From contig JAKLEA010000010.1 in the NCBI GenBank assembly GCA_022711755.1, positions 128,899-192,898 of the forward strand: DNA of 64,000 nucleotides, given 5' to 3'. The DNA is from Planctomycetota bacterium (lineage in GTDB: Bacteria > Planctomycetota > Brocadiia > SM23-32 > JAKLEA01). A program made the position numbers and the translations under genes. Numbering within the stretch: the stretch's first letter is position 1; every line of letters starts with the position of its first letter. Positions 1 to 64,000 of the stretch are shown here, piece by piece. The notes beneath the pieces are model-generated. The model saw only the letters and a list, made by a program, of their open reading frames with translations. It did not search any database and had not been told where the DNA came from.

Positions 1-2327
1 TCGCTGTTCCCGTCATTGTTGAAGTCGGCGCTGAAAACGCTGATGGGGCCTGTCCCGACCGCGTAGTTCACACTCGCCCCGAAGCCGCCCGCCCCGTCGC
101 CCAGCAGCACAGAAGCGTTGCTGCCGCCGCTGTTCGCCGTCGCCAAGTCGCTGTTCCCGTCGTTGTTGAAGTCAGCGCTGAAAACGCTATAGGGCTTAGT
201 CCCAGCCGCGTAGTTCACACTCGCCCCGAAGGTTCCCGTCGAATCGAGCGCCGTGAAGGCGTACGTCCCCGCCGCGACAACGTCCCACACCTGATCCGCC
301 GCCCCGTCGCCGTCATGATCCAGTTCGATCGTCCCTGCGCGGTCCACCGTCATATCGAAAGTCGGCGTGTTGTCGTTAGTGATGTTGTCCGTATTCGACA
401 CGCCACTGTCGCTGGCGGCCTGGAGGTCAATGGCGACGGACGCCGCAGTGTCTATCGTCGTCGAGTCGCCCGATGCAGCCGTGTTGCCCGCGATGTCGGT
501 GAAGGTGACGTTCATCGGGTGAACGCCGTCGGCCAGCGCCTGCAACTGGACAAGCAGCACGGAGACGTTGTCGCTACTGTAGTTTGCAGCAGCCAGGTCG
601 CTATTCCCGTCGTTGTTGAAGTCGGCGCTGAAGACGCTGTAGGGGCTTGTGCCAACCGCATAATTCACCGCCGCCCCGAACCCGCCCGCCCCGTCCCCCA
701 GCAGCACGGAGACTTTGTTGCTGCCGAAGGTTGCCGTCGCCAGGTCCACGTTCCCGTCGTTGTTGAAGTCGGCGCCGAACACACTGCGAGGGTACGCGAA
801 AACCTCATAAAACACCGCCGCCCCGAAGCCCCCCGCCCCGTCGCCAAGCAGCACGGAAACATTGTGGCTGTTGAAGTTTGCAGTAGCCAGGTCGCTATTC
901 CCGTCGTTATTGAAGTCGGCGCTGAAGACGCTGTAGGGGACCATGCCTGCCGCGTAGTTCGACGCCGCCCCGAACCCGCCCGCGCCGTCGCCAAGCAGCA
1001 CGGAAACATTGCTGCCGAAAGAGTTTGCGGTTGCCAGGTCGCTATTCCCGTCGTTATTGAAGTCGGCGCTGAAGATGCCGTAGGGGCTGTTACCAACGCT
1101 GTAGTTCACCGCGGCGCCGAAACCGCCCGCGCCGTCGCCAGGCAGCACGGAAACGTTGTCGCTGCCGCTGTTTGCCGTCGCCAGGTCGCTGTTCCCGTCG
1201 CCATTGAAGTCGACGCTGAAGACGCTCCTCGGGGAGCTGCCAACTGAGTAGTTAACCCCGGCGCCGAACCCTCCTGACCCGTCGCCCAACAGCACGGAAA
1301 CGTTGTTGCTGCCGCTGTTTGCCGTCGCCAGGTCGCTGTTCCCGTCGCCATTGAAGTCGGCGCTGAAGATACTTAGTGGGGTTGTGCCAGCCGCGAAATT
1401 CGTCGGCGCGCTGAAACCGCCCGCCCCATTGCCTAACCGCACGGAAATGTTGTTACTGCCGGAGTTCGCCGTTGCCAGATCAGTGTCCCCGTCGTTGTCG
1501 AAGTCGGCGACATAAACACTATAAGGGGCTGAACCGACCCCGTAATTCACCCTTGGTCCGAAACCGCCTGCCCCATTGCCAAGCAGCACGGAGACGTTGT
1601 TGCCGCCGGAGTTTGCCGTTACCAGGTCCATATTCCCGTCGTTGTTGGAGTCAGCGCTGAAGACACTTCGGGGGCCTGTGCCGACCGCGAAATTCGTTGC
1701 GGCGCCGAAACCGCCTGCCCCATTGCCAAGCAACACGGAGACGTTGTTGCCTCCGGAGTTTGCCGTTACCAGGTCCATATTCCCGTCGTTGTTGAAGTCG
1801 GCGCTAAAGACGCTACCGGGACCGTTGCCAACGCCGTAGTTCACTGCGGCGCCGAAATCGCCCGCCCCGTTTCCAAGCAGCACGGAGACGTTGTTGCCTC
1901 CGGAGTTTGCCGTCGCAAGGTCGCTGTTCCCGTCGCCATTGAAGTCGGCGCTGAAGACGCTGTAGGGGGATACTCCGACCGCGTAGGGACGCGCCGCGCC
2001 GAATGTGCCCGTCGCGTCAAGCGCCGTGAGGGCGTACGTGCCGGCCGCGATCACTTCCCAGACCTGGTCAGCCGCGCCGTCGCCGTCATGGTCCAGCTCG
2101 ATCCTTCCGGCCCCGTCAACGGTAACGTCGTAGGTTGGGGTATTGTCGTTTGTGATGTTGTCCGTGGCGGAAACCCCGGAGTCGCTCCCTGGCTGAAGGT
2201 TAATAATCACCGAACTCAGCAGAATCCTGCGCTCGATCAGGTCGAAATGGTTTCTCCAGACCAACCGACCTTTTGACAATCTTCCAAGCTTCTTTGAAGT
2301 CTTCTTGCCAGTGAGTTCCATTGACAT
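1..2327 (-). CDS. FG-GAP/VCBS repeat-containing giant protein, 5' part only (gene runs off the window start). Start codon ATG at 2327 is preceded by GGAGG.
   Basis: The minus-strand frame translates to MSMELTGKK...VFSADFNGDGNSDLATANSGGNNVSVLLGNGAGDFGAAVNYGVGNGP repeated many times, which is the classic FG-GAP/VCBS beta-propeller repeat. An in-frame stop lies just upstream of the ATG. The plus-strand ORF 315..1247 is its antisense shadow. Confidence 0.8.
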   Translation of the reverse strand, partial: MSMELTGKKTSKKLGRLSKGRLVWRNHFDLIERRILLSSVIINLQPGSDSGVSATDNITNDNTPTYDVTVDGAGRIELDHDGDGAADQVWEVIAAGTYALTALDATGTFGAARPYAVGVSPYSVFSADFNGDGNSDLATANSGGNNVSVLLGNGAGDFGAAVNYGVGNGPGSVFSADFNNDGNMDLVTANSGGNNVSVLLGNGAGGFGAATNFAVGTGPRSVFSADSNNDGNMDLVTANSGGNNVSVLLGNGAGGFGPRVNYGVGSAPYSVYVADFDNDGDTDLATANSGSNNISVRLGNGAGGFSAPTNFAAGTTPLSIFSADFNGDGNSDLATANSGSNNVSVLLGDGSGGFGAGVNYSVGSSPRSVFSVDFNGDGNSDLATANSGSDNVSVLPGDGAGGFGAAVNYSVGNSPYGIFSADFNNDGNSDLATANSFGSNVSVLLGDGAGGFGAASNYAAGMVPYSVFSADFNNDGNSDLATANFNSHNVSVLLGDGAGGFGAAVFYEVFAYPRSVFGADFNNDGNVDLATATFGSNKVSVLLGDGAGGFGAAVNYAVGTSPYSVFSADFNNDGNSDLAAANYSSDNVSVLLVQLQALADGVHPMNVTFTDIAGNTAASGDSTTIDTAASVAIDLQAASDSGVSNTDNITNDNTPTFDMTVDRAGTIELDHDGDGAADQVWDVVAAGTYAFTALDSTGTFGASVNYAAGTKPYSVFSADFNNDGNSDLATANSGGSNASVLLGDGAGGFGASVNYAVGTGPISVFSADFNNDGNS

Positions 2328-2782
2328 TAAGCATGCCTCCGGTTGTTCAGAAGAATTATCTCATGAACGGCGAGATTCGTAACATTGACTACCGCGAATC
2401 AACGCCCGACAGAATGGTCGTAAATGCTTCGGTTTGGACAGAAACGATGGCCTCAGCCCCGAAGAACAGTTGGACTAATCGCTTATCTATAGCGCAGTTA
2501 TGATGACTTGTCAAACATCACTGCTGAGATGCTGAAACTATGAAGCAAGCCCCCTTTCAGATCTGGGAGCGACTTGCCGTGCGCGAGTCTTCCTTTCATG
2601 CCACCGCGACTATGTGCCTCCTCTACAACAAACGCGCCATCCCCTGACGAAACACCGGATTGCCGATCCCGTAAAACTTCCTTGGCGGCGGCGGGCCGGC
2701 GGGTTATGCTTGTAGCCCCGCGATCCGGCTCGCGCCGACCGCGGGGAAAATGTAGCAAAACGTCATTGCCGAGGAGATTCCG

Positions 2783-3790
2783 ATGGCCATGCGAAAGGCC
2801 GCGATTGCCTTTGTTTTCCCGCGCAGCACGTTCGAAGACTGCTTCCACATCAAGGAGCGGGAGCGGCTCCGCGCCGTCGCGTCCAACTGGCACGACGCGC
2901 CGGAGAAGATCACCCCCGGAGCCGTCGAGGCGGAAATCAGGGGGGCGGAAATCTGGCTGGGAGGCTGGGGGGCGAAGTTCACCCCCGCCATGATCGAGGC
3001 CCACCCGGAGTTGAAGCTTTACTGCCATTCCGCTGGCTCGATCAAGGGCCTGATTCCGGAGAATTACTGGAAGCTCGGCAAGCGCGTCGTCACGGCCAAC
3101 GCCGCCATCGCGCTGGGCGTCGCGGAGACGTCGCTTGCGATGCTCATCATGGGCCTCAAACGCTTCATCCCGCACTGGCGCAACATCCGCGCGGGCGGCT
3201 GGCGCGCGGCGGACGTTTCAGCGAAGACGAAGGAGATGACTGGCATCACGATAGGCGTCGTCAGCGCCGGGGCGGTCGGGCGCGAAGTCCTGAAGCTGCT
3301 GGGCAATTTCGACGTCAGACGCCTGCTGTTTGATCCATTCGTTGACGCGGAGACGGCGGCAAAGCTGGGCGCGGAGAAGGTCGGGACGCTGATGGAAATG
3401 GCCCCGCAGTTGGACGGGTTGGTCCTTGCGACGCCGAAGCTGCAGGAGACGAACAAGATGATCGGACGGGAGTTCCTGCGCGCGCTGCCGGACGACGCCG
3501 TGCTGGTGAACTGCTCTCGCGGGGCGGTGATTGACGAGGCGGCGCTGATCGAGGAACTGCAGAGGGGGCGACTTTTCGCCCTGCTGGACGTGACGGAGCC
3601 GGAGCCGCCGGCGGTGGACTCCCCGCTTCGCAGCCTTGACAACGTCTTCATCACGCCGCACATCGCCGGCGCGATAACGAACGGACGCCACCGGCAGGGA
3701 CGCCTGATCCTGGATGAGATCGAGCGCTACCTGGCCGGAGAGAAGATGATACACGAGGTGACGGAGGAGAGGTTCGTGATAATGGCGTAG
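2783..3790 (+). CDS. D-isomer specific 2-hydroxyacid dehydrogenase family protein (NAD-binding)
   Basis: Rossmann motif GVVSAGAVGREV, a conserved catalytic region with TPHIAG, and a length of 335 aa. GAGGAG RBS precedes the ATG. Confidence 0.8.
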   Translation: MAMRKAAIAFVFPRSTFEDCFHIKERERLRAVASNWHDAPEKITPGAVEAEIRGAEIWLGGWGAKFTPAMIEAHPELKLYCHSAGSIKGLIPENYWKLGKRVVTANAAIALGVAETSLAMLIMGLKRFIPHWRNIRAGGWRAADVSAKTKEMTGITIGVVSAGAVGREVLKLLGNFDVRRLLFDPFVDAETAAKLGAEKVGTLMEMAPQLDGLVLATPKLQETNKMIGREFLRALPDDAVLVNCSRGAVIDEAALIEELQRGRLFALLDVTEPEPPAVDSPLRSLDNVFITPHIAGAITNGRHRQGRLILDEIERYLAGEKMIHEVTEERFVIMA

Positions 3791-4036
3791 CGGATGATGT
3801 GGTCTGTCCGGCTGGAATGCGCTACGAACGATGATGCAAGAAGCAAGGCTTGGCGTCCATGGACTGCGGCGGCTTGCCGCCGCCTTTGCTGAGGGCGAAG
3901 CTTGCTTCGCCACGGAGCTTTGTTCCTCCGCGAAGCCTTGCTTCAGCCCGCTGTGATACCGCGCGCAAGAAAGCTTGCGCACTCCAAAGCGTCGAACTCG
4001 GAGATTGTGGACTTCTTTCGCTCGAGGTTGAAACAG

Positions 4037-5014
4037 ATGGACGATTTGAAGGTTTTTTCCGGGAATTCGAATCCCGCGCTGACTGATGAGATCTGCCGGT
4101 ACCTGAGCATCAGGCCCGGCGACGTGGCCATCACGCAGTTCCAGAACCAGAACATCAAGGTCAAGATTAAGGAAAGCGTCCGGGGCCAGGACGTTTTTGT
4201 GGTTCAGACCTCATGCCCGCCGGTCAACGAGGGCATCATGGAACTGCTCATCATGATTGACGCGCTGAAGCGCGCGTCCGCCGGGCGCATCACGGCCGTG
4301 TGCCCCTACTTCCCGTACACGAGAAGCGACAAGAAGGACGAGCCGCGCATTTCCATAACCGCGCGCCTCATGGCCGATCTGTTGCAGACCGCCGGGGCGG
4401 ATCGCGTCCTGACCATGAACCTGCACAGCGATCAGATTCAGGGTTTCTTCCGCATCCCGGTGGACCAGTTGGACGCCGGGCCGATCATCTGCAATCACTT
4501 CCGCAAGAAGAACCTGTCCAACTTCACGGTGGTTTCGACCGATGCCGGGCGCGCGCGCTGGGCGGCCACATACGCCGCCGCGCTGGAGCTTCCCCTGGCC
4601 ATCTGCGACAAGCGTCGCATCGGCGACAAGCAACCGGCCAAGGTTGTCAACGTAATCGGCGACGTCAAGGGGCGCTATGCGGCGATCTTCGACGACGAAA
4701 TCCTGACCGGCGGGACGATCTGCTCGACCGTCGAGGCGCTGCAGGAGTTCGGCGTGCTGGGCGTTCACGTCAGTTGCGTGCACGGCGTCCTTGAGGGTGG
4801 GGCGATTGAGAAGCTCGAGGCGGTAAAGCCGACGGAGCTTATCGTCACCAACACGGTCCCCCTTCCCCCGCACAAGGACCGCCCGTTCATAACGAAGTTG
4901 TCCGTCGCGGAGCTTTTCGCCAAGGCGATTCGCAACATCCACGAGCGCGAGTCCGTGAGCATCCTGTTCAAGACGGGGGAACACAAGATACCCGACCCGT
5001 TCCAATTGCATTAG
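4037..5014 (+). CDS. prs: ribose-phosphate pyrophosphokinase (PRPP synthetase)
   Basis: MDDLKVFSGNSNP...ITAVCPYFPYTRSDKK...VVSTDAGRARWA...DDEILTGGT contains the typical Prs motifs. The longer ORF from 3902 has an implausible N-terminal extension. Confidence 0.9.
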   Translation: MDDLKVFSGNSNPALTDEICRYLSIRPGDVAITQFQNQNIKVKIKESVRGQDVFVVQTSCPPVNEGIMELLIMIDALKRASAGRITAVCPYFPYTRSDKKDEPRISITARLMADLLQTAGADRVLTMNLHSDQIQGFFRIPVDQLDAGPIICNHFRKKNLSNFTVVSTDAGRARWAATYAAALELPLAICDKRRIGDKQPAKVVNVIGDVKGRYAAIFDDEILTGGTICSTVEALQEFGVLGVHVSCVHGVLEGGAIEKLEAVKPTELIVTNTVPLPPHKDRPFITKLSVAELFAKAIRNIHERESVSILFKTGEHKIPDPFQLH

Positions 5015-5045
5015 GCCGGCGCGCGGGACATCCCGAACTACACGC

Positions 5046-6815
5046 ATGAAAATACTTGAAACGATCGCGCAGCGAATCTCCGCGGCAACCGGCCTGCCGG
5101 CCGGGGAAGTTGCCGCGCAGTTGACCCCGCCGAAGCGCCCCGAGAACGGCGATTACGCGTTCGCGTGCTTCCCGCTGGCCAAGACCCGGAGGGGCAACCC
5201 GGCGGCACTCGCGCAGGAACTGTCGGCGGCGATCAAGGCTGAGCCGCCCATTGCATCCGTCGAAGCGGCGGGGCCATACCTGAACTTCCGGGTTGAACGC
5301 GCGGCGCTGATCGCGGAAGTTCTGGACGACGCCCGCTCGCAGGGACCGGGCTGGGGACGTTCGGACGCCGGGCGGGGCAGGACGATCATTGTCGAATACT
5401 CCTCCCCGAACATCGCCAAGCATCTGGGCGTGCATCATCTGCGCTCCGCGGCCATCGGGCGGGCGATCTGCAACCTTCACGACGCGGCCGGCTGGAAAGT
5501 AATCAGCCTGAACCACCTGGGCGACTGGGGAACGTCCTTCGGGCAGCTCATCTGCGCATACAAGCGATGGGGCGAGGGCAAACCGCCGGAGGAATTGACG
5601 GTTGATGAACTCCAGCGCCTGTACATCCGCTTCCACGCCGAGGCGAAGGCGCAGGAATCGCTGCTTGACGAGGCGCGGGCATGGTTCCAGCGCCTCGAGG
5701 CCGGCGACGCGGAGGCCCGCAGGCTCTGGCAATGCTTCAAGGACGCAAGCCTGAAGGAATACGAGCGTTTCTACAACTTCATGGGCATACGCTTCGACCG
5801 TTTCACGGGCGAGAGCGGCTCAGCCCCGGAGGTGGATGCCTGCGTCGAGCGAGTGAAGGCGGCGCTGGCAGGCAGGAAGACGAAGCAGGGCGAGGACGTA
5901 TGCCGGATAAGCGACAACGCGCTCATTGTGGACCTCAGCGACGACGACATGCCGCCGCTGATCCTGCAGAAGAGCGACGGGTCGAGCATCTACGCCAGCC
6001 GCGACCTGGCGACGGCGGAGCTGCGGCACAGGGAATTCGGCTTCGACCGATGCGTCTACGTCGTCGGCTCCGAGCAGAAGCTCTACTTCCGCCAGGTTTT
6101 CCGCGTTCTGGAGATGATGGGTTATGAGTGGGCCAGGGACTGCGTCCACGTGGATTTCGGGCTTATCAAGTTTAAGGACGCGGGCACTGGGGAGGTGCGC
6201 AAAGCCAGCACGCGCCGGGGCGAGATTGTCATGCTGGAGGACGTGCTGGACGAGGCGGTCTCCCGGGCGGCGGCGAAAATCCGCGACAACAAGGAGCGTT
6301 TCGAGGAGTCAGACGATCAGGATGCGGCGGCCCGCGCGATCGGGCTGGGCGCGGTCGTCTTCGGGGACCTGAACGTGCGGAGGGCCAAGGATGTCATTTT
6401 CGACTGGGATTCCATGATGGACTTTGAGGGCGACACGGGGCCGTACGTGCAGTACGCCCACGCCCGCGTGTGCAGCATACTGCGCCGCTACGGCGCGGAA
6501 GTCCCCGCCGCGCCGGACGCCGGGTTGCTGAAGCTTGATGACGAATTCGCGCTAGCGAAGGAGATATCAAGATTCCCGGAGGTGGTGAAGGACTCGGCGC
6601 AGACCTGCGAGCCGTGTGTTCTGGCGGGATATCTCTTGAAGCTTTGCGCGGCGTTCGGACGATATTATAATCTGGGGAACCGGGATCGCGATCTGAGAGC
6701 GCTCTGCGACGATCCCGGCGTAAGCGCCGCCCGCGTGGCGCTTGTTGACGCGGCGCGCCGGACAATCAGCAACGGACTGGGCCTGCTTGGAATCAGCGCG
6801 CCGGAGAAAATGTGA
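5046..6815 (+). CDS. argS: arginine--tRNA ligase
   Basis: 589 aa class I aminoacyl-tRNA synthetase with a SSPNIAKHLGVHH (HIGH-like) motif, a C-terminal DALR-type anticodon-binding region, and N-terminal Arg_tRNA_synt_N-like sequence. Confidence 0.9.
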   Translation: MKILETIAQRISAATGLPAGEVAAQLTPPKRPENGDYAFACFPLAKTRRGNPAALAQELSAAIKAEPPIASVEAAGPYLNFRVERAALIAEVLDDARSQGPGWGRSDAGRGRTIIVEYSSPNIAKHLGVHHLRSAAIGRAICNLHDAAGWKVISLNHLGDWGTSFGQLICAYKRWGEGKPPEELTVDELQRLYIRFHAEAKAQESLLDEARAWFQRLEAGDAEARRLWQCFKDASLKEYERFYNFMGIRFDRFTGESGSAPEVDACVERVKAALAGRKTKQGEDVCRISDNALIVDLSDDDMPPLILQKSDGSSIYASRDLATAELRHREFGFDRCVYVVGSEQKLYFRQVFRVLEMMGYEWARDCVHVDFGLIKFKDAGTGEVRKASTRRGEIVMLEDVLDEAVSRAAAKIRDNKERFEESDDQDAAARAIGLGAVVFGDLNVRRAKDVIFDWDSMMDFEGDTGPYVQYAHARVCSILRRYGAEVPAAPDAGLLKLDDEFALAKEISRFPEVVKDSAQTCEPCVLAGYLLKLCAAFGRYYNLGNRDRDLRALCDDPGVSAARVALVDAARRTISNGLGLLGISAPEKM

Positions 6816-6857
6816 GGCATCACCAACGCCGAACACGGAACTCTGACGGGAGCATAA

Positions 6858-7616
6858 ATGCCTCGATTCAAGGCGGTCTTCTTCGACCTTGACGGCACAT
6901 TGTGGGATTCGGCCAAATCGGCCGGGCACGCCATCAGGGCCGTTTCCCCGCGCATCGTCAAGCGAATACCAGCGTTGTCTGTCCCGATGATCGCCAAGGG
7001 GCTTGAAAAGAAGCTCCACGAACTCATCCTCGAGCGTGGCCTGAACTCCCAGGAATGGCTCGACCAGGGGGAATGGTTCCACAGGCTGTTCCTGGAGCAC
7101 GGGGTGGACGACAACCAGTTCGCGCAGGAAATCGCCACCGCCTTCAAGGCTGCCCGAAAACTCACCATGAGATCGTTCGTCTTCCCCGGGGTCGAGGAGA
7201 CGCTTGAGGACCTGGAGCGGGACCACGCCCTCGGCCTGATAACCAACGGACACTTCAGAAACCAGAGGATGACGCTCGATTCGCTGGGGCTGACGCGCTT
7301 CTTCACGCATATCATCGTCAGCGGCGACGAGGGCATTCACAAGCCGGACAAGCGCATATTCCTCCGCGCGCTGGAGAAGGCCGGCGTAACGGCGCAGGAG
7401 ACCATCTACGTCGGCGACACGCCGAAGATGGACATCCCCGGCGCAAGGCAGGTCGGCATCACGGTCGTCTGGTTCTACAGCCGCAGGAAATCCCTCCCGC
7501 CGGGCAGCCCGAACCCGGACTATACCATCACGTCCATCCCCGAGCTGATTGACATCGTGCGGAACCGGAAGCGTTACGACACGCCGACAGACTTCATCCA
7601 GTTGCCGATCCAATGA
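6858..7616 (+). CDS. HAD-superfamily hydrolase (phosphatase-like)
   Basis: HAD motif I FFDLDGTLWDS near the N-terminus, and a C-terminal GDTxxD-like motif (YVGDTPKMD). Confidence 0.8.
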   Translation: MPRFKAVFFDLDGTLWDSAKSAGHAIRAVSPRIVKRIPALSVPMIAKGLEKKLHELILERGLNSQEWLDQGEWFHRLFLEHGVDDNQFAQEIATAFKAARKLTMRSFVFPGVEETLEDLERDHALGLITNGHFRNQRMTLDSLGLTRFFTHIIVSGDEGIHKPDKRIFLRALEKAGVTAQETIYVGDTPKMDIPGARQVGITVVWFYSRRKSLPPGSPNPDYTITSIPELIDIVRNRKRYDTPTDFIQLPIQ

Positions 7617-8650
7617 TCGCCGCCCGTGCGGCGGGCGCCCCCGGAATGAACGCTCAGGAATTCATCAGCAGGTTCAACCCCGCCGGCCTCAAGCCGGTTT
7701 ATGCCGTCCACGGGGAGGAGCGCTACTTTGCATGGCGGATCATTGACCTGGTCCGCAAGGCCGTCGTCGCGCAGGCGGGGCCGAACTCCGTCCACACAGC
7801 CGAACCGAAGGACTCCTTCACCGACTTCGTGAGCGCGCTGCGCACGCGCTCCCTCTTCGCGGAGACGGACAGGCGGCTCGTGCTGATGGAGGACGCGGAC
7901 GACTTTATTCAGAAGAATCGCGAACATCTGGAGCATTACCTCGAATCCCCCTCCCCCGGCTCGGTCCTCCTGCTCTCATGCCGGAAGTGGAACGGCAGCA
8001 CAAGGCTGGCAAAGGCCGTGGATAAGATCGGCGTCTCAGTCGAGACGCGGCGGCTGTATCCGAATCAGTTGCGGGCGTGGCTGATCGAGGAGGCGAAGAG
8101 ACTGGACAAGAGGTTGATGACGGACGCGGCTGACATGATCGCCGAGGCCACGGGAAGCGACCTTTTCGCGCTGCATTCCGAGATAGAGAAGCTCAGTTGC
8201 TACGTTGGCGAGGAGCAGAAGATCACTAAGGACGACGCGGCGGCGGTCTGCAATCAAGCGCGTCCTTATGAGATTTTCGAGCTTACCGACGCCGTCGGGC
8301 GTCACGACGCGCGCAAGGCGCTCTCCTGCGCCCGGGAACTGCTCAAAGGGGCGGGGAGCGAGCGCATACTCTCGATGCTGGCGTGGCAGTGGCGGCGGCT
8401 CTGGGCGGCCAAAAAGACGGCCGCGGCGGGGGGCGGGCCGGAGCAACTGGCGTCCCTGCTGGGCGTGCGGGGCGGCTCCTCCTACCCGTTCAAGCTCCTT
8501 ATGGGGCAGGCCGAACGCTTTACGGAGGATGAGCTTCGCCGCAAGGAGCGCTTTCTGGTCCAGGCGGATATCGAGTCCAAGACGACGTCCATGACGGGCG
8601 ACGCGTATGGGCGCATGATTGAGACGCTCGTCATAAGGCTTTGCTCGTAG
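7613..8650 (+). CDS. holA: DNA polymerase III delta subunit. An alternative start at 7646 (MNAQEF) is possible.
   Basis: LKPVYAVHGEE N-terminal motif and the overall HolA-like architecture. It overlaps the upstream gene by 4 nt (ATGA). Confidence 0.7.
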   Translation: MIAARAAGAPGMNAQEFISRFNPAGLKPVYAVHGEERYFAWRIIDLVRKAVVAQAGPNSVHTAEPKDSFTDFVSALRTRSLFAETDRRLVLMEDADDFIQKNREHLEHYLESPSPGSVLLLSCRKWNGSTRLAKAVDKIGVSVETRRLYPNQLRAWLIEEAKRLDKRLMTDAADMIAEATGSDLFALHSEIEKLSCYVGEEQKITKDDAAAVCNQARPYEIFELTDAVGRHDARKALSCARELLKGAGSERILSMLAWQWRRLWAAKKTAAAGGGPEQLASLLGVRGGSSYPFKLLMGQAERFTEDELRRKERFLVQADIESKTTSMTGDAYGRMIETLVIRLCS

Positions 8651-8711
8651 GGAGTACGAATTCAAGGCGCTGAGAACTTGACGGCGCTTTTACGATAAAG
8701 ATGGAATAATC

Positions 8712-9569
8712 ATGAACGAGCGCGGCGACGGCAGTAAAGAAACGCGCGGACCCGGACGCCCTTCGGAGTGGGCGGTTGGATTTCTCAACCGGATTTTAGG
8801 CCCTCTACTGACTATCCTGTTTCGTCCCACTCTATCGGGTTTGGAGAATCTGCCGGCGGATAGGCCTTTTCTGCTCGTTGCGAATCATTCGGGCGGCCTC
8901 GGACTGGCGGAATTGTCCTGTTTCGCCGCTCTTTATGCGGCAAAGTATGGGACGGGACGTCCGCTGGCGGGATTCGCGCTGCCCATCGGATTCCGAGTCT
9001 GGCCGCTGTCGGCGATACATCGGGCGCTGGGATCGGTTCCCTCGACATATGAGGCCGCCGAGGACGCGCTGGGCAGGGGCGTGCCGCTGCTCGTCTTCCC
9101 CGGCGGTGATCACGAAACACTGCGCCCCATCTGGCAGGCGAATCGGGTGGACTTCGCGGGACGGTGCGGCTTTCTTCGTATAGCGCATAAAGCGAATGCG
9201 CCGATCGTGCCGATGGGCATCCGCGGCGGACACTTCACCGCGCCGATACTGTTACGCTCAAAAGCCCTGGCATGGGCGCTTGCGTTCCCGCGCCTGGCAG
9301 GGGTGAAACGATGGGGAATCAGCTTGTTCGGCCTGATTGTCAGCGGCGTTATTCTGACCGCTCCGTTCGCATGGGTCATCCGGGTGATACTCGTGTGGTT
9401 GTGGCTCGGATCGCCTTTTGTCTATCTACCCATAATCCCGTGGAGGATTCGCTTTATCATTGGCAGCCCTTTGCCCCCTGATTCGCTTTTCTCGCCTGAT
9501 GACCACGATATGGGAAAGGCGCTCGACATTGTCGAACAGGAAGTACAGAAACTTGTGAACCTTGCCTGA
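8712..9569 (+). CDS. lysophospholipid/glycerolipid acyltransferase family protein (PlsC-like)
   Basis: Acyltransferase motif I VANHSGGLGLAE (NHxxxxD-like) and motif III LLVFPGG, with a hydrophobic C-terminus. Confidence 0.65.
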   Translation: MNERGDGSKETRGPGRPSEWAVGFLNRILGPLLTILFRPTLSGLENLPADRPFLLVANHSGGLGLAELSCFAALYAAKYGTGRPLAGFALPIGFRVWPLSAIHRALGSVPSTYEAAEDALGRGVPLLVFPGGDHETLRPIWQANRVDFAGRCGFLRIAHKANAPIVPMGIRGGHFTAPILLRSKALAWALAFPRLAGVKRWGISLFGLIVSGVILTAPFAWVIRVILVWLWLGSPFVYLPIIPWRIRFIIGSPLPPDSLFSPDDHDMGKALDIVEQEVQKLVNLA

Positions 9570-9590
9570 ACGTTGCGGGACTGAGCCTAA

Positions 9591-10763
9591 TCAACCGGCT
9601 GCGACTTCCTTGACCTTGGCCACAAGTTTTCGCCCGTCGTATTCATACGCCAGATTATCGAGGAATGCCTGTCGTATTCGCTGATGGCGTTCTTCCGGAT
9701 TCTCGGGGGACTCCCCGATTTCCCGCATGGCCTGCGCAATGGACTCCGGATCGTCCGGATCGCACACGGCCCCGAGCTTGTATTTCAATATGAGGTTTTC
9801 CATCCCGGGGTAATTGGGCACGATCATCGGCAGCCCGCAGGCGGAATATTCCCCGACCTTGTTGGGCGCGCAGTAGAAATGGCCGATGTAGATGTTCCGA
9901 TAAAGCATGATGCCGGCGTCGGCGACGATGGTGTGCTTGAGAAGGTCGCGGTGATCCATGCGCTCTATCAGGAGCGCCCTGCCCTCCAGCCCGTGTTCCT
10001 TCACGTATCGGACGCATTCCTGATAATAGCGTTCCTGCGGGTTGCCGCCGATGGCCACCATGCAGTAGCGCTCCGGGAGTTTTTCAAGCGCCTTGATCAT
10101 CTCAAGGTTGCAGCGCTCGTCCGCGATCCAGCCCTGGTAGACGATTATGAACGGGTTTTTCGGGGTCAGCTTTTCCTCCAGCTTGCGCCGCATCTCAGGA
10201 TCGCGGGGCGGCATCGGCCAGTCGGAGGGAAGGGAGACCCGGACTGAGAGCGGGATGTCCGCGAGCCGGTGGAAACAGCCCAGTATTCTCGCCCGGTTCG
10301 GGCCGTTGGTGACCACCAGGTCGCTGCGTTTGCAGATGAATTTCTCAAGGCGCTCTATGATCGGCCTCAGGCCCGGCTCAAGGCTTTCGTGCGTGTGATA
10401 AACGATTTTCAGCCTTTTCAACGGCCAAAGACCCATGATCGCGACGGCGCACGCGCCCATGTCATTGATATGGAAAACCTGCCCGGGGTTGCGGCGGCGT
10501 TCGCGGCGTATGGCGCGGGCGAAACGGAGGTGATCGAGAATCTTGCCCATCAATCCGGGACGCAGCTTGCCGTCCGGATGCGTCTCAATCCACTCCAGGT
10601 CCCCTTCCTTTTCGTCTCCGAGCGGGCTTCTGCCGCGCTTGTAGCACAGGACGCGGACTTTCAGCCCGTTGGTTCCCAGGAACCACGCGGGCATGACGAT
10701 ATGCGGGGCCCTCTCCAGCGTCGTCTTGGTTATGAAACAGACTTCCGGTTTGCTTTCGGCCAT
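9591..10763 (-). CDS. glycosyltransferase family 4 (GT-B, group 1)
   Basis: 390 aa with a C-terminal GT1 domain signature and an EX7E-like region (GEYSACGLPMIV...). Confidence 0.75.
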   Translation of the reverse strand: MAESKPEVCFITKTTLERAPHIVMPAWFLGTNGLKVRVLCYKRGRSPLGDEKEGDLEWIETHPDGKLRPGLMGKILDHLRFARAIRRERRRNPGQVFHINDMGACAVAIMGLWPLKRLKIVYHTHESLEPGLRPIIERLEKFICKRSDLVVTNGPNRARILGCFHRLADIPLSVRVSLPSDWPMPPRDPEMRRKLEEKLTPKNPFIIVYQGWIADERCNLEMIKALEKLPERYCMVAIGGNPQERYYQECVRYVKEHGLEGRALLIERMDHRDLLKHTIVADAGIMLYRNIYIGHFYCAPNKVGEYSACGLPMIVPNYPGMENLILKYKLGAVCDPDDPESIAQAMREIGESPENPEERHQRIRQAFLDNLAYEYDGRKLVAKVKEVAAG

Positions 10764-10831
10764 TTGATTCTTCGCCCGGAATCCGCTCCCGAACGAGTCT
10801 CCGACCTGCGGATTCTGAAGATTAATTACAT

Positions 10832-11794
10832 CTACCAGAGATCGCTCATCGGCTCCTTCGTGAACTGCGGGAACTTGTCCGTCAACTCATATACATTTCT
10901 CATCCATTCCAGCGTCCTGGGCAATCCCTCCTCAACCTTCACCGTGGGATTATGCCCCAGGTCGCGCATGGCCTTTGATACGTCCGGACGCTTGCTCATT
11001 ACGTTGTTGGAGTCCTTATCCTTGAAGGAAACCTGACTCCCGTCAAGGCCCACGGTCTTTAGAATGATATCGCTGATTTCCTCGGTGGGGCGACAGTCTG
11101 TCCCGCCGATGTTGTAGACTTCGCCGGCTTTGAAACGCTCGCAGACGCGGGCCAGGGTGGGGATGAAGTCGCCGATGTACATATATACGCGGTCATAACC
11201 CCTGAACACGGTCCACGGCAGGCCGTGAAGCGCGCGATAACAGAAAAGGCAGATCGCGTTGCGGTAGGGGTGATAGAATTCTCCCGGTCCATAAACGTTG
11301 AAAAAGCGGCATCTTACGACCGGTATATTGAACACTTTCTGGAAGTTCATTATCTGGAGTTCATTGGTCCACTTGCTTACGGCATAGTCATTCGGCGGAC
11401 GAAGCGCCTTGCGGTCCGGCAGGTCCTCGGTCATGGCCTCGTCGGTCATCTCGCCGTATATCAATGACGTGCTGGCATAGATGAGCTTGAACCCCTTTTT
11501 TCTTTGAAGTTCGAGGATGTGGCGCGTGCCTATGGCATTGGTCTTCCAGAGGGTTTCGTAGTATTCCTCGCCGCTGGTGCGCCCGAATTCCGCCGCCAGG
11601 TGGTAGACGTAGTCGTAATCCTGCTCGAAGACGCGTTCCATCTGACGGTATTCGGCAATGTCTGCCCTGATGTAGTAATCGTGACGCTGGTGCTGAAGGT
11701 CGCATCCCCAGACCTCGTGCCCCATGCGCCTGAGCGTCGCCGTAAGAGGTTTGCCCAGCGTTCCCATGCTGCCTGTTATTAGAATCTTCGACAT
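10832..11794 (-). CDS. NAD-dependent epimerase/dehydratase family protein
   Basis: N-terminal ILITGSMGTLG Rossmann motif and the catalytic YASTSLIYG / YxxxK region. Confidence 0.85.
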   Translation of the reverse strand: MSKILITGSMGTLGKPLTATLRRMGHEVWGCDLQHQRHDYYIRADIAEYRQMERVFEQDYDYVYHLAAEFGRTSGEEYYETLWKTNAIGTRHILELQRKKGFKLIYASTSLIYGEMTDEAMTEDLPDRKALRPPNDYAVSKWTNELQIMNFQKVFNIPVVRCRFFNVYGPGEFYHPYRNAICLFCYRALHGLPWTVFRGYDRVYMYIGDFIPTLARVCERFKAGEVYNIGGTDCRPTEEISDIILKTVGLDGSQVSFKDKDSNNVMSKRPDVSKAMRDLGHNPTVKVEEGLPRTLEWMRNVYELTDKFPQFTKEPMSDLW

Positions 11795-12241
11795 CTTGGT
11801 TCCTCTTTTTCAACGATCATCGTTCGACGTCGCGCGTCCGCAAAGAATGATCCGGACTTTGCGGGCGCGAGAACACGCGGGCGAGCATTCCATGATTTTT
11901 TATTGACTCCGGCAGGAAGACGGCATGAATGCTCCCCTGACGTGGGACAAGCATAGTCAATGCCGCCGGTCATGTCAAAGGATTTGTTCCATCCGCTTGC
12001 GCCGCGCCATGCTATGCCGTCATTTCGCCCCCGGAGGAATAACGGATCAATCCACAAGCGGCGGCGATTCGACAGCCCGGTAATAACCGACGAGTATTCT
12101 GTCTGCGCCGGCGTTGCCGCGCATCCCGAAAAGGCCGCGCCATGCGAAAACGTCCGGCGCTGGGAATGCGTACATGGAGCAGCGCGGGCGGATTTTCCGC
12201 CCGCGCTGTTGACATGCAGACGCAATTTCGTCCAGGAAGAA

Positions 12242-12487
12242 CTATTTGGCCGGAGTTGCCGAAGCCGCCGCCTGCTCCGTCCCCTCAGCGCCCTCTTCGC
12301 CAGGCTTCTTCGCCGGGCCTTTCTTGGCCTTGACGATCCTGACCCTGACCTTGGGAAGCCCGTAGACGCTGTTCCCGTCAGCCCATCTGCCGTCTTCGCG
12401 AAGAATTGCCAGCCGCTCTGTACGGGTGAGCGTGCCGCGCTGGCGCACCAGACCTGACGCTATCTTAAGGCTCTTGTCTCTTGACAT
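12242..12487 (-). CDS. small basic hypothetical protein (81 aa) with a Lys/Pro-rich C-terminal tail
   Basis: ORF lies immediately downstream of the SPOR-like gene on the same strand. No recognisable family. Confidence 0.4.
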   Translation of the reverse strand: MSRDKSLKIASGLVRQRGTLTRTERLAILREDGRWADGNSVYGLPKVRVRIVKAKKGPAKKPGEEGAEGTEQAAASATPAK

Positions 12488-12515
12488 CTCTTCCCGCTTC
12501 GCCGATCCGAAGGCG

Positions 12516-13208
12516 CTACTGAGCTTTTACCTTTGACGCATAGGCGGACTTGAAATCCTTGTGCGCCTTTATGCGCGAAAGCAGGCTCTGCAGCTCCGGA
12601 TCGTTCTTGTCAGTAAAACGACCCGCGCAAAGCACCACGTTCTTGCCGCCGCTTACCGGCAGCAGAAACTTCTCATGCCCCCCAAACATATCAGCAGGGA
12701 GGCTGTCAAGCAAGCTTTTTGCAGAATCTTTGCGCTTGCTGCTGACCGTGAAGAACATCGCGGTCCAGAATTCCTTCGCGTCCGTCGGGACGCTTGACAC
12801 AACCGCCTTGGGCGCGCCGGATGAAAGATCCTGCGCTTCTCCGTCCCACGGAGTCGGTTCCGTCACAACAGCCTGCGTATCCGCGACGGACGGGGTTTCA
12901 ACCACCGCTTCGGCTGCGGGCTGATCTTTCTCCGGCGTGTCGGCGTTGACTTTCGACGCCTGGAACATCAATGTTCCCAACACCGTGAACACAACAACCG
13001 CAGTCAGCACACCGAAGATCAGCGTGTTACGGTTTAGTTGTTTGAGTTCGGAAGCAGACATTCCGTAGAGATACTTCGTGCTGCTTCCCGTGGTTTCGAC
13101 GCTCATGCGCTGAGAAGCGCTTGGCTCGGTTCCGGACGACTTCTTTCCAGGCGTCGGCGGCACACGGCCGATCCTGTAAACACTATCCCCCTCGTTTCCC
13201 TGTGGCAT
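12516..13208 (-). CDS. membrane-anchored protein with a C-terminal SPOR-like (peptidoglycan-binding) domain
   Basis: One TM helix (LIFGVLTAVVVFTVLGTLMF), and a C-terminal VVLCAGRFTDKNDPELQSLLSRIKAHKDF segment that resembles the SPOR fold consensus. Confidence 0.5.
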   Translation of the reverse strand: MPQGNEGDSVYRIGRVPPTPGKKSSGTEPSASQRMSVETTGSSTKYLYGMSASELKQLNRNTLIFGVLTAVVVFTVLGTLMFQASKVNADTPEKDQPAAEAVVETPSVADTQAVVTEPTPWDGEAQDLSSGAPKAVVSSVPTDAKEFWTAMFFTVSSKRKDSAKSLLDSLPADMFGGHEKFLLPVSGGKNVVLCAGRFTDKNDPELQSLLSRIKAHKDFKSAYASKVKAQ

Positions 13209-13463
13209 TTCTATCCCTCCTGGACGCAGACGATCGGCGGCGGTTAAATTATTCCAATACCGGCAGCCGCCAATTCCGGTCCCCGATTCGGAAACGGATG
13301 ATACAACGCCTCCCGCCGAATGTCAACAGAATTTCCATAAATCTCCAGAAAATCAAGACCTGTGGCAAAACCCGGCTTGTGGGGATAAGCCTGGATACCA
13401 TAGGTTGTATCATGAGTTGCTATGGTGTATATATGCTGTATGGCGCAGGTTTCATTGTGCGCG

Positions 13464-14948
13464 TCAGCCTTCGCCGCATCGCTTCAGAAATTCTTCAACG
13501 AATTCCCGCAATGCCGGGTCTTCTGCTATTTCTTCTTCCATCTTCGCCACGGCATGTCGCACGGTGGAGTGATTGTTCCGGTTGAAATAAGCCCCGATCT
13601 GTTCGAGCGACTCATCCGTTGTCCTGCGCATAAGGTACATGCACAGATGGCGGTATCTCGCTATGGTTCGGACGCGACGCTTGGAATGCAGATCGCTTCT
13701 GCTGATTCCGAAGCGCTCTGTCACAGCCTGTTCGATGTGCGCCGAAGTTGTTTTTGGCGCTACGACGCGGGCGCCTCCTCCACATCCCCGCAAGGCCCTG
13801 CGCGCAAGCTCCGCTCCGGCCTCGCCGATGCCTTCCATTTCCGCATAGGCCCTGACGCTATGAAGCGCGCCCTCCAGTTGCCGGACGTTTTCCCTGCACT
13901 GCCCGGCAATAATTTCAAGGGCTTCCTCGTCGCAATCCAGTCCCATTCCTTCCGCCTTAGCGCGGAGAATGGCCAGACGGGTTTCATAATCCGGGGCGTC
14001 AACCTTTATTATCAGGCCGGCCAGTATCCGGCTGCCCAGATTGGCGTTCAGTTTTGGAACGTCTTCCGGAGCGGCGTTGGCCGCCAGCACAACCAGGCCG
14101 CCACGATCTGTTACTGCGTTGAACGTATGGCAGAATTCTCCCTGTGTCGTGGCCTTGTTGCCGAAGAAGTCCGCGTCATCAATAAGCAGCGCGTCGCACC
14201 CGCGGTAGCGACGGCGGAATTTTTCCATCAAGTCCTTTCCGCCGCGCAATCCGCCAAAAAACTCGTTCGTCCAGCTTTCGGCAGTCGCATAAGTCACATG
14301 TCTTCCGTTCCCGGCGGACTCAATGGCTTCCCGAATGCCTTTCAGCAGATGTGTCTTGCCCAAGCCTGATGCGCCGTGGATGTATAACACATTGAATCTG
14401 GGGCATCGCAATCCGGCAACTTCAAGACAGGCGGCGTAGGCCATTCGGTTGCAGTCGCCGACGATATAGTCCTCCAGGCGCATTCTGCGGGCGGCCTGGG
14501 CGTCAGTCTTATCGGACGCGTCCTCCTCGCCATTCGTTTCCTTTTGAAGCGTTGTTTCCTGGGATTTCCGGACGGCTTCAGCGTTCTGCATGCGTATTTC
14601 CCGCTCACGGCGGAAATCGCGATAAAGCTCGGTTGATATTCGAAAACTGACTTCTATTCGCCTGCCGGCCAGTTCCGACGCGATCTTTTCAAGAATATCG
14701 CGGTATCTTTCCTCGAGGAACTGTTGTACCACGGCGTTGGCCACGCCGACGCAAATTTCCCCATCGGAACTGCGGAGCAGTTGAGTCCGTGCGAACCAGA
14801 GGTCGAAGCGCCTTGTGCCAATATTCTCGCGGAGCCGCGCCTTCACATCCCGCCACATGGCGGCGTCCAGCGTTATTTCCCCGTCTTGCTCCGGTTCGGT
14901 TTCGCGCGCCTCAAGTTCCGAACCAAGAGGGTGTCCTTCCTCCCGCAT
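13464..14948 (-). CDS. dnaA: chromosomal replication initiator protein DnaA
   Basis: AAA+ Walker A LYIHGASGLGKTHLL, Walker B LLIDDADF, and a C-terminal DnaA-box-binding helix-turn-helix RHLCMYLMRRTTDESLEQIGAYFNRNNHSTVRHA. Confidence 0.92.
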   Translation of the reverse strand: MREEGHPLGSELEARETEPEQDGEITLDAAMWRDVKARLRENIGTRRFDLWFARTQLLRSSDGEICVGVANAVVQQFLEERYRDILEKIASELAGRRIEVSFRISTELYRDFRREREIRMQNAEAVRKSQETTLQKETNGEEDASDKTDAQAARRMRLEDYIVGDCNRMAYAACLEVAGLRCPRFNVLYIHGASGLGKTHLLKGIREAIESAGNGRHVTYATAESWTNEFFGGLRGGKDLMEKFRRRYRGCDALLIDDADFFGNKATTQGEFCHTFNAVTDRGGLVVLAANAAPEDVPKLNANLGSRILAGLIIKVDAPDYETRLAILRAKAEGMGLDCDEEALEIIAGQCRENVRQLEGALHSVRAYAEMEGIGEAGAELARRALRGCGGGARVVAPKTTSAHIEQAVTERFGISRSDLHSKRRVRTIARYRHLCMYLMRRTTDESLEQIGAYFNRNNHSTVRHAVAKMEEEIAEDPALREFVEEFLKRCGEG

Positions 14949-15649
14949 TTTGTCCCCTGCTCCCGTGTCGGCGGGCCTGCCCGCCGACTGGTTATGTCAA
15001 TCGCCATAAGGATTCCGATGCGTAAGGCGCATGGCCCGTCTCCGGAATTGCCTCCCGCAAGCGGTTATGCCTCCCGCATAAGCCGCAGCGGAGCGTTTGT
15101 CATCGCAACACGTGCAGAACAGGCGACTTGCAGACGCATAGGACTTGCTGCGCCACTCAGGTCCGGCCGTTTCCGGCCATATCCTTTCGCTAAATCGCGC
15201 CGGTTTGCCGGCGTCAGAGGAACAAAGCAACGATACTGTGGGCGCCAAGCTCGGTTATCGGGAACTTCTTTGCGTCATGTGCGCCACACGAGCCGATACG
15301 AATCCGGCGACAAAGCCGCATTTGAAAAGCGCCGTCAAAGAAGATATCGCCCTGGCTTCAGGGCGAACGGCATTATCGCCAGCCGGACGAACACTGACTC
15401 AGCGGCCACGCTTGCGATACAGCCTGGGCCTCGGCCGCTTAGTCTGTCCGCGTGTTACGACCGGTTGCTTCGTATCAGCCCTTATCCAACGTCGTTGCGG
15501 GCTTCAATCCGGCAATCCGGACACTCTCTGCGAGCCGACAAAACCAACATGCCGTCACAGGCGAGTTTCCTCCACACCGGTCGTTTCCCCACGTTCGCTG
15601 TCCCTTGCTCCTTCCTTTCCTGCGTCCTGCTGAGTTGGCGATTTTAGCC

Positions 15650-16068
15650 TTCCTGAAGCAGGTGTCAAAGCGAAAACACAAAAAAGTCCAGGGGCAGTAC
15701 ATAACTCATTGGCGTGAAGCGAATTATCGCGTTCCGGAAAAATTTCATGGGGGGGAGTGTTAGAGAAATGTTAAGAAAAACTGGGTGATGAGAATATGGC
15801 GACAAGTTGATGAAAGTCTGATGATTGACGCTCACATCACTTTGACTATCATAATGATATGACAATTTGCAAACGAAGGTTGATTTCCGCCTTTCTCCAC
15901 CGCGGCAGGGAATTCCGACTTGGCGATTCAGGAAAAAGATGACTCAGGAAAGTCTCTTATCCCCGCCTCCGCAGCGCTCAGGCAAACATCCTCAGACGGC
16001 CATGTGTTTGACAGGTATAACATTTTTCTTGTAAAGCTCATTTTGTCTCTTATGACACTGCAACCGGG
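15650..16068. promoter_or_regulatory. candidate oriC / DNA-unwinding element upstream of dnaA
   Basis: This is the only markedly AT-rich stretch in the window and contains no ORF. It carries DnaA-box-like 9-mers: TTATCCCCG at 15957-15965 and TTATCCAAC at 15482-15490 in the adjoining leader. It also has repeated TGATGA/ATCAT motifs. Confidence 0.4.
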
Positions 16069-17433
16069 TCACAGAACGCCGTCGGATTTCATGAGATCAA
16101 GCGCCCTGTCGAATGCCGCAAGTGTCTGCGCGACGTCCTGTTCCGAGTGCGCGGCGCTTATCCATGAATGCTTTCCGGGGGTATCCACCCCCCCCAGAAG
16201 CATCGCGCAACGGAACTTGTGGATGACGGCGGAATTTTTTGATTTCAGTTGTTCTGGGGAAATATCGAATTGGGGGAAATCAGCCGCCCGACCGCTCCAT
16301 CCTCCCCCCCCCATCGCCATGCTGTAGCCGGAGCTTAGCCCGTAAGCCGCCCACGGCAACCCGCGATTGTCAATGATCGCATTCAGCCCGTCGCGAAGCG
16401 CCTTGCCTGTCGCGTCGGCGCGGGCGCAGGCCGAACCGTCCGAAACGAGTTCCAGCGTCTTTACGCCCGCCGCCGCCGAGACGGGATTCGCGTTATATGT
16501 GCCCGGATGGTACATCTTGCGCGAGGCGTTCCATTCCGGATCGCTCCCGTATGCCAGCAGGCGCATGATGTCCTCCCTCCCCCCAAGCGCCCCGCCCGGG
16601 AATCCGCCGGCGAGAATCTTCGCCATGCACGTCAGGTCTGGTTTGACGCCGTAGAGCGCCTGCGCCCCGCCGGGGCTGACGCGGAATCCGGTTATGACTT
16701 CGTCGTAGATCAGGACGACGCCGAGCCGCCGCGTGATATCGCGCAGCGGTTTATGGAACGCGGGCCGGACCGGCACGTCCGTGAAACCCCCGCCGGTTGG
16801 CTCGATGATGACCTGGCCGATATCGGGGTCTCGCTTCAGCGTCTCCTCCAGGAGTTCGGGATTGTTGGCGGGGATGACCACCATATTCTCCGACACGCCG
16901 GGCAGGACTCCGCAGGGCAGGACCTTGCCGAAATCCGGGAAGACGCCATGCATGGCGTGGTCGTTCCAGCCGTGGAAGTGCCCCTGAAATTTCAGTAGCT
17001 TGGGCTTCCCGGTGAAGGCGCGGGCAAGGCGCATTCCCATCAGAGTCGCCTCCGTCCCGGAGTTGACGAAGCGAATTTTCTCAACCGACGGCATGAGCCG
17101 CATCACGGCCTTCGCCCATGCTATCTCCAGTTCGTGGCAGGCTCCGAAGTGCGTTCCGCATCCAAGCTGCCGCCCGACCGCTGCGATGACCTCCGGATGA
17201 CGATGCCCGAGGATCAGAGAGCCGTGGCCGACCCAGTAGTCAATGATCTCGTTGCCGTCAACGTCCCATTTGCGGGAGCCTTCGGCGCGCCTGATATAAA
17301 TCGGAAAAGGCTTCAAGAACCGCCCGTCGTGCGTCACGCCGCTCGGAAAGCATTTCTGCGCCTTTTCATAGAGCGCGGCGGAACCCGGAAACTTCTTGCG
17401 GAATTCTCTCTCAATGATTCCATCGGCAGCCAT
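16069..17433 (-). CDS. class III PLP-dependent aminotransferase (glutamate-1-semialdehyde 2,1-aminomutase-like)
   Basis: 454 aa with a typical aminotransferase class III core (GHGSLILGH...YDEVITGFR...K in MAKILAGG). Confidence 0.75.
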   Translation of the reverse strand: MAADGIIEREFRKKFPGSAALYEKAQKCFPSGVTHDGRFLKPFPIYIRRAEGSRKWDVDGNEIIDYWVGHGSLILGHRHPEVIAAVGRQLGCGTHFGACHELEIAWAKAVMRLMPSVEKIRFVNSGTEATLMGMRLARAFTGKPKLLKFQGHFHGWNDHAMHGVFPDFGKVLPCGVLPGVSENMVVIPANNPELLEETLKRDPDIGQVIIEPTGGGFTDVPVRPAFHKPLRDITRRLGVVLIYDEVITGFRVSPGGAQALYGVKPDLTCMAKILAGGFPGGALGGREDIMRLLAYGSDPEWNASRKMYHPGTYNANPVSAAAGVKTLELVSDGSACARADATGKALRDGLNAIIDNRGLPWAAYGLSSGYSMAMGGGGWSGRAADFPQFDISPEQLKSKNSAVIHKFRCAMLLGGVDTPGKHSWISAAHSEQDVAQTLAAFDRALDLMKSDGVL

Positions 17434-17505
17434 GCAATCTCCCCTCAGGGATTTTCCGCGTAAGCGGTTAATCCTTATCAGTTTTCACTTTCTTCTTTCT
17501 ACTTG

Positions 17506-18477
17506 CTACTTGCTATTCGTTTCCCTGTACCACTCCACGAAGGACTGTATTCCCCTCTCGATTGGGAACTTCGGCTCATATCCCAGCAGTCTTTTCGCCT
17601 TGGAGATGTCCGCGTAGGTCGTTGAGACGTCGCCCGGCTGGAGCGGGCGGCGGTCAATGACCGCGTTTTTACCGAGCGATTTTTCGATCAGGCCGATGAG
17701 CGACGCCAGCGTGATGGGAGACGAGTTGCCGAGGTTGATGATCTCGTAGCCCATCGGGCGCTCAAGCGCCGCGACTATTCCGTCGCAGATGTCGGAGAAA
17801 TAGGTGTAATCCCTGCTGGTCGAGCCATCGCCGAAGACCGGGATCGGCTTTCCGCTCTCGATCAGCTTCGTGAATTTGTGGATGGCGAGGTCGGGACGCT
17901 GGCGGGGGCCATAGACCGTGAAGAAGCGCAGGCACGTCACCGGCAGGCCGTAGAGATGGTGGTAGGTATGCGCGTAAAGCTCGCAGGCCCGCTTGGTCGC
18001 GGCATAGGGGGATATCGGCCTATCGCCGCGAAAGTCCTCGGAGAAGGGGACCTGCGCGCTTTCGCCGTAGATGGAGGACGAGGAGCCGAAGACGAACATC
18101 GAGACACCGCTGCGGCGGGCAAGCTCCAGCAGGTTCACCGTGCCCAGGCAGTTGACGCGCTCGTAAAGCAGCGGCTCCTCGATTGACGGGCGCACGCCGG
18201 CGCGCGCGGCCAGATGAACAATCTGCTCCGGTTTCTCCCTTGCGAAGACGTCGCGGCAGAACGCCTCGTCGCAGATATCCCCCTCGCACAGCGCGTAATC
18301 GCGGTTGGCCAGCGCAGCGGCGACGTTGCGGCGTTTGATCTTCGTGTCGTAAAAGCCGTCGAAATTGTCAATGCAGACAATGCGGCGTCCGGACGCCAGG
18401 AGTCGTTCAACAAGATGGGAGCCGATGAAGCCGGCGCCCCCGGTTACAAGAATCGTCAAGGCAGGACCTCCGTGCAA
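17506..18477 (-). CDS. NAD-dependent epimerase/dehydratase (UDP-sugar 4-epimerase / UDP-glucuronate decarboxylase-like)
   Basis: LVTGGAGFIGSHL Rossmann motif and a YxxxK site (YAATKRACE). Confidence 0.85.
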   Translation of the reverse strand: MHGGPALTILVTGGAGFIGSHLVERLLASGRRIVCIDNFDGFYDTKIKRRNVAAALANRDYALCEGDICDEAFCRDVFAREKPEQIVHLAARAGVRPSIEEPLLYERVNCLGTVNLLELARRSGVSMFVFGSSSSIYGESAQVPFSEDFRGDRPISPYAATKRACELYAHTYHHLYGLPVTCLRFFTVYGPRQRPDLAIHKFTKLIESGKPIPVFGDGSTSRDYTYFSDICDGIVAALERPMGYEIINLGNSSPITLASLIGLIEKSLGKNAVIDRRPLQPGDVSTTYADISKAKRLLGYEPKFPIERGIQSFVEWYRETNSK

Positions 18478-18733
18478 TCGGCGCGATCAGTCGCGCCGCC
18501 ATCCCCTCCGAACATGTCCCATCCGACGCGGCGCTTCGCTCATCGCGCCCGATGGGGACTTATGTAGCAGATATTTCAACCGCGCCCGCATGTCAAGAAA
18601 TATCCGGAATGGCGGAGGGACGGGCGCGCGCGCCAACGCAGACGGGTATTGTTCCAGTTTCCGATGCGCTGTTCCCTGTGTTCATCGCTTCTCCCTTTGA
18701 ATTCGCAGTCTTAGCCGCTTGCGGCGTCTGGGG

Positions 18734-18883
18734 GTAGCCTCGGGTGCAACCCGTGGATTGAGCCGTTTGTGACCAACAAGCCCGTGAAACGGGCGCTTGA
18801 AGTTATTCAAGCCGTCAATCGCCCCGCCTGGGGCTTTGAAAATATATTTGACGTTATCCACGGGCTTGCGCACCGAGGCTACC
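18734..18883. other. about 150-nt nested inverted-repeat structured element in the divergent intergenic region
   Basis: Outer arms gtagcctcgggtgc / gcaccgaggctac and inner arms cccgtggat / atccacggg enclose two small hairpins (gcccgt-gaaa-acgggc and cttgaa-gtta-ttcaag). The inner arm reads GTTATCCACG, which is DnaA-box-like. Confidence 0.4.
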
Positions 18884-19210
18884 TACAAACGCCCTTCGGG
18901 CTGGGAAAACGACACGCAAAAGGCGTCCGAAGGCATGTGAACATACCGCCGGTTGCCATCTGAAAATGGACTGCTTTCATACCCGGATAAATTGGCGCAC
19001 CTGAGGGGCGGGGCGCGCATTCGACAAGATGGGTGACATGCATTACCGGCCCTGATTGACTGTTGCCGCCTGTCCCGGTACGCTGATTCCAACATGCAGC
19101 GCCGCCCTGTGATTCCCGACCGCGGGAGAACGGCGGGGCGGCTGAATGAATGGGCGCAAGTCCTTGTCCCGCTTCGTGCATTGCAGACTCACCGGAAAGC
19201 GAGAACGCCT

Positions 19211-21367
19211 ATGTCAGGAATGTCCTGGAGGTTGCTGCCTGTGTGGGCGTCCATGACCGCCGTGCTTGTTTCCTGCGCTTCGGCGCCGGAAGAACGCCAG
19301 CGGACGTTCTACGTGTCGCTCAGCGGCAATGACGCATGGTCAGGAACGGTTGCGGAACCCAACGCGGGCGGGAGCGACGGTCCGCTTGCCACTCTGGAGC
19401 GGGCGCGGGAAACCCTGCGCGCGGCGCCGAAGGACATGCCGCGGCGCATTGTCGTCCGCGGGGGGGACTACCATGTTTCAAAATCGTTCGAGCTGGGGCC
19501 GGAGGATTCCGGAGAGGAGCAGTCCCCTGTCGTCTGGCAGGCGGCTCCGGGCGAGAAGGTCCGGCTCTGCGGCGGGCCGACCCTGACTGCGGACGCCTTC
19601 AGTCCGGCGACCGATCCGGCGACGCTGGGCAGGCTTGATCCGGGCGTTCGCGGGCATGTCATGCAGGCGAACCTGACGGAACTCGGCATCCCGATCCCGG
19701 AGGGATATCCCGATAAGTTTCACGGCGCTCCGCCCGGCGCGGAGCTTTTCTTCAACGGGAAGGCCATGACGCAGGCCAGGTGGCCGGACGATGGTTGGGC
19801 CACCGTGGCGCGGATAATCGAATCCGGCTCAAACCCGCGCGAGGGCGACACGGGGGGAAAGCCCGGCGTCTTTGAATACGCCGGGGACAGGCCGAATCGC
19901 TGGAATGTCGAGGAGGGGGTATGGCTTCTCGGCTACTGGTGTTTCGACTGGTATGAGGAGGCGATCAGGGTCAAGTCCATTGATCGGGAGAAGCGCCTGA
20001 TAACCTTCGTCGGACCGCATCTCTACAGTCTTAAGCAGGGCAATCCCTCTCCCCGACGATTCTGCGCGATAAACCTGCTCGAAGAGCTTGACCATCCGGG
20101 GGAGTATTATCTTGATCGAAAGAAGGGGATTCTCTATTTCCTTCCGCCGGCGGGGCTTGCCGGCGCGCGCGTGACGCTCTCGACGCTGGACTCCCCGGTC
20201 ATATTGCTGAAGGACGCCTCGAACGTCGCGATTCGCGGTTTTGCTGTTGAAGCCTGCAAGGGCAACGCGATTGAGATTCGCGGCGGCGCCGGGAACCGCA
20301 TCGAGGCCTGCGAGATCAGCAACACGCGCCAGTTGGCGGTCTACATTGACGGCGGAGCCGGCCACCGCGTGGATTCGTGCGACATACACGACACCGGGAC
20401 TGGCGGCATCAGGCTCGGCGGCGGAGATCGCAGGACGCTGACGCCGTCCGGGCATCTTGCGATCAACAACCACATATGGGACTTCTCCCGATTGCAGTTG
20501 ACCTATGCGTGCGCGATCTACCTCGACGGCGTCGGCAATCGCGCGGCGCACAACCTGCTCCACGACTCCCCCCACATGGCGGCAGCCATCGGCGGCAACG
20601 ATCACGTCTTTGAATATAACGTCATCCATCGCGTATGCACGGAGACGGACGACTGTGGCGCGATCTACAAGGGAAGGAATCCGTCATGCCGCGGCAACGT
20701 CATCCGGCACAACTTCTGGTATGACATTGGAAGACCGCTGGGGCACGGCAACGCGGCGATCTACTTCGACGACGGGGACGGCGGGGACCTTGTCTTCGGC
20801 AACGTCTTTTTCCGTTGCGGAGAGCCGGGCAGGGGATCGTTCGGGACCGTGTTCTCGCACGGGGGGCATGACATCCGGGCGGAGAACAACGTCTTTGTCG
20901 AGTGCAAGCGGGCGCTCGGTTCCGCCCCGTGGAATGATGAAGTGTGGAAGACCGCCGTCAACGGCGGGCTGGACTGCTTCTGGAACAAGAGGCTGCTGGA
21001 GGAGGTTGACATCACCAAGCCGCCCTACACGACCAGTTACCCGGAGATTGTCGGCTTCATGGACCCGCAGCCGGGGCAGGCGCGCATCAGCCGCGCGAAG
21101 CTGAACCTGATCGTCATGTGCGGGGAGGCGAGCGGCGGCAACTGGAGGTCCGAGCCCGGCGACAACTGGGAAACCAACGATGACCCGGGTTTTATTGACG
21201 CTGCAAAGGGGGATTTCCGCCTCAAGCCCGATTCCGAGGTTTTCAAACGGCTGCCGGGATTCCAGCCGATCCCGTTCGAGAAGATCGGGCTTTACGCCTG
21301 CGATCTGCGCCCGGCGCCCCCGGTTGAAGAGTGGAAGCTCGATCCGCCGAAGCCGATCAAGCCGTAA
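19211..21367 (+). CDS. right-handed parallel beta-helix repeat lipoprotein (pectate-lyase-fold, putative polysaccharide lyase/hydrolase)
   Basis: Lipobox LVSCAS follows a hydrophobic signal peptide. Multiple PbH1-type repeats are present (NVAIRGFAV, NRIEACEIS, HRVDSCDIHDTG, NHIWDF...). The ORF from 19094 has an unlikely N-terminal extension. Confidence 0.7.
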   Translation: MSGMSWRLLPVWASMTAVLVSCASAPEERQRTFYVSLSGNDAWSGTVAEPNAGGSDGPLATLERARETLRAAPKDMPRRIVVRGGDYHVSKSFELGPEDSGEEQSPVVWQAAPGEKVRLCGGPTLTADAFSPATDPATLGRLDPGVRGHVMQANLTELGIPIPEGYPDKFHGAPPGAELFFNGKAMTQARWPDDGWATVARIIESGSNPREGDTGGKPGVFEYAGDRPNRWNVEEGVWLLGYWCFDWYEEAIRVKSIDREKRLITFVGPHLYSLKQGNPSPRRFCAINLLEELDHPGEYYLDRKKGILYFLPPAGLAGARVTLSTLDSPVILLKDASNVAIRGFAVEACKGNAIEIRGGAGNRIEACEISNTRQLAVYIDGGAGHRVDSCDIHDTGTGGIRLGGGDRRTLTPSGHLAINNHIWDFSRLQLTYACAIYLDGVGNRAAHNLLHDSPHMAAAIGGNDHVFEYNVIHRVCTETDDCGAIYKGRNPSCRGNVIRHNFWYDIGRPLGHGNAAIYFDDGDGGDLVFGNVFFRCGEPGRGSFGTVFSHGGHDIRAENNVFVECKRALGSAPWNDEVWKTAVNGGLDCFWNKRLLEEVDITKPPYTTSYPEIVGFMDPQPGQARISRAKLNLIVMCGEASGGNWRSEPGDNWETNDDPGFIDAAKGDFRLKPDSEVFKRLPGFQPIPFEKIGLYACDLRPAPPVEEWKLDPPKPIKP

Positions 21368-21424
21368 TCGGCCGGCGCTCATGGGCGCGGTTTCTGTCGC
21401 GTCGCATTTGCATCGAAGGAGAAA

Positions 21425-23959
21425 ATGATGGAACTGGGAATGAGCAGAAGCGCGATCTGTGTTGCGGCCTTGTGGTCGCTGGCGAGCATGCAGGCGACGT
21501 CGGAGACCATGCTGATGGACTTCGAGACCGACGCCGATCTGAAGGCCTTTCATTACGAGGGCCGCGGGCCTGACACGCCTGTGAAGGAGCTGGCCAGTGT
21601 CGAGAGCTTCGCCACTTCCGGCATGTTCTCGCTTCGCTTTGAGACCCCGGCGTGGAAGGCCGGAATGGCCGAGTGGCCCGCCTTCGAGGGCAGGCCGGCC
21701 ATGACCGACTGGACCGGCTTCGAGCGCTTCGTATTCGAGGTCACGAACGTAACTGACGCCCCGCAACGCCTGTTCCTGTTCATAAGCGACTCGAAGAAGG
21801 CGACGCGGGACGGATACCACGAGCAGATACACATGGCGCCGCGCAGCTATCGCCGCGTAGTGATACATCTCGCGCAGGTAACGGCCAAGGGCGTGGATGT
21901 CGGCGATATTCGCGTCCTGCATTTCTATACCGAGCGCCCCTCGACGGACATGAAGATTCACGTTGACCGCCTCTGCCTCCTGCCCGCAGGTGACGACTTC
22001 CCGGCGGTTTCAGATCCCTATCTGAAGCAGTTCGCCAAACTGCTCAAACCGCGCATGGATTCCTCCCGCCTGCTGCTGCGCGAGACCGGCGAAAAGCTCA
22101 GGAAGGCCGCCGCCGCGTCGCCGGAGATCGGCGCATGGGCGGATGCGTCGCTCAAGGAGATCGAGGCGGAGATAACGCGGATTGAGACCCTCGCCGCGCG
22201 CGGGGACGCCGCCGTGCTTGACGGGCTGCCCGGACTGGCGCTGCTGGAAAGCAGGCTTGAATCCCTTGTGACGGCGGCAAAGCTTCGCGCTGACTTCGCC
22301 GGCGTACGCGGCAAGGTCGAGGTCAAGGGCGGCGCAAGGAAGGACGTCGTGGTCGGCTTCGCAACCTCGATGGAGAAGGTGCTTCCCCGCGCGCTGACTT
22401 CGCCGCTTAACGTCGCCCGGGGGCGCGAGATCAGCCTTGCGCGCAACGAGCGGGAGAGCTTCCAGGTCGTGGTCCTGCCCTTCGAGGGCGATCTGAAGGA
22501 CGTCCGCGTGAACGTGACGGACCTGAAGGGAGAAAAGGGCGCTCGCTTCGAGAAGAAGAACATTGACGCGGTCGTCATGGGCTACGTGAAGACCGCGCAG
22601 ACGCCGCCCTACGGTTCGCCGCACGTCGGATGGTGGCCCGACCCGATCCTGAACTTCCAGACGACGTGCGACGTCGCGAAGGGCGACGCGCAGGCATTCT
22701 GGATCCGGCTGCGCGCCCCGAAGGATCAGCCTCCGGGCCTTTATCGCGGGAAGATCGAGATTGAGGCGGTAGGGAGGAAGATGTTCTCCTTCGACCTCGC
22801 CGCGCGCGTCTACGGATTCGCCATGCCGGACGCGACGCCCCTGCCCCTGGCCGTCACTTTCTGGCCGATGTTCTACGAACCGAACGAAACCGGGGGCTAC
22901 CGCGAGGGCGAATTCCGCGACGAAACGTGGAAAACGCATAAAATGGAATGGGCCGAATTCCTGGCGGATTATTACCTGAGTTATGACAGCCTCTACTCTT
23001 TCAAAAGCTGGGCGCCGGATTTCGAGATTCTGGAGCGATTGCATAAGGAGGGACGCCTCGGCAGATTCAACCTCGGCTACTACAGCGCCTGCGGGCAGGG
23101 CGAAACAGAAACCGGGGAATGGCGCAAGGCGACGATTGACGTGATCCGCCCCCGATACGAGAAGGCGAAGGAACTCGGCCTGCTGGATCACGCCTACATC
23201 TACGGTTGCGACGAGAACCCGGAGGACCGCTTCCCGTTCGTGCAGAGGGCGGCGGAACTCCTGAAAGCGGAATTCCCCGGCGTTCTGGTGCTGACGACGA
23301 CCTATGACCACAGCTTCGGCACGAAGTCGGTCATCAAGGCGATGGACGGTTTCTGCCCGCTCACGCCGCGCTTCGACGCGGAGCTTGCCGCGCAGGCCCG
23401 CGCCGCCGGCAAGGAGGTCTGGTGGTACATCTGCTGCGGCCCGCATCATCCGCACGCCAACATGTTCGTGGAATACCCGGCGATCGAGGGACGCCTGCTC
23501 ATGGGCGCGATGACGGCGAAGCTCCGCCCGGACGGCTTCCTGTATTACGAAATAAGCATCTGGAACTCCCCGCCGATAGAGTCCGGCCCGTTCACTGCCT
23601 GGAATCCGAGAAGCTGGACGACCTACAACGGGGACGGAAGCTGGACGTGCATGGGCCCCGGCGCGACGCCGCTGCCCACGATCAGGCTGGAGAACTTCCG
23701 CGACGGCCTGGAGGATTACGCGTACTTCCGGATACTGGAGGCGACCGTCGGCATGGTCGCCGATTCAAGGCGGCTTTCCCCGCAGAAGACCGAATGGATC
23801 GAGAAGGCCCGCGCGCTGTTGAGCGTTCCGGAGGAACTGGTCAAGGACACTGCGAATTACAGCCGCGATCCGGCGGCGGTCTACAAATACCGGAACAGCA
23901 TCGCGGAGATGATAGAGGCGGCGGGCGTGGATCCGGCCGACCCGTGGGCGAAGCGATAA
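21425..23959 (+). CDS. secreted DUF4091-like putative glycoside hydrolase
   Basis: Signal peptide, then WWYICCGPHHP and FRDGLEDYAYF motifs. It is a paralog of the 45668-48094 gene (WTYLCSGPG, QGVEDYEYMW). Confidence 0.5.
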   Translation: MMELGMSRSAICVAALWSLASMQATSETMLMDFETDADLKAFHYEGRGPDTPVKELASVESFATSGMFSLRFETPAWKAGMAEWPAFEGRPAMTDWTGFERFVFEVTNVTDAPQRLFLFISDSKKATRDGYHEQIHMAPRSYRRVVIHLAQVTAKGVDVGDIRVLHFYTERPSTDMKIHVDRLCLLPAGDDFPAVSDPYLKQFAKLLKPRMDSSRLLLRETGEKLRKAAAASPEIGAWADASLKEIEAEITRIETLAARGDAAVLDGLPGLALLESRLESLVTAAKLRADFAGVRGKVEVKGGARKDVVVGFATSMEKVLPRALTSPLNVARGREISLARNERESFQVVVLPFEGDLKDVRVNVTDLKGEKGARFEKKNIDAVVMGYVKTAQTPPYGSPHVGWWPDPILNFQTTCDVAKGDAQAFWIRLRAPKDQPPGLYRGKIEIEAVGRKMFSFDLAARVYGFAMPDATPLPLAVTFWPMFYEPNETGGYREGEFRDETWKTHKMEWAEFLADYYLSYDSLYSFKSWAPDFEILERLHKEGRLGRFNLGYYSACGQGETETGEWRKATIDVIRPRYEKAKELGLLDHAYIYGCDENPEDRFPFVQRAAELLKAEFPGVLVLTTTYDHSFGTKSVIKAMDGFCPLTPRFDAELAAQARAAGKEVWWYICCGPHHPHANMFVEYPAIEGRLLMGAMTAKLRPDGFLYYEISIWNSPPIESGPFTAWNPRSWTTYNGDGSWTCMGPGATPLPTIRLENFRDGLEDYAYFRILEATVGMVADSRRLSPQKTEWIEKARALLSVPEELVKDTANYSRDPAAVYKYRNSIAEMIEAAGVDPADPWAKR

Positions 23960-24123
23960 ACGAGGGGCAAGGCCCGGCAGAATCGCTTATCAGCTACGGC
24001 TTGTAATCCTTCAGATGCAACAACGATGTAGCACAGCCGTCCCGGCTGCATCGGAACCGTACGGGCGAGACGCCTGCGCTGCAATTTGCGCCGATCAATA
24101 ATCAATCAGGCAACAGCGATGAA

Positions 24124-25368
24124 TTGGCGGCCGGAATGAAGCAGTCAAGGGCGATGACCTTCGGGCGTTACGACTACGCCGCGTTTCTGAGTTTCTTCGC
24201 GTACGCATCCGGATCGGTGGCGCTGCCCGTGGCGCTCGTGTCGGTGGCGCGCGATCTTGGATTCACCCTTGAGGAGGGGGGGATGTCGGCGGGGGGGGCG
24301 CTTCACCTCGGGCGCACGATCCCGATGGTGGCGGCGATGCTGATGTGCGGCTTCGCCGCCGGGCGATGGGGCAAGCGCAGGACGTTCGGGTGCGCCGTGG
24401 TCATGATGGCCCTGGGGATTCTGCTGTGCGCTTCCGCGCCGGGATACGCCGCGCTGATGGCGGCCCTGATGCTGGCGGGAATCGGCGAGGGCGTGGTCGA
24501 GGGGCTGGCGACGCCCTTTGTGCAGGACCTGCACCCGGTCGAGCCGGGGCGCTACATCAACTTCACGCACTCGTTCTGGTCTGTCGGCGTTCTGACGACC
24601 GTGCTGGTTTCCGGCGGGCTGATGTCGCTGGGGGTCTCATGGCGCGTTCTGGTGGGCGCGGTGTCGGGCGTGTCCTGCATCGCGGCGGCGCTGCTTCTGA
24701 TGCCTTCGCAGAAAGGGCGCGAGTATCCCGAGCATCCGGAGCCGATCCACTGGATAACGGTCTGGGGGCGGACGTCGAAGATTCTCCGGACGCCGGGGTT
24801 CTGGCCGTTCTTTGCCGCGATGTTCGTCGCCGGCGGCGGGGAGTTCTGCCTGACCTTCTGGTGCGCGAGCTTCATCCAGTTGAATTTTGTGGACTCGGCG
24901 TGGGCGGGCGGCGTCGGAACTGCCTTCTTTGCGGGGGGCATGGTCCTGGGCCGGACCGGCTGGGGCTACCTGATCAGGCAGCATCAGTTGAAGCATCTCA
25001 TCGTGTGGTCGGCGATCGGCGGCGTCATCGTCACGCTCTTCTTCCCGTTCGTGACCGATCTTTGGGCTTTGTTCGGACTGCTCTTCCTTTCAGGGATCGC
25101 CACGGCCCCGTTCTGGCCGAGCGTGCAGAGCTATTGCGCCGACCGCCTGCCGGAGACGGACGCGACCATGCTCTTCATCATCCTGTCCTGCGCGGGGATT
25201 CCCGGCTGCGGTGTGTTCACGTGGTTGATGGGCTGGATCGGCAATCAGAGCGGGGGGCTGCGGACGGCGTTCTATCTAATACCGGCGTGCTATGTGACGC
25301 TGGCGGCGCTTATCGGGTATGACTGGTGGAAGTCGGTAAGGGGGAGTCTTATACGAGAGCAACCGTAG
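24124..25368 (+). CDS. MFS transporter
   Basis: About 12 predicted TM helices and MFS motif A-like GRWGKRRT between TM2 and TM3. Confidence 0.8.
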   Translation: MAAGMKQSRAMTFGRYDYAAFLSFFAYASGSVALPVALVSVARDLGFTLEEGGMSAGGALHLGRTIPMVAAMLMCGFAAGRWGKRRTFGCAVVMMALGILLCASAPGYAALMAALMLAGIGEGVVEGLATPFVQDLHPVEPGRYINFTHSFWSVGVLTTVLVSGGLMSLGVSWRVLVGAVSGVSCIAAALLLMPSQKGREYPEHPEPIHWITVWGRTSKILRTPGFWPFFAAMFVAGGGEFCLTFWCASFIQLNFVDSAWAGGVGTAFFAGGMVLGRTGWGYLIRQHQLKHLIVWSAIGGVIVTLFFPFVTDLWALFGLLFLSGIATAPFWPSVQSYCADRLPETDATMLFIILSCAGIPGCGVFTWLMGWIGNQSGGLRTAFYLIPACYVTLAALIGYDWWKSVRGSLIREQP

Positions 25369-25462
25369 GGTGGGCGATTCGAACCCACGCGAATGATACG
25401 CTTCACCATTCTACGACACTGTTCAGTTCCGCCTTGAACGAGAGAAAACTTTTCGCGGTCTT

Positions 25463-25620
25463 CCTTCTCCCTGGGGAGAAGGTGGCGCGTCCATAGGACG
25501 CGGCGGATGAGGGGCTTGTTCGGGGGAGAGCGTCATACTGTTCTGCCCCCCCTCACCCGTCGCTTCCCGCGTATGCTGCGCATACGGCGGAAGCGCCACC
25601 CTCTCCCGGCGGGAGAGGGA
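25463..25620. repeat. cluster of GC-rich palindromic (REP-like) hairpins in the convergent intergenic region
   Basis: ccttctccctggggagaagg, gcgcgtcc-atag-ggacgcgc, cgcttcccgcgtatgc/gcatacggcggaagcg and ccctctcccggcgggagaggg are self-complementary. The outer arms ggtggcgc/gcgccacc pair with each other. Confidence 0.5.
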
Positions 25621-25735
25621 TGATTCTTAAGAGCTATGGCGATATCTTGCTTTTCGCGGTGCGGAAGGGCGGGCGAGTCGTGCCTCGCCCGCAGAAAGCG
25701 GCATCATGATGCCGCAGTCCAAACCGTTCAACTTT

Positions 25736-27262
25736 TTATTCGAGTTCCCTGATCCGTATGTTCTTGAACCACACGTCGTTGCCGTGATCCTGGAAACCGA
25801 TGTGGCCCTCGCGCTTCATGTCTTTGTAGGCGATTGGGAACTTGTTGTCCGTGCCGTCGGGATTCTTATGGGCCTCTTTCCAGTCGTCCAGATTCATGTC
25901 AATGATCTGCTCGCCGTTCAGTTCCACCTTGACGCTGGGGCCTTTGCAGGTCAGGACGCAGTGGTTCCACTCATCTGTCGGCTTGCAGGCGTTCTTGCTG
26001 GGGGCGAGGCAGTCGTAGATCGCGCCGCAGTCGTGCTTTTCAACCTTTTCCTTGCCGTAGGAGTCGAAGACCTGGATTTCGATGCCGGTGCTGACGGGGT
26101 CGCCCGTTCTGTCCGTGCGGAAGAAGATGCCGCTGTTGCCGCCCTTGGAAATCTTGAAGTCGAGTTCCAGGACGAAGTCGCCGAAGCGGTCCTTCGTCCA
26201 GATGTATCCGCCGCCCTTGCGGGCCAGGACGCCGTCTTGGATGATCCACTGACCCTTCTTGCAGTCCCAGCGGCCGAGTTCGCGGCCCTTCAGGAGATAT
26301 CGCCAGCCTTCCTTGTCCGCCTCGGCGGTTTGCGCGCTGGGCGCGTCGTCAACCGCCAGGTCGCCCATGGCGTACTGGATGCCGTCCAGGTAATGCTGGA
26401 GGATCGCCGGATTCCAGAATATCTCCTCCATATGACCCAGGGAGCAGTAAAAGACGCGGCCCTTGCCGTAGCGGCGGACCCATGTGACGGCGAAGTCGCC
26501 GTCCTTGCGCTTGATGCCGTCCTTGGACATGTTGGTCTTGTTGACGTCCAGGCTGAGCAGGACGCGCAGGTTCTTGCGCGAATAGGGATCGCGGAACTGG
26601 TAAATCTCATCCCTGACGCTGAAGCCCGCCGCGCCGAAGGCGGCGCAGAGGGGGTGATCCGGCTCCTCGACCTTGACGCCGACCTCTTCGCTCCAGGGGT
26701 GGCCGTCAAAGTAGCCGCCCATCATCTCGCCGTATTCCGCCCAGTTGTAGAAGCAGTCGGTGGCGGCGTGGATGCCGATGAGTCCCTTGCCGCCGGAGAC
26801 GAAGTCCAGCAGGGCTTTGCGAAGGCGGTCGCTCCTCTCGCGGGCTTTGGCCTGCTCCGCCTGGGGGAGCTTGTCGTAGTCGGGCGGCATGAACAGGTCG
26901 AGCGTGGTGTTGTTCATGCAGACGGCGTCGAACTGGGCGAGGCTCTCTGGCTCGAACATGGCGATGTCTTCGCTGGTCACGGTCTCAAACGCGCCGGTCT
27001 TCTGGCCCATGAGTTCGAGGGCTTTGGCGCCGCATTCGATTGAGCTGTGCCTGAAGCCGCGGCACAGGCCGAAGACGAGAATCTTGCGGGGCTTGGCGGG
27101 CTTGGCGCGGGCCTTTTCGGGCAGGTATTTCTTGATGAGTTCCAGTTCGCGTTCGGTCGGCGGCGCGGCGAAGAGAGGGCCGGCGCAGGCGGCGGCGAAC
27201 ATGACAACGGCCAGGGCTTGAGCGAGTCGTGATTGCATCTGTAAGTCTCCTTGATGATTCAA
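25736..27262 (-). CDS. secreted ThuA-like (type 1 glutamine amidotransferase-fold) + DUF1080 (3-keto-disaccharide hydrolase-like) fusion protein
   Basis: Signal peptide, then ThuA-like N-terminal half (KILVFGLCRGFRHSSIE...GLIGIHAATD). The C-terminal half is DUF1080 (GWRYLLKG...DFVLELDFKISKGGNSGIFFR...GHIGFQDHGNDVWFKNIRIRE). Confidence 0.75.
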   Translation of the reverse strand: MNHQGDLQMQSRLAQALAVVMFAAACAGPLFAAPPTERELELIKKYLPEKARAKPAKPRKILVFGLCRGFRHSSIECGAKALELMGQKTGAFETVTSEDIAMFEPESLAQFDAVCMNNTTLDLFMPPDYDKLPQAEQAKARERSDRLRKALLDFVSGGKGLIGIHAATDCFYNWAEYGEMMGGYFDGHPWSEEVGVKVEEPDHPLCAAFGAAGFSVRDEIYQFRDPYSRKNLRVLLSLDVNKTNMSKDGIKRKDGDFAVTWVRRYGKGRVFYCSLGHMEEIFWNPAILQHYLDGIQYAMGDLAVDDAPSAQTAEADKEGWRYLLKGRELGRWDCKKGQWIIQDGVLARKGGGYIWTKDRFGDFVLELDFKISKGGNSGIFFRTDRTGDPVSTGIEIQVFDSYGKEKVEKHDCGAIYDCLAPSKNACKPTDEWNHCVLTCKGPSVKVELNGEQIIDMNLDDWKEAHKNPDGTDNKFPIAYKDMKREGHIGFQDHGNDVWFKNIRIRELE

Positions 27263-27323
27263 TTACGCCATGCGTCGCCGCGCGTAGCACCGCGCGCGCG
27301 CCGCGCGCGTGTTGTTATCGGAG

Positions 27324-28052
27324 CTACTTCCGGGGAATTTCGCGGATGAAGACGTTCCTGAAGTAGAGGGTGTTTCCGTGGTTCTGGAGTTCGATCTGGC
27401 CCGTCGGGTAAATCGGCTTGTCCCTCTCCCAGTAGTTTTCCATCGTGACGTTGTCAACGACCAGTTCGCCGTTGAGGTAGACGGTGACCTTCTCGCCGAC
27501 CATGATGATGCGGAAGGTGTTCCATTCGCCGATGGGTTTGTCGGCGCATTTGGAGGGCTTGCTGGGATTCTTCTGGTTGTTGTACAGCCCTGCGGAGCCT
27601 TCGGGGTGATCGGCGGGGTCCCATATCTGAACCTGGGGGCTGCCGCGCAGGTAGATGCCGCTGTCGCCGTGCTCCTTTATCTTCCAGTCAACGAAAAGCT
27701 CAAAATCGCCGTAGTCCTTTGCCGTGCAAAGACTGTCTCCGCCACCATCGAAGACCAGGACGCCGTCTTCAACCTTCCAGTGAGCGCGCATTTTTTCGTC
27801 GGCCTTCGCCTGCGCTTTGGCCATCTGCTGCTCGTTCAGCTTCGCCCTGGTCGGTGGGCTTTCCACCAGGCCCTTCCAGCCTTCAAGGTCCTTGCCGTTG
27901 AAGAGGGCGACAAAGCCCTCCGGGGGGCAGTTGAGCCTGCTGTCGCAGGCTTTAGCCGACGCGCAGCGCTTCTCCTCCGCCCTCGCGACGCCGATCACGA
28001 CCGCCAGCGCCGCGATTGCGGCGACGGCAAACATTCCGCGCTTATTACTCAT
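27324..28052 (-). CDS. DUF1080 domain protein (3-keto-disaccharide hydrolase family), secreted
   Basis: Signal peptide, then FNGKDLEGWKG...DFELFVDWKIKEHGDSGIYLRG...GQIELQNHGNTLYFRNVFIREI. A conserved DUF1080 C-terminal motif is present. Confidence 0.85.
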   Translation of the reverse strand: MSNKRGMFAVAAIAALAVVIGVARAEEKRCASAKACDSRLNCPPEGFVALFNGKDLEGWKGLVESPPTRAKLNEQQMAKAQAKADEKMRAHWKVEDGVLVFDGGGDSLCTAKDYGDFELFVDWKIKEHGDSGIYLRGSPQVQIWDPADHPEGSAGLYNNQKNPSKPSKCADKPIGEWNTFRIIMVGEKVTVYLNGELVVDNVTMENYWERDKPIYPTGQIELQNHGNTLYFRNVFIREIPRK

Positions 28053-29029
28053 GGTTTGCTCCGATCCTCTTCAAGAAAAGCCGGGCCGGAAGCGCCGAAG
28101 CGCATGATGGTCCGCCCGTCGTTTTCGGAAAGCATTATCATAGCGGAGACGCCGGGGTGTTGTCGAGAATATCGTTCGATCTCCAGCGGTGACATGAGCA
28201 TGAAGGCAGTCGAAAGACAATCACTCAGCGCGCCGGAGGGAGCGGCGCACCACGCGCCGAGTTTCTCCGTCGCCGGGCGTCCCGTGCGCGGGTCAACTAT
28301 GTGATGCCCCTGCAGGAGGATGCCGGAGCCGCTCAGGGAGGCGTCGCTCAGGCTGATATGGCCGAGGCTGCCGGAGTCGTTCTGCGGGTCGCGCAAGGTC
28401 AGCGGCCAGCCCTTCCGCCCCGGAGGGTTGCCGATGGCAAGCGCGCTGCTCTGCCCGCCGTGCAGGACGGCGTTCGGGATTGACCAGTCGCGCAGAAGCT
28501 CCGCCATGCGGTCGAGCGCGTAACCCTTGCCGACGGCGCCGAGGTCAATGAGGACTCCCGACTTTCGGACGCCGACCGAGTGGCCGGAGGCGTCAATCTC
28601 GAGGAGGCTCATGCCGGTCAGCGCCAGCGCGCGGGCAAGGTCGCCCTCGTCCGGTTTGCCGTCATGGGCGGCGCGAAGGCATTTCAAGATTGCGCCGACG
28701 GTCACGTCGAATGCCCCGTTCGTGTCCGCGTTGACCTGCGCCGCCAGCTTGAGACATTCCATCGCGGCGAGGCCGACGCGGATTCTCTGCCCCGGGGCGA
28801 GGGAGTTTATCCGGGAAACGTCGCTGGAGGGCAGGAAGCGGCTGAGTTCCTCCTCAAGGCGGTCAAGCTCCTCGAAACACGCCCGCGCCGCGTCATAGGC
28901 GTACGCCGGGTTCTCCTCGATCATGAAGATTTCGAAGATGGAACCCATCGCGCGATGGCTGAATCGCCGGAGGGGAACGCCTGGGTCTGCCGGGGAGCCG
29001 ATTCTAGCGCCAATTTCGCGGTCGCTCAT
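28049..29029 (-). CDS. apbE: FAD:protein FMN transferase (ApbE family)
   Basis: AMGSIFEIF...DRLEEELSRF..SDVSRIN and GAxxKGYALD (DLGAVGKGYALD) are present. These motifs are diagnostic of ApbE flavin transferases. Confidence 0.85.
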   Translation of the reverse strand: MSDREIGARIGSPADPGVPLRRFSHRAMGSIFEIFMIEENPAYAYDAARACFEELDRLEEELSRFLPSSDVSRINSLAPGQRIRVGLAAMECLKLAAQVNADTNGAFDVTVGAILKCLRAAHDGKPDEGDLARALALTGMSLLEIDASGHSVGVRKSGVLIDLGAVGKGYALDRMAELLRDWSIPNAVLHGGQSSALAIGNPPGRKGWPLTLRDPQNDSGSLGHISLSDASLSGSGILLQGHHIVDPRTGRPATEKLGAWCAAPSGALSDCLSTAFMLMSPLEIERYSRQHPGVSAMIMLSENDGRTIMRFGASGPAFLEEDRSKP

Positions 29030-30600
29030 TTCGCATTGCCCGCCGCAGGGGGAGGGGACGCCGACCGGCGCTCGATGAGCGCGTCCCAGAGATCGGTCCG
29101 GATGTAACAGAGGATGAAAAGCTCCGGCCTTAGGCCGAAGTACTCCTCGTGATATTCCTTCTCAAGAACGGGAAGCAACTGCTCGCGGTATTCCGGCGCA
29201 AGCAGGATTATCGCGGCGCGAGAGTCGGCGGGCGGGTTTGTCCAGAAGCCGACGTTGTCGAATTTGCGCAGGTACCACGGAAGCGGCCAGTAATCCGGCG
29301 CAATCACCTTCACGGTCAGGTTGTGCCGCTCCGGGCTGACGGAGGCGACCTCCTCGACGCGCTCGTAAAGGTGCTCGACGTCATGGACTGGGTGGCCGTA
29401 GACGTAGGGATTGCGCCTGTCCGTATGGAAGCGGAAGTTGAGCAGATAAGTCTGAGCCAGAAGATTTGCGATCCCCGCGGCCATGAGTATGCGGATGATG
29501 TCCTTTCGCGGGACGGTTCGCTGGGCTCTGACCAGGGAGACGGCGCCGACGCCGCCAAGCAGAACCATGCCCTGAAGGGGGCCGAGGGCGCACCAGGGGG
29601 TTTTATACGGAATGGCCGAGTACGCGGCGAGCAAGAGGATGGTGTAGAAGGCCAGGAAGCGGCAGAGCGGGGCCTCGTCGCCGTTGAGGATTCGCGGCGA
29701 GAAGGCGTAGTAAGCGCCCGTGAGCGCCATTACCAGGATGAACGCCTCAGACCATAGATAGCGGTCGCCGTGGCGATTATAGAGCAGAAGCTTGAGGTAG
29801 AAGTTCCAGGGGTGGACGTGGGCGTCGCGCGCGCCGGCATGATGGAAGTAACGGAAGTAGGTGAGGACGGAATCGAGCGGCCCGCGCGGATTGCTGAGCA
29901 GGGAGGAGAAGAGGACGGCGGAAACGCCGGCGCCGAGGAGGACAGCGGCGACGACGTAGCGGCGGTCCGGGCGAAACTTCTCCGCCGTGACGCCGCCGAA
30001 TCTGCGGTTCCAGAGATGCGTCAGGAACAGCGCTCCGGCCATCGCGGCGAAGGCGACGACGCAGGTCTCCTTCGTGGCGTGCATGAGGCCCGCGCCGAGG
30101 CCGGCCAGGAGCAGCCACCCGTCGTCGCGGCTGCGGTAGTATCGCCAGCATCCGCCGATGACCAGGAGCGTGAAGAAGATGAGCAGCGTCTCGTGGATGT
30201 AATACCGGCTGTAGAAGACCATCGCCGGGGAGACGGCTGCCAGCATCGCGGCGTAAAGGACGATCCATCGCCCCAGCTCCTTCGCAAAGAGGAACAGGAA
30301 CGGGATCATGAGCGCGCCGAGGACGGCGGGGAGCGAGCGGAACACGGTTTCGCCGGTCTGCGCGAAGCTGCCGGCCCCGCTCAGCCACATCGGGATGAAG
30401 CTCAGATAGTAGAGGCTGGGTCCGTGATATTCGTCGGGGTCGTAACGATACTCGTTAAGGTCGTACAGATAGCGGAACTTGATAGTGTTGACGGCTTCAT
30501 CGCCATGCATGGGCCGCGCGTCGAGGGCGATAATCCTCAGCGCGACGGCCCCGGCCAGCGCGGCCGCCATCAGGACGCGGAACGTCCAGCGTCTAGTCAT
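29026..30600 (-). CDS. polytopic membrane protein, GT-C fold / glycosyltransferase family 39 (ArnT/PMT)-like
   Basis: 524 aa with more than 10 TM helices and an N-terminal periplasmic-loop DE motif (PMHGDEAVN) typical of ArnT/PMT GT-C enzymes. The start overlaps the upstream stop by 4 nt. Confidence 0.55.
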   Translation of the reverse strand: MTRRWTFRVLMAAALAGAVALRIIALDARPMHGDEAVNTIKFRYLYDLNEYRYDPDEYHGPSLYYLSFIPMWLSGAGSFAQTGETVFRSLPAVLGALMIPFLFLFAKELGRWIVLYAAMLAAVSPAMVFYSRYYIHETLLIFFTLLVIGGCWRYYRSRDDGWLLLAGLGAGLMHATKETCVVAFAAMAGALFLTHLWNRRFGGVTAEKFRPDRRYVVAAVLLGAGVSAVLFSSLLSNPRGPLDSVLTYFRYFHHAGARDAHVHPWNFYLKLLLYNRHGDRYLWSEAFILVMALTGAYYAFSPRILNGDEAPLCRFLAFYTILLLAAYSAIPYKTPWCALGPLQGMVLLGGVGAVSLVRAQRTVPRKDIIRILMAAGIANLLAQTYLLNFRFHTDRRNPYVYGHPVHDVEHLYERVEEVASVSPERHNLTVKVIAPDYWPLPWYLRKFDNVGFWTNPPADSRAAIILLAPEYREQLLPVLEKEYHEEYFGLRPELFILCYIRTDLWDALIERRSASPPPAAGNAK

Positions 30601-31304
30601 TTTGCAGGCTTGCCGTAGACTTCAACCTCTGTGTAGTGGTTCATGTCGTCGGCGGTGCTGCCTTTGCTGTAAAGGCGGATGTAACGGGCCTTGACGCCCT
30701 TGGCGTCAATGTATTTGCCCTCGTAGGTCTCGAAGTAATGCTTGTCCTTGCCGATGCCCAGGCCGGTGGAGTTGTCGTTGTCGTTGTTGAACAGGGTCTG
30801 GACGTTGGTGATGAAGTCCGGATCATCCGCTGTCTGGATGACGACGCCCTTGTAGATGCGGGGGTCGCGGTGATAGTGCCAGACCATGACGGCGTAGAGT
30901 TCGCTCTGGGCGCCGAGGTCAATCTGGACGTGCTGGAGGCCGGGTCCGAGTTCGACGTAGCCGTCCTCCGTGGCCTCCTTGTATCCGTCGGTGACGTTCT
31001 TGAGGTCGCCGACGATCGGCTCCTCGTCGCTGCCTGTGATCTCCTTGTCCTTGGCGAGGTTGTCGCAGCCCTTCGGCACCTTGATGGCCGGGCGGGGGCC
31101 TTTGCGGGCCGGTTCAAGGTTCAGTCCGGGAGGGACGTTCTTTGGCGTTCCGGCGAAGACGGGCTTGGGCAGTTCCAGTTGAAGGTCAACCAGGTCGGCG
31201 TTCGCCGCGGTTGACGCGCACTTTGCCTCCTCCGCGCGGGCGATTGTCGCGCCCAGCAGCGCGGCGGTCACGATCAGGATCGGCAGGTATGTTCGGTTTT
31301 TCAT
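30597..31304 (-). CDS. secreted F5/8 type C (discoidin)-like carbohydrate-binding domain protein
   Basis: Start MKNRTYLPILIVTAALLGA is preceded by AAGGAG. The C-terminus VQIDLGAQSELYAV...ARYIRLY is discoidin-like. The longer ORF up to 31949 is a spurious extension that overlaps the cytochrome b gene. Confidence 0.55.
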   Translation of the reverse strand: MKNRTYLPILIVTAALLGATIARAEEAKCASTAANADLVDLQLELPKPVFAGTPKNVPPGLNLEPARKGPRPAIKVPKGCDNLAKDKEITGSDEEPIVGDLKNVTDGYKEATEDGYVELGPGLQHVQIDLGAQSELYAVMVWHYHRDPRIYKGVVIQTADDPDFITNVQTLFNNDNDNSTGLGIGKDKHYFETYEGKYIDAKGVKARYIRLYSKGSTADDMNHYTEVEVYGKPAK

Positions 31305-31996
31305 GATGATGTCTCCTTGTCTTTCCCGCTCTTTTCCCACAACGGGTGATGGGCCTTGGCCCACTTTTCGCTTACGCGGCCCGTAATGATTGCCTGAATT
31401 GTTCCGGGATTGGCCAGCGTGCCCAGGTAGGCGTGAGCGAGCGCCCACGCGACCAGGAAGAGCGCGCTGAGCCGGTGAACCCACAGCAGAACGCATTGCC
31501 CCGTCGGGTCCAGCGCCGGCCAGAGCCTGCCCAGGCCGGACAGGATGACCGCGAACCCGGCAGTCGCGACGATCCAGAAATATGCCTTCTGCCCGGCGTT
31601 GAAACGCCCGGCGGGCAGGTGGTCGCGCTTCCAGATGTACCCGCCCATCTGGATCATCCAGCGCAGGTCGTAGGGCTTGAATCCGGCGTCGGCGGACCAT
31701 CCGGCCACAATCAGCGCGGCGCCGATCGCGAAGGCCGGGGCGGCATAGTAGTGGTAAAGCATCAGTTTGCCCGTCAGCGACGGCCATCCGGACAGAACGG
31801 CGTAGAAACCCGTGGCTCCCAGCGTCAGGAAGGACAGCAGCGTCAGCGCATGAGCCAGTCGCTCCAGGACGCTGAACCTGCGAATTTCCGGCTTGCCGCC
31901 GCCGGCGTCCTTGTGAGGCGGACCGAAAACCAGCAGGTGCAGGACGCACGCTCCCGCTGTTCCTATTATCGCAGCTATGGCGAGGACGCGAAACAC
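31301..31996 (-). CDS. membrane cytochrome b subunit (Ni/Fe-hydrogenase / formate dehydrogenase gamma-type, b561-like)
   Basis: Four TM helices with conserved His residues (HALTLLSF, HYYAAPAF, HRLSALFLVAWALAHAY). The start codon abuts the stop of the multiheme cytochrome gene. Confidence 0.7.
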   Translation of the reverse strand: MFRVLAIAAIIGTAGACVLHLLVFGPPHKDAGGGKPEIRRFSVLERLAHALTLLSFLTLGATGFYAVLSGWPSLTGKLMLYHYYAAPAFAIGAALIVAGWSADAGFKPYDLRWMIQMGGYIWKRDHLPAGRFNAGQKAYFWIVATAGFAVILSGLGRLWPALDPTGQCVLLWVHRLSALFLVAWALAHAYLGTLANPGTIQAIITGRVSEKWAKAHHPLWEKSGKDKETSS

Positions 31997-33856
31997 CTAT
32001 TCCTTCTCCGATTCGTCGGCGCAGAACGGGCAGGTCTCAAAGCCCTTCAACGCGCCGGCGATTGCCAGGCAGAGGTTATGCAGAACCGTGATTCCCATGA
32101 CCGCCAGGGAACCGAGCATCACGGCGGTGAAGACCGGGCGCAGCTTCAGGGCGGGCGCCCAGCAGTTCATCAATTCCCCGTCCACTCCCTGGAACGCGGA
32201 CATGGCAGTCGAGGCGGGCTTGTCAGCCGCGGGGGAGGCGTCGGCGGTTACGGTTCCGTGGAAGAACGCGGAGTTCTTTTCGTGGCAGTCCGCGCACCCG
32301 CCCGCGCCGAGGGACTGCTGCGCCGGGCGAACGTCGTGCGCCATGGCCCATGCGTAAGGCTTCGCCTCGCCGCCCGCCTTGCCGCCGGCGGAGTAGACGC
32401 ACCCGCCGGAAACGTAGACCGCCGTTCCTTCCCCGGCGGTCTCGGCTAGCGCTTCGAGCACCTTGTCCACGGTCTCTTTGGCAAGCCCGGCGGCTTTCTT
32501 CTCCCCGCCCTCTTCAGAGGCGGCGACCTTGAGAATTGAGCCGGCCGCTTTGGCTACCTTTGCGGGCGGGATGGGTTGTATCCCGCTTCCGGTCATGACG
32601 CCCCAGAAGGCGGGCCACATCATGCGGTGCGGCGCAATCTTCCCGTCCGCGTTCCGGATGAAGACGGGCTGAACTATGCGCGGGGGATCGTCGTTGCCGC
32701 GGTGCAGGCTGGACGGACCGAGGTTGTGCGCCATGGCCGTCTGGACGGGGATGGTCTGGGCTTCCGGCTTCGGGCCGGAGTGGCAGGCCGTGCAACTCAG
32801 CTTGTCCAGGTGGAGTCCGGGCAGACCTGCGTGGCGGGGTCGGGGGGCGCCGAAACGCCCCTGATTCGCGTCGCCGAGGTGACAGCCGCGGCAGGTCAGG
32901 CTCGCGCGCTCAAGATCGGCGCTTTCGCCTTCATAGCCGCGCACTATGTTGTGGCTGATGCCGTTGGCGTGGCAGTCGGAGCAGCCCATGCCGGAGGCCA
33001 GATGGACGTCGCCGTCCGTCTTCCAATCGTCCACGGGTTCCACATCGGCCCGCCTGACGGTGTGGCAGAAGTAGCAGCGGCGCGGATCGGGCTTCTTCTG
33101 AACGTTGAAGAGAACGCGCCCGTCGGAATCGAAGCGGCTCTGGTCATAGACAATTTCCGGGACGAGGTCTTCCGACCCCGGCTCCGGCATTTCCGGATCG
33201 AAATCGTCCGGGAGCCTCATCGCGGAGCCGCGCACGACGCCAAGTCCGGATACGGCAACGTGCGCCCACTTATAGTTCTGTTGCTTGATGAGGCTGCCCC
33301 ATTGCGTCTGATCGTGTTCCGGGGTCGCGTTATGGCACGTCAGACAGTCAATGGTCAGCTTGCCGCTGACGCCCCACCGGGCGTTTGGATCCTTGTCCCC
33401 GTCGGCAAGTTTCTCCCCGGGACCGCCGCCGGGCATGTGATGGCCAAACTTCTGCACGAATTCCCACGGGCTTAACCCGGCGTCGCCCGGACGGAAGGTC
33501 CCCTCCCATTTGCGGTAGGAGAGGGGGATCTGCGTTCTGGCGGCCTTATCCGTCAGAATCCAGGGTTCGCCGGGCCTGCCGGGTGGCGCTTCGGGGTCAA
33601 CGGCGTTGTAGTGCCGCCCGTTGCCCACGGCGTCGTAGTCGTGGCACTTGCCGCACGTGCCTACGGGGGAGTATGGTCCGGTTTCAGACGGCTCTTTGGG
33701 ATCAATGGTTTCCCGGCTTTCGTCGTAGAGGGAGACGCGGTGCGTGAATCGCGCGCGGCTGCCCGTACGCGGGGTTTCCGCTGCGCGGAGTCCCGCCGCA
33801 AGACCGGCTGCCGCGCTGATCAAGCACGGTAGAAGGAAAAGGCGCTTATTGCGCAT
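31997..33856 (-). CDS. membrane-anchored heptaheme c-type cytochrome
   Basis: Signal peptide, then seven CxxCH motifs (CGKCH, CLTCH, CYFCH, CSDCH, CRGCH, CTACH, CADCH). A single C-terminal TM helix (VFTAVMLGSLAVMGITVLHNLCLAIAGAL) is also present. Confidence 0.8.
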   Translation of the reverse strand: MRNKRLFLLPCLISAAAGLAAGLRAAETPRTGSRARFTHRVSLYDESRETIDPKEPSETGPYSPVGTCGKCHDYDAVGNGRHYNAVDPEAPPGRPGEPWILTDKAARTQIPLSYRKWEGTFRPGDAGLSPWEFVQKFGHHMPGGGPGEKLADGDKDPNARWGVSGKLTIDCLTCHNATPEHDQTQWGSLIKQQNYKWAHVAVSGLGVVRGSAMRLPDDFDPEMPEPGSEDLVPEIVYDQSRFDSDGRVLFNVQKKPDPRRCYFCHTVRRADVEPVDDWKTDGDVHLASGMGCSDCHANGISHNIVRGYEGESADLERASLTCRGCHLGDANQGRFGAPRPRHAGLPGLHLDKLSCTACHSGPKPEAQTIPVQTAMAHNLGPSSLHRGNDDPPRIVQPVFIRNADGKIAPHRMMWPAFWGVMTGSGIQPIPPAKVAKAAGSILKVAASEEGGEKKAAGLAKETVDKVLEALAETAGEGTAVYVSGGCVYSAGGKAGGEAKPYAWAMAHDVRPAQQSLGAGGCADCHEKNSAFFHGTVTADASPAADKPASTAMSAFQGVDGELMNCWAPALKLRPVFTAVMLGSLAVMGITVLHNLCLAIAGALKGFETCPFCADESEKE

Positions 33857-33862
33857 CGTTTA

Positions 33863-35233
33863 TCAGACCTTGAACTGCTCGGGGTTGAACTCGACCATGC
33901 CCTTCTTGGCGATTGAGTCGTTGGCGGCCAGAACGGTGACGGCCGTTTCATAGCCGACCTCGCCCGGGCAGGAAAGGGGAGTGCCGTTGCGGATTGCGTT
34001 GAAGAAGTTCTCCAAGTGGACCTGATGGGGCGGCTTGCTCAGATTGGCGACCATCTGCTCCACCACGGCATCCTTCTTGCCGCCGGCCTTGAGTGTCTCG
34101 CCGACCTTCAACGAGATCTCCGACCGTCCCATCTTATCCAACTCGGCGCTATCGTCTTCCCATTCGCGCTTCTTGGCGCGAGGCTCTTTGATGATCTTGC
34201 CGATCGTATCATCCTCAGAAATTTGCATGGTGCCTTCATCGCCAAGGAATGTTTCATATAGATTGCCGAAGCTGGACGTATTCAGGACTTGGTAGTAAGC
34301 CCTGACGGGGCCGGCTTCGGTGGCGTATTCGTAGATCGTCAGGACGTTATCGTACCACTCGCGGCCCTTGTAATAGTCCAGCCCGCCGCTGGCAATGACA
34401 GTCTTCGGCGGCGTCATAAGGAACCAGTTATAGATGTCAATCTGATGGGAGCCGAGGTCGGCGATCAGACCGCCGGAATATTGGCGGAACCAACGCCAGT
34501 TACGGAAACGCTGCATGGTGTCGTAACCGTACTTCTTAAGGGATGCTTCATCCATATCAGCGCCCTTTGCCCAGCCAATCTCGTCGCTTTGGCTGGTGCC
34601 GCGGTTCCATTGCCCGTTGCAGTGCGTGATGCGGCCCAGAATCTTGTCCTTCGTGATCATCTTCAGCGCATGGTGATAGCGCGGGTTGCTGCGGCGCTGG
34701 TGGCCGATCTGGAGGAGCTTCTTGGTTTCGCGGGAGGCGAGGACCATCTCCTTCGCTTTCGCCAGGTCGTTGGACATCTCTTTTTCGCAGTAGACGTGCA
34801 GTCCGGCCTTCATGCAGGCGATGGAGTGTTCGGCGTGGACCCAGTCCGGGCTGGCGACTATGACGGCGTCCAGGTCCTTCTCCGTGGCCAGCATGTCCTG
34901 ATAGTCCGCATAAGGCTTCGCCTCATGGTCAAACTTTTTCAGTATCTTTACCTGGCGGTTGAGGTTGAAAGCCCAAATGTCGCAGACTGCGACAAAACGG
35001 ATGCCCTCGATTTTCAGGGCGTTGTTCACCAGGTTGTTCCCCTGACTACCAGCGCCGATGATGGCGACCTTGAGATCGTCCGGCTTCGGGGTCGTCTTCG
35101 GGGTTTCCTGGGGCTTTTCCTCCTTGGCGGCCTCCTGGCCCATCACGGACGAGGAGAGGACGGCGCCTGCGCCAACCGTGGCAACGGACCGCACGAAATC
35201 GCGTCTTGAGAGCGTGAATTTGATTTCTTCCAT
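33863..35233 (-). CDS. Tat-exported periplasmic Gfo/Idh/MocA family oxidoreductase (glycoside 3-dehydrogenase-like)
   Basis: Twin-arginine signal SRRDFVRSVATVGAGA, then Rossmann motif KVAIIGAGSQG and a Gfo/Idh/MocA C-terminal domain. It lies 6 nt upstream of the heptaheme cytochrome gene. The ORF from 35284 gives a 17-aa longer N-terminus. Confidence 0.8.
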   Translation of the reverse strand: MEEIKFTLSRRDFVRSVATVGAGAVLSSSVMGQEAAKEEKPQETPKTTPKPDDLKVAIIGAGSQGNNLVNNALKIEGIRFVAVCDIWAFNLNRQVKILKKFDHEAKPYADYQDMLATEKDLDAVIVASPDWVHAEHSIACMKAGLHVYCEKEMSNDLAKAKEMVLASRETKKLLQIGHQRRSNPRYHHALKMITKDKILGRITHCNGQWNRGTSQSDEIGWAKGADMDEASLKKYGYDTMQRFRNWRWFRQYSGGLIADLGSHQIDIYNWFLMTPPKTVIASGGLDYYKGREWYDNVLTIYEYATEAGPVRAYYQVLNTSSFGNLYETFLGDEGTMQISEDDTIGKIIKEPRAKKREWEDDSAELDKMGRSEISLKVGETLKAGGKKDAVVEQMVANLSKPPHQVHLENFFNAIRNGTPLSCPGEVGYETAVTVLAANDSIAKKGMVEFNPEQFKV

Positions 35234-35342
35234 GTTGTGTATCCTTTGAATCAGAGTTGTCGGTTTATCCTGCGGACGGGTCATCCGGCGCGCCGCCGGG
35301 GTTCCGTCCCTGAATTATCAAGCGCGGCGTCCGGGCCGGCAT

Positions 35343-36341
35343 TTATTGATCCTTGAGTTCCACGACCCAGATGTTGCGGTAGCGCACCGGATTTCCGTGG
35401 TCCTGCAGGCGCAGCGGGGCGGTCGGCACGGCATCGGCCCCGGCGGCTCCGCCGGTGGGGCCGGGCACGACGAGGTTGTCATGAATGACCTCGCCGTTAT
35501 GCTCTACCGTGACCGTGACGGGCTTGACGACCTTGCCGGCGGCGTCAAAGCGCGCGGCGCGGAAGGTCATGTCGTAGGTCTGCCAGGAGAGCGGCGGGCA
35601 GCAGGCATTGACGCGCGGCTTGGCGATCTTATAGATGCCGCCGCAGTCGTTGTCCGCCGATCTCAGTCCGTATGAATCGAGAACCTGCACCTCGTAGCGA
35701 TCCTGAAGGTAGACGCCGCTGTTGGAGCGGCCCTGGCCGAGGCTGATGGGGTCGTAGCAGCAGCGGAATTCAAGGTGGAGTTTCATGTCCCCGAACGAGC
35801 GGACGGTCTTGTTGTCTCCCTTGAAGACCTCGACGCTGCCGTCCGGCATGGGCTTCCAGTTCTTGTTGATCCACTCGTCGAGGGGGGGATTTTCGCAGGG
35901 GTACTTCAGCAGGACGATCGCGCCTTCCGGGGGCTTGGCGCCCAGCGTGGGGGACTTGCGGATCGTGTATTCCGCCGCGTACTTGTCGCCCTTCTCGGAT
36001 TCCGCGGCGGCCTTGCCGTTGCCGACGGTTCCTGTCCACTTCACGCCCGCGCCTGAATCGTCAATCTTTATCACGCCGTCCTTGAGCATGCCCCTGAGGA
36101 GCAGGCGGGAAATCTTGCCCTTGTGGCCGGGTATGTCGGTCTGGAATACGACGCGATAACGCTCCTTTCCGTCCGGAACGACGTAGACGACGGCCTTCTG
36201 CTCCTCGCCGGCGGCGGGTTTGAAGGTTCCGATGTAGTCTCCCATGAGCTTGTCCGGCAGTTCCTCCAGCGTCACCTGCTGGGCGGACGCCCGGACGACG
36301 AGGACCGAGAGCAGACAGACAAGCAGGGCTGTTCGGCGCAT
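35343..36341 (-). CDS. secreted DUF1080 domain protein (3-keto-disaccharide hydrolase family)
   Basis: Signal peptide, and a C-terminal DUF1080 signature (DMKLHLEFRCC...GVYLQDRYEVQVLDS...LRLQDHGNPVRYRNIWVVEL). Confidence 0.8.
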   Translation of the reverse strand: MRRTALLVCLLSVLVVRASAQQVTLEELPDKLMGDYIGTFKPAAGEEQKAVVYVVPDGKERYRVVFQTDIPGHKGKISRLLLRGMLKDGVIKIDDSGAGVKWTGTVGNGKAAAESEKGDKYAAEYTIRKSPTLGAKPPEGAIVLLKYPCENPPLDEWINKNWKPMPDGSVEVFKGDNKTVRSFGDMKLHLEFRCCYDPISLGQGRSNSGVYLQDRYEVQVLDSYGLRSADNDCGGIYKIAKPRVNACCPPLSWQTYDMTFRAARFDAAGKVVKPVTVTVEHNGEVIHDNLVVPGPTGGAAGADAVPTAPLRLQDHGNPVRYRNIWVVELKDQ

Positions 36342-36496
36342 CTGATCTCTCCGTTGGCGGCGTCCTGCGGCTCATTTGCCGGCCCCCAGCCGCCTCGGGG
36401 ACCGCTTTGAAGGACAAGGGATCATGCGGGAGCGGGTTTGAAACCCATCCCCGCACAATTCAGGTTAACATTGAAGGGAACCAAAGTAAAGAAACA

Positions 36497-36524
36497 GGGC
36501 CGCAGAGTCAAGTCCCTGCGGCCC
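36497..36524. terminator. bidirectional intrinsic terminator-like hairpin
   Basis: gggccgcag-N10-ctgcggccc with T-runs on both strands (tgtttctttactttgg on minus, attttcgccattttt on plus). It sits just downstream of the 36612 stop. Confidence 0.5.
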
Positions 36525-36611
36525 CGGATTTTCGCCATTTTTGCGGATCGCGTCGCCTTCCGCCCGCTCAGGCTCTTTCAGTCTGGAAGCCCTTGCGCGG
36601 GCTTGCCGGAC

Positions 36612-39600
36612 CTATTTCAGCCCTCCCTGGCAATCGCACTTGATGTCGGGAAGCGGGCCGCCGTCGGCGGCTCGGACGCGCGCGCAGGCGGACCAGTTGT
36701 CCTTGTAGTCAACAACCTTGAGCAACAGGTCGTTCCATCCTTCCTTAAGACTGATTTTCACTTTATCTTCCCAAGCTGTGGTCGGGCGCACTGCCTTGTT
36801 GGAATGGACTTCGACGCCGTTGAGCCAGACCTTGATGCCGTCATCGCTGCCGACTTCAAGCTGCGCATCCTGCTCCTTCGGGGAATGGATGCGCGTGCGG
36901 AGATACGCGGCGCGATCGTCCCCTCCAATGGATGCGTCAAGGTTGATCAGCCAGGGCTTGTTGCCTTCTCCGACGTCCTGGTCATTCCATTCGACGCCCT
37001 TCGCATCGGCCTGTTCCGGCGGGAACGCGACGTCGAATATCTCCTGCCCGGTCTTGCCTTCCTGCATGTAAGGCCCGGACACCTGCCAGCAGTCCAGGAA
37101 GGTATCCGGCGAGAAGGAGAGTAGTTCCGTCGCGCCCTGGGACTCGATCTTCAGTCCTTCGACCTTGCCGCCGTCAACGCCGCGAATTCTGGCGCAGGCG
37201 CTCCAGTCCCCGCCGCCGTCCGTGATTTTCATCAGCAGGCAGTTCCAACCCTCGTTGAGGGCGACCTTAACCTTGTCCTCGCCGGGATTCATGCCGCGGG
37301 AGGCGTTGTTCGCGTGGACGACCGCCCCGTTGAGCCAGACCTTGATGCCGTCGTCGCTGCCCATCTCAAGATTGACCTCCTGAGCCTTCGGGGAGTAGAC
37401 CTTGGTCAGGAGGTACGCGCAGCGCTGGTCTCCGCCGATGGTCGCGTTGAGGTCAATCATCCAGGGCCTGTTCTGGTCGGTCCCGACCTTCTGAGAGGTC
37501 CACTTTTCAGACTTGGCTTCAGAAGTCTCAGGCGGGAAGGCCATGTCGAAAAGGGCCTTGCCGTCCTTCCCCTCTTTCAAATACGGTCCGGCGACAAGCC
37601 ATGACGTGATGAAGTCCTCGTATTTCTCGATGATTTCCCGGACTTCCTGCGCCTGTTTGCGCACGGACTCCGACTTGGAGACTTCCAGAACCTTCGTTAC
37701 CGCCGCTTTCGCGGCATCCTTGTCGTCGGCGCTCACGTTTTTGGCAATCTTCACCAGCGCGAAGGCCGCCTCGGTGGAAAGGTCCTTGTCCGCCAGGTAA
37801 GGTTCGACCATTTTGAGGGCGGCGGAGTTGGAGACATCCGCGACGCCGGAGAGGACCATTCTACGTTCCTCGGGGCGCTCGGCGACCTCCATCCCTTTTG
37901 CGAAGAGAGCCAGCGTCTCAGCCGCGGAGCGCTCGCTGGGCAGGCCGACGACCCTGACGTATCCGCGCAGGGCCAGTACCTTTTTCGGGAGGTCGGGGGC
38001 GTTCTTCGCCAGTTGCAGCAGTTCCTCCGCCGGGGCGGCGTCCGGCCACTCGGACAGGACGCGCAGGGCGGTCTCGCGGGTTTCCTCGTCATCGCTCTTC
38101 AGGGCTGCGCGGACGGACTCAAGCGCCTTCGCCCCGCCCAGTCGCCCGGCCGCGCGAAGCAGCGCGCACCGGGTCTTCGGCTGGGCATTTGCCAGTTCCG
38201 CAAGGATGGGGGCGACGCGCGCGTCCTGGTCGGAAATCTGCTTGGCCGCGTTCACAAGGGACGTTTCAGCCGCTCGCTGTTCCGCGCCCTCGGACTTCAT
38301 GAAAAGAGCCAGCACGTCGCCCATGGCCTCAGGCCCGGCGACCATGCTCAGGGCGTCAAATGCGGCGATGCGGACCTTCTTATCCGCGTCCTGCGCGGAC
38401 CAGAGGAGGATGGGCGCGGCGGCGGAGCAGTTGCGGTCGGCGATCACCTGTATCAGGGCAACCTTCCGCCCGGCGTCCGCGCCGGGGATGGCTGCGACGA
38501 TAGCGGCGTCAACCATCTCGCCCTGCGCGGTCTTCAGGCAGGACAGAGCGGTGTTCCGCTCCGCGCTTTCCTCGGACCCGAGCGCCTTCACCATGATCGG
38601 AACGCCCGACGCGCCGGCCAGCGGGACGAGCGCCTGAAGGGCGGCGTTGCGCACCATGAGGCTCTTGCTCTTCGTGGCTTCGATGACGGCGGGCGTCGCG
38701 GAGGTGTCCTTGCGCTCGGAAAGCGCGCCCAGCAGGGCGGCCTGCGCGGCGGGGCTGAGCTTCGGAAGCTGATCGGCGAATGCCTTTGTCGCCTGCTGGC
38801 CCGGCATGTCAACGACGTACCTGGCCGCCGTTGGGAACAGGTTTGGATCGTCCCCGGCCAGAAGCTTTGAGATCAGGGGCACGGACATCTCGCCCCGGCA
38901 GTTGACAATGCCCTGCAGGGCGGCGATCTGGACGTGCGCAGCCTCGCAGGGGCAGAACATGTCATCATAAATCGCCGCGGCGGCAACCTTATCCCCTGCT
39001 GCCGCGAGCCTGTCCGCGCAGAGCAGATAAGAGTCAATCACGAGCGGTCGCGCCGCGCCGATGCAGGCGTCCTTGAGCTGCTTGAGCTTCGCGGCGGCCT
39101 CGGCGTTGCCGATCTTGCCCAGGGCGGCGACGGCGGCGGACGAGGCGTCAGCGTCGGCGTCGTCGGCCAGCGCGGCCAGTTGCGGGACGGATTGCGCGTC
39201 GCCGCGCTCGCCCAGGGAGTTGATGATGCCAATGCGCGTCTTGCCCTGTGCGGCGTTCAGCGCGTTGCGGAGCGCGTCGCCGGCCTCCGGGCAGGGCATG
39301 CGCTCAAGCGCGTAGCGGGCCATGTCGCCGGGACTGGCGGCGCCGGGACCGGCTTCCGGGGCGGCCAGGAGCTTTTCAAGCGCGGGGACAGCCTCCGCGT
39401 CGCCGATCTCGCGCAACTGGCGGCAGACGAAGTCCTTGCACGCCGTTGTGGCGTCTGTGCCCAGGATGGCGGCAAGGCGCTCGGAGACGGCCTTGCGCTT
39501 TGCCGGGTCAGCCGCGGTCGAGTTGCAGTAGTCCTCTATGACGCTCAGGCAGGCGCGTTCCTTGTCATAGTCGTAGGCGACCATGTCGGCGAACGCCTTC

Positions 39601-39785
39601 TCGACCGGGTCCTGCGCGGCCTGCGCCGCCGGGGGCGCGGTTTCCGGCGCGGACGCCGGCGCGGCTTCCGCCGATTCCTGGCCCTCAGGAACCTGTACCG
39701 TTTCCGTCTTGTTCACAACGACGCATGAACAAAGAAAGATACACGAGACTACTGCCGCAATCATTCTCACGCGCGACATGTTCAT
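36612..39785 (-). CDS. HEAT-repeat lipoprotein with two C-terminal PA14 domains
   Basis: Lipobox FLCSCV, a long array of HEAT/PBS-lyase-like repeats (..AVPAL..LL.D.D..VR..A..ALG..), and two C-terminal PA14-like modules (GPY..EGK...DGIKVWLNG..V). The alternative ATG at 39779 has better RBS spacing. Confidence 0.65.
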   Translation of the reverse strand: MNMSRVRMIAAVVSCIFLCSCVVVNKTETVQVPEGQESAEAAPASAPETAPPAAQAAQDPVEKAFADMVAYDYDKERACLSVIEDYCNSTAADPAKRKAVSERLAAILGTDATTACKDFVCRQLREIGDAEAVPALEKLLAAPEAGPGAASPGDMARYALERMPCPEAGDALRNALNAAQGKTRIGIINSLGERGDAQSVPQLAALADDADADASSAAVAALGKIGNAEAAAKLKQLKDACIGAARPLVIDSYLLCADRLAAAGDKVAAAAIYDDMFCPCEAAHVQIAALQGIVNCRGEMSVPLISKLLAGDDPNLFPTAARYVVDMPGQQATKAFADQLPKLSPAAQAALLGALSERKDTSATPAVIEATKSKSLMVRNAALQALVPLAGASGVPIMVKALGSEESAERNTALSCLKTAQGEMVDAAIVAAIPGADAGRKVALIQVIADRNCSAAAPILLWSAQDADKKVRIAAFDALSMVAGPEAMGDVLALFMKSEGAEQRAAETSLVNAAKQISDQDARVAPILAELANAQPKTRCALLRAAGRLGGAKALESVRAALKSDDEETRETALRVLSEWPDAAPAEELLQLAKNAPDLPKKVLALRGYVRVVGLPSERSAAETLALFAKGMEVAERPEERRMVLSGVADVSNSAALKMVEPYLADKDLSTEAAFALVKIAKNVSADDKDAAKAAVTKVLEVSKSESVRKQAQEVREIIEKYEDFITSWLVAGPYLKEGKDGKALFDMAFPPETSEAKSEKWTSQKVGTDQNRPWMIDLNATIGGDQRCAYLLTKVYSPKAQEVNLEMGSDDGIKVWLNGAVVHANNASRGMNPGEDKVKVALNEGWNCLLMKITDGGGDWSACARIRGVDGGKVEGLKIESQGATELLSFSPDTFLDCWQVSGPYMQEGKTGQEIFDVAFPPEQADAKGVEWNDQDVGEGNKPWLINLDASIGGDDRAAYLRTRIHSPKEQDAQLEVGSDDGIKVWLNGVEVHSNKAVRPTTAWEDKVKISLKEGWNDLLLKVVDYKDNWSACARVRAADGGPLPDIKCDCQGGLK

Positions 39786-39850
39786 TCCTTCCTTTTCTTT
39801 GCCGAAACATCGGGGAAATCCCGAATGCCGGGAATCCGTTCGATTATTGC

Positions 39851-41130
39851 TTAAAGAGTCCACGGGCTGCGCCTGGCGCGATCCAGATACCTCGTCGCCT
39901 CCGGATCGTCAATGAACTGCTCCTTGTCCGGATTCCACTTGAGCTTGCGGTCCAGGAGCATGGAGATGTTGGCCAGGTGGGACAACGTGATTGACCTGTG
40001 CGCGATTTCCACCGGAGCGACTGTTTCCTTGCGGGACTTCACGCAGTCTATGAAGTTCTGGTAATGTCCTGGGCTTTTATAGAGGTGTACTTCGCCGGGC
40101 TTGATTTCCGACTGAAGGAGGGACTTCGGATGGGCGTCAATGAACCCGCGGTCCACGTGAACCCAGCCTTCCGTTCCCTCGAAGCGGACGCCGCCCTTGT
40201 TCTTGTTGCTGCAGATCAGCTTGACGCCGTTGGCGTAAAGGTATTCGGTATGGTGCTCGGTGGCTGTGTTGTAGAGGCCCTCCTTAGGGAACACGCCGTG
40301 GCCCTCGATCTCGATGGGGCCGGTATACATCGTTCCGTTGCCCCACTGGGCGATGTCGTTATGGTGCGCGCCCCAGTCGGTGATATTCCCGCCGGAGTAG
40401 TCGAGTATCCAGCGGAAGTTCCAGTGCGTCCGGTTCCTGGTGTAGGGGACCCATGGGGCCTGCCCCAGCCACATGTCCCAGTCGAAGCCCGGTGGCACTG
40501 GTTCCGGCGGCTGGACGCCTGTGCTGGGGGAGCCGCCGATGCCGGTCTTGATGGTGTGCAGCTTGCCGATGCGCTCGTTGCGGACCAGCTCGCAGCCGAA
40601 CCGGAATTCCGGGCCTGAGCGCTGTTGGCTGCCGGTCTGGAAGACCACGCCGTAACGCTTGATCGTGTCGGACATGACGCGCCCCTCGCGCACGGTCAGC
40701 GAGAGAGGCTTCTGGCAATACATGTCCTTGCCGGCCTTGGCGGCGGCAATGGCGATGATGGCGTGCCAGTGATCCGGCGTGGCGATCCCGACGGCGTCAA
40801 TGTCGTCGCGGGCGATAATCTCGCGGAAATCGTTGTAGCCCTTGCAGACGTTGCCGAGGTAGCGGAGGTTGACGGTCTTTACGGAGTCCTCGCGGCGGGA
40901 AGTGTCCACGTCGCAGCAGGCCACGACCTGGCATTCCGGGTTTCCCAGGAACGCGCCCATGTCGCCGTTGCCCATTCCGCCGCAACCGATCTGGCCCATT
41001 ACTATGCGGTTGCTCGCCGAGGGCGTTCCGTTTTTGCCCAGGGCGTTTGACGTGACGATGTAGGGCGCGAAGGCGGCCGAGGCCGCCGCCGTCAGGAACT
41101 GCCTTCGCGATACGTTGCCTTTTCGGTGCA
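39851..41130 (-). CDS. Tat-exported Gfo/Idh/MocA-like oxidoreductase (GH109-like family)
   Basis: Tat signal SRRQFLTAAASAAFA, Rossmann motif MGQIGCGGMGNGDM, and a conserved ATPDHWHA. It is a tandem paralog of 41221..42504. The start coordinate may be off by about 1 nt. Confidence 0.75.
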
Positions 41131-41220
41131 TTCTGAGCGTCTCCAGTGGTCGGGCATTTACGATGTGACGAAACGCGGGGGCGCGCAATGCGCCCTTGCG
41201 CAGAGCATTTTCTCTCGCTG

Positions 41221-42504
41221 CTATGTGAGAGTCCAGGGGCTTCGCATGGGGCGCCCGATCAGGCGGTCGGCCTCCGGATCGTTGACGAATCTCTCCCTGC
41301 CGGGGTCCCATCGCAGCTTGCGCCCGAGCAGCATCGCCATGTTGCCCAGGTGGCAGATCGTCGCGGAGCGATGGGCGACCTCCGCAGGCGCTACAGTTTC
41401 CTTCCTTGAGCGCGCACATTCAAGAAAGTTCAGGTGATGTCCGGGACTTTTATAGAGATGCAGTTCGCCCGGCCCTATCTCGCTGCGGATCAGCGATGGC
41501 GGGTCCGGGCGCAGAACTCCACGATCCACGTAGACGCTTCCCTCCGTCCCGATGAAGAGGACGCCGTTGGGATGATGGTCGTCGCAGATCAGCATGGTCC
41601 CGTCCGCGTATGTGTATTCCACGTGGAAGTGGACGGCAGTGTTGAACAGACCTTCTTTGGGAAAATCGCCGCGCCCCTCGATCTCGACCGGCCCGGTGAG
41701 TTCCGTCCCGTTGCCCCACTGAGCGATGTCGTTATGGTGCGCGCCGAAATCGGTCATGTTCCCGCCGGAGTAGTCGAAAATGTAGCGGAATGAGCCGTGG
41801 CAGCGGGAGGGTGTGTAAGGCGCGCACGGGGCCTGCCCGAGCCACATGTCGTAATCGAATCCCGGCGGAACGGGCTGCGGTTTCTGGATTCCAGTCCTCG
41901 GGCCGGGATAAAGGCCTGTCCTGATCGTATGCAGTTTTCCGATTCTCCCGTTGCGGACAAGCTCGCAGGCGAAGCGGAATTCCCACGAGGAGCGCTGCTG
42001 GCTCCCGCACTGGAAGACGCGGCGATAACGCTTCACGGCGTCGGACATCGCGCGCCCCTCCTCGATGGTCAGGGAGAGAGGCTTCTGGCAGAAGATGTCT
42101 TTTCCGGCCTTCGCGGCCATGATGGTCGGAATGGCATGCCAGTGGTCGGGCGTGGCGATACAGACGGCGTCAATGTCCTTGCGCGCCAGCAGTTCCCGGA
42201 AATCGCGATGGACGGCGCATCCCTTGTCGCGGTAGCGAAGGTTGGTCCTTTGCGCGGCGTCCCGCGCGCGGGCGGCGTCAACGTCGCAGACCGCGACCAC
42301 GCGGCAGTCGCCGTGGCCCAGGAAGATCATCATGTCGCCCATGCCCATGTTTCCCGTGCCGATGCAGCCCATCGTGATCCGCTCGCTTGCCGGGGGGACC
42401 CCGCCCTTGCCCAGCGCGGTCGAGGTTATGACATAAGGGGCGAAGGCTGCCGAGGCGGCCGCGCGGAGGAATGTTCTGCGGGTAAGGAGGGAATGGGGCG
42501 GCAT
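41221..42504 (-). CDS. Tat-exported Gfo/Idh/MocA-like oxidoreductase (GH109-like family)
   Basis: Tat signal TRRTFLRAAASAAFA, with MGCIGTGNMGMGDM and ATPDHWHA motifs. It is about 60 % identical by eye to the adjacent paralog. Confidence 0.75.
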   Translation of the reverse strand: MPPHSLLTRRTFLRAAASAAFAPYVITSTALGKGGVPPASERITMGCIGTGNMGMGDMMIFLGHGDCRVVAVCDVDAARARDAAQRTNLRYRDKGCAVHRDFRELLARKDIDAVCIATPDHWHAIPTIMAAKAGKDIFCQKPLSLTIEEGRAMSDAVKRYRRVFQCGSQQRSSWEFRFACELVRNGRIGKLHTIRTGLYPGPRTGIQKPQPVPPGFDYDMWLGQAPCAPYTPSRCHGSFRYIFDYSGGNMTDFGAHHNDIAQWGNGTELTGPVEIEGRGDFPKEGLFNTAVHFHVEYTYADGTMLICDDHHPNGVLFIGTEGSVYVDRGVLRPDPPSLIRSEIGPGELHLYKSPGHHLNFLECARSRKETVAPAEVAHRSATICHLGNMAMLLGRKLRWDPGRERFVNDPEADRLIGRPMRSPWTLT

Positions 42505-42551
42505 GTCGCGCAAGGTTGTCCGGCGGAACTCAAGGCGAGAATCGGGAACTT

Positions 42552-43508
42552 TCAATCCTTCCCGTTGTCGTCGCCCGGATTCGTTCTGTCCGCCGGTTTC
42601 CTGTCTTCCTGTTTGCTTGTATCCTTACTTTTTCTAATGGAAACGCGGTAGAAGACATATACCAGACAGAGAACGGTCAAAGCAACGGCGGCATAGAAAA
42701 AGTCCCGCCCGGACACGGAATAGACGTGCATACTCTTAGTGGAATCCGGCAATCCGCCAGCGCCGATGAAGGTGAAAATGACTGCGCAGAAGGCCGCAAT
42801 AAGAATGGCCGACAGGATTTCCGGGCGTTTCCTCAACTTCGGGAACGCCAGCGGCAGGTGCAGGTAGATCAGGTAAGCCAGCCAGGTGATGAGGCCGAGG
42901 GTCTCCTTTGGGTCCCAGCCCCAGTAGCGCCCCCACGCGCTCTTGGCCCAGAGCGCGCCGGACGTCAGGCCGATGGTCAGAAACGGGAACCCGAAGGCGC
43001 AGAGGCGATAACACAGCCTGTCAATCGCCAGCCCGCGGGATGTCTTCAGTTCCGGTCGGGCTATCTGGACTATGGCGGAGACGAACGCCGCGCCCATCGT
43101 GCCGTAACCGACGAAATAGGCGGTGACGTGGAGGGGGAACCAGTAGCTGCGCAGGGCGGCTGGAAGCTCCCGCACCTCTGATGAAGCCCTGAAGATTGCC
43201 AGCGCCGTCATCACCGCAGCCAGCGCGCTGCCCAGCGCCCCGAGCAACTGGACGCGGAACTGAAGCAGGACCATGAAGTTTGCGAGCGTCAACATAAATG
43301 TAAAAAAGAAGAGGGACTCGTATAGTCCGGAGGCGGGGAAGTGGCCGGCCTGTCGCCATCGCATTCCGATGAAGGCTACGTTGCAGGCCAGCGCCGCCGC
43401 GCACGCGAAAGTCGCAAAGCCGGACATGGCGTCCCTGCGTCTTATGACGCCTATGGTCCAGACAACTGCGGCCAGTGCGTAGAGGGCGAAGGTCAGTTCG
43501 GCAATCAT
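42552..43508 (-). CDS. ccsA: cytochrome c-type biogenesis protein CcsA (System II heme lyase subunit)
   Basis: WWD/Trp-rich heme-handling motif WGRYWGWDPKE and a polytopic membrane topology. Confidence 0.85.
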   Translation of the reverse strand: MIAELTFALYALAAVVWTIGVIRRRDAMSGFATFACAAALACNVAFIGMRWRQAGHFPASGLYESLFFFTFMLTLANFMVLLQFRVQLLGALGSALAAVMTALAIFRASSEVRELPAALRSYWFPLHVTAYFVGYGTMGAAFVSAIVQIARPELKTSRGLAIDRLCYRLCAFGFPFLTIGLTSGALWAKSAWGRYWGWDPKETLGLITWLAYLIYLHLPLAFPKLRKRPEILSAILIAAFCAVIFTFIGAGGLPDSTKSMHVYSVSGRDFFYAAVALTVLCLVYVFYRVSIRKSKDTSKQEDRKPADRTNPGDDNGKD

Positions 43509-43578
43509 TCCTGATGAGTTCTCCTGGCGGGTTCGCGTATGTGTTTAGCGCCAGTTTTTACTTCTTTTCGGAGAAACT

Positions 43579-43710
43579 TCCTTCCCCCGCGCGTAGCGTG
43601 GGGGAAGGTGTCGCCTCGCTCGTCGAGGCGACGGAAGGGGGCATTCACCTAGCCCCCATCCACCAGCCTTCGGCCGGTCCCCCTTCCCCCGCTACACGGC
43701 GCGGGGGAAG
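43579..43710. repeat. cluster of GC-rich palindromic (REP-like) hairpins
   Basis: cttcccccgcgcgtagcgtgggggaagg, gtcgcctcg/cgaggcgac, gggggc-N9-gccccc, and cttcccccgc-tacacg-gcgcgggggaag. The style is similar to the 25463-25620 cluster. Confidence 0.5.
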
Positions 43711-43802
43711 GTCGCGTATTGTCGCGCTTCGTTTCAACAAGGCGCGGGGCGCTAAACACATACGGGTTCGGAGAACCCACCCTACATTTGTAAGTCCTTA
43801 TT

Positions 43803-45575
43803 TCACAAGGGTTTGAGCGCCTTTCGCATCATCCAGCCGGTCACTCCGACGCTGAGGAGGATCATCCCCGCGTAGACCAGCGGAACACCCGGCTCGCTTA
43901 CGATCTGGAGCACGGCGTACTGCCCCGCCTCCTGATCGTAACCGGATTGCAGTATCTTGAATCCGCCGGCGCTGACCGGATTGTTGACGCTTACGGTCTC
44001 TTCGCGCGGGGGCTTGCCCGGCTCGCGGATCGTGATGTCGCTGTAAAACTGGACGGGCTTCATTCCCCCGCGAAACGCGACGTCCACGCCGGCTATCCGG
44101 CTGCCTTCCGGAGTCCAGGAGTCCACCCACGCGGATTCCTTCCGGCTCCCGATCTCCGCCTCCACCAGCAGCGCCGGCGAACGCAGAGACGGCAGCCCGG
44201 CGCGGCGAACCAGCATGTTCTTCATCAGCAGCGTCGGAATGTAACTGCGGTACAGGATGGACGCGCTCCTGCCGGGGAATTGTATGCTGTCCTTCTCATT
44301 CGGCTCGATTTTTTTCACCGCGCCCCCGTCTCTTCGGATGAAGATGACCGGCTTCTCCCCGCCCAAGTAGAACCAGAGCGCGTTTCGCGCGGGGGCGAAA
44401 TAGCTGATCCTGGCGTCCGGATACAGCCCCTGCTCGCCGCGGCCCATGCCGTGCCCGGAATCGAAATCCGGGTAGAAAGCGAAGACCCAGCGGGGCGAAT
44501 CCGCTCCGCCGGGGCCGATCAACTCCACTTGGGCGGCGGGATTGGCGAACTCGGCATTCGACGGATCGCGGAAATCGGGGCGCGAAGCAATGACGCGCAG
44601 GGAGAACGGCGTTCCCTCCAGCGGGACGGTCTCGCCCGGTTTCGCGTCGAACTCGTAGCCCTTGCCGCCGAGGGCGACGAGGTAGCGCTCCTCAAGGCAT
44701 TCCTTTTCAAGGGTCTCCGGAGGGACGCCGGGGACCTCGCGGGAGAAGAGCGCGATTTCGCCCTCCTGCCAGAAGAAACGCCCGGCTCTGGAATTGCGCG
44801 GGATGAGATACCAGTCCGTAGGGCGGGTGCTCCGCACCCGCGCGGGTTCTGTATTGGCCGCGCGTTCGGCGACTTCGAGAGTCAGCCCGACGGCGGGACC
44901 GTAATCAATTGCTCCAGGGTCGCCCGGCTCTGCGGGGGCCATGCGATACTCGGCGTCGGGCATATAGTCCAGCAGGCGGATTTCGCAACCGGCTTCGGGG
45001 ATTGCAACAGTCCCCCCGAGCGGAACCGTTATCTCCCGCGCGCCGGCGGCTGTCCGGACGGACAGGACCGGCGGCGACGGGTCAATGCGGAAATCGCGAA
45101 GGGCGATCTGGAAGGGAAGCTCCTCAACCCGGCGGTCCCAGGCGAAAACGCCGTCCGGACCCTTGCGGTAAAAATCCACTATCATGTGGTTCTGCGGGGC
45201 GTCCGGCCCGACGGCCATTGCGCCCTCGCGGCGGAACTTCAAGTCCATGACCACGCCGGCCAGGGTCAGAAGGATGCTGAAATGCGTAAGCAGGAACCAC
45301 CCCCCGGGCTTTCCGATGAAGCATCGCCTGACCGTGCATGCCGCAAGATTAACGCCAAACAACGCCAGCAGCGCAATGAACCAGCGGGAACGATAGACGT
45401 CCGTAAGCCCGGCGGCGTGAAGGGCGCGGCTGCCGACCGAGCCGTAAAGCTCAATGTAGGACTCGGCGGGCATGCGCTGAACGATGAGCGTGCCCAGCCC
45501 CGACGCCGCCGATATCAGGATCAGCGTCGCAATGGTCAGGCGTAGCGAAGCCAGTTTATCCAGAAGCGTTCTCAA
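43803..45575 (-). CDS. resB: cytochrome c biogenesis protein ResB/CcsB (System II)
   Basis: 590 aa with N-terminal TM helices and a ResB-like start (LASLRLTIATLILISAASGLGTL). It lies adjacent to ccsA. Confidence 0.75.
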   Translation of the reverse strand: MRTLLDKLASLRLTIATLILISAASGLGTLIVQRMPAESYIELYGSVGSRALHAAGLTDVYRSRWFIALLALFGVNLAACTVRRCFIGKPGGWFLLTHFSILLTLAGVVMDLKFRREGAMAVGPDAPQNHMIVDFYRKGPDGVFAWDRRVEELPFQIALRDFRIDPSPPVLSVRTAAGAREITVPLGGTVAIPEAGCEIRLLDYMPDAEYRMAPAEPGDPGAIDYGPAVGLTLEVAERAANTEPARVRSTRPTDWYLIPRNSRAGRFFWQEGEIALFSREVPGVPPETLEKECLEERYLVALGGKGYEFDAKPGETVPLEGTPFSLRVIASRPDFRDPSNAEFANPAAQVELIGPGGADSPRWVFAFYPDFDSGHGMGRGEQGLYPDARISYFAPARNALWFYLGGEKPVIFIRRDGGAVKKIEPNEKDSIQFPGRSASILYRSYIPTLLMKNMLVRRAGLPSLRSPALLVEAEIGSRKESAWVDSWTPEGSRIAGVDVAFRGGMKPVQFYSDITIREPGKPPREETVSVNNPVSAGGFKILQSGYDQEAGQYAVLQIVSEPGVPLVYAGMILLSVGVTGWMMRKALKPL

Positions 45576-45667
45576 TGCCGGTAAGATGCAACCATGAAGA
45601 GAAGCCGAAAGCGAGGTTGAAGATGATTTCCGCCGACATTATGAAATACAAGATATCAGACCGGCGT

Positions 45668-48094
45668 CTATTTCGCCTCCCGCAGAGTGATTATCGCCTC
45701 AGTCATCCTCATGCGAACGTCCGCAAGGCTTGCTGAACTGATGTTCTTTCTTGAAATCGTCTTCCTTATCGCAAGAAGTTTGTCGTGGTCTTGGCGCATC
45801 CCATTCTTCTCAGCGGACGCCAGGGCGCGCTCCAACTGCCACATGTATTCGTAGTCCTCGACGCCCTGACGCCATGCCTCCCAGCGGCGGCTGGGGATGA
45901 TCGCCTCCCGGCGCGTCGCCTCCGGCGTAGCGGACCCGGAGTCGTACACAATCGCGTAATCGTGATGCGTCCCGTCGAAATCGTCCCATGCGGAACTCGG
46001 TGTCCAGCCCGTGTCGGCATAGGCCCAGAAGCCGCAGCCGCGATACCCCTGATCGAACGCGCGCCAGAACATCAGCCTGTAATACTCCAGCGGAGAAAGA
46101 TCCTTCCCCGGACCGGAGCAGAGATACGTCCAGACGATCTTGCCCGTGTCGAAGATCAGTTTGCGGTCCGCGGGACGGTCGTCGAATCCGTTCAGGTGCG
46201 GGCACCATACATCAATGAATGGCGCAATGGCCTTGATCTCTTCAGTGGTCGCGCCGCCGGTCGGGTCGGCCCAGATTCGCAGCTTCGGGTCAATCTCCTT
46301 CATGAGCCGGCAGAGATCGCGGAAGCCCGCCTCGAGCGTCTCATCGCACGGATACATGAAGAAGCAGTCGTAACCATAGCCGAGGGATTTCATGTGCGCG
46401 ACCCAGGCATTGAGCCACTCGGCGAAATTCGCCTTCCACGCTTCGCTCATCCACGGCCCGCCGAATCTGTCGCCGCCCGGCTTTTCACCGTCCCATCCCC
46501 AGAACCACGAAATCTGATCGAACGGCTCGTGCTTCTTCAGCATCTCGTCGTGGAACGTGAAGTCCATGTCCACGCCCTTCCCTCCCTCGCGCAGCTTGAA
46601 GGATGGAACGCAGGCCGGATGCAGGACGTACACGCGCTGGTAATGCGCCTTGAGGTCCGCGATGGCGGCCTCCTGATTGTTCCTGCACGCGCCCCAGCAG
46701 TTGACATAGGCCCAACTGTAGGTGTTGACGGCGGGTTTTTCGGGGAATTGAACGGGGGCGATCTTCAGAGTCATCGTTTGCGTGACAGGCTGGGCTACGC
46801 ATTCGCCCGATATGACAAGACTCATGTCATATGTGCCCGGCTCCATCCCATGAGTCCTGAGGATCACGAACGCCTGCCTTGTGGTTCCGGGCGGGATCAG
46901 CAGGCCATTCTCATGCGGCAGCGGGAGCGCGTCGAGCGGGCGATGTCCCCCCGCCGTGTCGGACGGAACCGCAGTCCGCAACTCAGCTTGTGAAACCAGC
47001 TTTTCGTTTCCCTCCAGCTTCAGGAACAGCTTCATCTCCCCGCCCGAAGTGTTTGACAGGTTGACGGCGAGAGGCTCGTATTCGCCGATCCAAGCATAAC
47101 TCGAAACGGCCTTTCCCCGTAGTTCCATGTCGGGCGGCGCATATTCGGAGATGTTGACCATCGGGTCGCCCGCCCAGCAGACAAGGCCTTCATGATTGCA
47201 TTCCTTCGCCCACATTCCTGCGCGCGCCCTGCCGATGCGCGACGCAAGCCGCTCAACCGCTTCCGCCGATCCGACCGCCTCGTAGATTTCCTTCTCAATA
47301 GCGTCAAGCTCGGGTTTCAATTCGTCCACCTGCGAAGGCCTGCGGACGGCTGTATCGCCGCGCGCATATGCCCGCAACGCCTCAAGTTCGACAGTCAGTC
47401 GCCCCAGTTTGCGCGTTCCGGTCATGAACTGATCCGCCGATGCGAAGGTCTTCGCATCATCAAACTTCACGTTTGCGGGATCGTGATCGCCCTTCATGAC
47501 CTCGATTTCATCGGTAAAGATGAAGTCTCCGCGCGCCTGCATCCCGACCTGGACGTAGCGCCCCCGCGTCGCGAGCTTCGGCGTCCGGAACTTGTGGACG
47601 TACCAATGCCCGTCCTTGTTCTCGTACTGTTTCAGTCCCGGTTCCGAGACGGCGGCAACCTTGCGGTAGGCCTTCCCGTCGTCGCTGACTATGGCGACGA
47701 TCATGATCGGGAAAAAGACGCCGGCATGCCCGCCCCCGGCCATGTTGACGGCGACGGAGTCAATCGGCTCGACGCGCCCGAGATCAATCGAGACGGTCGC
47801 CTGCCGTCCCTGCCAGCCGACTGTGCCCGGCCAGACCCAGAAATAGGCGGATGTGAATTTCCCGTCGGTTAACTGATTCGGGTCGCCGGGATCGGTGCAG
47901 TAACGATAATTCGGGCGCGGGATGAAATCGCACTTCTTTCCAAGAGCGAGATTCACGCCCGGCTCCGGAGCGCCCTGCCGGGGAAGTTTCTCTTCCGCGC
48001 TCGCATCCGAATGGATGAAATCAGGACAGGCAATTCCGGTTACGCATAGAAACGCCAGAACTCCGACAAATCCGGCTTCAGCGGCTTTTCTCAT
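45668..48094 (-). CDS. secreted discoidin-domain + DUF4091-like putative glycoside hydrolase
   Basis: Signal peptide, an N-terminal F5/8-type-C-like segment, and C-terminal DUF4091-like motifs WTYLCSGPG and QGVEDYEYMW. It is a paralog of 21425..23959. Confidence 0.5.
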   Translation of the reverse strand: MRKAAEAGFVGVLAFLCVTGIACPDFIHSDASAEEKLPRQGAPEPGVNLALGKKCDFIPRPNYRYCTDPGDPNQLTDGKFTSAYFWVWPGTVGWQGRQATVSIDLGRVEPIDSVAVNMAGGGHAGVFFPIMIVAIVSDDGKAYRKVAAVSEPGLKQYENKDGHWYVHKFRTPKLATRGRYVQVGMQARGDFIFTDEIEVMKGDHDPANVKFDDAKTFASADQFMTGTRKLGRLTVELEALRAYARGDTAVRRPSQVDELKPELDAIEKEIYEAVGSAEAVERLASRIGRARAGMWAKECNHEGLVCWAGDPMVNISEYAPPDMELRGKAVSSYAWIGEYEPLAVNLSNTSGGEMKLFLKLEGNEKLVSQAELRTAVPSDTAGGHRPLDALPLPHENGLLIPPGTTRQAFVILRTHGMEPGTYDMSLVISGECVAQPVTQTMTLKIAPVQFPEKPAVNTYSWAYVNCWGACRNNQEAAIADLKAHYQRVYVLHPACVPSFKLREGGKGVDMDFTFHDEMLKKHEPFDQISWFWGWDGEKPGGDRFGGPWMSEAWKANFAEWLNAWVAHMKSLGYGYDCFFMYPCDETLEAGFRDLCRLMKEIDPKLRIWADPTGGATTEEIKAIAPFIDVWCPHLNGFDDRPADRKLIFDTGKIVWTYLCSGPGKDLSPLEYYRLMFWRAFDQGYRGCGFWAYADTGWTPSSAWDDFDGTHHDYAIVYDSGSATPEATRREAIIPSRRWEAWRQGVEDYEYMWQLERALASAEKNGMRQDHDKLLAIRKTISRKNISSASLADVRMRMTEAIITLREAK

Positions 48095-48387
48095 TTCGCC
48101 TTTCTCCCGATCCTGTCGCTATTGTTGATGAAGGCCGGCGGGCGCGACCAATCCTTAATTTACACAGCGAAATGATAACCGCTACCGCCTTCCGACTTCC
48201 AGAGAGCGCGGCAAGATGGCGAATCGGCGCCCCGGGGCAAACACAATCTTATTATACTGATGCCAGCGCAAGAATGACGCAGTCCTGGCACGTTACGCGC
48301 CCGAAAGAATGATTTGCGTTTGTTCAGTATAGCCTTATGGCGCGAACATCAGTAATCGCCCCGCGCGCCTGCGGCGACCTGCCCGAC

Positions 48388-49437
48388 CTACTCTTCCGGC
48401 TTGATCTCCTCGACGGGTTCTTCAGCCTTTTCGTCCTTCTTGTCCTTTTCGTTTTCAGCAGCCTTCTCCCCGTCCGGCTTCTCATCCTTCTTATCTTCTG
48501 CCTTGGCGGGCGGCTTCCCCTTGTCCCCGCCCTTGTCCGCCCCGGCCTCGCCTGAGCCGGTCCATTCCATCCGCTTGATCTTCGGCTCCGGCTCGGCCTT
48601 CTTGTCACCCCCCTTTTCAGACGGCTTCAGCGCCTCGCCCGGCTTCTCCCCCCCCTCTTTCTTCGCGGGTTCCTTCGCCGGTTCGGTCTTCTGCCCCGGT
48701 CCATGCTTCGGCTGGCGTCCCGCAAGTATCCGTTTCACATCGGACGGATCGTATCCCTGCTTTCTTAAATTCCAATATCGCGTGAAGCGCATCGGCTCCC
48801 CGCCGGTGGCGCGGTAGGACTCCATTATCTCCTTTGACTCGAATCCCTCCTTGCGAAGGTTCCAGTAATCCACAACCTTCTCGGAGTTCAAGCCGGCCAT
48901 CTGGAACGAGAACATTATCTCGCGATGATCGTATTCTTTGTGCAGCTCCAGGTATTTCTCGATCCTGTCCGGCTTCTCCCCCCAGAGCGCGAAAACCTCG
49001 TCCAGCTTCCGGTCCAGTTCCCCGAGCTTCCTGAGGTCGGGCTTCTCCTCCTTCAGAACTTCCTCGGCCTCGGCCATGACGGCGTCAACGTACATGGCGA
49101 CGGCTTCCTTTTCCCGCGCCGCGCGCCACGCCGGAATGATGAACTCCACGATCTGCGGCCGCTTCTGGCGGTCCAGGTCCTGCCGGTAGTCAATGAAAAG
49201 ATTTATCAGGTCGCGGTTGCCCTTGGACAGTTCCTTGACGGCGTCGTATTCCCGAACCGGCCACTGGTTCATCGCAAAAAGATTGCGGTACTCCTCGTCC
49301 TCGGAGTTTGTGATCCGGGTCTGGAGTTCGTTCTTGTATTTCTCGATGATCGCCCGCCTGTCCCCGGCAGAAGCCGTTTCGGAAGCGATAAGAATCATCG
49401 CCGCGCACAAGGCGCATATCGCCGCAATAGGTTTCAT
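48388..49437 (-). CDS. secreted hypothetical protein with a Lys/Glu-rich low-complexity C-terminal tail
   Basis: Signal peptide MKPIAAICALCAAMILIASETASA. The C-terminal ~130 aa are dominated by K, E, P, G and A (KKEGGEKPGEALKPSEKGGDKK...). Confidence 0.55.
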   Translation of the reverse strand: MKPIAAICALCAAMILIASETASAGDRRAIIEKYKNELQTRITNSEDEEYRNLFAMNQWPVREYDAVKELSKGNRDLINLFIDYRQDLDRQKRPQIVEFIIPAWRAAREKEAVAMYVDAVMAEAEEVLKEEKPDLRKLGELDRKLDEVFALWGEKPDRIEKYLELHKEYDHREIMFSFQMAGLNSEKVVDYWNLRKEGFESKEIMESYRATGGEPMRFTRYWNLRKQGYDPSDVKRILAGRQPKHGPGQKTEPAKEPAKKEGGEKPGEALKPSEKGGDKKAEPEPKIKRMEWTGSGEAGADKGGDKGKPPAKAEDKKDEKPDGEKAAENEKDKKDEKAEEPVEEIKPEE

Positions 49438-49552
49438 GTGAATGTCCTCCGCCGCGCCCGACAGCACGGGGTGTTTTTTACTGATGTCATTATAGAACAA
49501 CGCATGGCAGAACCGCAATGCCGGCTCAGATTGCGGCATCATCCCGCGCGGC

Positions 49553-50191
49553 TCACTCCGCCGGGCCTGAAACCAGCCTCTCCTCCCGCGGCGCGCCCCC
49601 TTCCGGCAACTCCCCCGACACAAGTTCCGCCCCCATTCGCCGCGCCGCCTCCATCGCCGCCCCGTGCTTCAGAATGTCGCCCTTCGCGTCAACCCTGTTG
49701 ACGTATAGGCTGAGGGCGTGGCGCATCTCCAGCGCGTCGAAGAAATACTTCATCGTCAGCGTCACGGAATCGAACATGAGCCTGCTTTTCGAACCGCCAA
49801 CCGCGATGACCATGCCCCGGCGATCCCGCGCCCCGTCAGGAAAGAGCGGCTGTTTGAGCACGTATCTGCGCGCCCACAGACACTGACAACGGTCAATCAT
49901 CAGCTTGCCCTGCGCGCAGACGCCCATGAAGAATACGGGCGTGGCGAAAATAAGTCTGTCGCTCTCGATCAGTTTGCCGAAGATTTCCTGATAGTCGTCG
50001 TCCAGCCTGCACTTGCCCAGCCCGTAGCAGGCGTTGCATTCCAGGCACGGGCCGATGCTCATGCCCGGCAGCCAGATATATTCCGTCTCCGCCCCGGCGC
50101 TCGCGGCCCCTTCCAGCGCCAGCTTCAGCAGCGTGTCGCTGTTGCCGTCCCTGCGCGGGCCTGACGAAATGCCCAGGACTTTCTTGTTCAT
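49553..50191 (-). CDS. NADPH-dependent FMN reductase-like flavoprotein (iron-sulfur flavoprotein family)
   Basis: KVLGISSGPRRDGNS flavodoxin-like N-terminus, and a CxxCxxC-like cluster (CLECNACYGLGKC). Confidence 0.7.
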   Translation of the reverse strand: MNKKVLGISSGPRRDGNSDTLLKLALEGAASAGAETEYIWLPGMSIGPCLECNACYGLGKCRLDDDYQEIFGKLIESDRLIFATPVFFMGVCAQGKLMIDRCQCLWARRYVLKQPLFPDGARDRRGMVIAVGGSKSRLMFDSVTLTMKYFFDALEMRHALSLYVNRVDAKGDILKHGAAMEAARRMGAELVSGELPEGGAPREERLVSGPAE

Positions 50192-50277
50192 GGCAAACCT
50201 TCCAAATCCCTCGCGCGTCCACCTAATGTCACGCCTTCATTATTACCCTTTCCCCATCGTCCAGTCCAGCGCTCCGC

Positions 50278-52653
50278 ATGAACATCCGCCGCATGGCCAT
50301 TGCCGTATGCCGCGACGCGGGCTATGCTGTAAGTTCAAAGGAAACCCGATCCGTGACCCCAACAGGCAATAACCAATCGCGCCGGGAACTTATGGCCTCC
50401 GTCCGCGACCACTGCGCGGGCCGGCGGACGGGCTGGCTGCAAATCCTGCGCGAAATCGGCGAATACTACGCCGAGGGATTCTACCGCGCCGAATTCGCCG
50501 GCAAGCCCCTCCCGATGCGTTTCGCCGAGGCCATATCCAATACCTACCGCAACATGCCTGTCGAGGTTCCGGAGAAAGGACTCCTTATCCCGCGCCAACC
50601 ATTCGGCAACCCGGACGGCGAACCCTGGCGCGGGGGGGGCATGATTCTCCACTGGCAGCACTCCGCCGGCCCCGTCCTAGCCCCCCGCGAGGTTGTCGCC
50701 GCGCGGAAAACGCTCTTCCCGGAATATGCCGAGTTCATTGACATGTGGCTTGAGGAATGGTCCCGGCGCCGCTACGCATTCGGCGGCTACACGCACAGCA
50801 ATCCGGATTATCCGACCGTTCTCGCAAAGGGCCTCCTCGGAATGAGGGCCGAACTCCTCGAACGCAGCGCCGCAGCGCGCCGCGACGAGCCGGACAATCG
50901 CCCAAAGCTGGACCTCTATGACGCCCTCATCGTCTACGTCGAGGGCGTCGAGGCATGGCATCGGCGTCAGGTCGCCGCCGTTGAGAGAGCCGCCTCTTCC
51001 TGCGCAAATCCCGCCCGAAAGTCTGAGTTGGAACGGTTGATCCCGGAACTGCGACGCTCCCTGCTCCATCCCGCAGAATCCTTTTATCAGGCCGTCCTGA
51101 CCGCGCACTGGGTCTGGCTCCTCGATCCGGCGGATAACTACGGCCATCTCGATCAGTATCTCGAATCCTTCTGGCGCGCGGACATGGAATCCGGCAGAAC
51201 CGACCGGCGCATGACCGAGGGGCTGCTGGACGAGGTTTTCGACAACATGAACCGCGTCGGCGGGTGGAACGTCGCCATCGGCGGGACGCGTCCGGACGGC
51301 TCCGTCGCCGACAATCCGCTGACGATTGAGTGCATCCGTTCCGTCTGCCGCGTGAGGCAGTTGCGCCCCAATCTCGCGCTGCGGGTAAGTTCAAAAACCG
51401 ACGACAGCCTGCTCGTCGAAGCGTTGAAATGCGTCCGCCTCGGGACCGGCAGACCGGCGCTCTACAACGACGATCTCTACATCAAATCGTTGATGGACTC
51501 CGGCCTCGGCCTGGCCATCGAAGACGCGCGGGATTACGCCTTCGGCGGCTGCACGGAGACCATGATCCCCGGCAGGAGCAACTGCGGCTCGCTGGACGGG
51601 GAGCTGAACCTTGCCCAGTGCCTCGAAAGGGCGCTCTGGAACGGACGGGGGCTTGCCGACGGCAGCGGCGGCGTCAACTGCTGGAGGCAGGCCGGCGGCG
51701 GGCCGACAACTGGCTTTCTCTACGACCATGCAAGCTTCGACGACCTGCTTGCCGCCTTCCGCCGCCAGGTGGATTTCGCCACCGATCAGGTTGTCGCATG
51801 GCTCTGGAACGAACACTCCCAGCGTCCTCACAGCGGCGATCCGAAGCTTGCGCGCACCTTCTTCACAAGCGACTGTGTCCGCAGCGGGCTGGGCTTCGAG
51901 GCCGGCGGCGCGCGCTACAACTGGAGCGTCATCACCTATCACGGCATCGCCAATGCCGCTGACAGCCTGATCGCCGTCAGGGAACTCGTCTATGAGAAGA
52001 AGGAGATTTCCGCGCGGCAATTGTTGGACGCGCTGAAGGCCGATTTCGAGGGGCATGAAGACCTGCGGTGGCGCATTCAGAAAGTCCGGCGCTTCGGCAA
52101 CGACGACCCCGTCGCCGACGACGTGGCGCGGGACGTTGCGGAATACGCCTGGAAGCGATTGCGCGAGCATGTTCCCTTCCGCGGCGGGCGCTATCTGCCC
52201 AGCGTCATCCTCTTCGCCACCTACGACGCCGCCGGGCGCAACGTCGGCGCGCTGCCGGACGGGCGCAAAAGCGCCGCGCCGCTGGTGGACTCCGTCGGCC
52301 CATTCGCAGGGCGGGACGTCAACGGCCCCACCGCCATGCTCAACTCCGTCGCCCGGCTTCCGCTCCATCTCGCCGTGGGGACGCCGATACTCAATATGCG
52401 CCTTGCCCCGAAAATCATGGAATCGGATGACGACCTTCGCAAGATCGCCGCCATGATCCGCGCTTTCTTCATCCAGGGCGGAATGCAGATTCAGTTCACC
52501 GTCGTTGACCCCGGCATGCTCCGCCGTGCGCAGGCGAAGCCCGAGGAATTCCGCGACCTCGTCATCCGCATCGGCGGCTACAGCGAATATTTCGTCCGCC
52601 TGAGCCGGGAGCTTCAGGACTCCGTCATCGCCCGCACGGAACACGGCTCCTGA
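50278..52653 (+). CDS. glycyl radical enzyme, PFL2/glycerol-dehydratase-like family. The start is uncertain, and the Met at 50392 is possible.
   Basis: C-terminal glycyl radical motif RIGGYSEYFVRLSRELQDSVIARTEHGS, and a mid-protein Cys loop FGGCTETMIPG. The length of about 790 aa fits the family. Confidence 0.75.
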   Translation: MNIRRMAIAVCRDAGYAVSSKETRSVTPTGNNQSRRELMASVRDHCAGRRTGWLQILREIGEYYAEGFYRAEFAGKPLPMRFAEAISNTYRNMPVEVPEKGLLIPRQPFGNPDGEPWRGGGMILHWQHSAGPVLAPREVVAARKTLFPEYAEFIDMWLEEWSRRRYAFGGYTHSNPDYPTVLAKGLLGMRAELLERSAAARRDEPDNRPKLDLYDALIVYVEGVEAWHRRQVAAVERAASSCANPARKSELERLIPELRRSLLHPAESFYQAVLTAHWVWLLDPADNYGHLDQYLESFWRADMESGRTDRRMTEGLLDEVFDNMNRVGGWNVAIGGTRPDGSVADNPLTIECIRSVCRVRQLRPNLALRVSSKTDDSLLVEALKCVRLGTGRPALYNDDLYIKSLMDSGLGLAIEDARDYAFGGCTETMIPGRSNCGSLDGELNLAQCLERALWNGRGLADGSGGVNCWRQAGGGPTTGFLYDHASFDDLLAAFRRQVDFATDQVVAWLWNEHSQRPHSGDPKLARTFFTSDCVRSGLGFEAGGARYNWSVITYHGIANAADSLIAVRELVYEKKEISARQLLDALKADFEGHEDLRWRIQKVRRFGNDDPVADDVARDVAEYAWKRLREHVPFRGGRYLPSVILFATYDAAGRNVGALPDGRKSAAPLVDSVGPFAGRDVNGPTAMLNSVARLPLHLAVGTPILNMRLAPKIMESDDDLRKIAAMIRAFFIQGGMQIQFTVVDPGMLRRAQAKPEEFRDLVIRIGGYSEYFVRLSRELQDSVIARTEHGS

Positions 52654-52761
52654 GATCGGCGCATCTCATCGCCGCGCGAGAGATCCGAACTTCATCCTGC
52701 ATGATTCCCCTCGACGCGATATAATGCCCCCCTGCCGACAACCCTGCTGGAGGAAACGCCG

Positions 52762-54135
52762 ATGCCGCTGAAATTCGATGTCGTCGCGGAGGAAATCATC
52801 GGGACGTTCGAGAACCCGGACAACGGCTCCGGGCCGATGTGGTGCTACGGCTCTCCCACCATCGTCCGGAACAACGACCGCGTCTTCGCCGCGATTCCGG
52901 AAACGGACAAGGACGCGAAGCCCCTTTGCAACACGCGACGCCGCATCTTTTGCCGGGGCGCGGACGGCAAGTGGGAGCTTGTCTACCGCGCGGATAAGAC
53001 GGACGAGCGCGAGCCGTGCCCTCTCGTGACGCTGCCCGGCGGACGCCTCATCATGTCCGTCAACCCCGCCGTAAGCCCCCGCCCGGCATGGGGGGACGGC
53101 AGAATCCCCCACAACTGCCGGCCGCACCTGCTCGAGTTCAGCGTCCTGGACCCGAAGCAGCCCCCGTCGCAATCCATGCCCGTCTGGGCGAAGGAATACG
53201 AGTTCACGGAGCATTCCTACCGCGGCGTCGCCGCCGATCATCACACCGGCGAAATCCTCCTCCTGAACGTCATCGGCTATGACGGGCAGACCTGGACGAT
53301 GCGCGACTCGGCGGGCCAGTGGGTCAAGCAGGGCTACGTCGGCTTCCCGCTGCGCGGCGCGTATCCGCACCTGGCCCTGCGCAAGGGCGCGGCCTTCATG
53401 ATGGCCGTCAGCGACGTCGTCGAGCCTAACGTCGAGTGGCGCGCGCACAAGCGCAAGGTCACGGGCCAGGAGTGGGATTACGACTTCCGACAGCTCTACT
53501 TCACCTGGACCCCGGACATCCGCGAGCATGAGTTCTCCCCCCCCCTGACCGTCGCCAGCCGGGACGAGACCTGCGGATCAATCCGCAACATGGACATGTG
53601 GATCGCCCCCGACGGCGCGGCGCACCTGGTCTACATTGACCGCAACGTCTGGCACAAGTTCATCCGCGACGAGTTCTTCCCCGGCGTGCCGATCTCCGCC
53701 GAGTTGAAATACTGCGTGATCGAAAAGGGCAAGGTCATACTCCGCCGCACCATTGCGCGAAGCATCGAGGGCATGTTCGACGAAGGCAAGCCCCGCCCGA
53801 CGCCGACGGACATCCCGGACTCGAAGGTCCCCCTGCTTGGCTTCGGCCCCGGTTATGCCGCCCTGCATGCCACCGCCGACGACCGGCTCATCCTCCTCTG
53901 CCACGCCGGATGTAGCGACCCGAAGCAACCCGGCGCCGGCGGCGTCTACGCGATGCAACTGCATCCCGCCGCTGAAGACGCGCCGGTCAAGCTCGACATG
54001 AAGTTCCCTCTCGGCTCCTTCTTCACGGCGACCGTCCGGAACGGTACGATGCCCTCGGACACGATTGACCTCTACGGCCACGGCCCGGAACCGAACACGA
54101 TCCGCTACGCGCAGATCAAGGTGACGCAGCAATAG
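52762..54135 (+). CDS. hypothetical protein (457 aa), no recognisable family
   Basis: A long ORF preceded by GGAGGAAACGCCGATG. No signal peptide or known motif recognised. Confidence 0.5.
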   Translation: MPLKFDVVAEEIIGTFENPDNGSGPMWCYGSPTIVRNNDRVFAAIPETDKDAKPLCNTRRRIFCRGADGKWELVYRADKTDEREPCPLVTLPGGRLIMSVNPAVSPRPAWGDGRIPHNCRPHLLEFSVLDPKQPPSQSMPVWAKEYEFTEHSYRGVAADHHTGEILLLNVIGYDGQTWTMRDSAGQWVKQGYVGFPLRGAYPHLALRKGAAFMMAVSDVVEPNVEWRAHKRKVTGQEWDYDFRQLYFTWTPDIREHEFSPPLTVASRDETCGSIRNMDMWIAPDGAAHLVYIDRNVWHKFIRDEFFPGVPISAELKYCVIEKGKVILRRTIARSIEGMFDEGKPRPTPTDIPDSKVPLLGFGPGYAALHATADDRLILLCHAGCSDPKQPGAGGVYAMQLHPAAEDAPVKLDMKFPLGSFFTATVRNGTMPSDTIDLYGHGPEPNTIRYAQIKVTQQ

Positions 54136-54143
54136 GCCAAAAC

Positions 54144-54195
54144 GGGGACGCTACCCTATTTTGCGGAGAAAATAGGGTAGCGTCCCCATTTTGGG
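54144..54195. terminator. perfect 19-bp stem hairpin with flanking A/T runs (bidirectional terminator)
   Basis: ggggacgctaccctatttt-gcggag-aaaatagggtagcgtcccc followed by attttggg. It starts 9 nt after the 54135 stop. Confidence 0.6.
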
Positions 54196-54209
54196 AAAGG
54201 ACACCCGCC

Positions 54210-55469
54210 ATGCCACCCATGAAGAACCCCGGTAAACTCGCAAAGGACGGCGGAAAACCCGTCAGGACCGCCCCCTGGCCCGCAAGGATTCAGATCGGCA
54301 ACCCCGAAATCAAGGCCGTGACGGCGATGCTTGAGCGCTGCCGCGACCACGGCGGCGCGTTCGACCGCTATGGCGGCGTCGAGGTTGACGCCTACGAGAA
54401 GGAATTTGCCAAAGCCTACGGATGCAGGTTCGCAACCTCGGCAAGCTCAGGCACCGCGGCCATACACGCCGCCCTCGGCGCGCTCCAGCTCGACGCCGGT
54501 TCCGAGGTCATCACAAACTCGATCACGGACACGGGAGCCGTCGCCCCCATCATCTGGAACAACTGCATCCCCGTCTTCGCCGACCACGACCCGGAGACCT
54601 TCCAGATATCGCCCGCCTCGGTGGAGTCCCTCATCACGGACAAGACCCGCGCGATCATCTGCGCCCACATCGCCGGTTGCCCGTGCGATCTTGACGCAAT
54701 CTGCCGTATCGGGAAAAAGGCCGGAATCCCGGTCATCGAGGACTGCGCCCAGGCGCACGGCGCGCGCTGGGCCGGCAGGCCCGTCGGCTCGATCGGCGTC
54801 ATGGGCGCCTTCAGCCTCATGAGCGGCAAGCACACCACCGCCGGCGGGCAGGGCGGCATGGTGACGACCAACGACGAGGCGCTCTACTGGAACGCCAAGC
54901 GCTTCGCCGACCGCGGCAAGCCCTTCAACAGCGACGCCGGCTCCAACCTCTTCCTCGGCCTGAACTACCGCATGACGGAGCTTGAGGCAGCGATAGGGCG
55001 CGTCCAGCTCGCCCGGACGCAGAAAATCGCGGACGCCCGCCGCAAGGTCGTCGCCGGGATCGAGGAGCGCATCGCGGACCTGAAGGCCGTCAGCGTCGTG
55101 AAACGCTACAGGAAGGCCGAGCCGTCCTACTGGTTCCTCCTGATCGCGGTTGACGAAAGCAGGCTCAAAGTGACAAAGGCCGACTTCGCCGCCGCGATGA
55201 GGGCGGAGGGCATACCGTGCGGGGCGGACTACAACGCCGTCGTCTACAAGCAGCGCTGGATCACGGAGCGCCGCGTCTACGGCAACACGGGCTGCCCGTG
55301 GGACTGCCCGCTCTACGGACGGAGGATTTCATACGAGAACATAAACCCCGGCGTGGACGAGGCGGTGAAGCGCCACATGATGATAAGCGTCCACGAGTGC
55401 ATGAAATCGCGCGAGTCGCGCGACATCGCCGCCGCGCTCAGAAAGGTCGAGGCCGCGTATCTGCGTTAA
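54210..55469 (+). CDS. DegT/DnrJ/EryC1/StrS family PLP-dependent sugar aminotransferase
   Basis: DegT-type motifs (FEKEFAKAYG..ATSASSGTAA, IIEDCAQAHGA, SGKHTTAGGQGGMV with the catalytic K). Confidence 0.85.
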   Translation: MPPMKNPGKLAKDGGKPVRTAPWPARIQIGNPEIKAVTAMLERCRDHGGAFDRYGGVEVDAYEKEFAKAYGCRFATSASSGTAAIHAALGALQLDAGSEVITNSITDTGAVAPIIWNNCIPVFADHDPETFQISPASVESLITDKTRAIICAHIAGCPCDLDAICRIGKKAGIPVIEDCAQAHGARWAGRPVGSIGVMGAFSLMSGKHTTAGGQGGMVTTNDEALYWNAKRFADRGKPFNSDAGSNLFLGLNYRMTELEAAIGRVQLARTQKIADARRKVVAGIEERIADLKAVSVVKRYRKAEPSYWFLLIAVDESRLKVTKADFAAAMRAEGIPCGADYNAVVYKQRWITERRVYGNTGCPWDCPLYGRRISYENINPGVDEAVKRHMMISVHECMKSRESRDIAAALRKVEAAYLR

Positions 55470-55517
55470 TCCCCCCCCCCACGCAGACATCGCCTCGGCG
55501 CGGGGATGGGAGGCGGA

Positions 55518-56861
55518 TCACAATCGCCAGGGGCTGCGCATCGCGCGATTGAGCATCCGCGACGCCTCTTCATCCCCTAAAATAGTCTCTTTGACCGGGT
55601 CCCAACGGATCTTGCGCCCCGCGCGTATGGCGATGTCGCTTAGGTGGCTGATGGAGTCGGAACGCACGGCGACGTCTATCGTGCAGACGGTCGGAGAGCG
55701 GCTTTTAACGCAGTCCAGCAGGTTCTGGCCGTGGTTGGCGCTGTCGTAAAGCCGCGTCTCCTCCGGCCCGATAGTGGAATGGAGCAGTTGCGGAGGATCG
55801 GCGTAAAGCCCGCCGCGGTCAACGCTGATCCAGCCCTCTGAACCTATGAATGTCGTGCCGTGCCCCTCGAATCGGCGATAGGCGGCGACAACGGGTTGGG
55901 CGACATTTGCGCTCATGAACCGCATACGAAGACCGTCGGCGTATGCGCACCAGACGTCCCACTCCAGGGCCGTATCATAAAGCCCCTCGTTCGGGAACGT
56001 CCCTTGCCCCTCATATTCCACCGGGCCGGTATTTTCCGTATCGCTGCCCCAGAGGGCGATATCGAGCGGGTGGGATCCCCAGCCGGCGATATAGCCCAGG
56101 GCGTAGTCGGAGATGAAGTAGGCGCCCAGATTGGTGCAGCGGTCCGTGGTATAGGGCGCTTCCGGCGCGGGGCCGAGCCAGAGGTCATAATCGAAGCCCT
56201 CCGGAACCGGCGCGGGCGCGACGGAGCCGCCCGCGCTGCCGCCCGGCGCCCAGACGTGCATCGTGTGCAGCCTGCCGATGCGGCCGTTGCGCACAAGTTC
56301 GCAGGCCTGCCGGAAATGAAACTGCGAGCGCTGCTGAGTACCATACTGGAAGACCGTGCCGTAGCGGGCGCACGTCTCGCGCAGAGCCATGTCCTGGGCC
56401 AGGGTCAGCCCCAGCGGCTTCTCGACGTAGATGTCCTTCCCGGCCTTCGCCGCCAGCATCGCGGCGGGAACGTGCCAGTGGTCGGGCGTGGCGATGATGA
56501 CGGCATCAATGTCCGTCCGGGCCAGCATTTCCCTCAGGTCGTTGTAGACGGCGCAGCCCTTGTAGACGCCGCCGGCCTTGTCGCGGGCATAGTGGGACTC
56601 GATTTCCGCCGCGCGCTCATCCCGGCGCGACATCCTGGGATCGCACACGGCGACAGACTGGGCGCCCGGCAGGTTCAGGAAGCCTCTGAGCAATCCGGAT
56701 CCCTGATTTCCCACGCCGATGTGACCGAGCGTTATCCGCTCCCCGGCGGGAGGGGTTAGGGCATCCCCGAGCGCCTTAGACGTGATCACGTGGCGGGCTG
56801 ATACGATCCCCGCGCCCTTTGCGAGGACATTCTTCAACAGGCGGCGTCGCGTGAGATTCAT
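55518..56861 (-). CDS. Tat-exported Gfo/Idh/MocA-like oxidoreductase (third paralog)
   Basis: Tat-like N-terminus TRRRLLKNVLAKGAG, with GHIGVGNQGSG and ATPDHWHV motifs. Its C-terminal half matches the 39851/41221 paralogs (RSPWRL end). Confidence 0.75.
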   Translation of the reverse strand: MNLTRRRLLKNVLAKGAGIVSARHVITSKALGDALTPPAGERITLGHIGVGNQGSGLLRGFLNLPGAQSVAVCDPRMSRRDERAAEIESHYARDKAGGVYKGCAVYNDLREMLARTDIDAVIIATPDHWHVPAAMLAAKAGKDIYVEKPLGLTLAQDMALRETCARYGTVFQYGTQQRSQFHFRQACELVRNGRIGRLHTMHVWAPGGSAGGSVAPAPVPEGFDYDLWLGPAPEAPYTTDRCTNLGAYFISDYALGYIAGWGSHPLDIALWGSDTENTGPVEYEGQGTFPNEGLYDTALEWDVWCAYADGLRMRFMSANVAQPVVAAYRRFEGHGTTFIGSEGWISVDRGGLYADPPQLLHSTIGPEETRLYDSANHGQNLLDCVKSRSPTVCTIDVAVRSDSISHLSDIAIRAGRKIRWDPVKETILGDEEASRMLNRAMRSPWRL

Positions 56862-59800
56862 GGCTTTGTCCGCTCCAGCAAGCTTGTTGCGGAAAGGCGC
56901 AACCCGTCGGAAGTCAAAACGGCGGGATCAGCCGCATCGCCCGTCTGCGTCTTGGCCTCATTAAGAAACTCGTCCATGTTGTATGTTCCGAACTCCTGGA
57001 TGCACGGACTTGGACCGTAGCGTCCGAAGATTCTCAGCTCGACGGTCGAGCAGCGCGCCGTGGGGAAGAAAAGCGCAAACTCACGGTTCTCATAATGCGC
57101 ATCCGTGATTGTGGCGACAACATTCCCGTCGCAGATCACGTCGAAGTCCCTGGGCGCGTAGTTCGGCGGTTGCTGTCCCATCTGGATGTGGCACAGGATC
57201 GTAATCGCATTGACGTCCGTTGGTTGCTTGTATGTGATTCGGTAGCGATAGAGATTGAGGTTGTCAGTTTCATCCCAGTATGTGACCGGATTGCCGTCAA
57301 TGCCTGCCTGATCCGGGCCGGACGCGCCGTCGGTGTCAATGCCGTCGGGGCTGTCTGCGGCGGCGGCAAGCGAAAGGTTCGTCGGTTTCTCGCGGCGCAG
57401 AAGAGCCTCGGCGGCGGCCTTGCGCGCCGATGGCGCTGCGGCCGCGGCAAAAGCCTTCCGAAGCGCGGCCCTGGCATCCTCCGGAGTTATGGACGGGCAT
57501 GCGGACGCGATCCGGGCCACTGCCAGGGCGGCCTCGTCGGTCAACTCCGGATCGCTTATGCAGTCTGCCGCAAGTTGCAGCGTTACCTGCGACGGGGCAT
57601 TGGCGATTCCGCCCAACAGGGCCTTCTTGTCGGCGGCAAGCGATGCGATTCCCATAGCCTCGGCGAACAGTTTCGCAGTCTCCTCCTGCGGGCGTTCTCC
57701 GGTCCTTCCCGCCAACTGGGCGACGCCACGAAGCGCCAGCGCCTTCAAGGCGGGATCGTTGCAGGAGCGCGCGAAGTCCAGCAGATCGGTCATCGGCGCA
57801 GAATCAGACCAGTCCCCCAGCGCTCGCGCGGCCGCCGCGCGGACTGCTTCATCCCCATCCTTGAGCGACTCGCGCGCCGCCGCCAATGCCTTCCCTCCTC
57901 CTATGCCGCACAGCGCCCGCAACAGTGAAGCTCGAACACCGGGGTCCTTGTCGGGCAGCGCCTTCAGGATCGGTTCCGCAGCCGCGTCCGGCTCGCCTGA
58001 CTTCCTGCAGATCGCGGCCAGCGAATTCTCGATGTTTCTCCGCTCGCTGTCGTTGGGCGTGTTATGGAGGAGACTCAGGAGTTCCGGAATCGCGGATGCG
58101 TCGCCCAGCGCGCCCGCCGCGCGCAGCGCCTCCCTGCGGACGTTCGGGTCCCGGCTCTTTGCCATCCTGAGCGCGTCCGGCATCGCGGATGCCGCCCCTC
58201 GCTCGGCCAGGGCGATAAGCAACTCGCACTGGACCGCGGATTCGGACGCTTCCAGCAACCTGGCCATCTCGGCGTCCGCCTCCCTGTCCGGCAGTCGAAT
58301 CAGGCTTCTGCGAGCCAATCGCGTTTCAGCGTTGCCCTTCGCCGCCGCGAGCCGGGCCAGCAGCGCCACGCATGAAGCGTCGCCCGATTGCCCAAGCGCC
58401 CTGATCGCCGCCTTTCTGACATCGGGGTGATCGCTCTCCGCGGCGACGGCGATCGCCGACAGGCTCGCGCTGTCCCCATGGACTGCAAGGGCATCTATCA
58501 CGCCCAACTGCAACGATGGGGGACATAGGGGCATTTCCGCCGCCAGGGCGCGGACCAGGCCGGCGTCAGGCGCGTCTCGGGCGCACCGCAACGCAGCCGT
58601 CCGGAACGCCGGATCGCCATCCCGCAGAGCGGCCAGAATCCGTTCGCTCGATTTCTCCGGCTCACAAGCTATCAGGCCGGGAAATGCCGCTGTGCGGATG
58701 TGCCTCGGTTTCTCCGCCGCCGACATCTCACGGTAGATTGCCAGGGCTTCGGCAATTTTGCCTGCCCTCCGAAGAGCGTCCGCGCAACACAAAAGCGCGT
58801 TGTCGCACAACGGCTGGAGCTTGCCGGGAACGGCGCAACGTCTCAATGCGTCGGTCGCCGCCGGATTTGCGATCCTGCCCAGGGCGTCAATTGCGGCCCC
58901 GGCGACGATCGGATCGGGATCGTTGAGGCGTTCCGAGATGGCGGGAACGGCAGTCTCGTCACGTCGCGCGCCGAGGCTGTTGATGACCCCCGCAAGCAGC
59001 GATCCCTGAAGCCTGCCGAGCGCTCCCCGCAGCGTGGCTGACGCCTCTTCCCCGGGAATCCTTTCAAGCGACTGGCGGGCGTAAAATGAAAGATCCTTAT
59101 CCTCAAGCAGCGGAAGGAGCGCGGGGATATCCTCCGGAGATCCGATCAGGGACAACTGCCTGCAGACGAACTTCTTGCATTCCAGCGTCGCGCCTGAGTT
59201 CAGCAGGGCGACCATTCCCCCGCGCAGACGTTTGCGCAGCCCAGGGCAGGTTTCCGCGCCGTGAGTCAGCGTCTCGACAAGAATAAGCGCATCGCGATTC
59301 TGTCCGAACTGATAACCGGCGATGGCCTTCAACGCCGAATCCGCGTCCACAGCCGCAAGCTCCCCCGCCTGGGCGGTCTCCGGCCAATTTTCGGCCGGGG
59401 GTATCGTGGCCATGCCCGTCGCCGCCCATTCCGCCGACCGGCAAAGGATCGTCTGCCATGCCGGATTGCGCATCGCGTTGGCGTCGTGGCCCAAAACGAT
59501 GTCCGCGCATCGCCCCTTACCGAAGGATGTTGTGAGCAGAACCGGCTCCAGGTTTCCCGTCCCGCCCTTGTCGGCGTAGGATAATGCGGCGCACAGAACA
59601 TTGGCGGCGGGCTGGACCGGGACGCGATGCCACAGTTCATCGGTAATCCAGAAATCCCTAAGCCCCCGGGTCACGGGATGATTGGCATCCGAAATGGAGA
59701 CGGGAAACGTGTTTATGCTGCCGTGGCCGGTATCCTTGCCCCATGTCGTACATACGATCTGCTGGAATTCCGGCCAATTCTGGAAGGTGGCGGTCGCCGC

Positions 59801-60247
59801 GTGGATGACCACCAGCCCGCCGCCCTCCCGCATGTAATCCAGAAACGCCTGTTCCAGCGCCGGGGGCCAGATTCTATCGTTCACGTTCGGAAAATTGGTC
59901 CAGTTGCTGACAATCACGTCGTAGCGCGGCAGCATGGCGGGATCCATCTTCTCAGGTTGCTCTGTCACATCCACGGAGAATCGTCCGACGGCCTCCAGTT
60001 CCGCCTTCACCACTGGAGTGGTGGAGCGCCAGTCGTGGTTGTTGGCCCCGCTCAGCAGCAAGACCCGGATGACGGGTTTCCCGGCCTCGCTCTTCGCGTT
60101 CGGCTGAGCCGAGGCGAGGGGTGGGGCGACGTCGGCGCATTGTTGCGCACATCCCATAAGCGCCAGCAGCAATGCCCCCGGAAGAGGCATCCATCGGATG
60201 ACGTTGTGCGCATTTCGCATTGGCTTCATGTCCGTATTTCCCATCAA
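56858..60247 (-). CDS. large lipoprotein: ThuA-like N-terminal domain + HEAT repeats + C-terminal F5/8 type C (discoidin) domain
   Basis: Lipobox LMGCAQ. N-terminus VIRVLLLSGANNHDW...GGGLVVIHAATATF is ThuA-like. The central region has HEAT/PBS-like repeats sharing the CKKFVCRQL motif with the 36612 gene. The C-terminus GNPVTYWDE..NAITILC...RIFG is discoidin-like. Confidence 0.65.
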   Translation of the reverse strand: MMGNTDMKPMRNAHNVIRWMPLPGALLLALMGCAQQCADVAPPLASAQPNAKSEAGKPVIRVLLLSGANNHDWRSTTPVVKAELEAVGRFSVDVTEQPEKMDPAMLPRYDVIVSNWTNFPNVNDRIWPPALEQAFLDYMREGGGLVVIHAATATFQNWPEFQQIVCTTWGKDTGHGSINTFPVSISDANHPVTRGLRDFWITDELWHRVPVQPAANVLCAALSYADKGGTGNLEPVLLTTSFGKGRCADIVLGHDANAMRNPAWQTILCRSAEWAATGMATIPPAENWPETAQAGELAAVDADSALKAIAGYQFGQNRDALILVETLTHGAETCPGLRKRLRGGMVALLNSGATLECKKFVCRQLSLIGSPEDIPALLPLLEDKDLSFYARQSLERIPGEEASATLRGALGRLQGSLLAGVINSLGARRDETAVPAISERLNDPDPIVAGAAIDALGRIANPAATDALRRCAVPGKLQPLCDNALLCCADALRRAGKIAEALAIYREMSAAEKPRHIRTAAFPGLIACEPEKSSERILAALRDGDPAFRTAALRCARDAPDAGLVRALAAEMPLCPPSLQLGVIDALAVHGDSASLSAIAVAAESDHPDVRKAAIRALGQSGDASCVALLARLAAAKGNAETRLARRSLIRLPDREADAEMARLLEASESAVQCELLIALAERGAASAMPDALRMAKSRDPNVRREALRAAGALGDASAIPELLSLLHNTPNDSERRNIENSLAAICRKSGEPDAAAEPILKALPDKDPGVRASLLRALCGIGGGKALAAARESLKDGDEAVRAAAARALGDWSDSAPMTDLLDFARSCNDPALKALALRGVAQLAGRTGERPQEETAKLFAEAMGIASLAADKKALLGGIANAPSQVTLQLAADCISDPELTDEAALAVARIASACPSITPEDARAALRKAFAAAAAPSARKAAAEALLRREKPTNLSLAAAADSPDGIDTDGASGPDQAGIDGNPVTYWDETDNLNLYRYRITYKQPTDVNAITILCHIQMGQQPPNYAPRDFDVICDGNVVATITDAHYENREFALFFPTARCSTVELRIFGRYGPSPCIQEFGTYNMDEFLNEAKTQTGDAADPAVLTSDGLRLSATSLLERTKP

Positions 60248-60540
60248 ATTGCCTGCCGCCTTCTACAGGCGGTGATAATAATTGACGGCGCCCCGGCGCG
60301 CCACTGTCCTTATGCGGATTCCCTCCAACCGGCCATGTAATTCCAGTTTGTTTGGGTAATCCGGCATGGCAACCCGCTATTGTATATCATTTGCCTTCCT
60401 CGCTGCTCTTCCTGGATTGCTTCTTGCCGGGCCGACGGCTCTGTGTACGCGTAGCATGCGCCAAGCCCGGCGCAACATTTGGGCCGAGGCGAGAAAATAT
60501 GAAACCATCCCGTCTTTTCCAAGCGCGCCCCAGACGCGCC

Positions 60541-61830
60541 TCATCCGATTAGATGGAGTCTCGTCTGCCGTCCGTCCAGGCAGGTTGCGCCGTCCCGGCG
60601 GAAAACGATGTCCTGCTCGCACGACATACTCACGAGCTGGCCTCCCCATTCCTGAACGGGATGGCGAACGCCGAGTTCCATCGTAAAGCAGGTATCGTAA
60701 TCGAGATTGACCTCCCCGCGCGCTCCAGTGTCGTTCTGCTCCCAGGGCAGGCCGATAAGCGGCCCTGGCTCGTGAAGGAAGCGGCCGACCGAGTGCGAGT
60801 AGATTCGAGGGTTGCTCAGTCCCGCTTCCCTGGCTTTGGCCAGCGCGGTATTGAGAATCTGATTTCCTGTCAGCCCCTGCCTGAATTCGCCCATGAAGAT
60901 ATCCTGGAGCCGGTTGGTCTGGGAGAGCGCGTCCCTGAGGCCTTGCGGCGCGTCCGATTCGCCCGTCCGCAGCACGTATGCGTTCTCCTGAAGGTCGGTT
61001 ATGAAGCGCATATAGATCAGACCCACGTCACAGTGGATCAGGTCGCCCTGGCGGATTACTCCGTCCGCCGGATCGAAACGTTTCTTCATTTCGTCGCTTC
61101 TCTGCACGTCGAAGAACGGCGTGAAGGAATACGTCAACCCCCTGTCGGCCAGGCTCTGCCAGAAGAACCACCTCAGGTCCGTCGTCGTCGTCACCCCCGG
61201 GGTGATGACCGATGTTGAGAAAGTCTCGGCGATTATGTGATGCGTCAGGCGCACAGCCTGCTCGTAGACCGGCAGCTCCTCCTCGATGAACGTCTCAAGC
61301 CACCTGACGCAGAGCTTCTCGGCGGATTCCATCCGCGCTGAAAGCTTAGGACCGAGGGCCGCAACCAGCCTTTCCTTGAGCGTCGCCGTCAGCCCGTCCG
61401 CAGCCCAGATAACGTCGGACTGGTTGATGCCGATACGCTTTGGGCGGCGATCCCGGAGGATTTTTACAAGCGTGGTCCACTGATCGTCCGCGGCGTTCAG
61501 GTCCCATTTCCTCTGATACATGTCCTTCAGGTTCGTCAGGGAAATGTTAAGGCGGTCAACTGTTCCGTCCGGGTTCAGGCAGAAGGCGATGATCTGGAGT
61601 ATCGGCGCCCAGGTGTCGAAGGGAATCATCGCATTGAAGACCGGGTCGTGATTGTCCTCGTTGCAGACAATGATCCAGGTGTCGAAACCGGTTTCCTGCA
61701 TGACCTGCGGAAGCAGGCGGTCAAGCCTGAGCCTGAGCAGGTCGTTGACGACGCGGGCCTGCTCGCGCACGGGCAGAATGCGCGGGCAGCTTGGAATGGA
61801 ACGCGGCAATTCGGGCGCGTGTGTTGACAT
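60541..61830 (-). CDS. M24 family metallopeptidase (Xaa-Pro aminopeptidase/creatinase-like)
   Basis: Pita-bread-fold motifs GDLIHCDVGLIYMRFITD and HSVGRFLHE, with E residues in the C-terminal part. Start chosen at MSTHAPE. Confidence 0.7.
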   Translation of the reverse strand: MSTHAPELPRSIPSCPRILPVREQARVVNDLLRLRLDRLLPQVMQETGFDTWIIVCNEDNHDPVFNAMIPFDTWAPILQIIAFCLNPDGTVDRLNISLTNLKDMYQRKWDLNAADDQWTTLVKILRDRRPKRIGINQSDVIWAADGLTATLKERLVAALGPKLSARMESAEKLCVRWLETFIEEELPVYEQAVRLTHHIIAETFSTSVITPGVTTTTDLRWFFWQSLADRGLTYSFTPFFDVQRSDEMKKRFDPADGVIRQGDLIHCDVGLIYMRFITDLQENAYVLRTGESDAPQGLRDALSQTNRLQDIFMGEFRQGLTGNQILNTALAKAREAGLSNPRIYSHSVGRFLHEPGPLIGLPWEQNDTGARGEVNLDYDTCFTMELGVRHPVQEWGGQLVSMSCEQDIVFRRDGATCLDGRQTRLHLIG

Positions 61831-61935
61831 CGGCACTCTCCTGCCAGTAGTTTGATCTTTGCCAGGGACGCTGAACAGCAACCATGTTAGACCGCCCCGC
61901 GAGGACGTTCAACACGCTTTCATTCGGACAATTAG

Positions 61936-63165
61936 ATGCCCTCAAAATTGAAGGTGACAGCCATGATGCTCCCGGTAATTTCCCTATGCGCTTCCGCGGT
62001 CGGCGGGGAGCTTCCGCCCAAGGCCGACCTTCGCCCCGAATTCATAGCCGCCGGTCTGACTCCGAAATCCCAGGGCAACCGGGGCACGTGCTCCCTGTTC
62101 GCAGTCGTCGGCGTCCTCGAATACGAATACGCGCAGGCCGGGGAGCAGAGCCTGCGGCTGTCCGAGGAATACGTCAACTGGGCGTCGCACAATTCCAACG
62201 GGCGACGCTCCGACGGGTCCTTCTTCTCCGATGCCGTCCGGGGGATGCGCATCTCCGGCGTCTGCCGGCAGGACCTGATGCCGTACGTCGCGCAATGGAA
62301 CGATTCTGTAGCTCCTTCTGTTGACGCGGTCAAGGACGCCGCAAAACGAACCGACATCGCCCCGCGCTGGATCAAACACTGGAACGTGAAGACAGGGCTG
62401 ACCACGGCGCAGATGCAGGCCATCAAGTCCGCCATCGCAGGCGGTCACCCGGTCGCAGTCGGGATGCGCTGGCCGAAGAACGTCCGCTTCGACGCTGACG
62501 GCGTCATTGCATATTCGGATGGCGACGAGGTTTTCGACGGGCACAGCATAGTCTACGTCGGCTACGAGGATGACGCGGCGAAGCCGGGCGGCGGGGTCTT
62601 CATCTTCAGGAATTCATCCGGGCCGGAATGGCGGGAGGCCGGCCATTCGCGGCTCTCTTACGCATACGTCCGCGAGTTCGCCAACGACGCGCTTGAGCTG
62701 CGCGTCGGGACGAGCGATAAACTGCCGCGAAACTCAGAAGCCGCCGATCCGGTCGAATTCGATGATATGAAGGCGGCTTCACCGGACGGCGTCTCCAGCG
62801 CCCGGCAAAGCATGGCTTCATGGGGAAAAGAGCTTTGGAGCGGCGGCGATCAGATCATCTGTCACGGCAGGCAGGGCGACGTGATCGAGTTCGAGTTCGC
62901 GGTTGACGCGCCCGGCGCGAAGGGTCTATGCCTTTTCGCCACCAAGGCCCCTGATTATGGAGTCGTCCAGGTTCGGCTTGACGGGCGGGACATGGGCGAG
63001 CCGATTGACCTTTACTCGCCGGAAGTGGTTCCCACCGGGAGGATCAATCTTGGAGACGTTCGGCTTGAGACCGGCGCGCATCGTATTGCCTTCACAATCA
63101 AGGGAAGAAATATCGAATCGTCGGGATGCGCATTCGGCCTGGACTGTATTGAACTGTCGCGTTGA
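61936..63165 (+). CDS. papain-like (C1 family) cysteine peptidase with a C-terminal beta-rich domain
   Basis: QGNRGTCSLFA (Gln-oxyanion and catalytic Cys), GHSIVYVGY (His) and FRNSSGPEW (Asn) form a catalytic triad pattern. A signal peptide-like N-terminus is present. The alternative start at 61963 is possible. Confidence 0.65.
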   Translation: MPSKLKVTAMMLPVISLCASAVGGELPPKADLRPEFIAAGLTPKSQGNRGTCSLFAVVGVLEYEYAQAGEQSLRLSEEYVNWASHNSNGRRSDGSFFSDAVRGMRISGVCRQDLMPYVAQWNDSVAPSVDAVKDAAKRTDIAPRWIKHWNVKTGLTTAQMQAIKSAIAGGHPVAVGMRWPKNVRFDADGVIAYSDGDEVFDGHSIVYVGYEDDAAKPGGGVFIFRNSSGPEWREAGHSRLSYAYVREFANDALELRVGTSDKLPRNSEAADPVEFDDMKAASPDGVSSARQSMASWGKELWSGGDQIICHGRQGDVIEFEFAVDAPGAKGLCLFATKAPDYGVVQVRLDGRDMGEPIDLYSPEVVPTGRINLGDVRLETGAHRIAFTIKGRNIESSGCAFGLDCIELSR

Positions 63166-63203
63166 GATTTGCGGTCATCACATATCGCGAGGCGCGTCCG
63201 AAG

Positions 63204-64000
63204 TCATGGCTTTGAGGATTTCCCCTGACTTTTCAGCATGGCGTCAATCTCAGAAATTTTGAATCGGGCGCAAACCACGGAATGCTTTTCAGCCCCGGGC
63301 CGATGCTTGATGTAGGTGGTGGCTATAATGGTCCCGTCGGGAAGCAATTCCATGCCGGGGTAGCCGCAATCCCCGCCGGCGTGGCTGTGCAGCAATTTGA
63401 CACGGCATTGCCCCGGTTTGCCCGGGCGGATGTCCTCATATTTCCCGATCCATGCGACAAAGTGGCCGAGCGTCGGACTCTCGAGGGCTTTGTCCCTGAA
63501 GGCGATCACAAGACGCCCATCAGCCGTATAAACGCCCATGTGCCGGTCGCCGGTCAGTCCCCATGCCGTATTCGCCGGTTCGCTCCATGTCGTGCCCTCG
63601 TCCCGGCTGAACATGACCAGGCTGCGCCCTTTGTGCGTGTTTTCGCGCATCAGGCAGCAAAGCTCCGCGCCATCCGGGGAGCGGAAGGCGAATGGCTCGC
63701 AGGCCAGCTTGCCCGGCACGTCGGCGGCGATGACCGGCTCGGACCACGTCAACCCACCGTCGCAGGTCGTCGTTTGCATTACTTGCAATGATTTGTCGCC
63801 CTGACCGCAGCGCCGGTGATACATCCCGAGATAACTGTTGTCCCTGAGCCGGATGACGGAGCTGAAGGTCATTACGCATTTGAACGCGTCGCCGAGAGGT
63901 TCCATTTCGCGCCATGTCGCCCCGCTGTCTTCGCTGACGATGCGCGGCATGAACGGCGGCAGACCTTTGCCCCCGGCGCAGGCTGAGAAAACCCACAACC
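63204..64000 (-). CDS. BNR/Asp-box repeat sialidase-like glycoside hydrolase, C-terminal part (gene continues beyond the window end)
   Basis: Three Asp-box motifs: [15 protein letters not shown] and SRDEGTTW. Confidence 0.7.

Follow-up and report, generated by a model that had tools for sequence, protein, structure and literature searches.

System II cytochrome c maturation genes near a conserved operon of a Tat-exported Gfo/Idh/MocA protein and a heptaheme cytochrome in a Planctomycetota genome

In a metagenomic Planctomycetota genome (NCBI name, 'Candidatus Brocadiia bacterium'), the System II cytochrome c maturation genes resB and ccsA lie beside two genes for Tat-exported Gfo/Idh/MocA proteins, Gfo1 and Gfo2. 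A first-pass annotation took this neighborhood as a sign that the periplasmic oxidoreductases hand electrons to c-type cytochromes. Does the adjacency carry that meaning, or does another gene group at the locus account for it? We analyzed a 64-kb stretch of DNA containing these genes (the window) and compared it with related loci in other genomes. The explanation that we favor, and hold to be reasonably probable as a whole, is that resB and ccsA are System II genes located near a client operon, and that this operon encodes a respiratory dehydrogenase composed of GfoC, Cyt7 and CytB.

Organization of the locus

Fourteen minus-strand genes among the ORFs of the window form a co-directional run of approximately 20 kb, from position 45575 down to 25736 (Table 1). 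The first-pass identification of resB and ccsA, of the tandem paralogs Gfo1 and Gfo2 (66% identity) and of a third paralog, Gfo3 (47–49% identity to both), was borne out. The Gfo genes had been described as directly upstream of the ccs genes; since all of them are on the minus strand, where transcription proceeds in the order resB, ccsA, Gfo1 and Gfo2, the Gfo paralogs are in fact downstream. Four Gfo/Idh/MocA genes were counted in the window. GfoC, Cyt7, CytB and ApbE, which belong to the same co-directional cluster, were absent from the first-pass annotation; the GfoC–cytochrome operon is located 6–14 kb downstream of the ccs and Gfo genes, on the same strand.

Table 1. Features of the window discussed in the text
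Feature	Length (aa)	Coordinates	Strand	Supporting evidence
resB/ccsB, System II cytochrome c biogenesis protein	590	43803..45575	-	PF05140 ResB, 119.5 bits
ccsA, System II heme exporter/lyase subunit	318	42552..43508	-	PF01578, 124.1 bits; WGWDPKE
Gfo1, Tat-exported Gfo/Idh/MocA, C2 type	427	41221..42504 (longest ORF to 42555)	-	PF01408 + PF19051; twin-arginine TRRTFL
Gfo2, tandem paralog of Gfo1	426	39851..41131 (ORF 39851-41419)	-	PF01408 + PF19051; twin-arginine SRRQFL
HEAT-repeat probable lipoprotein	1057	36612..39785	-	PF13646 HEAT_2, E 2e-33
Terminator-like hairpin separating the HEAT and DUF1080 genes		36495..36526	-	13-bp stem, 10 G-C pairs, T-rich tail
DUF1080 / 3-keto-disaccharide hydrolase family protein	332	35343..36341	-	PF06439, 103.4 bits
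GfoC, Tat-exported Gfo/Idh/MocA, classic C-terminal domain	473	33863..35284	-	PF01408 + PF02894 + PF22725; SRRDFV
Cyt7, heptaheme cytochrome c	619	31997..33856	-	7 CXXCH motifs
CytB, FdnI-like dihaem cytochrome b membrane subunit	231	31301..31996	-	TIGR01583; PF01292
F5/8C, small secreted F5/8-type-C (discoidin/CBM32-like) protein	235	30597..31304	-	weak PF00754/PF22633
PMT/ArnT-like GT-C membrane glycosyltransferase	524	29026..30600	-	PF02366 + PF13231
ApbE-family FAD:protein FMN transferase	326	28049..29029	-	PF02424, 168.1 bits
DUF1080b, DUF1080 / 3-keto-disaccharide hydrolase, secreted	242	27324..28052	-	PF06439, 162.9 bits
ThuA + DUF1080 fusion protein	508	25736..27262	-	PF06283, 151.5 bits; PF06439, 163.9 bits
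Gfo3, third C2-type Tat-Gfo paralog	447	55518..56861	-	PF01408 + PF19051; TRRRLL
ThuA-HEAT protein	1129	56858..60247	-	PF06283 + PF13646

The ccsA product carries the tryptophan-rich motif WGWDPKE and scored 166.9 bits against the NCBIfam profile TIGR03144 (CcsB), under the cutoff of 187.6. Its nearest relatives in other genomes shared only 35–37% identity, and a word-indexed protein search with ResB returned no match besides itself at E ≤ 1e-10. The overlap that had been reported for ccsA is real (4 bp), although it involves the ccsA stop and the TTG at 42555 that opens the longest Gfo1 ORF, and not the start of ccsA. One public gene call for Gfo1 uses 42555 and another uses the ATG at 42504, which puts the RR motif 9–10 residues from the start, matching Gfo2, Gfo3 and the orthologues. 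With the latter start, ccsA and Gfo1 are separated by a 47-bp spacer containing no hairpin, which suggests co-transcription. Judged by such short spacers, ccsA, Gfo1, Gfo2 and the HEAT gene are probably co-transcribed. A strong terminator-like hairpin stands between the cytochrome operon and the unit formed by resB, ccsA, Gfo1, Gfo2 and the HEAT gene; it is only a consensus match, of a type no more frequent in the region than in shuffled sequences.

Conservation of the ccs–Gfo adjacency

A Gfo homologue was found at none of 80 ccsA loci (within ±10 kb), and ResB or CcsA at none of 80 Gfo1-family loci and at none of 10 further loci that contain either a related module with the cytochrome or the nearest homologues of Gfo1. 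The conserved synteny on which the first-pass reasoning depended was therefore not found: the position of resB and ccsA directly upstream of Gfo1 and Gfo2 is an arrangement peculiar to the source genome, where Gfo genes are abundant and the adjacency is a single observation. As weak evidence for electron transfer, it does not sustain the electron hand-off argument in its original form, and the lack of ResB and CcsA at all 10 further loci means that the ccs placement may be accidental.

An ORF with at least four hemes lay within 10 kb at 25 of the 80 ccsA loci (31%) versus 1 of the 80 Gfo1-family loci, indicating that proximity to a client is a common pattern for ccsA. In the window, the ccs genes are 8.7 kb from Cyt7, the sole cytochrome c gene, and point in the same direction. 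resB and ccsA are best read as ordinary genes of System II in the vicinity of a client cytochrome operon; most simply, they would be close to a client with a high demand for heme and may share its regulation. Chance placement is possible, if somewhat doubtful: resB and ccsA would then be housekeeping genes for all c-type cytochromes, and their position would have no functional meaning, even toward the heptaheme operon. The missing ccs–Gfo pairing elsewhere is consistent with this, as are the numerous Gfo paralogs of the lineage, the intervening hairpin, and the absence of a nearby cytochrome gene at the four ccsA loci of PVC bacteria in the 80-locus sample. The shared orientation with Cyt7, the frequency of multiheme neighbors at ccsA loci and the hairpin-free spacer argue against it.

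The GfoC–Cyt7–CytB module

The genes GfoC, Cyt7, CytB, F5/8C, PMT, ApbE and DUF1080b follow each other with gaps of 6, 0, -4, -4, -4 and -4 bp, so that the CytB start abuts the Cyt7 stop, and ApbE and DUF1080b overlap by 4 bp. GfoC shares only 26% identity with Gfo1. Cyt7, the only CXXCH protein among the ORFs of the window, has a signal peptide for Sec export and, toward its C-terminus, a transmembrane helix; in a confident AF2 model (pLDDT, 83.9), these correspond to helices 9–22 and 573–607. All seven CXXCH motifs and eight further His residues were invariant in 66 Cyt7 homologues, which would suffice to give each heme two His ligands. This conservation fits a heme wire better than a catalytic heme. 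Neither a sequence search nor a fold search matched Cyt7 to a PDB entry. CytB scored 119.1 bits against TIGR01583 (formate dehydrogenase gamma; cutoff, 115.85) and 65.5 bits against PF01292. No signal peptide was recognizable at the N-terminus of ApbE.

The module recurs in Planctomycetota. The Cyt7 family has at least 2050 homologues, from which nine on long contigs (39–50% identity) were sampled. Immediately upstream of the cytochrome was a GfoC orthologue (Tat-Gfo) at 7/9 loci; the Gfo neighbor was absent at the other two, indicating that the cytochrome can also function in different surroundings. A Ni_hydr_CYTB gene (Pfam) lay immediately downstream at five loci, and a weaker CytB-like ORF was present at another (P0130). 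The surroundings also included the F5/8C protein (7/9), PMT-like transferase orthologues (6/9) and ApbE orthologues (6/9), which in one case (L168) were followed by menaquinone genes of the futalosine pathway. GfoC orthologues at the cytochrome loci shared 53–63% identity in an alignment of five loci (49–61% by tblastn) and retained the GxGxxG motif, the acidic residue after beta-2 and the EK motif; F5/8C orthologues shared 54–61% identity with an invariant N-terminal FxGTP motif. By sequence comparison, the conserved unit comprises GfoC, Cyt7, CytB, F5/8C, PMT and ApbE, ringed by DUF1080, ThuA and HEAT proteins of the 3-keto-glycoside type. We found no published description of a GfoC–Cyt7–CytB module, and the GfoC–cytochrome operon is conserved and apparently undescribed. 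For an electron hand-off from a Gfo protein to a cytochrome, this operon provides independent support that is stronger than the adjacency to ccs genes.

Gfo1 and Gfo2 and their partners

The first-pass label for Gfo1 and Gfo2, GH109-like, is not the closest available. The best PDB matches of Gfo1 were the dehydrogenases 8tdf (E 2e-24) and 8tdh (E 5e-24), and GH109 (2ixa) was absent from its hits at E ≤ 1e-5. The best NCBIfam match of both proteins was NF058561, the BT_2158-type glycoside 3-dehydrogenase; this match was confined to the N-terminal 265 positions and reached 137–158 bits versus a cutoff of 750, too little to establish orthology to BT2158. Within the large Gfo1 family (8000 homologues or more with E-values ≤ 1e-30), a HEAT/ThuA/DUF1080-family gene started no more than 1.5 kb downstream at 18 of 80 loci. 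Such a partner was also present at L164, L171 (reached via a Gfo1 homologue of 62% identity) and L172; the closest Gfo1 homologue, P0005, had the HEAT partner alone. In the window, the HEAT lipoprotein ends in two beta-sandwich repeats weakly similar to DUF1080 (PF06439, E 0.006), and the final 4 bp of the ThuA-HEAT gene, at its stop, are shared with the start of Gfo3. From these similarities, Gfo1 and Gfo2 are glycoside-3-dehydrogenase-like enzymes with HEAT, ThuA and DUF1080 proteins as regular partners.

If the first-pass proposal is taken literally, Gfo1 and Gfo2 themselves donate to c-type cytochromes, which would explain the ccs placement. The probable co-transcription with ccsA agrees with this, as does the gene order Gfo(C2), HEAT, GfoC and Cyt7, which is shared by the window, L164 and L171. 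We nevertheless consider it improbable: no Cyt7 homologue occurred at the 80 Gfo1-family loci, from which ResB and CcsA were likewise missing; the only one of them with an ORF of at least four hemes encoded a NapC/NirT-like protein, not one of the Cyt7 kind; the recurrent HEAT/ThuA/DUF1080 neighbors contained no CXXCH motifs; and P0005 has no partner other than the HEAT protein.

The case is evenly balanced for a redox-neutral role, in which Gfo1 and Gfo2 would hold NAD(P) tightly, act with their DUF1080, ThuA and HEAT partners, need no external acceptor, and leave the cytochrome module to GfoC alone. They could be glycoside 3-dehydrogenases that re-reduce the 3-keto product (BT2158/GFOR ping-pong) or GH109/GH4-type glycosidases that depend on NAD. 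The family and structure matches point in this direction, as do the 3-keto-glycoside pathway domains of the conserved neighbors (DUF1080 and ThuA, with AP_endonuc_2 in L171). A bound-cofactor, redox-neutral mechanism with no cytochrome partner was proposed for Tat-exported BT2158, and the DUF1080 protein BT2157 was shown to hydrolyze 3-keto-trehalose (Liu et al. 2021, PMC8121099). Against this role stand the low, partial NF058561 scores and the missing GH109 hit; it also leaves the co-location with the cytochrome module in three genomes unexplained. Gfo1 and Gfo2 may share the cytochrome outlet of GfoC, a link that is indirect because its basis is this co-location, whereas the cytochrome link of GfoC is well supported.

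Proposed electron route and comparison with known systems

In the respiratory dehydrogenase that we favor, GfoC would be exported folded with its nicotinamide cofactor bound, and would oxidize a hydroxyl of a sugar or glycoside in the periplasm. Electrons would pass from GfoC through the bis-His hemes of Cyt7 to CytB and then to menaquinone, although the sequence itself gives no direction of flow. ApbE may provide a covalent flavin that splits the two-electron hydride into one-electron steps; no target was found for it, the canonical [ST]GA[ST] flavinylation motif being absent from the module proteins here and at four orthologous loci. As a whole, the module suggests that Tat-exported Gfo enzymes can pass electrons into respiration. 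To our knowledge, donation to heme by a Gfo/Idh/MocA enzyme with a nicotinamide cofactor would be without precedent.

Like the System II (CcsBA/ResBC) genes found beside dedicated multiheme clients in many Desulfobacterota and Campylobacterota, resB-ccsA is within 10 kb of a multiheme gene. Here, however, four non-cytochrome genes and a probable terminator intervene, and the arrangement was found in none of the other sampled genomes with the same cytochrome module. With BT2156-BT2159 and GFOR, the locus shares the Tat signal, the Gfo/Idh/MocA fold and the DUF1080 partners; it differs in its large HEAT-repeat partner proteins and in a subfamily, GfoC, whose gene shares an operon with those of a cytochrome c and a cytochrome b. 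LacABC/ThuAB have been termed 'cytochrome c-dependent dehydrogenases' (Liu et al. 2021, PMC8121099). As in the glucoside 3-dehydrogenase/LacABC systems (FAD/GMC type), periplasmic glycoside oxidation would be coupled to a c-type cytochrome, with 3-keto-glycoside processing enzymes acting next. Unlike those systems, the module has a catalytic subunit with a Rossmann-fold Gfo/Idh/MocA domain and no flavin domain, and its cytochrome is a 619-aa heptaheme protein unmatched in the PDB by sequence or fold. The module also resembles periplasm-facing, quinone-reducing dehydrogenases of the formate dehydrogenase-N (FdnGHI) type in its Tat-exported catalytic subunit, in an electron-transfer subunit (Cyt7) with a predicted single C-terminal transmembrane helix, and in its FdnI-family dihaem cytochrome b. 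A nicotinamide-type Gfo/Idh/MocA protein, however, replaces the molybdoenzyme as catalytic subunit, a heptaheme cytochrome c replaces the 4x[4Fe-4S] protein as wire, and the module adds a conserved F5/8C protein, a PMT-like transferase and ApbE.

Predicted Tat-exported oxidoreductases and System II cytochrome c maturation genes

The genes resB, ccsA, Gfo1 and Gfo2 are transcribed in this order from the minus strand (see table). A first-pass annotation, made from the sequence alone, had listed two paralogous Gfo/Idh/MocA genes with ccsA and resB on the same strand, and a third paralog (Gfo3). Pfam matches and pairwise identities confirmed this inventory, and all of these genes are on the minus strand. 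The order needs correction, because on the minus strand the two paralogs are downstream, and not upstream, of the maturation genes. The same annotation had the start of ccsA overlapping an upstream ORF; an overlap does exist with the longest version of Gfo1, which begins at a TTG codon, but it involves the ccsA stop codon, and an alternative ATG at 42504 leaves a 47-bp spacer. With this ATG, the distance between the start and the twin-arginine motif is 9-10 residues, which matches Gfo2, Gfo3 and the orthologues, and both the TTG and the ATG versions occur in public gene calls.

ResB is a ResB-family membrane protein, and CcsA carries the tryptophan-rich WWD heme-handling motif; the two are encoded by an adjacent, co-directional pair separated by 294 bp, which identifies a System II maturation pair. 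The CcsA score of 166.9 bits against the NCBIfam equivalog TIGR03144 (CcsB) is below the cutoff of 187.6, and CcsA is therefore divergent. ResB is highly divergent, to the point that a word-indexed search of 5.8 billion proteins recovered the query alone at E<=1e-10. The 294-bp gap contained no convincing small ORF, and a search for regulatory RNAs with Rfam gave zero matches in the window. The ORF that directly precedes resB on its strand encodes an 808-aa protein, a homologue of which was present in one of the 80 Gfo1-family loci described below; a 411-aa ORF on that strand is located further upstream.

Gfo1, Gfo2 and Gfo3 each contain a Rossmann NAD(P)-binding domain (PF01408) and a PF19051 C-terminal domain, and thus belong to the Gfo/Idh/MocA family. 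Gfo1 shares 66% identity with Gfo2, and Gfo3 shares 47-49% with these two. Twin-arginine motifs followed by a hydrophobic stretch were observed in Gfo1 (TRRTFL), Gfo2 (SRRQFL), Gfo3 (TRRRLL) and a fourth family member of a different subfamily, GfoC (SRRDFV), and all four proteins are predicted to be exported by the Tat pathway with the cofactor already loaded. The best NCBIfam match of Gfo1 and Gfo2 was NF058561, the BT_2158-type glycoside 3-dehydrogenase, with scores of 136.6 and 157.5 bits (cutoff 750) and coverage of positions 1-265 of 487 only; by this comparison, the BT_2158 type is the closest named family, at a level below membership. Their best matches in the PDB were the dehydrogenases 8tdf and 8tdh. 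The founding enzyme of GH109, 2ixa, was absent among the PDB matches of Gfo1 at E<=1e-5 and appeared only for GfoC (E 1.9e-9), well behind many dehydrogenases; the label "GH109-like" of the first-pass annotation is not the closest one.

At E<=1e-30 the Gfo1 family numbers at least 8000 proteins, and identities of 55-60% extend across the PVC phyla, Hydrogenedentes and Nitrospiraceae. A HEAT-, ThuA- or DUF1080-type gene was found within 1.5 kb downstream of the Gfo1-family gene in 18 of 80 loci, corresponding to 12 of the 46 loci with sufficient downstream sequence. The pairing of a C2-type Gfo (the type of Gfo1, Gfo2 and Gfo3) with a HEAT protein occurs twice in the window, once as Gfo1/Gfo2 with a HEAT-repeat lipoprotein and once as Gfo3 with a 1129-aa ThuA-HEAT protein, the latter two genes overlapping by 4 bp (55518-60247, minus strand). 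Apparent Gfo-HEAT fusions were considered as Rosetta-stone evidence and discarded, as the overlaps came from crude ORF clustering and proved not to be in-frame. A cytochrome c domain in the HEAT/ThuA partners was likewise rejected, since a CXXCH motif was present in only 1 of 36 partner ORFs. In one homologous locus, L111, a membrane-anchored NapC/NirT-like tetraheme ORF (18595-19329, plus strand) lies near a Gfo1-HEAT-DUF1080 set and runs on into FGE-sulfatase-like sequence up to the contig end, an unusual fusion that is unrelated to the heptaheme cytochrome described below.

A heptaheme cytochrome operon downstream

The co-directional run extends a further 14 kb beyond the genes named in the first-pass annotation. 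Between GfoC and DUF1080b, the second DUF1080 gene, the spacers are 6, 0, -4, -4, -4 and -4 bp, a spacing characteristic of operons with translational coupling. A consensus scan detected a hairpin with a 13-bp stem and a T-rich tail that separates the HEAT gene from the first DUF1080 gene (DUF1080a), and this suggests two putative transcription units, namely resB-ccsA-Gfo1-Gfo2-HEAT and DUF1080-GfoC-Cyt7-CytB-F5/8C-PMT-ApbE-DUF1080. Hereafter, GfoC-Cyt7-CytB-F5/8C-PMT-ApbE is referred to as the module.

Features of the window (coordinates run in the direction of transcription)
Feature	Coordinates	Strand	Remarks
Gfo3	56861-55518	-	C2-type Gfo/Idh/MocA
457-aa ORF	52762-54135	+	no Pfam match
Glycyl-radical enzyme	50278-52653	+	PFL-like + Gly_radical
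FMN reductase-like	50191-49553	-	
411-aa ORF	49623-48388	-	no Pfam match
808-aa ORF	48094-45668	-	weak F5/8-type-C match only
resB	45575-43803	-	590 aa; PF05140 119.5 bits (cutoff 24.6)
ccsA	43508-42552	-	318 aa; PF01578 124.1 bits; WGRYWGWDPKE
Gfo1	42504-41221	-	C2-type Gfo/Idh/MocA; ATG start
Gfo2	41131-39851	-	C2-type Gfo/Idh/MocA
HEAT-repeat probable lipoprotein	39785-36612	-	
Hairpin	36526-36495		probable terminator
DUF1080a	36341-35343	-	DUF1080/3-keto-disaccharide hydrolase
GfoC	35284-33863	-	SRRDFV; PF01408 + PF02894/PF22725 C-domain; 26% identity to Gfo1
Cyt7	33856-31997	-	619 aa; seven CXXCH
CytB	31996-31301	-	FdnI-like; TIGR01583 119.1 bits (cutoff 115.85); PF01292 65.5 bits (30.1)
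F5/8C	31304-30597	-	F5/8-type-C secreted protein; 235 aa
PMT	30600-29026	-	PMT/ArnT-like membrane glycosyltransferase
ApbE	29029-28049	-	PF02424 168.1 bits
DUF1080b	28052-27324	-	
ThuA-DUF1080 fusion	27262-25736	-	
dnaA	14948-13464	-	Bac_DnaA, DnaA_N, DnaA_C

Cyt7 is a multiheme secreted cytochrome and the sole CXXCH-bearing protein in the 64-kb window. In 66 of 66 homologues its seven CXXCH motifs were invariant, as were eight additional histidines, and together these would be enough for bis-His ligation of each heme, which fits a role of Cyt7 as an electron wire over one as a protein with a substrate-binding heme. A confident AlphaFold2 model based on the 66-homologue alignment (pLDDT 83.9, pTM 0.84) contained a signal-like N-terminal helix and a long C-terminal helix (residues 573-607), the latter of which would anchor the protein in the membrane. 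A Foldseek search of the PDB with this model gave zero matches at E<=0.001, and a PDB sequence search yielded nothing useful. At E<=1e-5 the Cyt7 family comprises at least 2050 members; in the top 120 homologues, identity is 39-52% and length about 540-830 aa, in most cases 600-700, and the few with a source name are from Planctomycetota and are mostly labelled "hypothetical protein".

CytB passed the cutoffs of both family HMMs, and histidines were seen in its predicted helices. GfoC orthologues retain the GxGxxG motif, an acidic residue after strand 2 (VCDIW), a YCEKEMS motif and the twin-arginine motif; from the first three of these, GfoC is expected to bind a nicotinamide cofactor.

ApbE and its possible targets

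ApbE belongs to its family, and a neighboring substrate with a flavinylation motif was not found. The canonical motif [ST]GA[ST] was absent from the 14 cluster proteins and from the module proteins examined in five homologous loci (L164, L165, L167, L168 and L169), and the relaxed form [ST]G[AS][ST], also considered as an ApbE target, was not found in module proteins either. The only SGAT match, at residue 351 of the distant ThuA-HEAT protein, is compatible with chance. Neither ApbE nor its orthologues in L164, L165 and L167 have a recognisable signal peptide or lipobox, and it is conceivable that a cytoplasmic ApbE acts on a Tat substrate prior to export.

The F5/8C orthologues share 54-61% identity between genomes and have an invariant N-terminal FxGTP sequence, the threonine of which might be modified by glycosylation or by an unconventional flavinylation. 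In the window and in L164, L165, L167 and L168, FxGTP sits in a proline-rich stretch, LPKPVFxGTPKN, and F5/8C is always accompanied in these loci by the PMT-like enzyme (protein O-mannosyltransferase family).

Conservation of the module and of the maturation gene adjacency

Loci carrying CcsA relatives were collected from one genome per species, giving 80 loci with flanks of +-10 kb; the nearest relatives are 35-37% identical and come from other phyla, mostly Desulfobacterota, so that these loci serve as a background set only. None of the 80 contained a Gfo or Cyt7 homologue. Conversely, ResB, CcsA and Cyt7 were absent from all 80 Gfo1-family loci obtained from metagenomes (42-57% identity, 0.70 Mb in total), and on long contigs the two Gfo1 homologues nearest in sequence (61-62% identity) also had no ccs genes in their vicinity. 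The first-pass annotation had argued from the ccs-Gfo adjacency that the periplasmic NAD-type oxidoreductases hand electrons to c-type cytochromes, and had itself proposed synteny as a check. As the synteny is not conserved, this argument fails, and the adjacency on its own is weak evidence for electron transfer.

The module, in contrast to this adjacency, recurred in a small sample of nine Cyt7-homologue contexts picked for long contigs. Seven of the nine had a GfoC orthologue of Tat type (49-61% identity) immediately upstream of the cytochrome. Five had a cytochrome b recognised by Pfam immediately downstream, and a further context had a weaker CytB-like ORF. PMT and ApbE were each found in 6/9 and F5/8C in 7/9; genes for DUF1080, ThuA, AP_endonuc_2 (xylose-isomerase-like) and MFS sugar transporter proteins were frequent neighbors. 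The order C2-type Gfo genes, HEAT protein, GfoC, Cyt7 is common to the window, L164 and L171, the last of which was reached independently, starting from a Gfo1 homologue. In L168, futalosine-pathway menaquinone genes (VitK2_biosynth and radical SAM/CofH_C; 16422-18340) directly follow ApbE, and in L173 a uroporphyrinogen decarboxylase gene (heme synthesis; 1-1114) is located 9 kb upstream. Thus, the proposed hand-off of electrons to c-type cytochromes gains real and independent support in the case of GfoC, through its module, whereas for Gfo1 and Gfo2 the support is circumstantial. For the latter two, a redox-neutral mechanism with a bound cofactor, operating together with the HEAT, DUF1080 and ThuA partners, is at least as likely.

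ORFs with at least four hemes were found within 10 kb in 25 of the 80 ccsA loci as against 1 of the 80 Gfo1-family loci, indicating that System II genes are commonly near multiheme clients. In the window, resB and ccsA are co-directional with, and 8.7 kb from, the seven-heme client Cyt7, and proximity to this client is the most economical explanation for their placement. The same position and orientation speak against a chance placement, which we consider rather improbable and keep in view because the arrangement is absent from every other module-bearing genome examined (ResB/CcsA in none of eight Cyt7-homologue contexts by tblastn at E<=1e-3, and neither family in the family listing of the ninth) and because a probable terminator separates the ccs unit from the cytochrome operon.

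Other features of the window

The window includes a dnaA gene, and a replication origin may therefore be close by; the G+C content falls to 0.56-0.58 across 10-16 kb. On the plus strand, a glycyl-radical enzyme gene is followed by a 457-aa ORF and preceded by a divergent FMN reductase-like gene. No radical-SAM activase for the glycyl-radical enzyme was recognised among the ORFs scanned.

Discussion

In Planctomycetota, Verrucomicrobiota and Bacteroidota, exported Gfo/Idh/MocA proteins form one of the most expanded families; they are known to start an oxidative route of glycan breakdown. From the observed gene content, tight packing and conservation of the module, we infer the following steps as the most likely mechanism. 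GfoC would be exported folded, with its cofactor, via Tat, and would dock on membrane-anchored Cyt7, from which electrons would pass through the FdnI-like CytB to menaquinone. A sugar or glycoside hydroxyl is the probable substrate; the neighboring DUF1080, ThuA and AP_endonuc_2 genes belong to a 3-keto-glycoside route. The chemically awkward step would be the conversion of a hydride into single electrons; a covalent flavin is a possible converter, at which the ApbE gene in the operon hints. By established redox potentials, oxidation of a sugar alcohol to menaquinone is downhill and transfer from quinol to NAD+ is uphill, and electrons would therefore flow from the sugar toward menaquinone.

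A more far-reaching reading, to which we give somewhat less than even odds, is an undescribed respiratory module of Planctomycetota in which a Tat-exported Gfo sugar or glycoside dehydrogenase with a nicotinamide cofactor delivers electrons through a dedicated heptaheme cytochrome of unknown fold and the FdnI-like cytochrome b to menaquinone, perhaps with an ApbE-installed flavin as converter. In that case, energy would be conserved when glycans are oxidised in the periplasm by the 3-keto-glycoside route, and the abundant pairs of C2-type Gfo and HEAT proteins, including Gfo1/Gfo2, would possibly use the same outlet.

If true, this reading would explain the re-oxidation of enzyme-bound NAD(P)H in the periplasm. 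Hydrolysis of 3-keto-trehalose by BT2157, a DUF1080 protein, was shown by Liu et al. 2021 (PMC8121099). In the proposal of the same authors, BT2158, a Tat-exported Gfo protein, produces the 3-keto sugar by means of bound NAD(P), the oxidant being "another as yet unidentified sugar". The module offers a testable alternative for cofactor recycling, namely respiration-linked re-oxidation. It would also represent a new type of primary dehydrogenase for bacterial respiratory chains, give anaerobic and micro-oxic planctomycetes a link between the degradation of polysaccharides and energy conservation, and bring in a large family of multiheme proteins, with at least 2050 members and without a solved structural relative.

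A full-text search of the literature, covering part of the journals, returned nothing relevant on Gfo/Idh/MocA proteins with multiheme cytochromes, with ApbE, or with Tat and cytochrome c, and a broad survey of extracytosolic flavinylation and ApbE (PMC8238504) is silent in its main text on Gfo and PMT-type partners. Considering these results and the "hypothetical protein" names in the Cyt7 family, we take the GfoC-heptaheme-cytochrome b-F5/8C-PMT-ApbE module to be a variant, not described so far, of the periplasm-facing, quinone-reducing dehydrogenase complexes. Its layout parallels that of formate dehydrogenase-N, with the difference that a heme wire replaces the Fe-S subunit of that enzyme.

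Follow-up and report, generated by a model that had tools for sequence, protein, structure and literature searches.

Glycyl radical enzymes (GREs) catalyze difficult reactions under anaerobic conditions, and for entire clades of them no function is known (PMC13450708). The stretch of Planctomycetota DNA analyzed here (64,000 nucleotides; hereafter, the window) encodes one GRE, and the initial annotation regarded the absence of a radical-SAM activase gene beside it as exceptional and took the flanking genes as a clue to an unusual substrate. We therefore asked whether this GRE is likely to be functional, where its activase may be encoded and whether its neighbors form a pathway with it. The positions of the four ORFs that the initial annotation had described were confirmed, and the features considered here are as follows.

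48388–49542, minus strand: hypothetical protein of 384 aa whose gene follows the flavoprotein gene after 10 bp, in the same orientation
49553–50191, minus strand: ISF-type iron-sulfur flavoprotein, divergent from the GRE (FMN_red domain and Cys motif)
50278–52653, plus strand: GRE of the "FGGCTETM" clade, CxE (1,2-eliminase/isomerase) class (Pfam, alignment, AF2 model)
50794–50796, plus strand: His173, equivalent by alignment to glycerol dehydratase (GD) His164, a proposed general acid
51541–51561, plus strand: Cys loop F422-G-G-C425-T-E427-T428, with the thiyl-radical cysteine and the CxE glutamate
52567–52593, plus strand: Gly loop R764-I-G-G767-Y-S-E-Y-F772, the glycyl radical site
52762–54135, plus strand: 457-aa predicted seven-bladed beta-propeller of a family without a Pfam model (AF2, Foldseek)
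54137–54194, no strand assigned: near-perfect 25-bp hairpin followed by UUUU, directly after the stop codon of the 457-aa gene, terminator-like on both strands
54210–55469, plus strand: PLP-dependent sugar aminotransferase of the DegT/DnrJ/EryC1 family (Pfam DegT_DnrJ_EryC1, E = 6e-78)

The product of 50278–52653 matched PFL-like (PF02901, E = 4.9e-96) and Gly_radical (PF01228, E = 3.1e-24) in the Pfam scan. It possesses the ten-stranded PFL-like barrel domain, a Gly loop of the form R-[VI]-x-G-[YF] within the Gly_radical domain (VIRIGGYSEYF, with Gly767) and the Cys-loop cysteine (FGGCTETM, with Cys425 and Glu427), in agreement with its original description as a PFL2/dehydratase-type GRE with an RIGGYS motif and a CxE Cys loop. 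In an alignment of 29 sequences including the window GRE, F422, G423, G424, C425, T426, E427, T428 and M429 of the Cys loop, R764, G766, G767, S769, E770 and F772 of the Gly loop, and T172-H173 were invariant. The invariance of C425-T426-E427 places the protein in the CxE class, the CxE motif being the hallmark of GRE eliminases and isomerases (PMC13450708). Cys425 and Glu427 align to C433 and E435 of GD, G767 to G763 and H173 to H164, which is the proposed acid in GD catalysis (PMC13450708). More than 100 columns were invariant in this alignment, and the window GRE keeps every one of them. The AF2 model (pLDDT 85.9) matched solved PFL2-type GREs in Foldseek with TM scores of 0.78–0.80, the best matches being 9rco, 1r8w and 5i2g. 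Further, an identical protein was found on 7 contigs from several samples. The ORF is intact and both catalytic loops are present; the enzyme would be oxygen-sensitive.

Translation probably omits the first 38–53 residues of the 791-aa ORF. Homologs begin to align at approximately residue 54, the NCBI gene call is 766 aa long and pLDDT was below 60 over residues 1–50 of the AF2 model. The true start is probably GTG at 50353, which is preceded by AAGGAA, or ATG at 50392. We considered and rejected a novel N-terminal domain, as the alignment of the family profile with GD runs from residue 38 to residue 786 and the extra residues most likely reflect a mis-called start.

The window GRE belongs to a large uncharacterized FGGCTETM clade of glycan-degrading anaerobes, with at least 262 relatives in species-representative genomes of Lentisphaerota, Planctomycetota, Armatimonadota and Chloroflexota; our literature search found no paper on this clade. 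The window GRE is 43–49% identical to clade members and forms a deep branch, being the most divergent sequence of the alignment (at most 49% identity to any relative, compared with a clade mean of 59%). It reached none of the curated family cut-offs, with 379.1 bits against NCBIfam TIGR01774, below the cut-off of 678.2, and 87–327 bits against the equivalogs for CutC, HypD, HpfG/HpsG, the indoleacetate and hydroxyphenylacetate decarboxylases and PFL, whose cut-offs are 994–1150. On these scores it groups with no characterized GRE, CutC and HypD included, which supports the initial annotation.

To search for an activase we built an HMM from 120 GRE activases, which, as a control, recovered 16 activases of related loci together with two weak matches to other radical-SAM proteins. 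Nothing better than E = 1.2 was detected in the window, in 7.2 kb of sequence on its left side or in the 3.9 kb between its right edge and the contig end; an activase just outside the window, which had been named as one finding that would overturn the original claim, was thus not detected in these flanks. Among six-frame ORFs of 60 aa or more, a CxxxCxxC motif occurred only twice, at positions 16127 and 30644 and well away from the GRE, in short stop-to-stop ORFs (147 and 73 aa) that we judged to be spurious. Further, the Radical_SAM domain was absent from Pfam scans of 29 larger window ORFs; some window ORFs (several left-side ones, 41221–43508) were read only from precomputed Pfam matches. 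There is, as first reported from the sequence, no activase near the GRE, and this holds for approximately 75 kb around it.

An absent neighboring activase is, contrary to the initial annotation, no anomaly in this clade. An activase was within reach in 16 of 80 related GRE loci, often directly abutting the GRE, and in 7 of the 32 that extend 5 kb or more on each side; a missing adjacent activase is therefore the rule. In the closest homolog (49% identity), a canonical activase overlaps the 3' end of the GRE gene, the gene order being GRE-AE-GRE-AMMECR1-GH2-GH35/42-PfkB. Arrays of two to four GRE genes followed by one activase were found at five loci (L020, L010, L006, L008 and L050), and in one MAG with a clade member the activase and a GRE copy lie on separate contigs.

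We next consider the neighbors. The flavoprotein matched FMN_red (PF03358, E = 4e-18), with a flavodoxin-like fold, and contains C49-x2-C52-x2-C55-x5-C61, which corresponds to the ISF motif CX2CX2CX5-7C (PMC3164229). On its sequence, with an FMN fold and a compact Cys motif, it can be assigned to the ISF family. The DegT protein scored below the cut-offs of all NCBIfam equivalogs, and the 384-aa protein had no match in Pfam, NCBIfam or PDB sequences. No Pfam or NCBIfam match was found for the 457-aa protein either, and it had been described as unclassifiable. That description no longer stands: its AF2 model (pLDDT 91.7, pTM 0.92) is confidently predicted to be a seven-bladed beta-propeller with a fold like those of PL42 rhamnose-glucuronate lyase, GH145 and PL25 ulvan lyase (Foldseek: 7esk, E = 7.4e-12, TM 0.55; 5muk, E = 4e-9; 5uam, E = 7.6e-8; TM about 0.55 at 10–12% identity). 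The family comprises 781 clusters at E ≤ 1e-3, and its invariant H151-S152-Y153-R154, R198 and Y201 would suit a His/Tyr lyase site.

These genes could be read as a dedicated new pathway in which the GRE, the 457-aa propeller and DegT act on an unusual sugar or amino sugar, the flavoprotein serves as reductant and activation is non-canonical. The three genes share one strand and are spaced by 108 and 74 bp, the neighbors are all carbohydrate- or redox-related, and the wider window contains many glycan-processing genes. Further, the spacer between the GRE and the 457-aa gene showed no significant structure, so these two genes may be co-transcribed. However, the hairpin at 54137–54194 separates the GRE/457-aa unit from DegT. 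Its MFE is −46.3 kcal/mol (z = −6.7; 0 of 200 shuffles folded as well), its arms are unique in the window, and an Rfam scan of 48000–56000 returned only generic hairpin matches to miRNA models, well below gathering thresholds. A consensus terminator scan found nothing on the plus strand; it missed this hairpin because only four U's follow.

Conservation also speaks against such a pathway. A tblastn comparison of nine window proteins with the 80 related GRE loci yielded no conserved partner: the 457-aa protein, DegT and the 384-aa protein were found in none of them. The flavoprotein was found within 10 kb of the GRE in two, as weak matches (30% identity) 2.5 kb (L014) and approximately 6 kb (L021) away. 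Homologs of the 457-aa protein lie in unrelated contexts, and two of their loci contained neither a GRE nor DegT. Moreover, relatives of the GRE have canonical activases, unlike what non-canonical activation would imply. The flavoprotein, the propeller and DegT are thus not conserved partners of the GRE, the flanking genes lose their value as a substrate clue, and we regard a dedicated pathway as unlikely. The window GRE would instead be a dispersed copy whose neighbors are unrelated or loosely related carbohydrate genes.

The likeliest explanation for the missing neighboring activase is that a radical-SAM activase from another place in the genome activates the enzyme. We infer this because unlinked activases are the rule in the clade, the closest homolog has a canonical activase and the arrays share a single one. 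Activase specificity is tied to the sequence of the Gly loop (PMC13450708). This loop is conserved among the clade members, with RIGGYSEY or RVGGYSEY in 50 of 90 full-length GRE copies from related loci, and we count this in support of activation from elsewhere. A precedent is provided by TdcE and GrcA of E. coli, which are served by the non-neighboring activase PflA, although these are formate-lyase-type proteins, unlike the window GRE; their cross-activation accompanies identical Gly loops (PMC13450708).

The genome might, on the other hand, have no compatible activase, which would leave the GRE catalytically silent, as a gene either decaying or kept for a non-radical role. Besides the activase-free 75 kb and the divergence of the window GRE from all other aligned members, this reading could draw on a query with a Brocadiia-type activase (L038), for which none of the 120 best matches listed was labeled Brocadiia or attributable to the source MAG; the best source-MAG candidate by source pattern, P0243, was derived from other samples. 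A stranded gene would, however, hardly be expected to retain an intact ORF with every clade-invariant column, including the Cys loop, the Gly loop and His173, to recur as an identical protein across samples and to yield a confidently folded model, and unlinked activases are usual in this clade. We consider this reading very improbable. It is likely, in our assessment, that the window encodes a functional CxE-class GRE of a large uncharacterized clade, with its activase encoded elsewhere, as a dispersed copy whose neighbors form no dedicated pathway.

Which reaction might this enzyme catalyze? The closest solved enzymes, and the best sequence and profile matches, are the B12-independent GD of Clostridium butyricum (PDB 1R8W) and the GRE 1,2-propanediol dehydratases (PD; 5I2A/5I2G, 9RCO). 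They share the full-length GRE fold with the window protein (TM about 0.78–0.79), and the clade profile scored 447 bits against GD, 415 against GRM3 PD and 412 against PD. Further, relatives in the clade possess the same type of ferredoxin-domain activase as these enzymes. Identity to GD is 31.4% over 608 residues, with C433, E435, H164 and G763 all kept, and identity to GD and PD ranges from about 26 to 31%. In contrast, the Cys loop reads GGCTETM in the window GRE and GCVEP in GD and PD. The residues that we take to be the glycerol-binding contacts of GD are S282, Y339, D447 and Y640. In the window GRE the S282 loop is shorter by 6 residues and the Y339 loop by 4, both residues falling within the deletions, and D447 and Y640 are replaced by L439 and I644. 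With these contacts deleted or replaced, chemistry based on GD transfers only at the level of the class. Unlike GD and PD, the window GRE has no microcompartment or 1,3-propanediol context, and most clade copies are not beside an activase. A diverged GD/PD orthologue acting as a diol or glycerol dehydratase, which the best sequence and structure matches and the conserved Cys, Glu and His would favor, is therefore very improbable, given the low identity, the TIGR01774 score (379 versus 678 bits), the altered substrate loops and contacts and a window lacking microcompartment shell genes and a DhaT-type context.

A second comparison is with YbiW and PflD, CxE-class GREs that act on sugar phosphates (PMC13450708). 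These enzymes cleave the ring of 1,5-anhydroglucitol/mannitol-6-phosphate in "anhydroglycolysis" (8ID7, 8ID0) and share the CxE class with the window GRE. Identity, however, is about 26%, and the window GRE scored 287 bits against NF007437, whose cut-off is 1109. Some relatives (as at L020) have genes for a sugar kinase, for aldolases and for an Fe-alcohol dehydrogenase beside them, which fits a cleave-then-aldolase logic as found downstream of YbiW/PflD, whereas the window copy lacks these kinase, aldolase and Fe-alcohol dehydrogenase partner genes. More widely, genes beside activase-linked relatives encode an FGGY kinase, class II aldolase, DeoC-like aldolase, Fe-ADH, HpcH aldolase, UxuA-like dehydratase, GH2, GH4 and GH16. 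Among the immediate neighbors of relatives, clustering and Pfam scans returned, besides scattered sugar enzymes, only the activase, IclR and AraC. The neighborhoods of relatives are thus heterogeneous, suggesting that the clade may span several substrates and that no single pathway can be transferred to the window copy.

The active-site motifs and the alignment of H173 with GD H164 would predict cleavage of a C-O, C-N or C-S bond adjacent to a carbinol, as in the CxE class. Taken together with the carbohydrate genes near relatives, the Cys-x-Glu motif and the GD His164 equivalent point to a radical C-O cleavage whose substrate would derive from a sugar, and a carbohydrate-derived substrate, as originally proposed, is plausible. 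It is from these features that we infer both the reaction type and the substrate class. In the mechanism that we propose, a radical-SAM activase from elsewhere in the genome would take a hydrogen off Gly767, and the Gly767 radical would then generate a thiyl radical on Cys425. The Cys425 thiyl would take a hydrogen off the carbinol carbon of a carbohydrate-derived substrate, after which Glu427 would deprotonate the carbinol hydroxyl and His173 would protonate the adjacent oxygen leaving group. The net reaction would be a dehydration or a ring C-O cleavage yielding a carbonyl product.

More tentatively, the clade as a whole may represent a new functional type of GRE, performing radical C-O (or other) cleavage on carbohydrate-derived substrates larger than C2–C3 diols, with two active-site loops shorter than those of GD and a single activase serving several GRE subfamilies, including scattered copies; we hold this somewhat less probable than its converse.

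The value of this locus thus lies in pointing to a clade and not in an anomaly: its "orphan" status is probably explained, and its neighbors form no pathway. Most characterized GREs are from gut Firmicutes and Proteobacteria, and the window GRE draws attention to a sizeable clade, as yet unstudied, of environmental bacteria that degrade polysaccharides. The arrays of several different GREs with a single activase would lend themselves to examining the promiscuity of activases, which, to our knowledge, has barely been studied. If the substrate is a sugar derivative, the anaerobic catabolism of glycans would gain a radical step through this clade.

The initial annotation described an orphan glycyl radical enzyme (GRE) without a neighbouring radical-SAM activating enzyme (activase). 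Its ORF coordinates were exact for all four ORFs. The features around the GRE were as follows.

48388-49542, minus strand: 384-aa protein
49553-50191, minus strand, divergent from the GRE: flavodoxin-like flavoprotein (Pfam FMN_red) with C49-x2-C52-x2-C55-x5-C61
50278-52653, plus strand: GRE, 791 aa (Pfam PFL-like, E = 4.9e-96; Gly_radical, E = 3.1e-24)
52762-54135, plus strand: 457-aa protein
54137-54194: near-perfect 25-bp hairpin, directly 3' of the stop codon of the 457-aa protein gene and before the DegT gene
54210-55469, plus strand: DegT-family aminotransferase, assigned by Pfam

The 50278-52653 product has VIRIGGYSEYF as its Gly loop and FGGCTETM as its Cys loop. The annotated start is probably too far 5', because homologues begin aligning near residue ~54, the NCBI gene call is 766 aa, the predicted model is disordered over residues 1-50 (pLDDT <60) and AAGGAA lies upstream of an alternative start, GTG 50353 (another is ATG 50392). 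Thus, the first 25-38 codons (50278-50392) are probably non-coding.

Among six-frame window ORFs of at least 60 aa, CxxxCxxC occurred only at 16127 and 30644, distant from the GRE, in ORFs of 147 and 73 aa; both motifs are probably spurious. No Radical_SAM domain was found in Pfam scans of 29 of the larger window ORFs or in the precomputed Pfam hits of the remaining ORFs. We built an HMM from 120 GRE activases and searched the six-frame translation of a ~75-kb stretch (window plus flanks), obtaining nothing better than E = 1.2; in control loci it recovered the 16 activases present, along with two weak matches to other radical-SAM proteins. Motif, HMM and Pfam searches therefore bore out the lack of an activase in the window. 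Nor did one lie immediately outside: no radical-SAM protein was encoded in the 3.9 kb to the right, which reaches the contig end, or the 7.2 kb to the left. None of the matches listed for a Brocadiia-type activase query was assignable to the source MAG, and a second attempt to trace its activase was also negative.

The premise that such an arrangement is exceptional did not hold for the GREs sharing FGGCTETM (the clade). We examined 80 clade loci from Lentisphaerota/Victivallales (the cultured Oligosphaera ethanolica among them), Armatimonadota, Planctomycetota, Chloroflexota and other groups. A canonical activase (~305 aa, RTTVFLKGCPLxCxWCHNPE plus ferredoxin-like domains) was found in 16 of the 80, usually 3-100 bp from the GRE. 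When only loci with flanks of 5 kb or more on each side were counted, it was present in just 7 of 32, and for flanks of 9 kb or more in 3 of 17. Absence of an adjoining activase is thus typical of the clade.

In five Victivallales/Lentisphaerae loci (L020, L010, L006, L008 and L050), rows of two to four GRE genes were followed by a single activase. These rows combined different CxE subfamilies (GGCTE, STCVE and VGCYE), and three were delimited as follows.

L020, 7897-18352: multi-GRE array preceded by IclR and Fe-alcohol dehydrogenase; FGGY kinase and aldolases also present
L010, 9995-17807: multi-GRE array preceded by IclR and Fe-alcohol dehydrogenase
L006, 10043-15680: multi-GRE array preceded by IclR

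P0004, the closest homologue with usable context (49% identity), lies in the order GRE-activase-GRE-AMMECR1-GH2-GH35/42-PfkB. The arrays suggest one activase shared by several distinct GREs. In MAG GCA_002068325.1, a clade GRE lies on contig MVZH01000047 with no activase in reach, and an activase on contig MVZH01000257. Activase specificity is tied to the Gly-loop sequence, and activation of TdcE by PflA provides a precedent (PMC13450708); the Gly loop is strongly conserved in the clade. The simplest reading is that the window GRE would be activated by an activase encoded elsewhere. A different arrangement was seen in Planctomycetota-type loci L092-L096 (e.g. L092 4450-8918), where a 750-aa GRE and an activase accompany a separate 105-aa Gly_radical-only protein resembling the GrcA spare part.

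A protein search with the GRE returned >300 relatives (41-49% identity, ~732 aa long), and a one-genome-per-species scan returned at least 262. FGGCTETM, R-x-G-G-x-S-E and T172-H173 were invariant in a 29-sequence alignment. The window GRE was 43-49% identical to other members, which averaged 59% among themselves, making it a deep branch of the clade. We found no paper on this clade; whole GRE clades still lack annotation (PMC13450708). Clade GREs at L022, L056 and L073 come from MAGs classified as Capsulimonadaceae and Gemmatimonadaceae/Gemmatimonadetes. Because the known cultured representatives of these groups are aerobes, an oxygen-sensitive enzyme is unexpected there.

The GRE reached no curated NCBIfam family: it scored 379 bits with TIGR01774 (PFL2/glycerol dehydratase subfamily), whose cut-off is 678, and 87-327 bits with the HpfG/HpsG, HypD, CutC, decarboxylase and PFL equivalogs, whose cut-offs are ~1000. 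Its closest solved relatives were a GRM3 1,2-propanediol dehydratase (9RCO; PMC12756279) and Clostridium butyricum glycerol dehydratase (GD; 31.4% identity over 608 aligned residues). The AF2 model (pLDDT 85.9) superposed on all PFL2-type GREs (TM ~0.78-0.80), with the best E-values for diol dehydratases. A novel N-terminal domain was ruled out, since alignment between the family profile and GD already begins at GD residue 38. The GRE is an intact, ordinary-looking member of an uncharacterised clade. Unlike GD and other GRE subfamilies, the clade carries two characteristic deletions, in the loops bearing GD S282 and Y339, and GD D447 and Y640 are replaced by Leu and Ile. In GD these four residues contact the substrate. 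Conservation between the clade and GD extends to the catalytic Cys, the Glu of CxE and the equivalent of His164. CxE is the hallmark motif of GREs acting as 1,2-eliminases or isomerases, and in GD His164 is the proposed acid, donating a proton to the departing hydroxyl (PMC13450708).

The flanking genes had been taken as a clue to the substrate. In tblastn searches of the 80 loci with the window proteins, the 457-aa, DegT and 384-aa proteins were found in none, and the flavoprotein gave only two weak matches (30% identity), 2.5 kb (L014) and ~6 kb (L021) from the GRE. The cysteine spacing of the flavoprotein follows the compact CX2CX2CX5-7C pattern described for iron-sulfur flavoproteins (PMC3164229). 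Immediate neighbours in the clade were heterogeneous (activase 12, IclR 10, AraC 5, URO-D-like 4), with 2-hydroxyacid dehydrogenases, enolase-superfamily proteins and sulfatases occurring sporadically. The evidence argues against the window neighbours defining a pathway. The hairpin (MFE -46 kcal/mol, z -6.7) is unique in the window, flanked by U/A tracts and terminator-like on both strands; against miRNA models it scored as a generic hairpin, under thresholds. No structure was found in the spacer between the GRE and 457-aa genes. Given this spacer, the hairpin before DegT and the lack of conserved neighbours, at most the GRE and the 457-aa protein share a transcript.

The 457-aa protein, previously called unclassifiable, matched nothing in Pfam or NCBIfam, and its family (781 clusters at E <= 1e-3) has no Pfam model. 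Its predicted structure (pLDDT 91.7) is a seven-bladed beta-propeller, best matching PL42 rhamnose-glucuronate lyase, GH145 and PL25 ulvan lyase (TM ~0.55, 10-12% identity). The invariant H151-S152-Y153-R154, R198 and Y201 could form a His/Tyr lyase-type site. Fusions to additional domains occur in part of the family, in one case involving a GH29 fucosidase domain. Of two homologue contexts, L091 contained carbohydrate-related genes and L089 was uninformative apart from a ThuA gene; neither contained a GRE or DegT.

Glycan-processing genes are abundant in the window (GH123, five GFO/IDH/MocA oxidoreductases, ThuA and 3-keto-disaccharide-hydrolase domains). GFO/IDH/MocA, ThuA, 3-keto-disaccharide-hydrolase (DUF1080) and HEAT-repeat proteins are dense at 25736-27262, 33863-36341, 39851-42555 and 55518-60247, accompanied by GH123 (21425-23959), with a multihaem cytochrome c and ResB/CcsA nearby. 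Together these genes suggest a cytochrome-linked oxidative 3-keto-glycoside route. An 808-aa protein (45668-48094) reached no Pfam threshold; its weak match to beta-N-acetylgalactosaminidase structure 8K2J (E 2.3e-6) and a sub-threshold F5/8 type C match indicate that it is probably another glycosidase. Elsewhere in the window, dnaA (13464-14948) lies close to the cumulative GC skew minimum (16-18 kb), so a chromosomal origin may be located at 14000-18000.

In the clear activase-linked operons of GRE relatives, the partners were carbohydrate genes: Fe-alcohol dehydrogenase, class II and DeoC-like aldolases, FGGY sugar kinase and IclR (L020); HpcH-type aldolase, 2-hydroxyacid dehydrogenase and UxuA-like dehydratase (L071); GntR and aldehyde dehydrogenase (L050); and GH2, GH16, GH4 and GH35/42 in others. 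Considering these partners together with the catalytic CxE and His residues and the shortened loops of the active site, our best inference is that the GRE would break a C-O bond by radical chemistry (dehydration or ring opening), acting on a molecule derived from a sugar and larger than glycerol. The logic would be analogous to that of GD and 1,2-propanediol dehydratase or the YbiW/PflD isomerases, and the substrate may differ among paralogues. The original observation stands, and its interpretation is supported in part; the missing activase is normal for the clade, and the neighbours do not define a pathway. The interest lies mainly in the clade rather than in this locus, in the question of its substrate and in the multi-GRE arrays with one activase.
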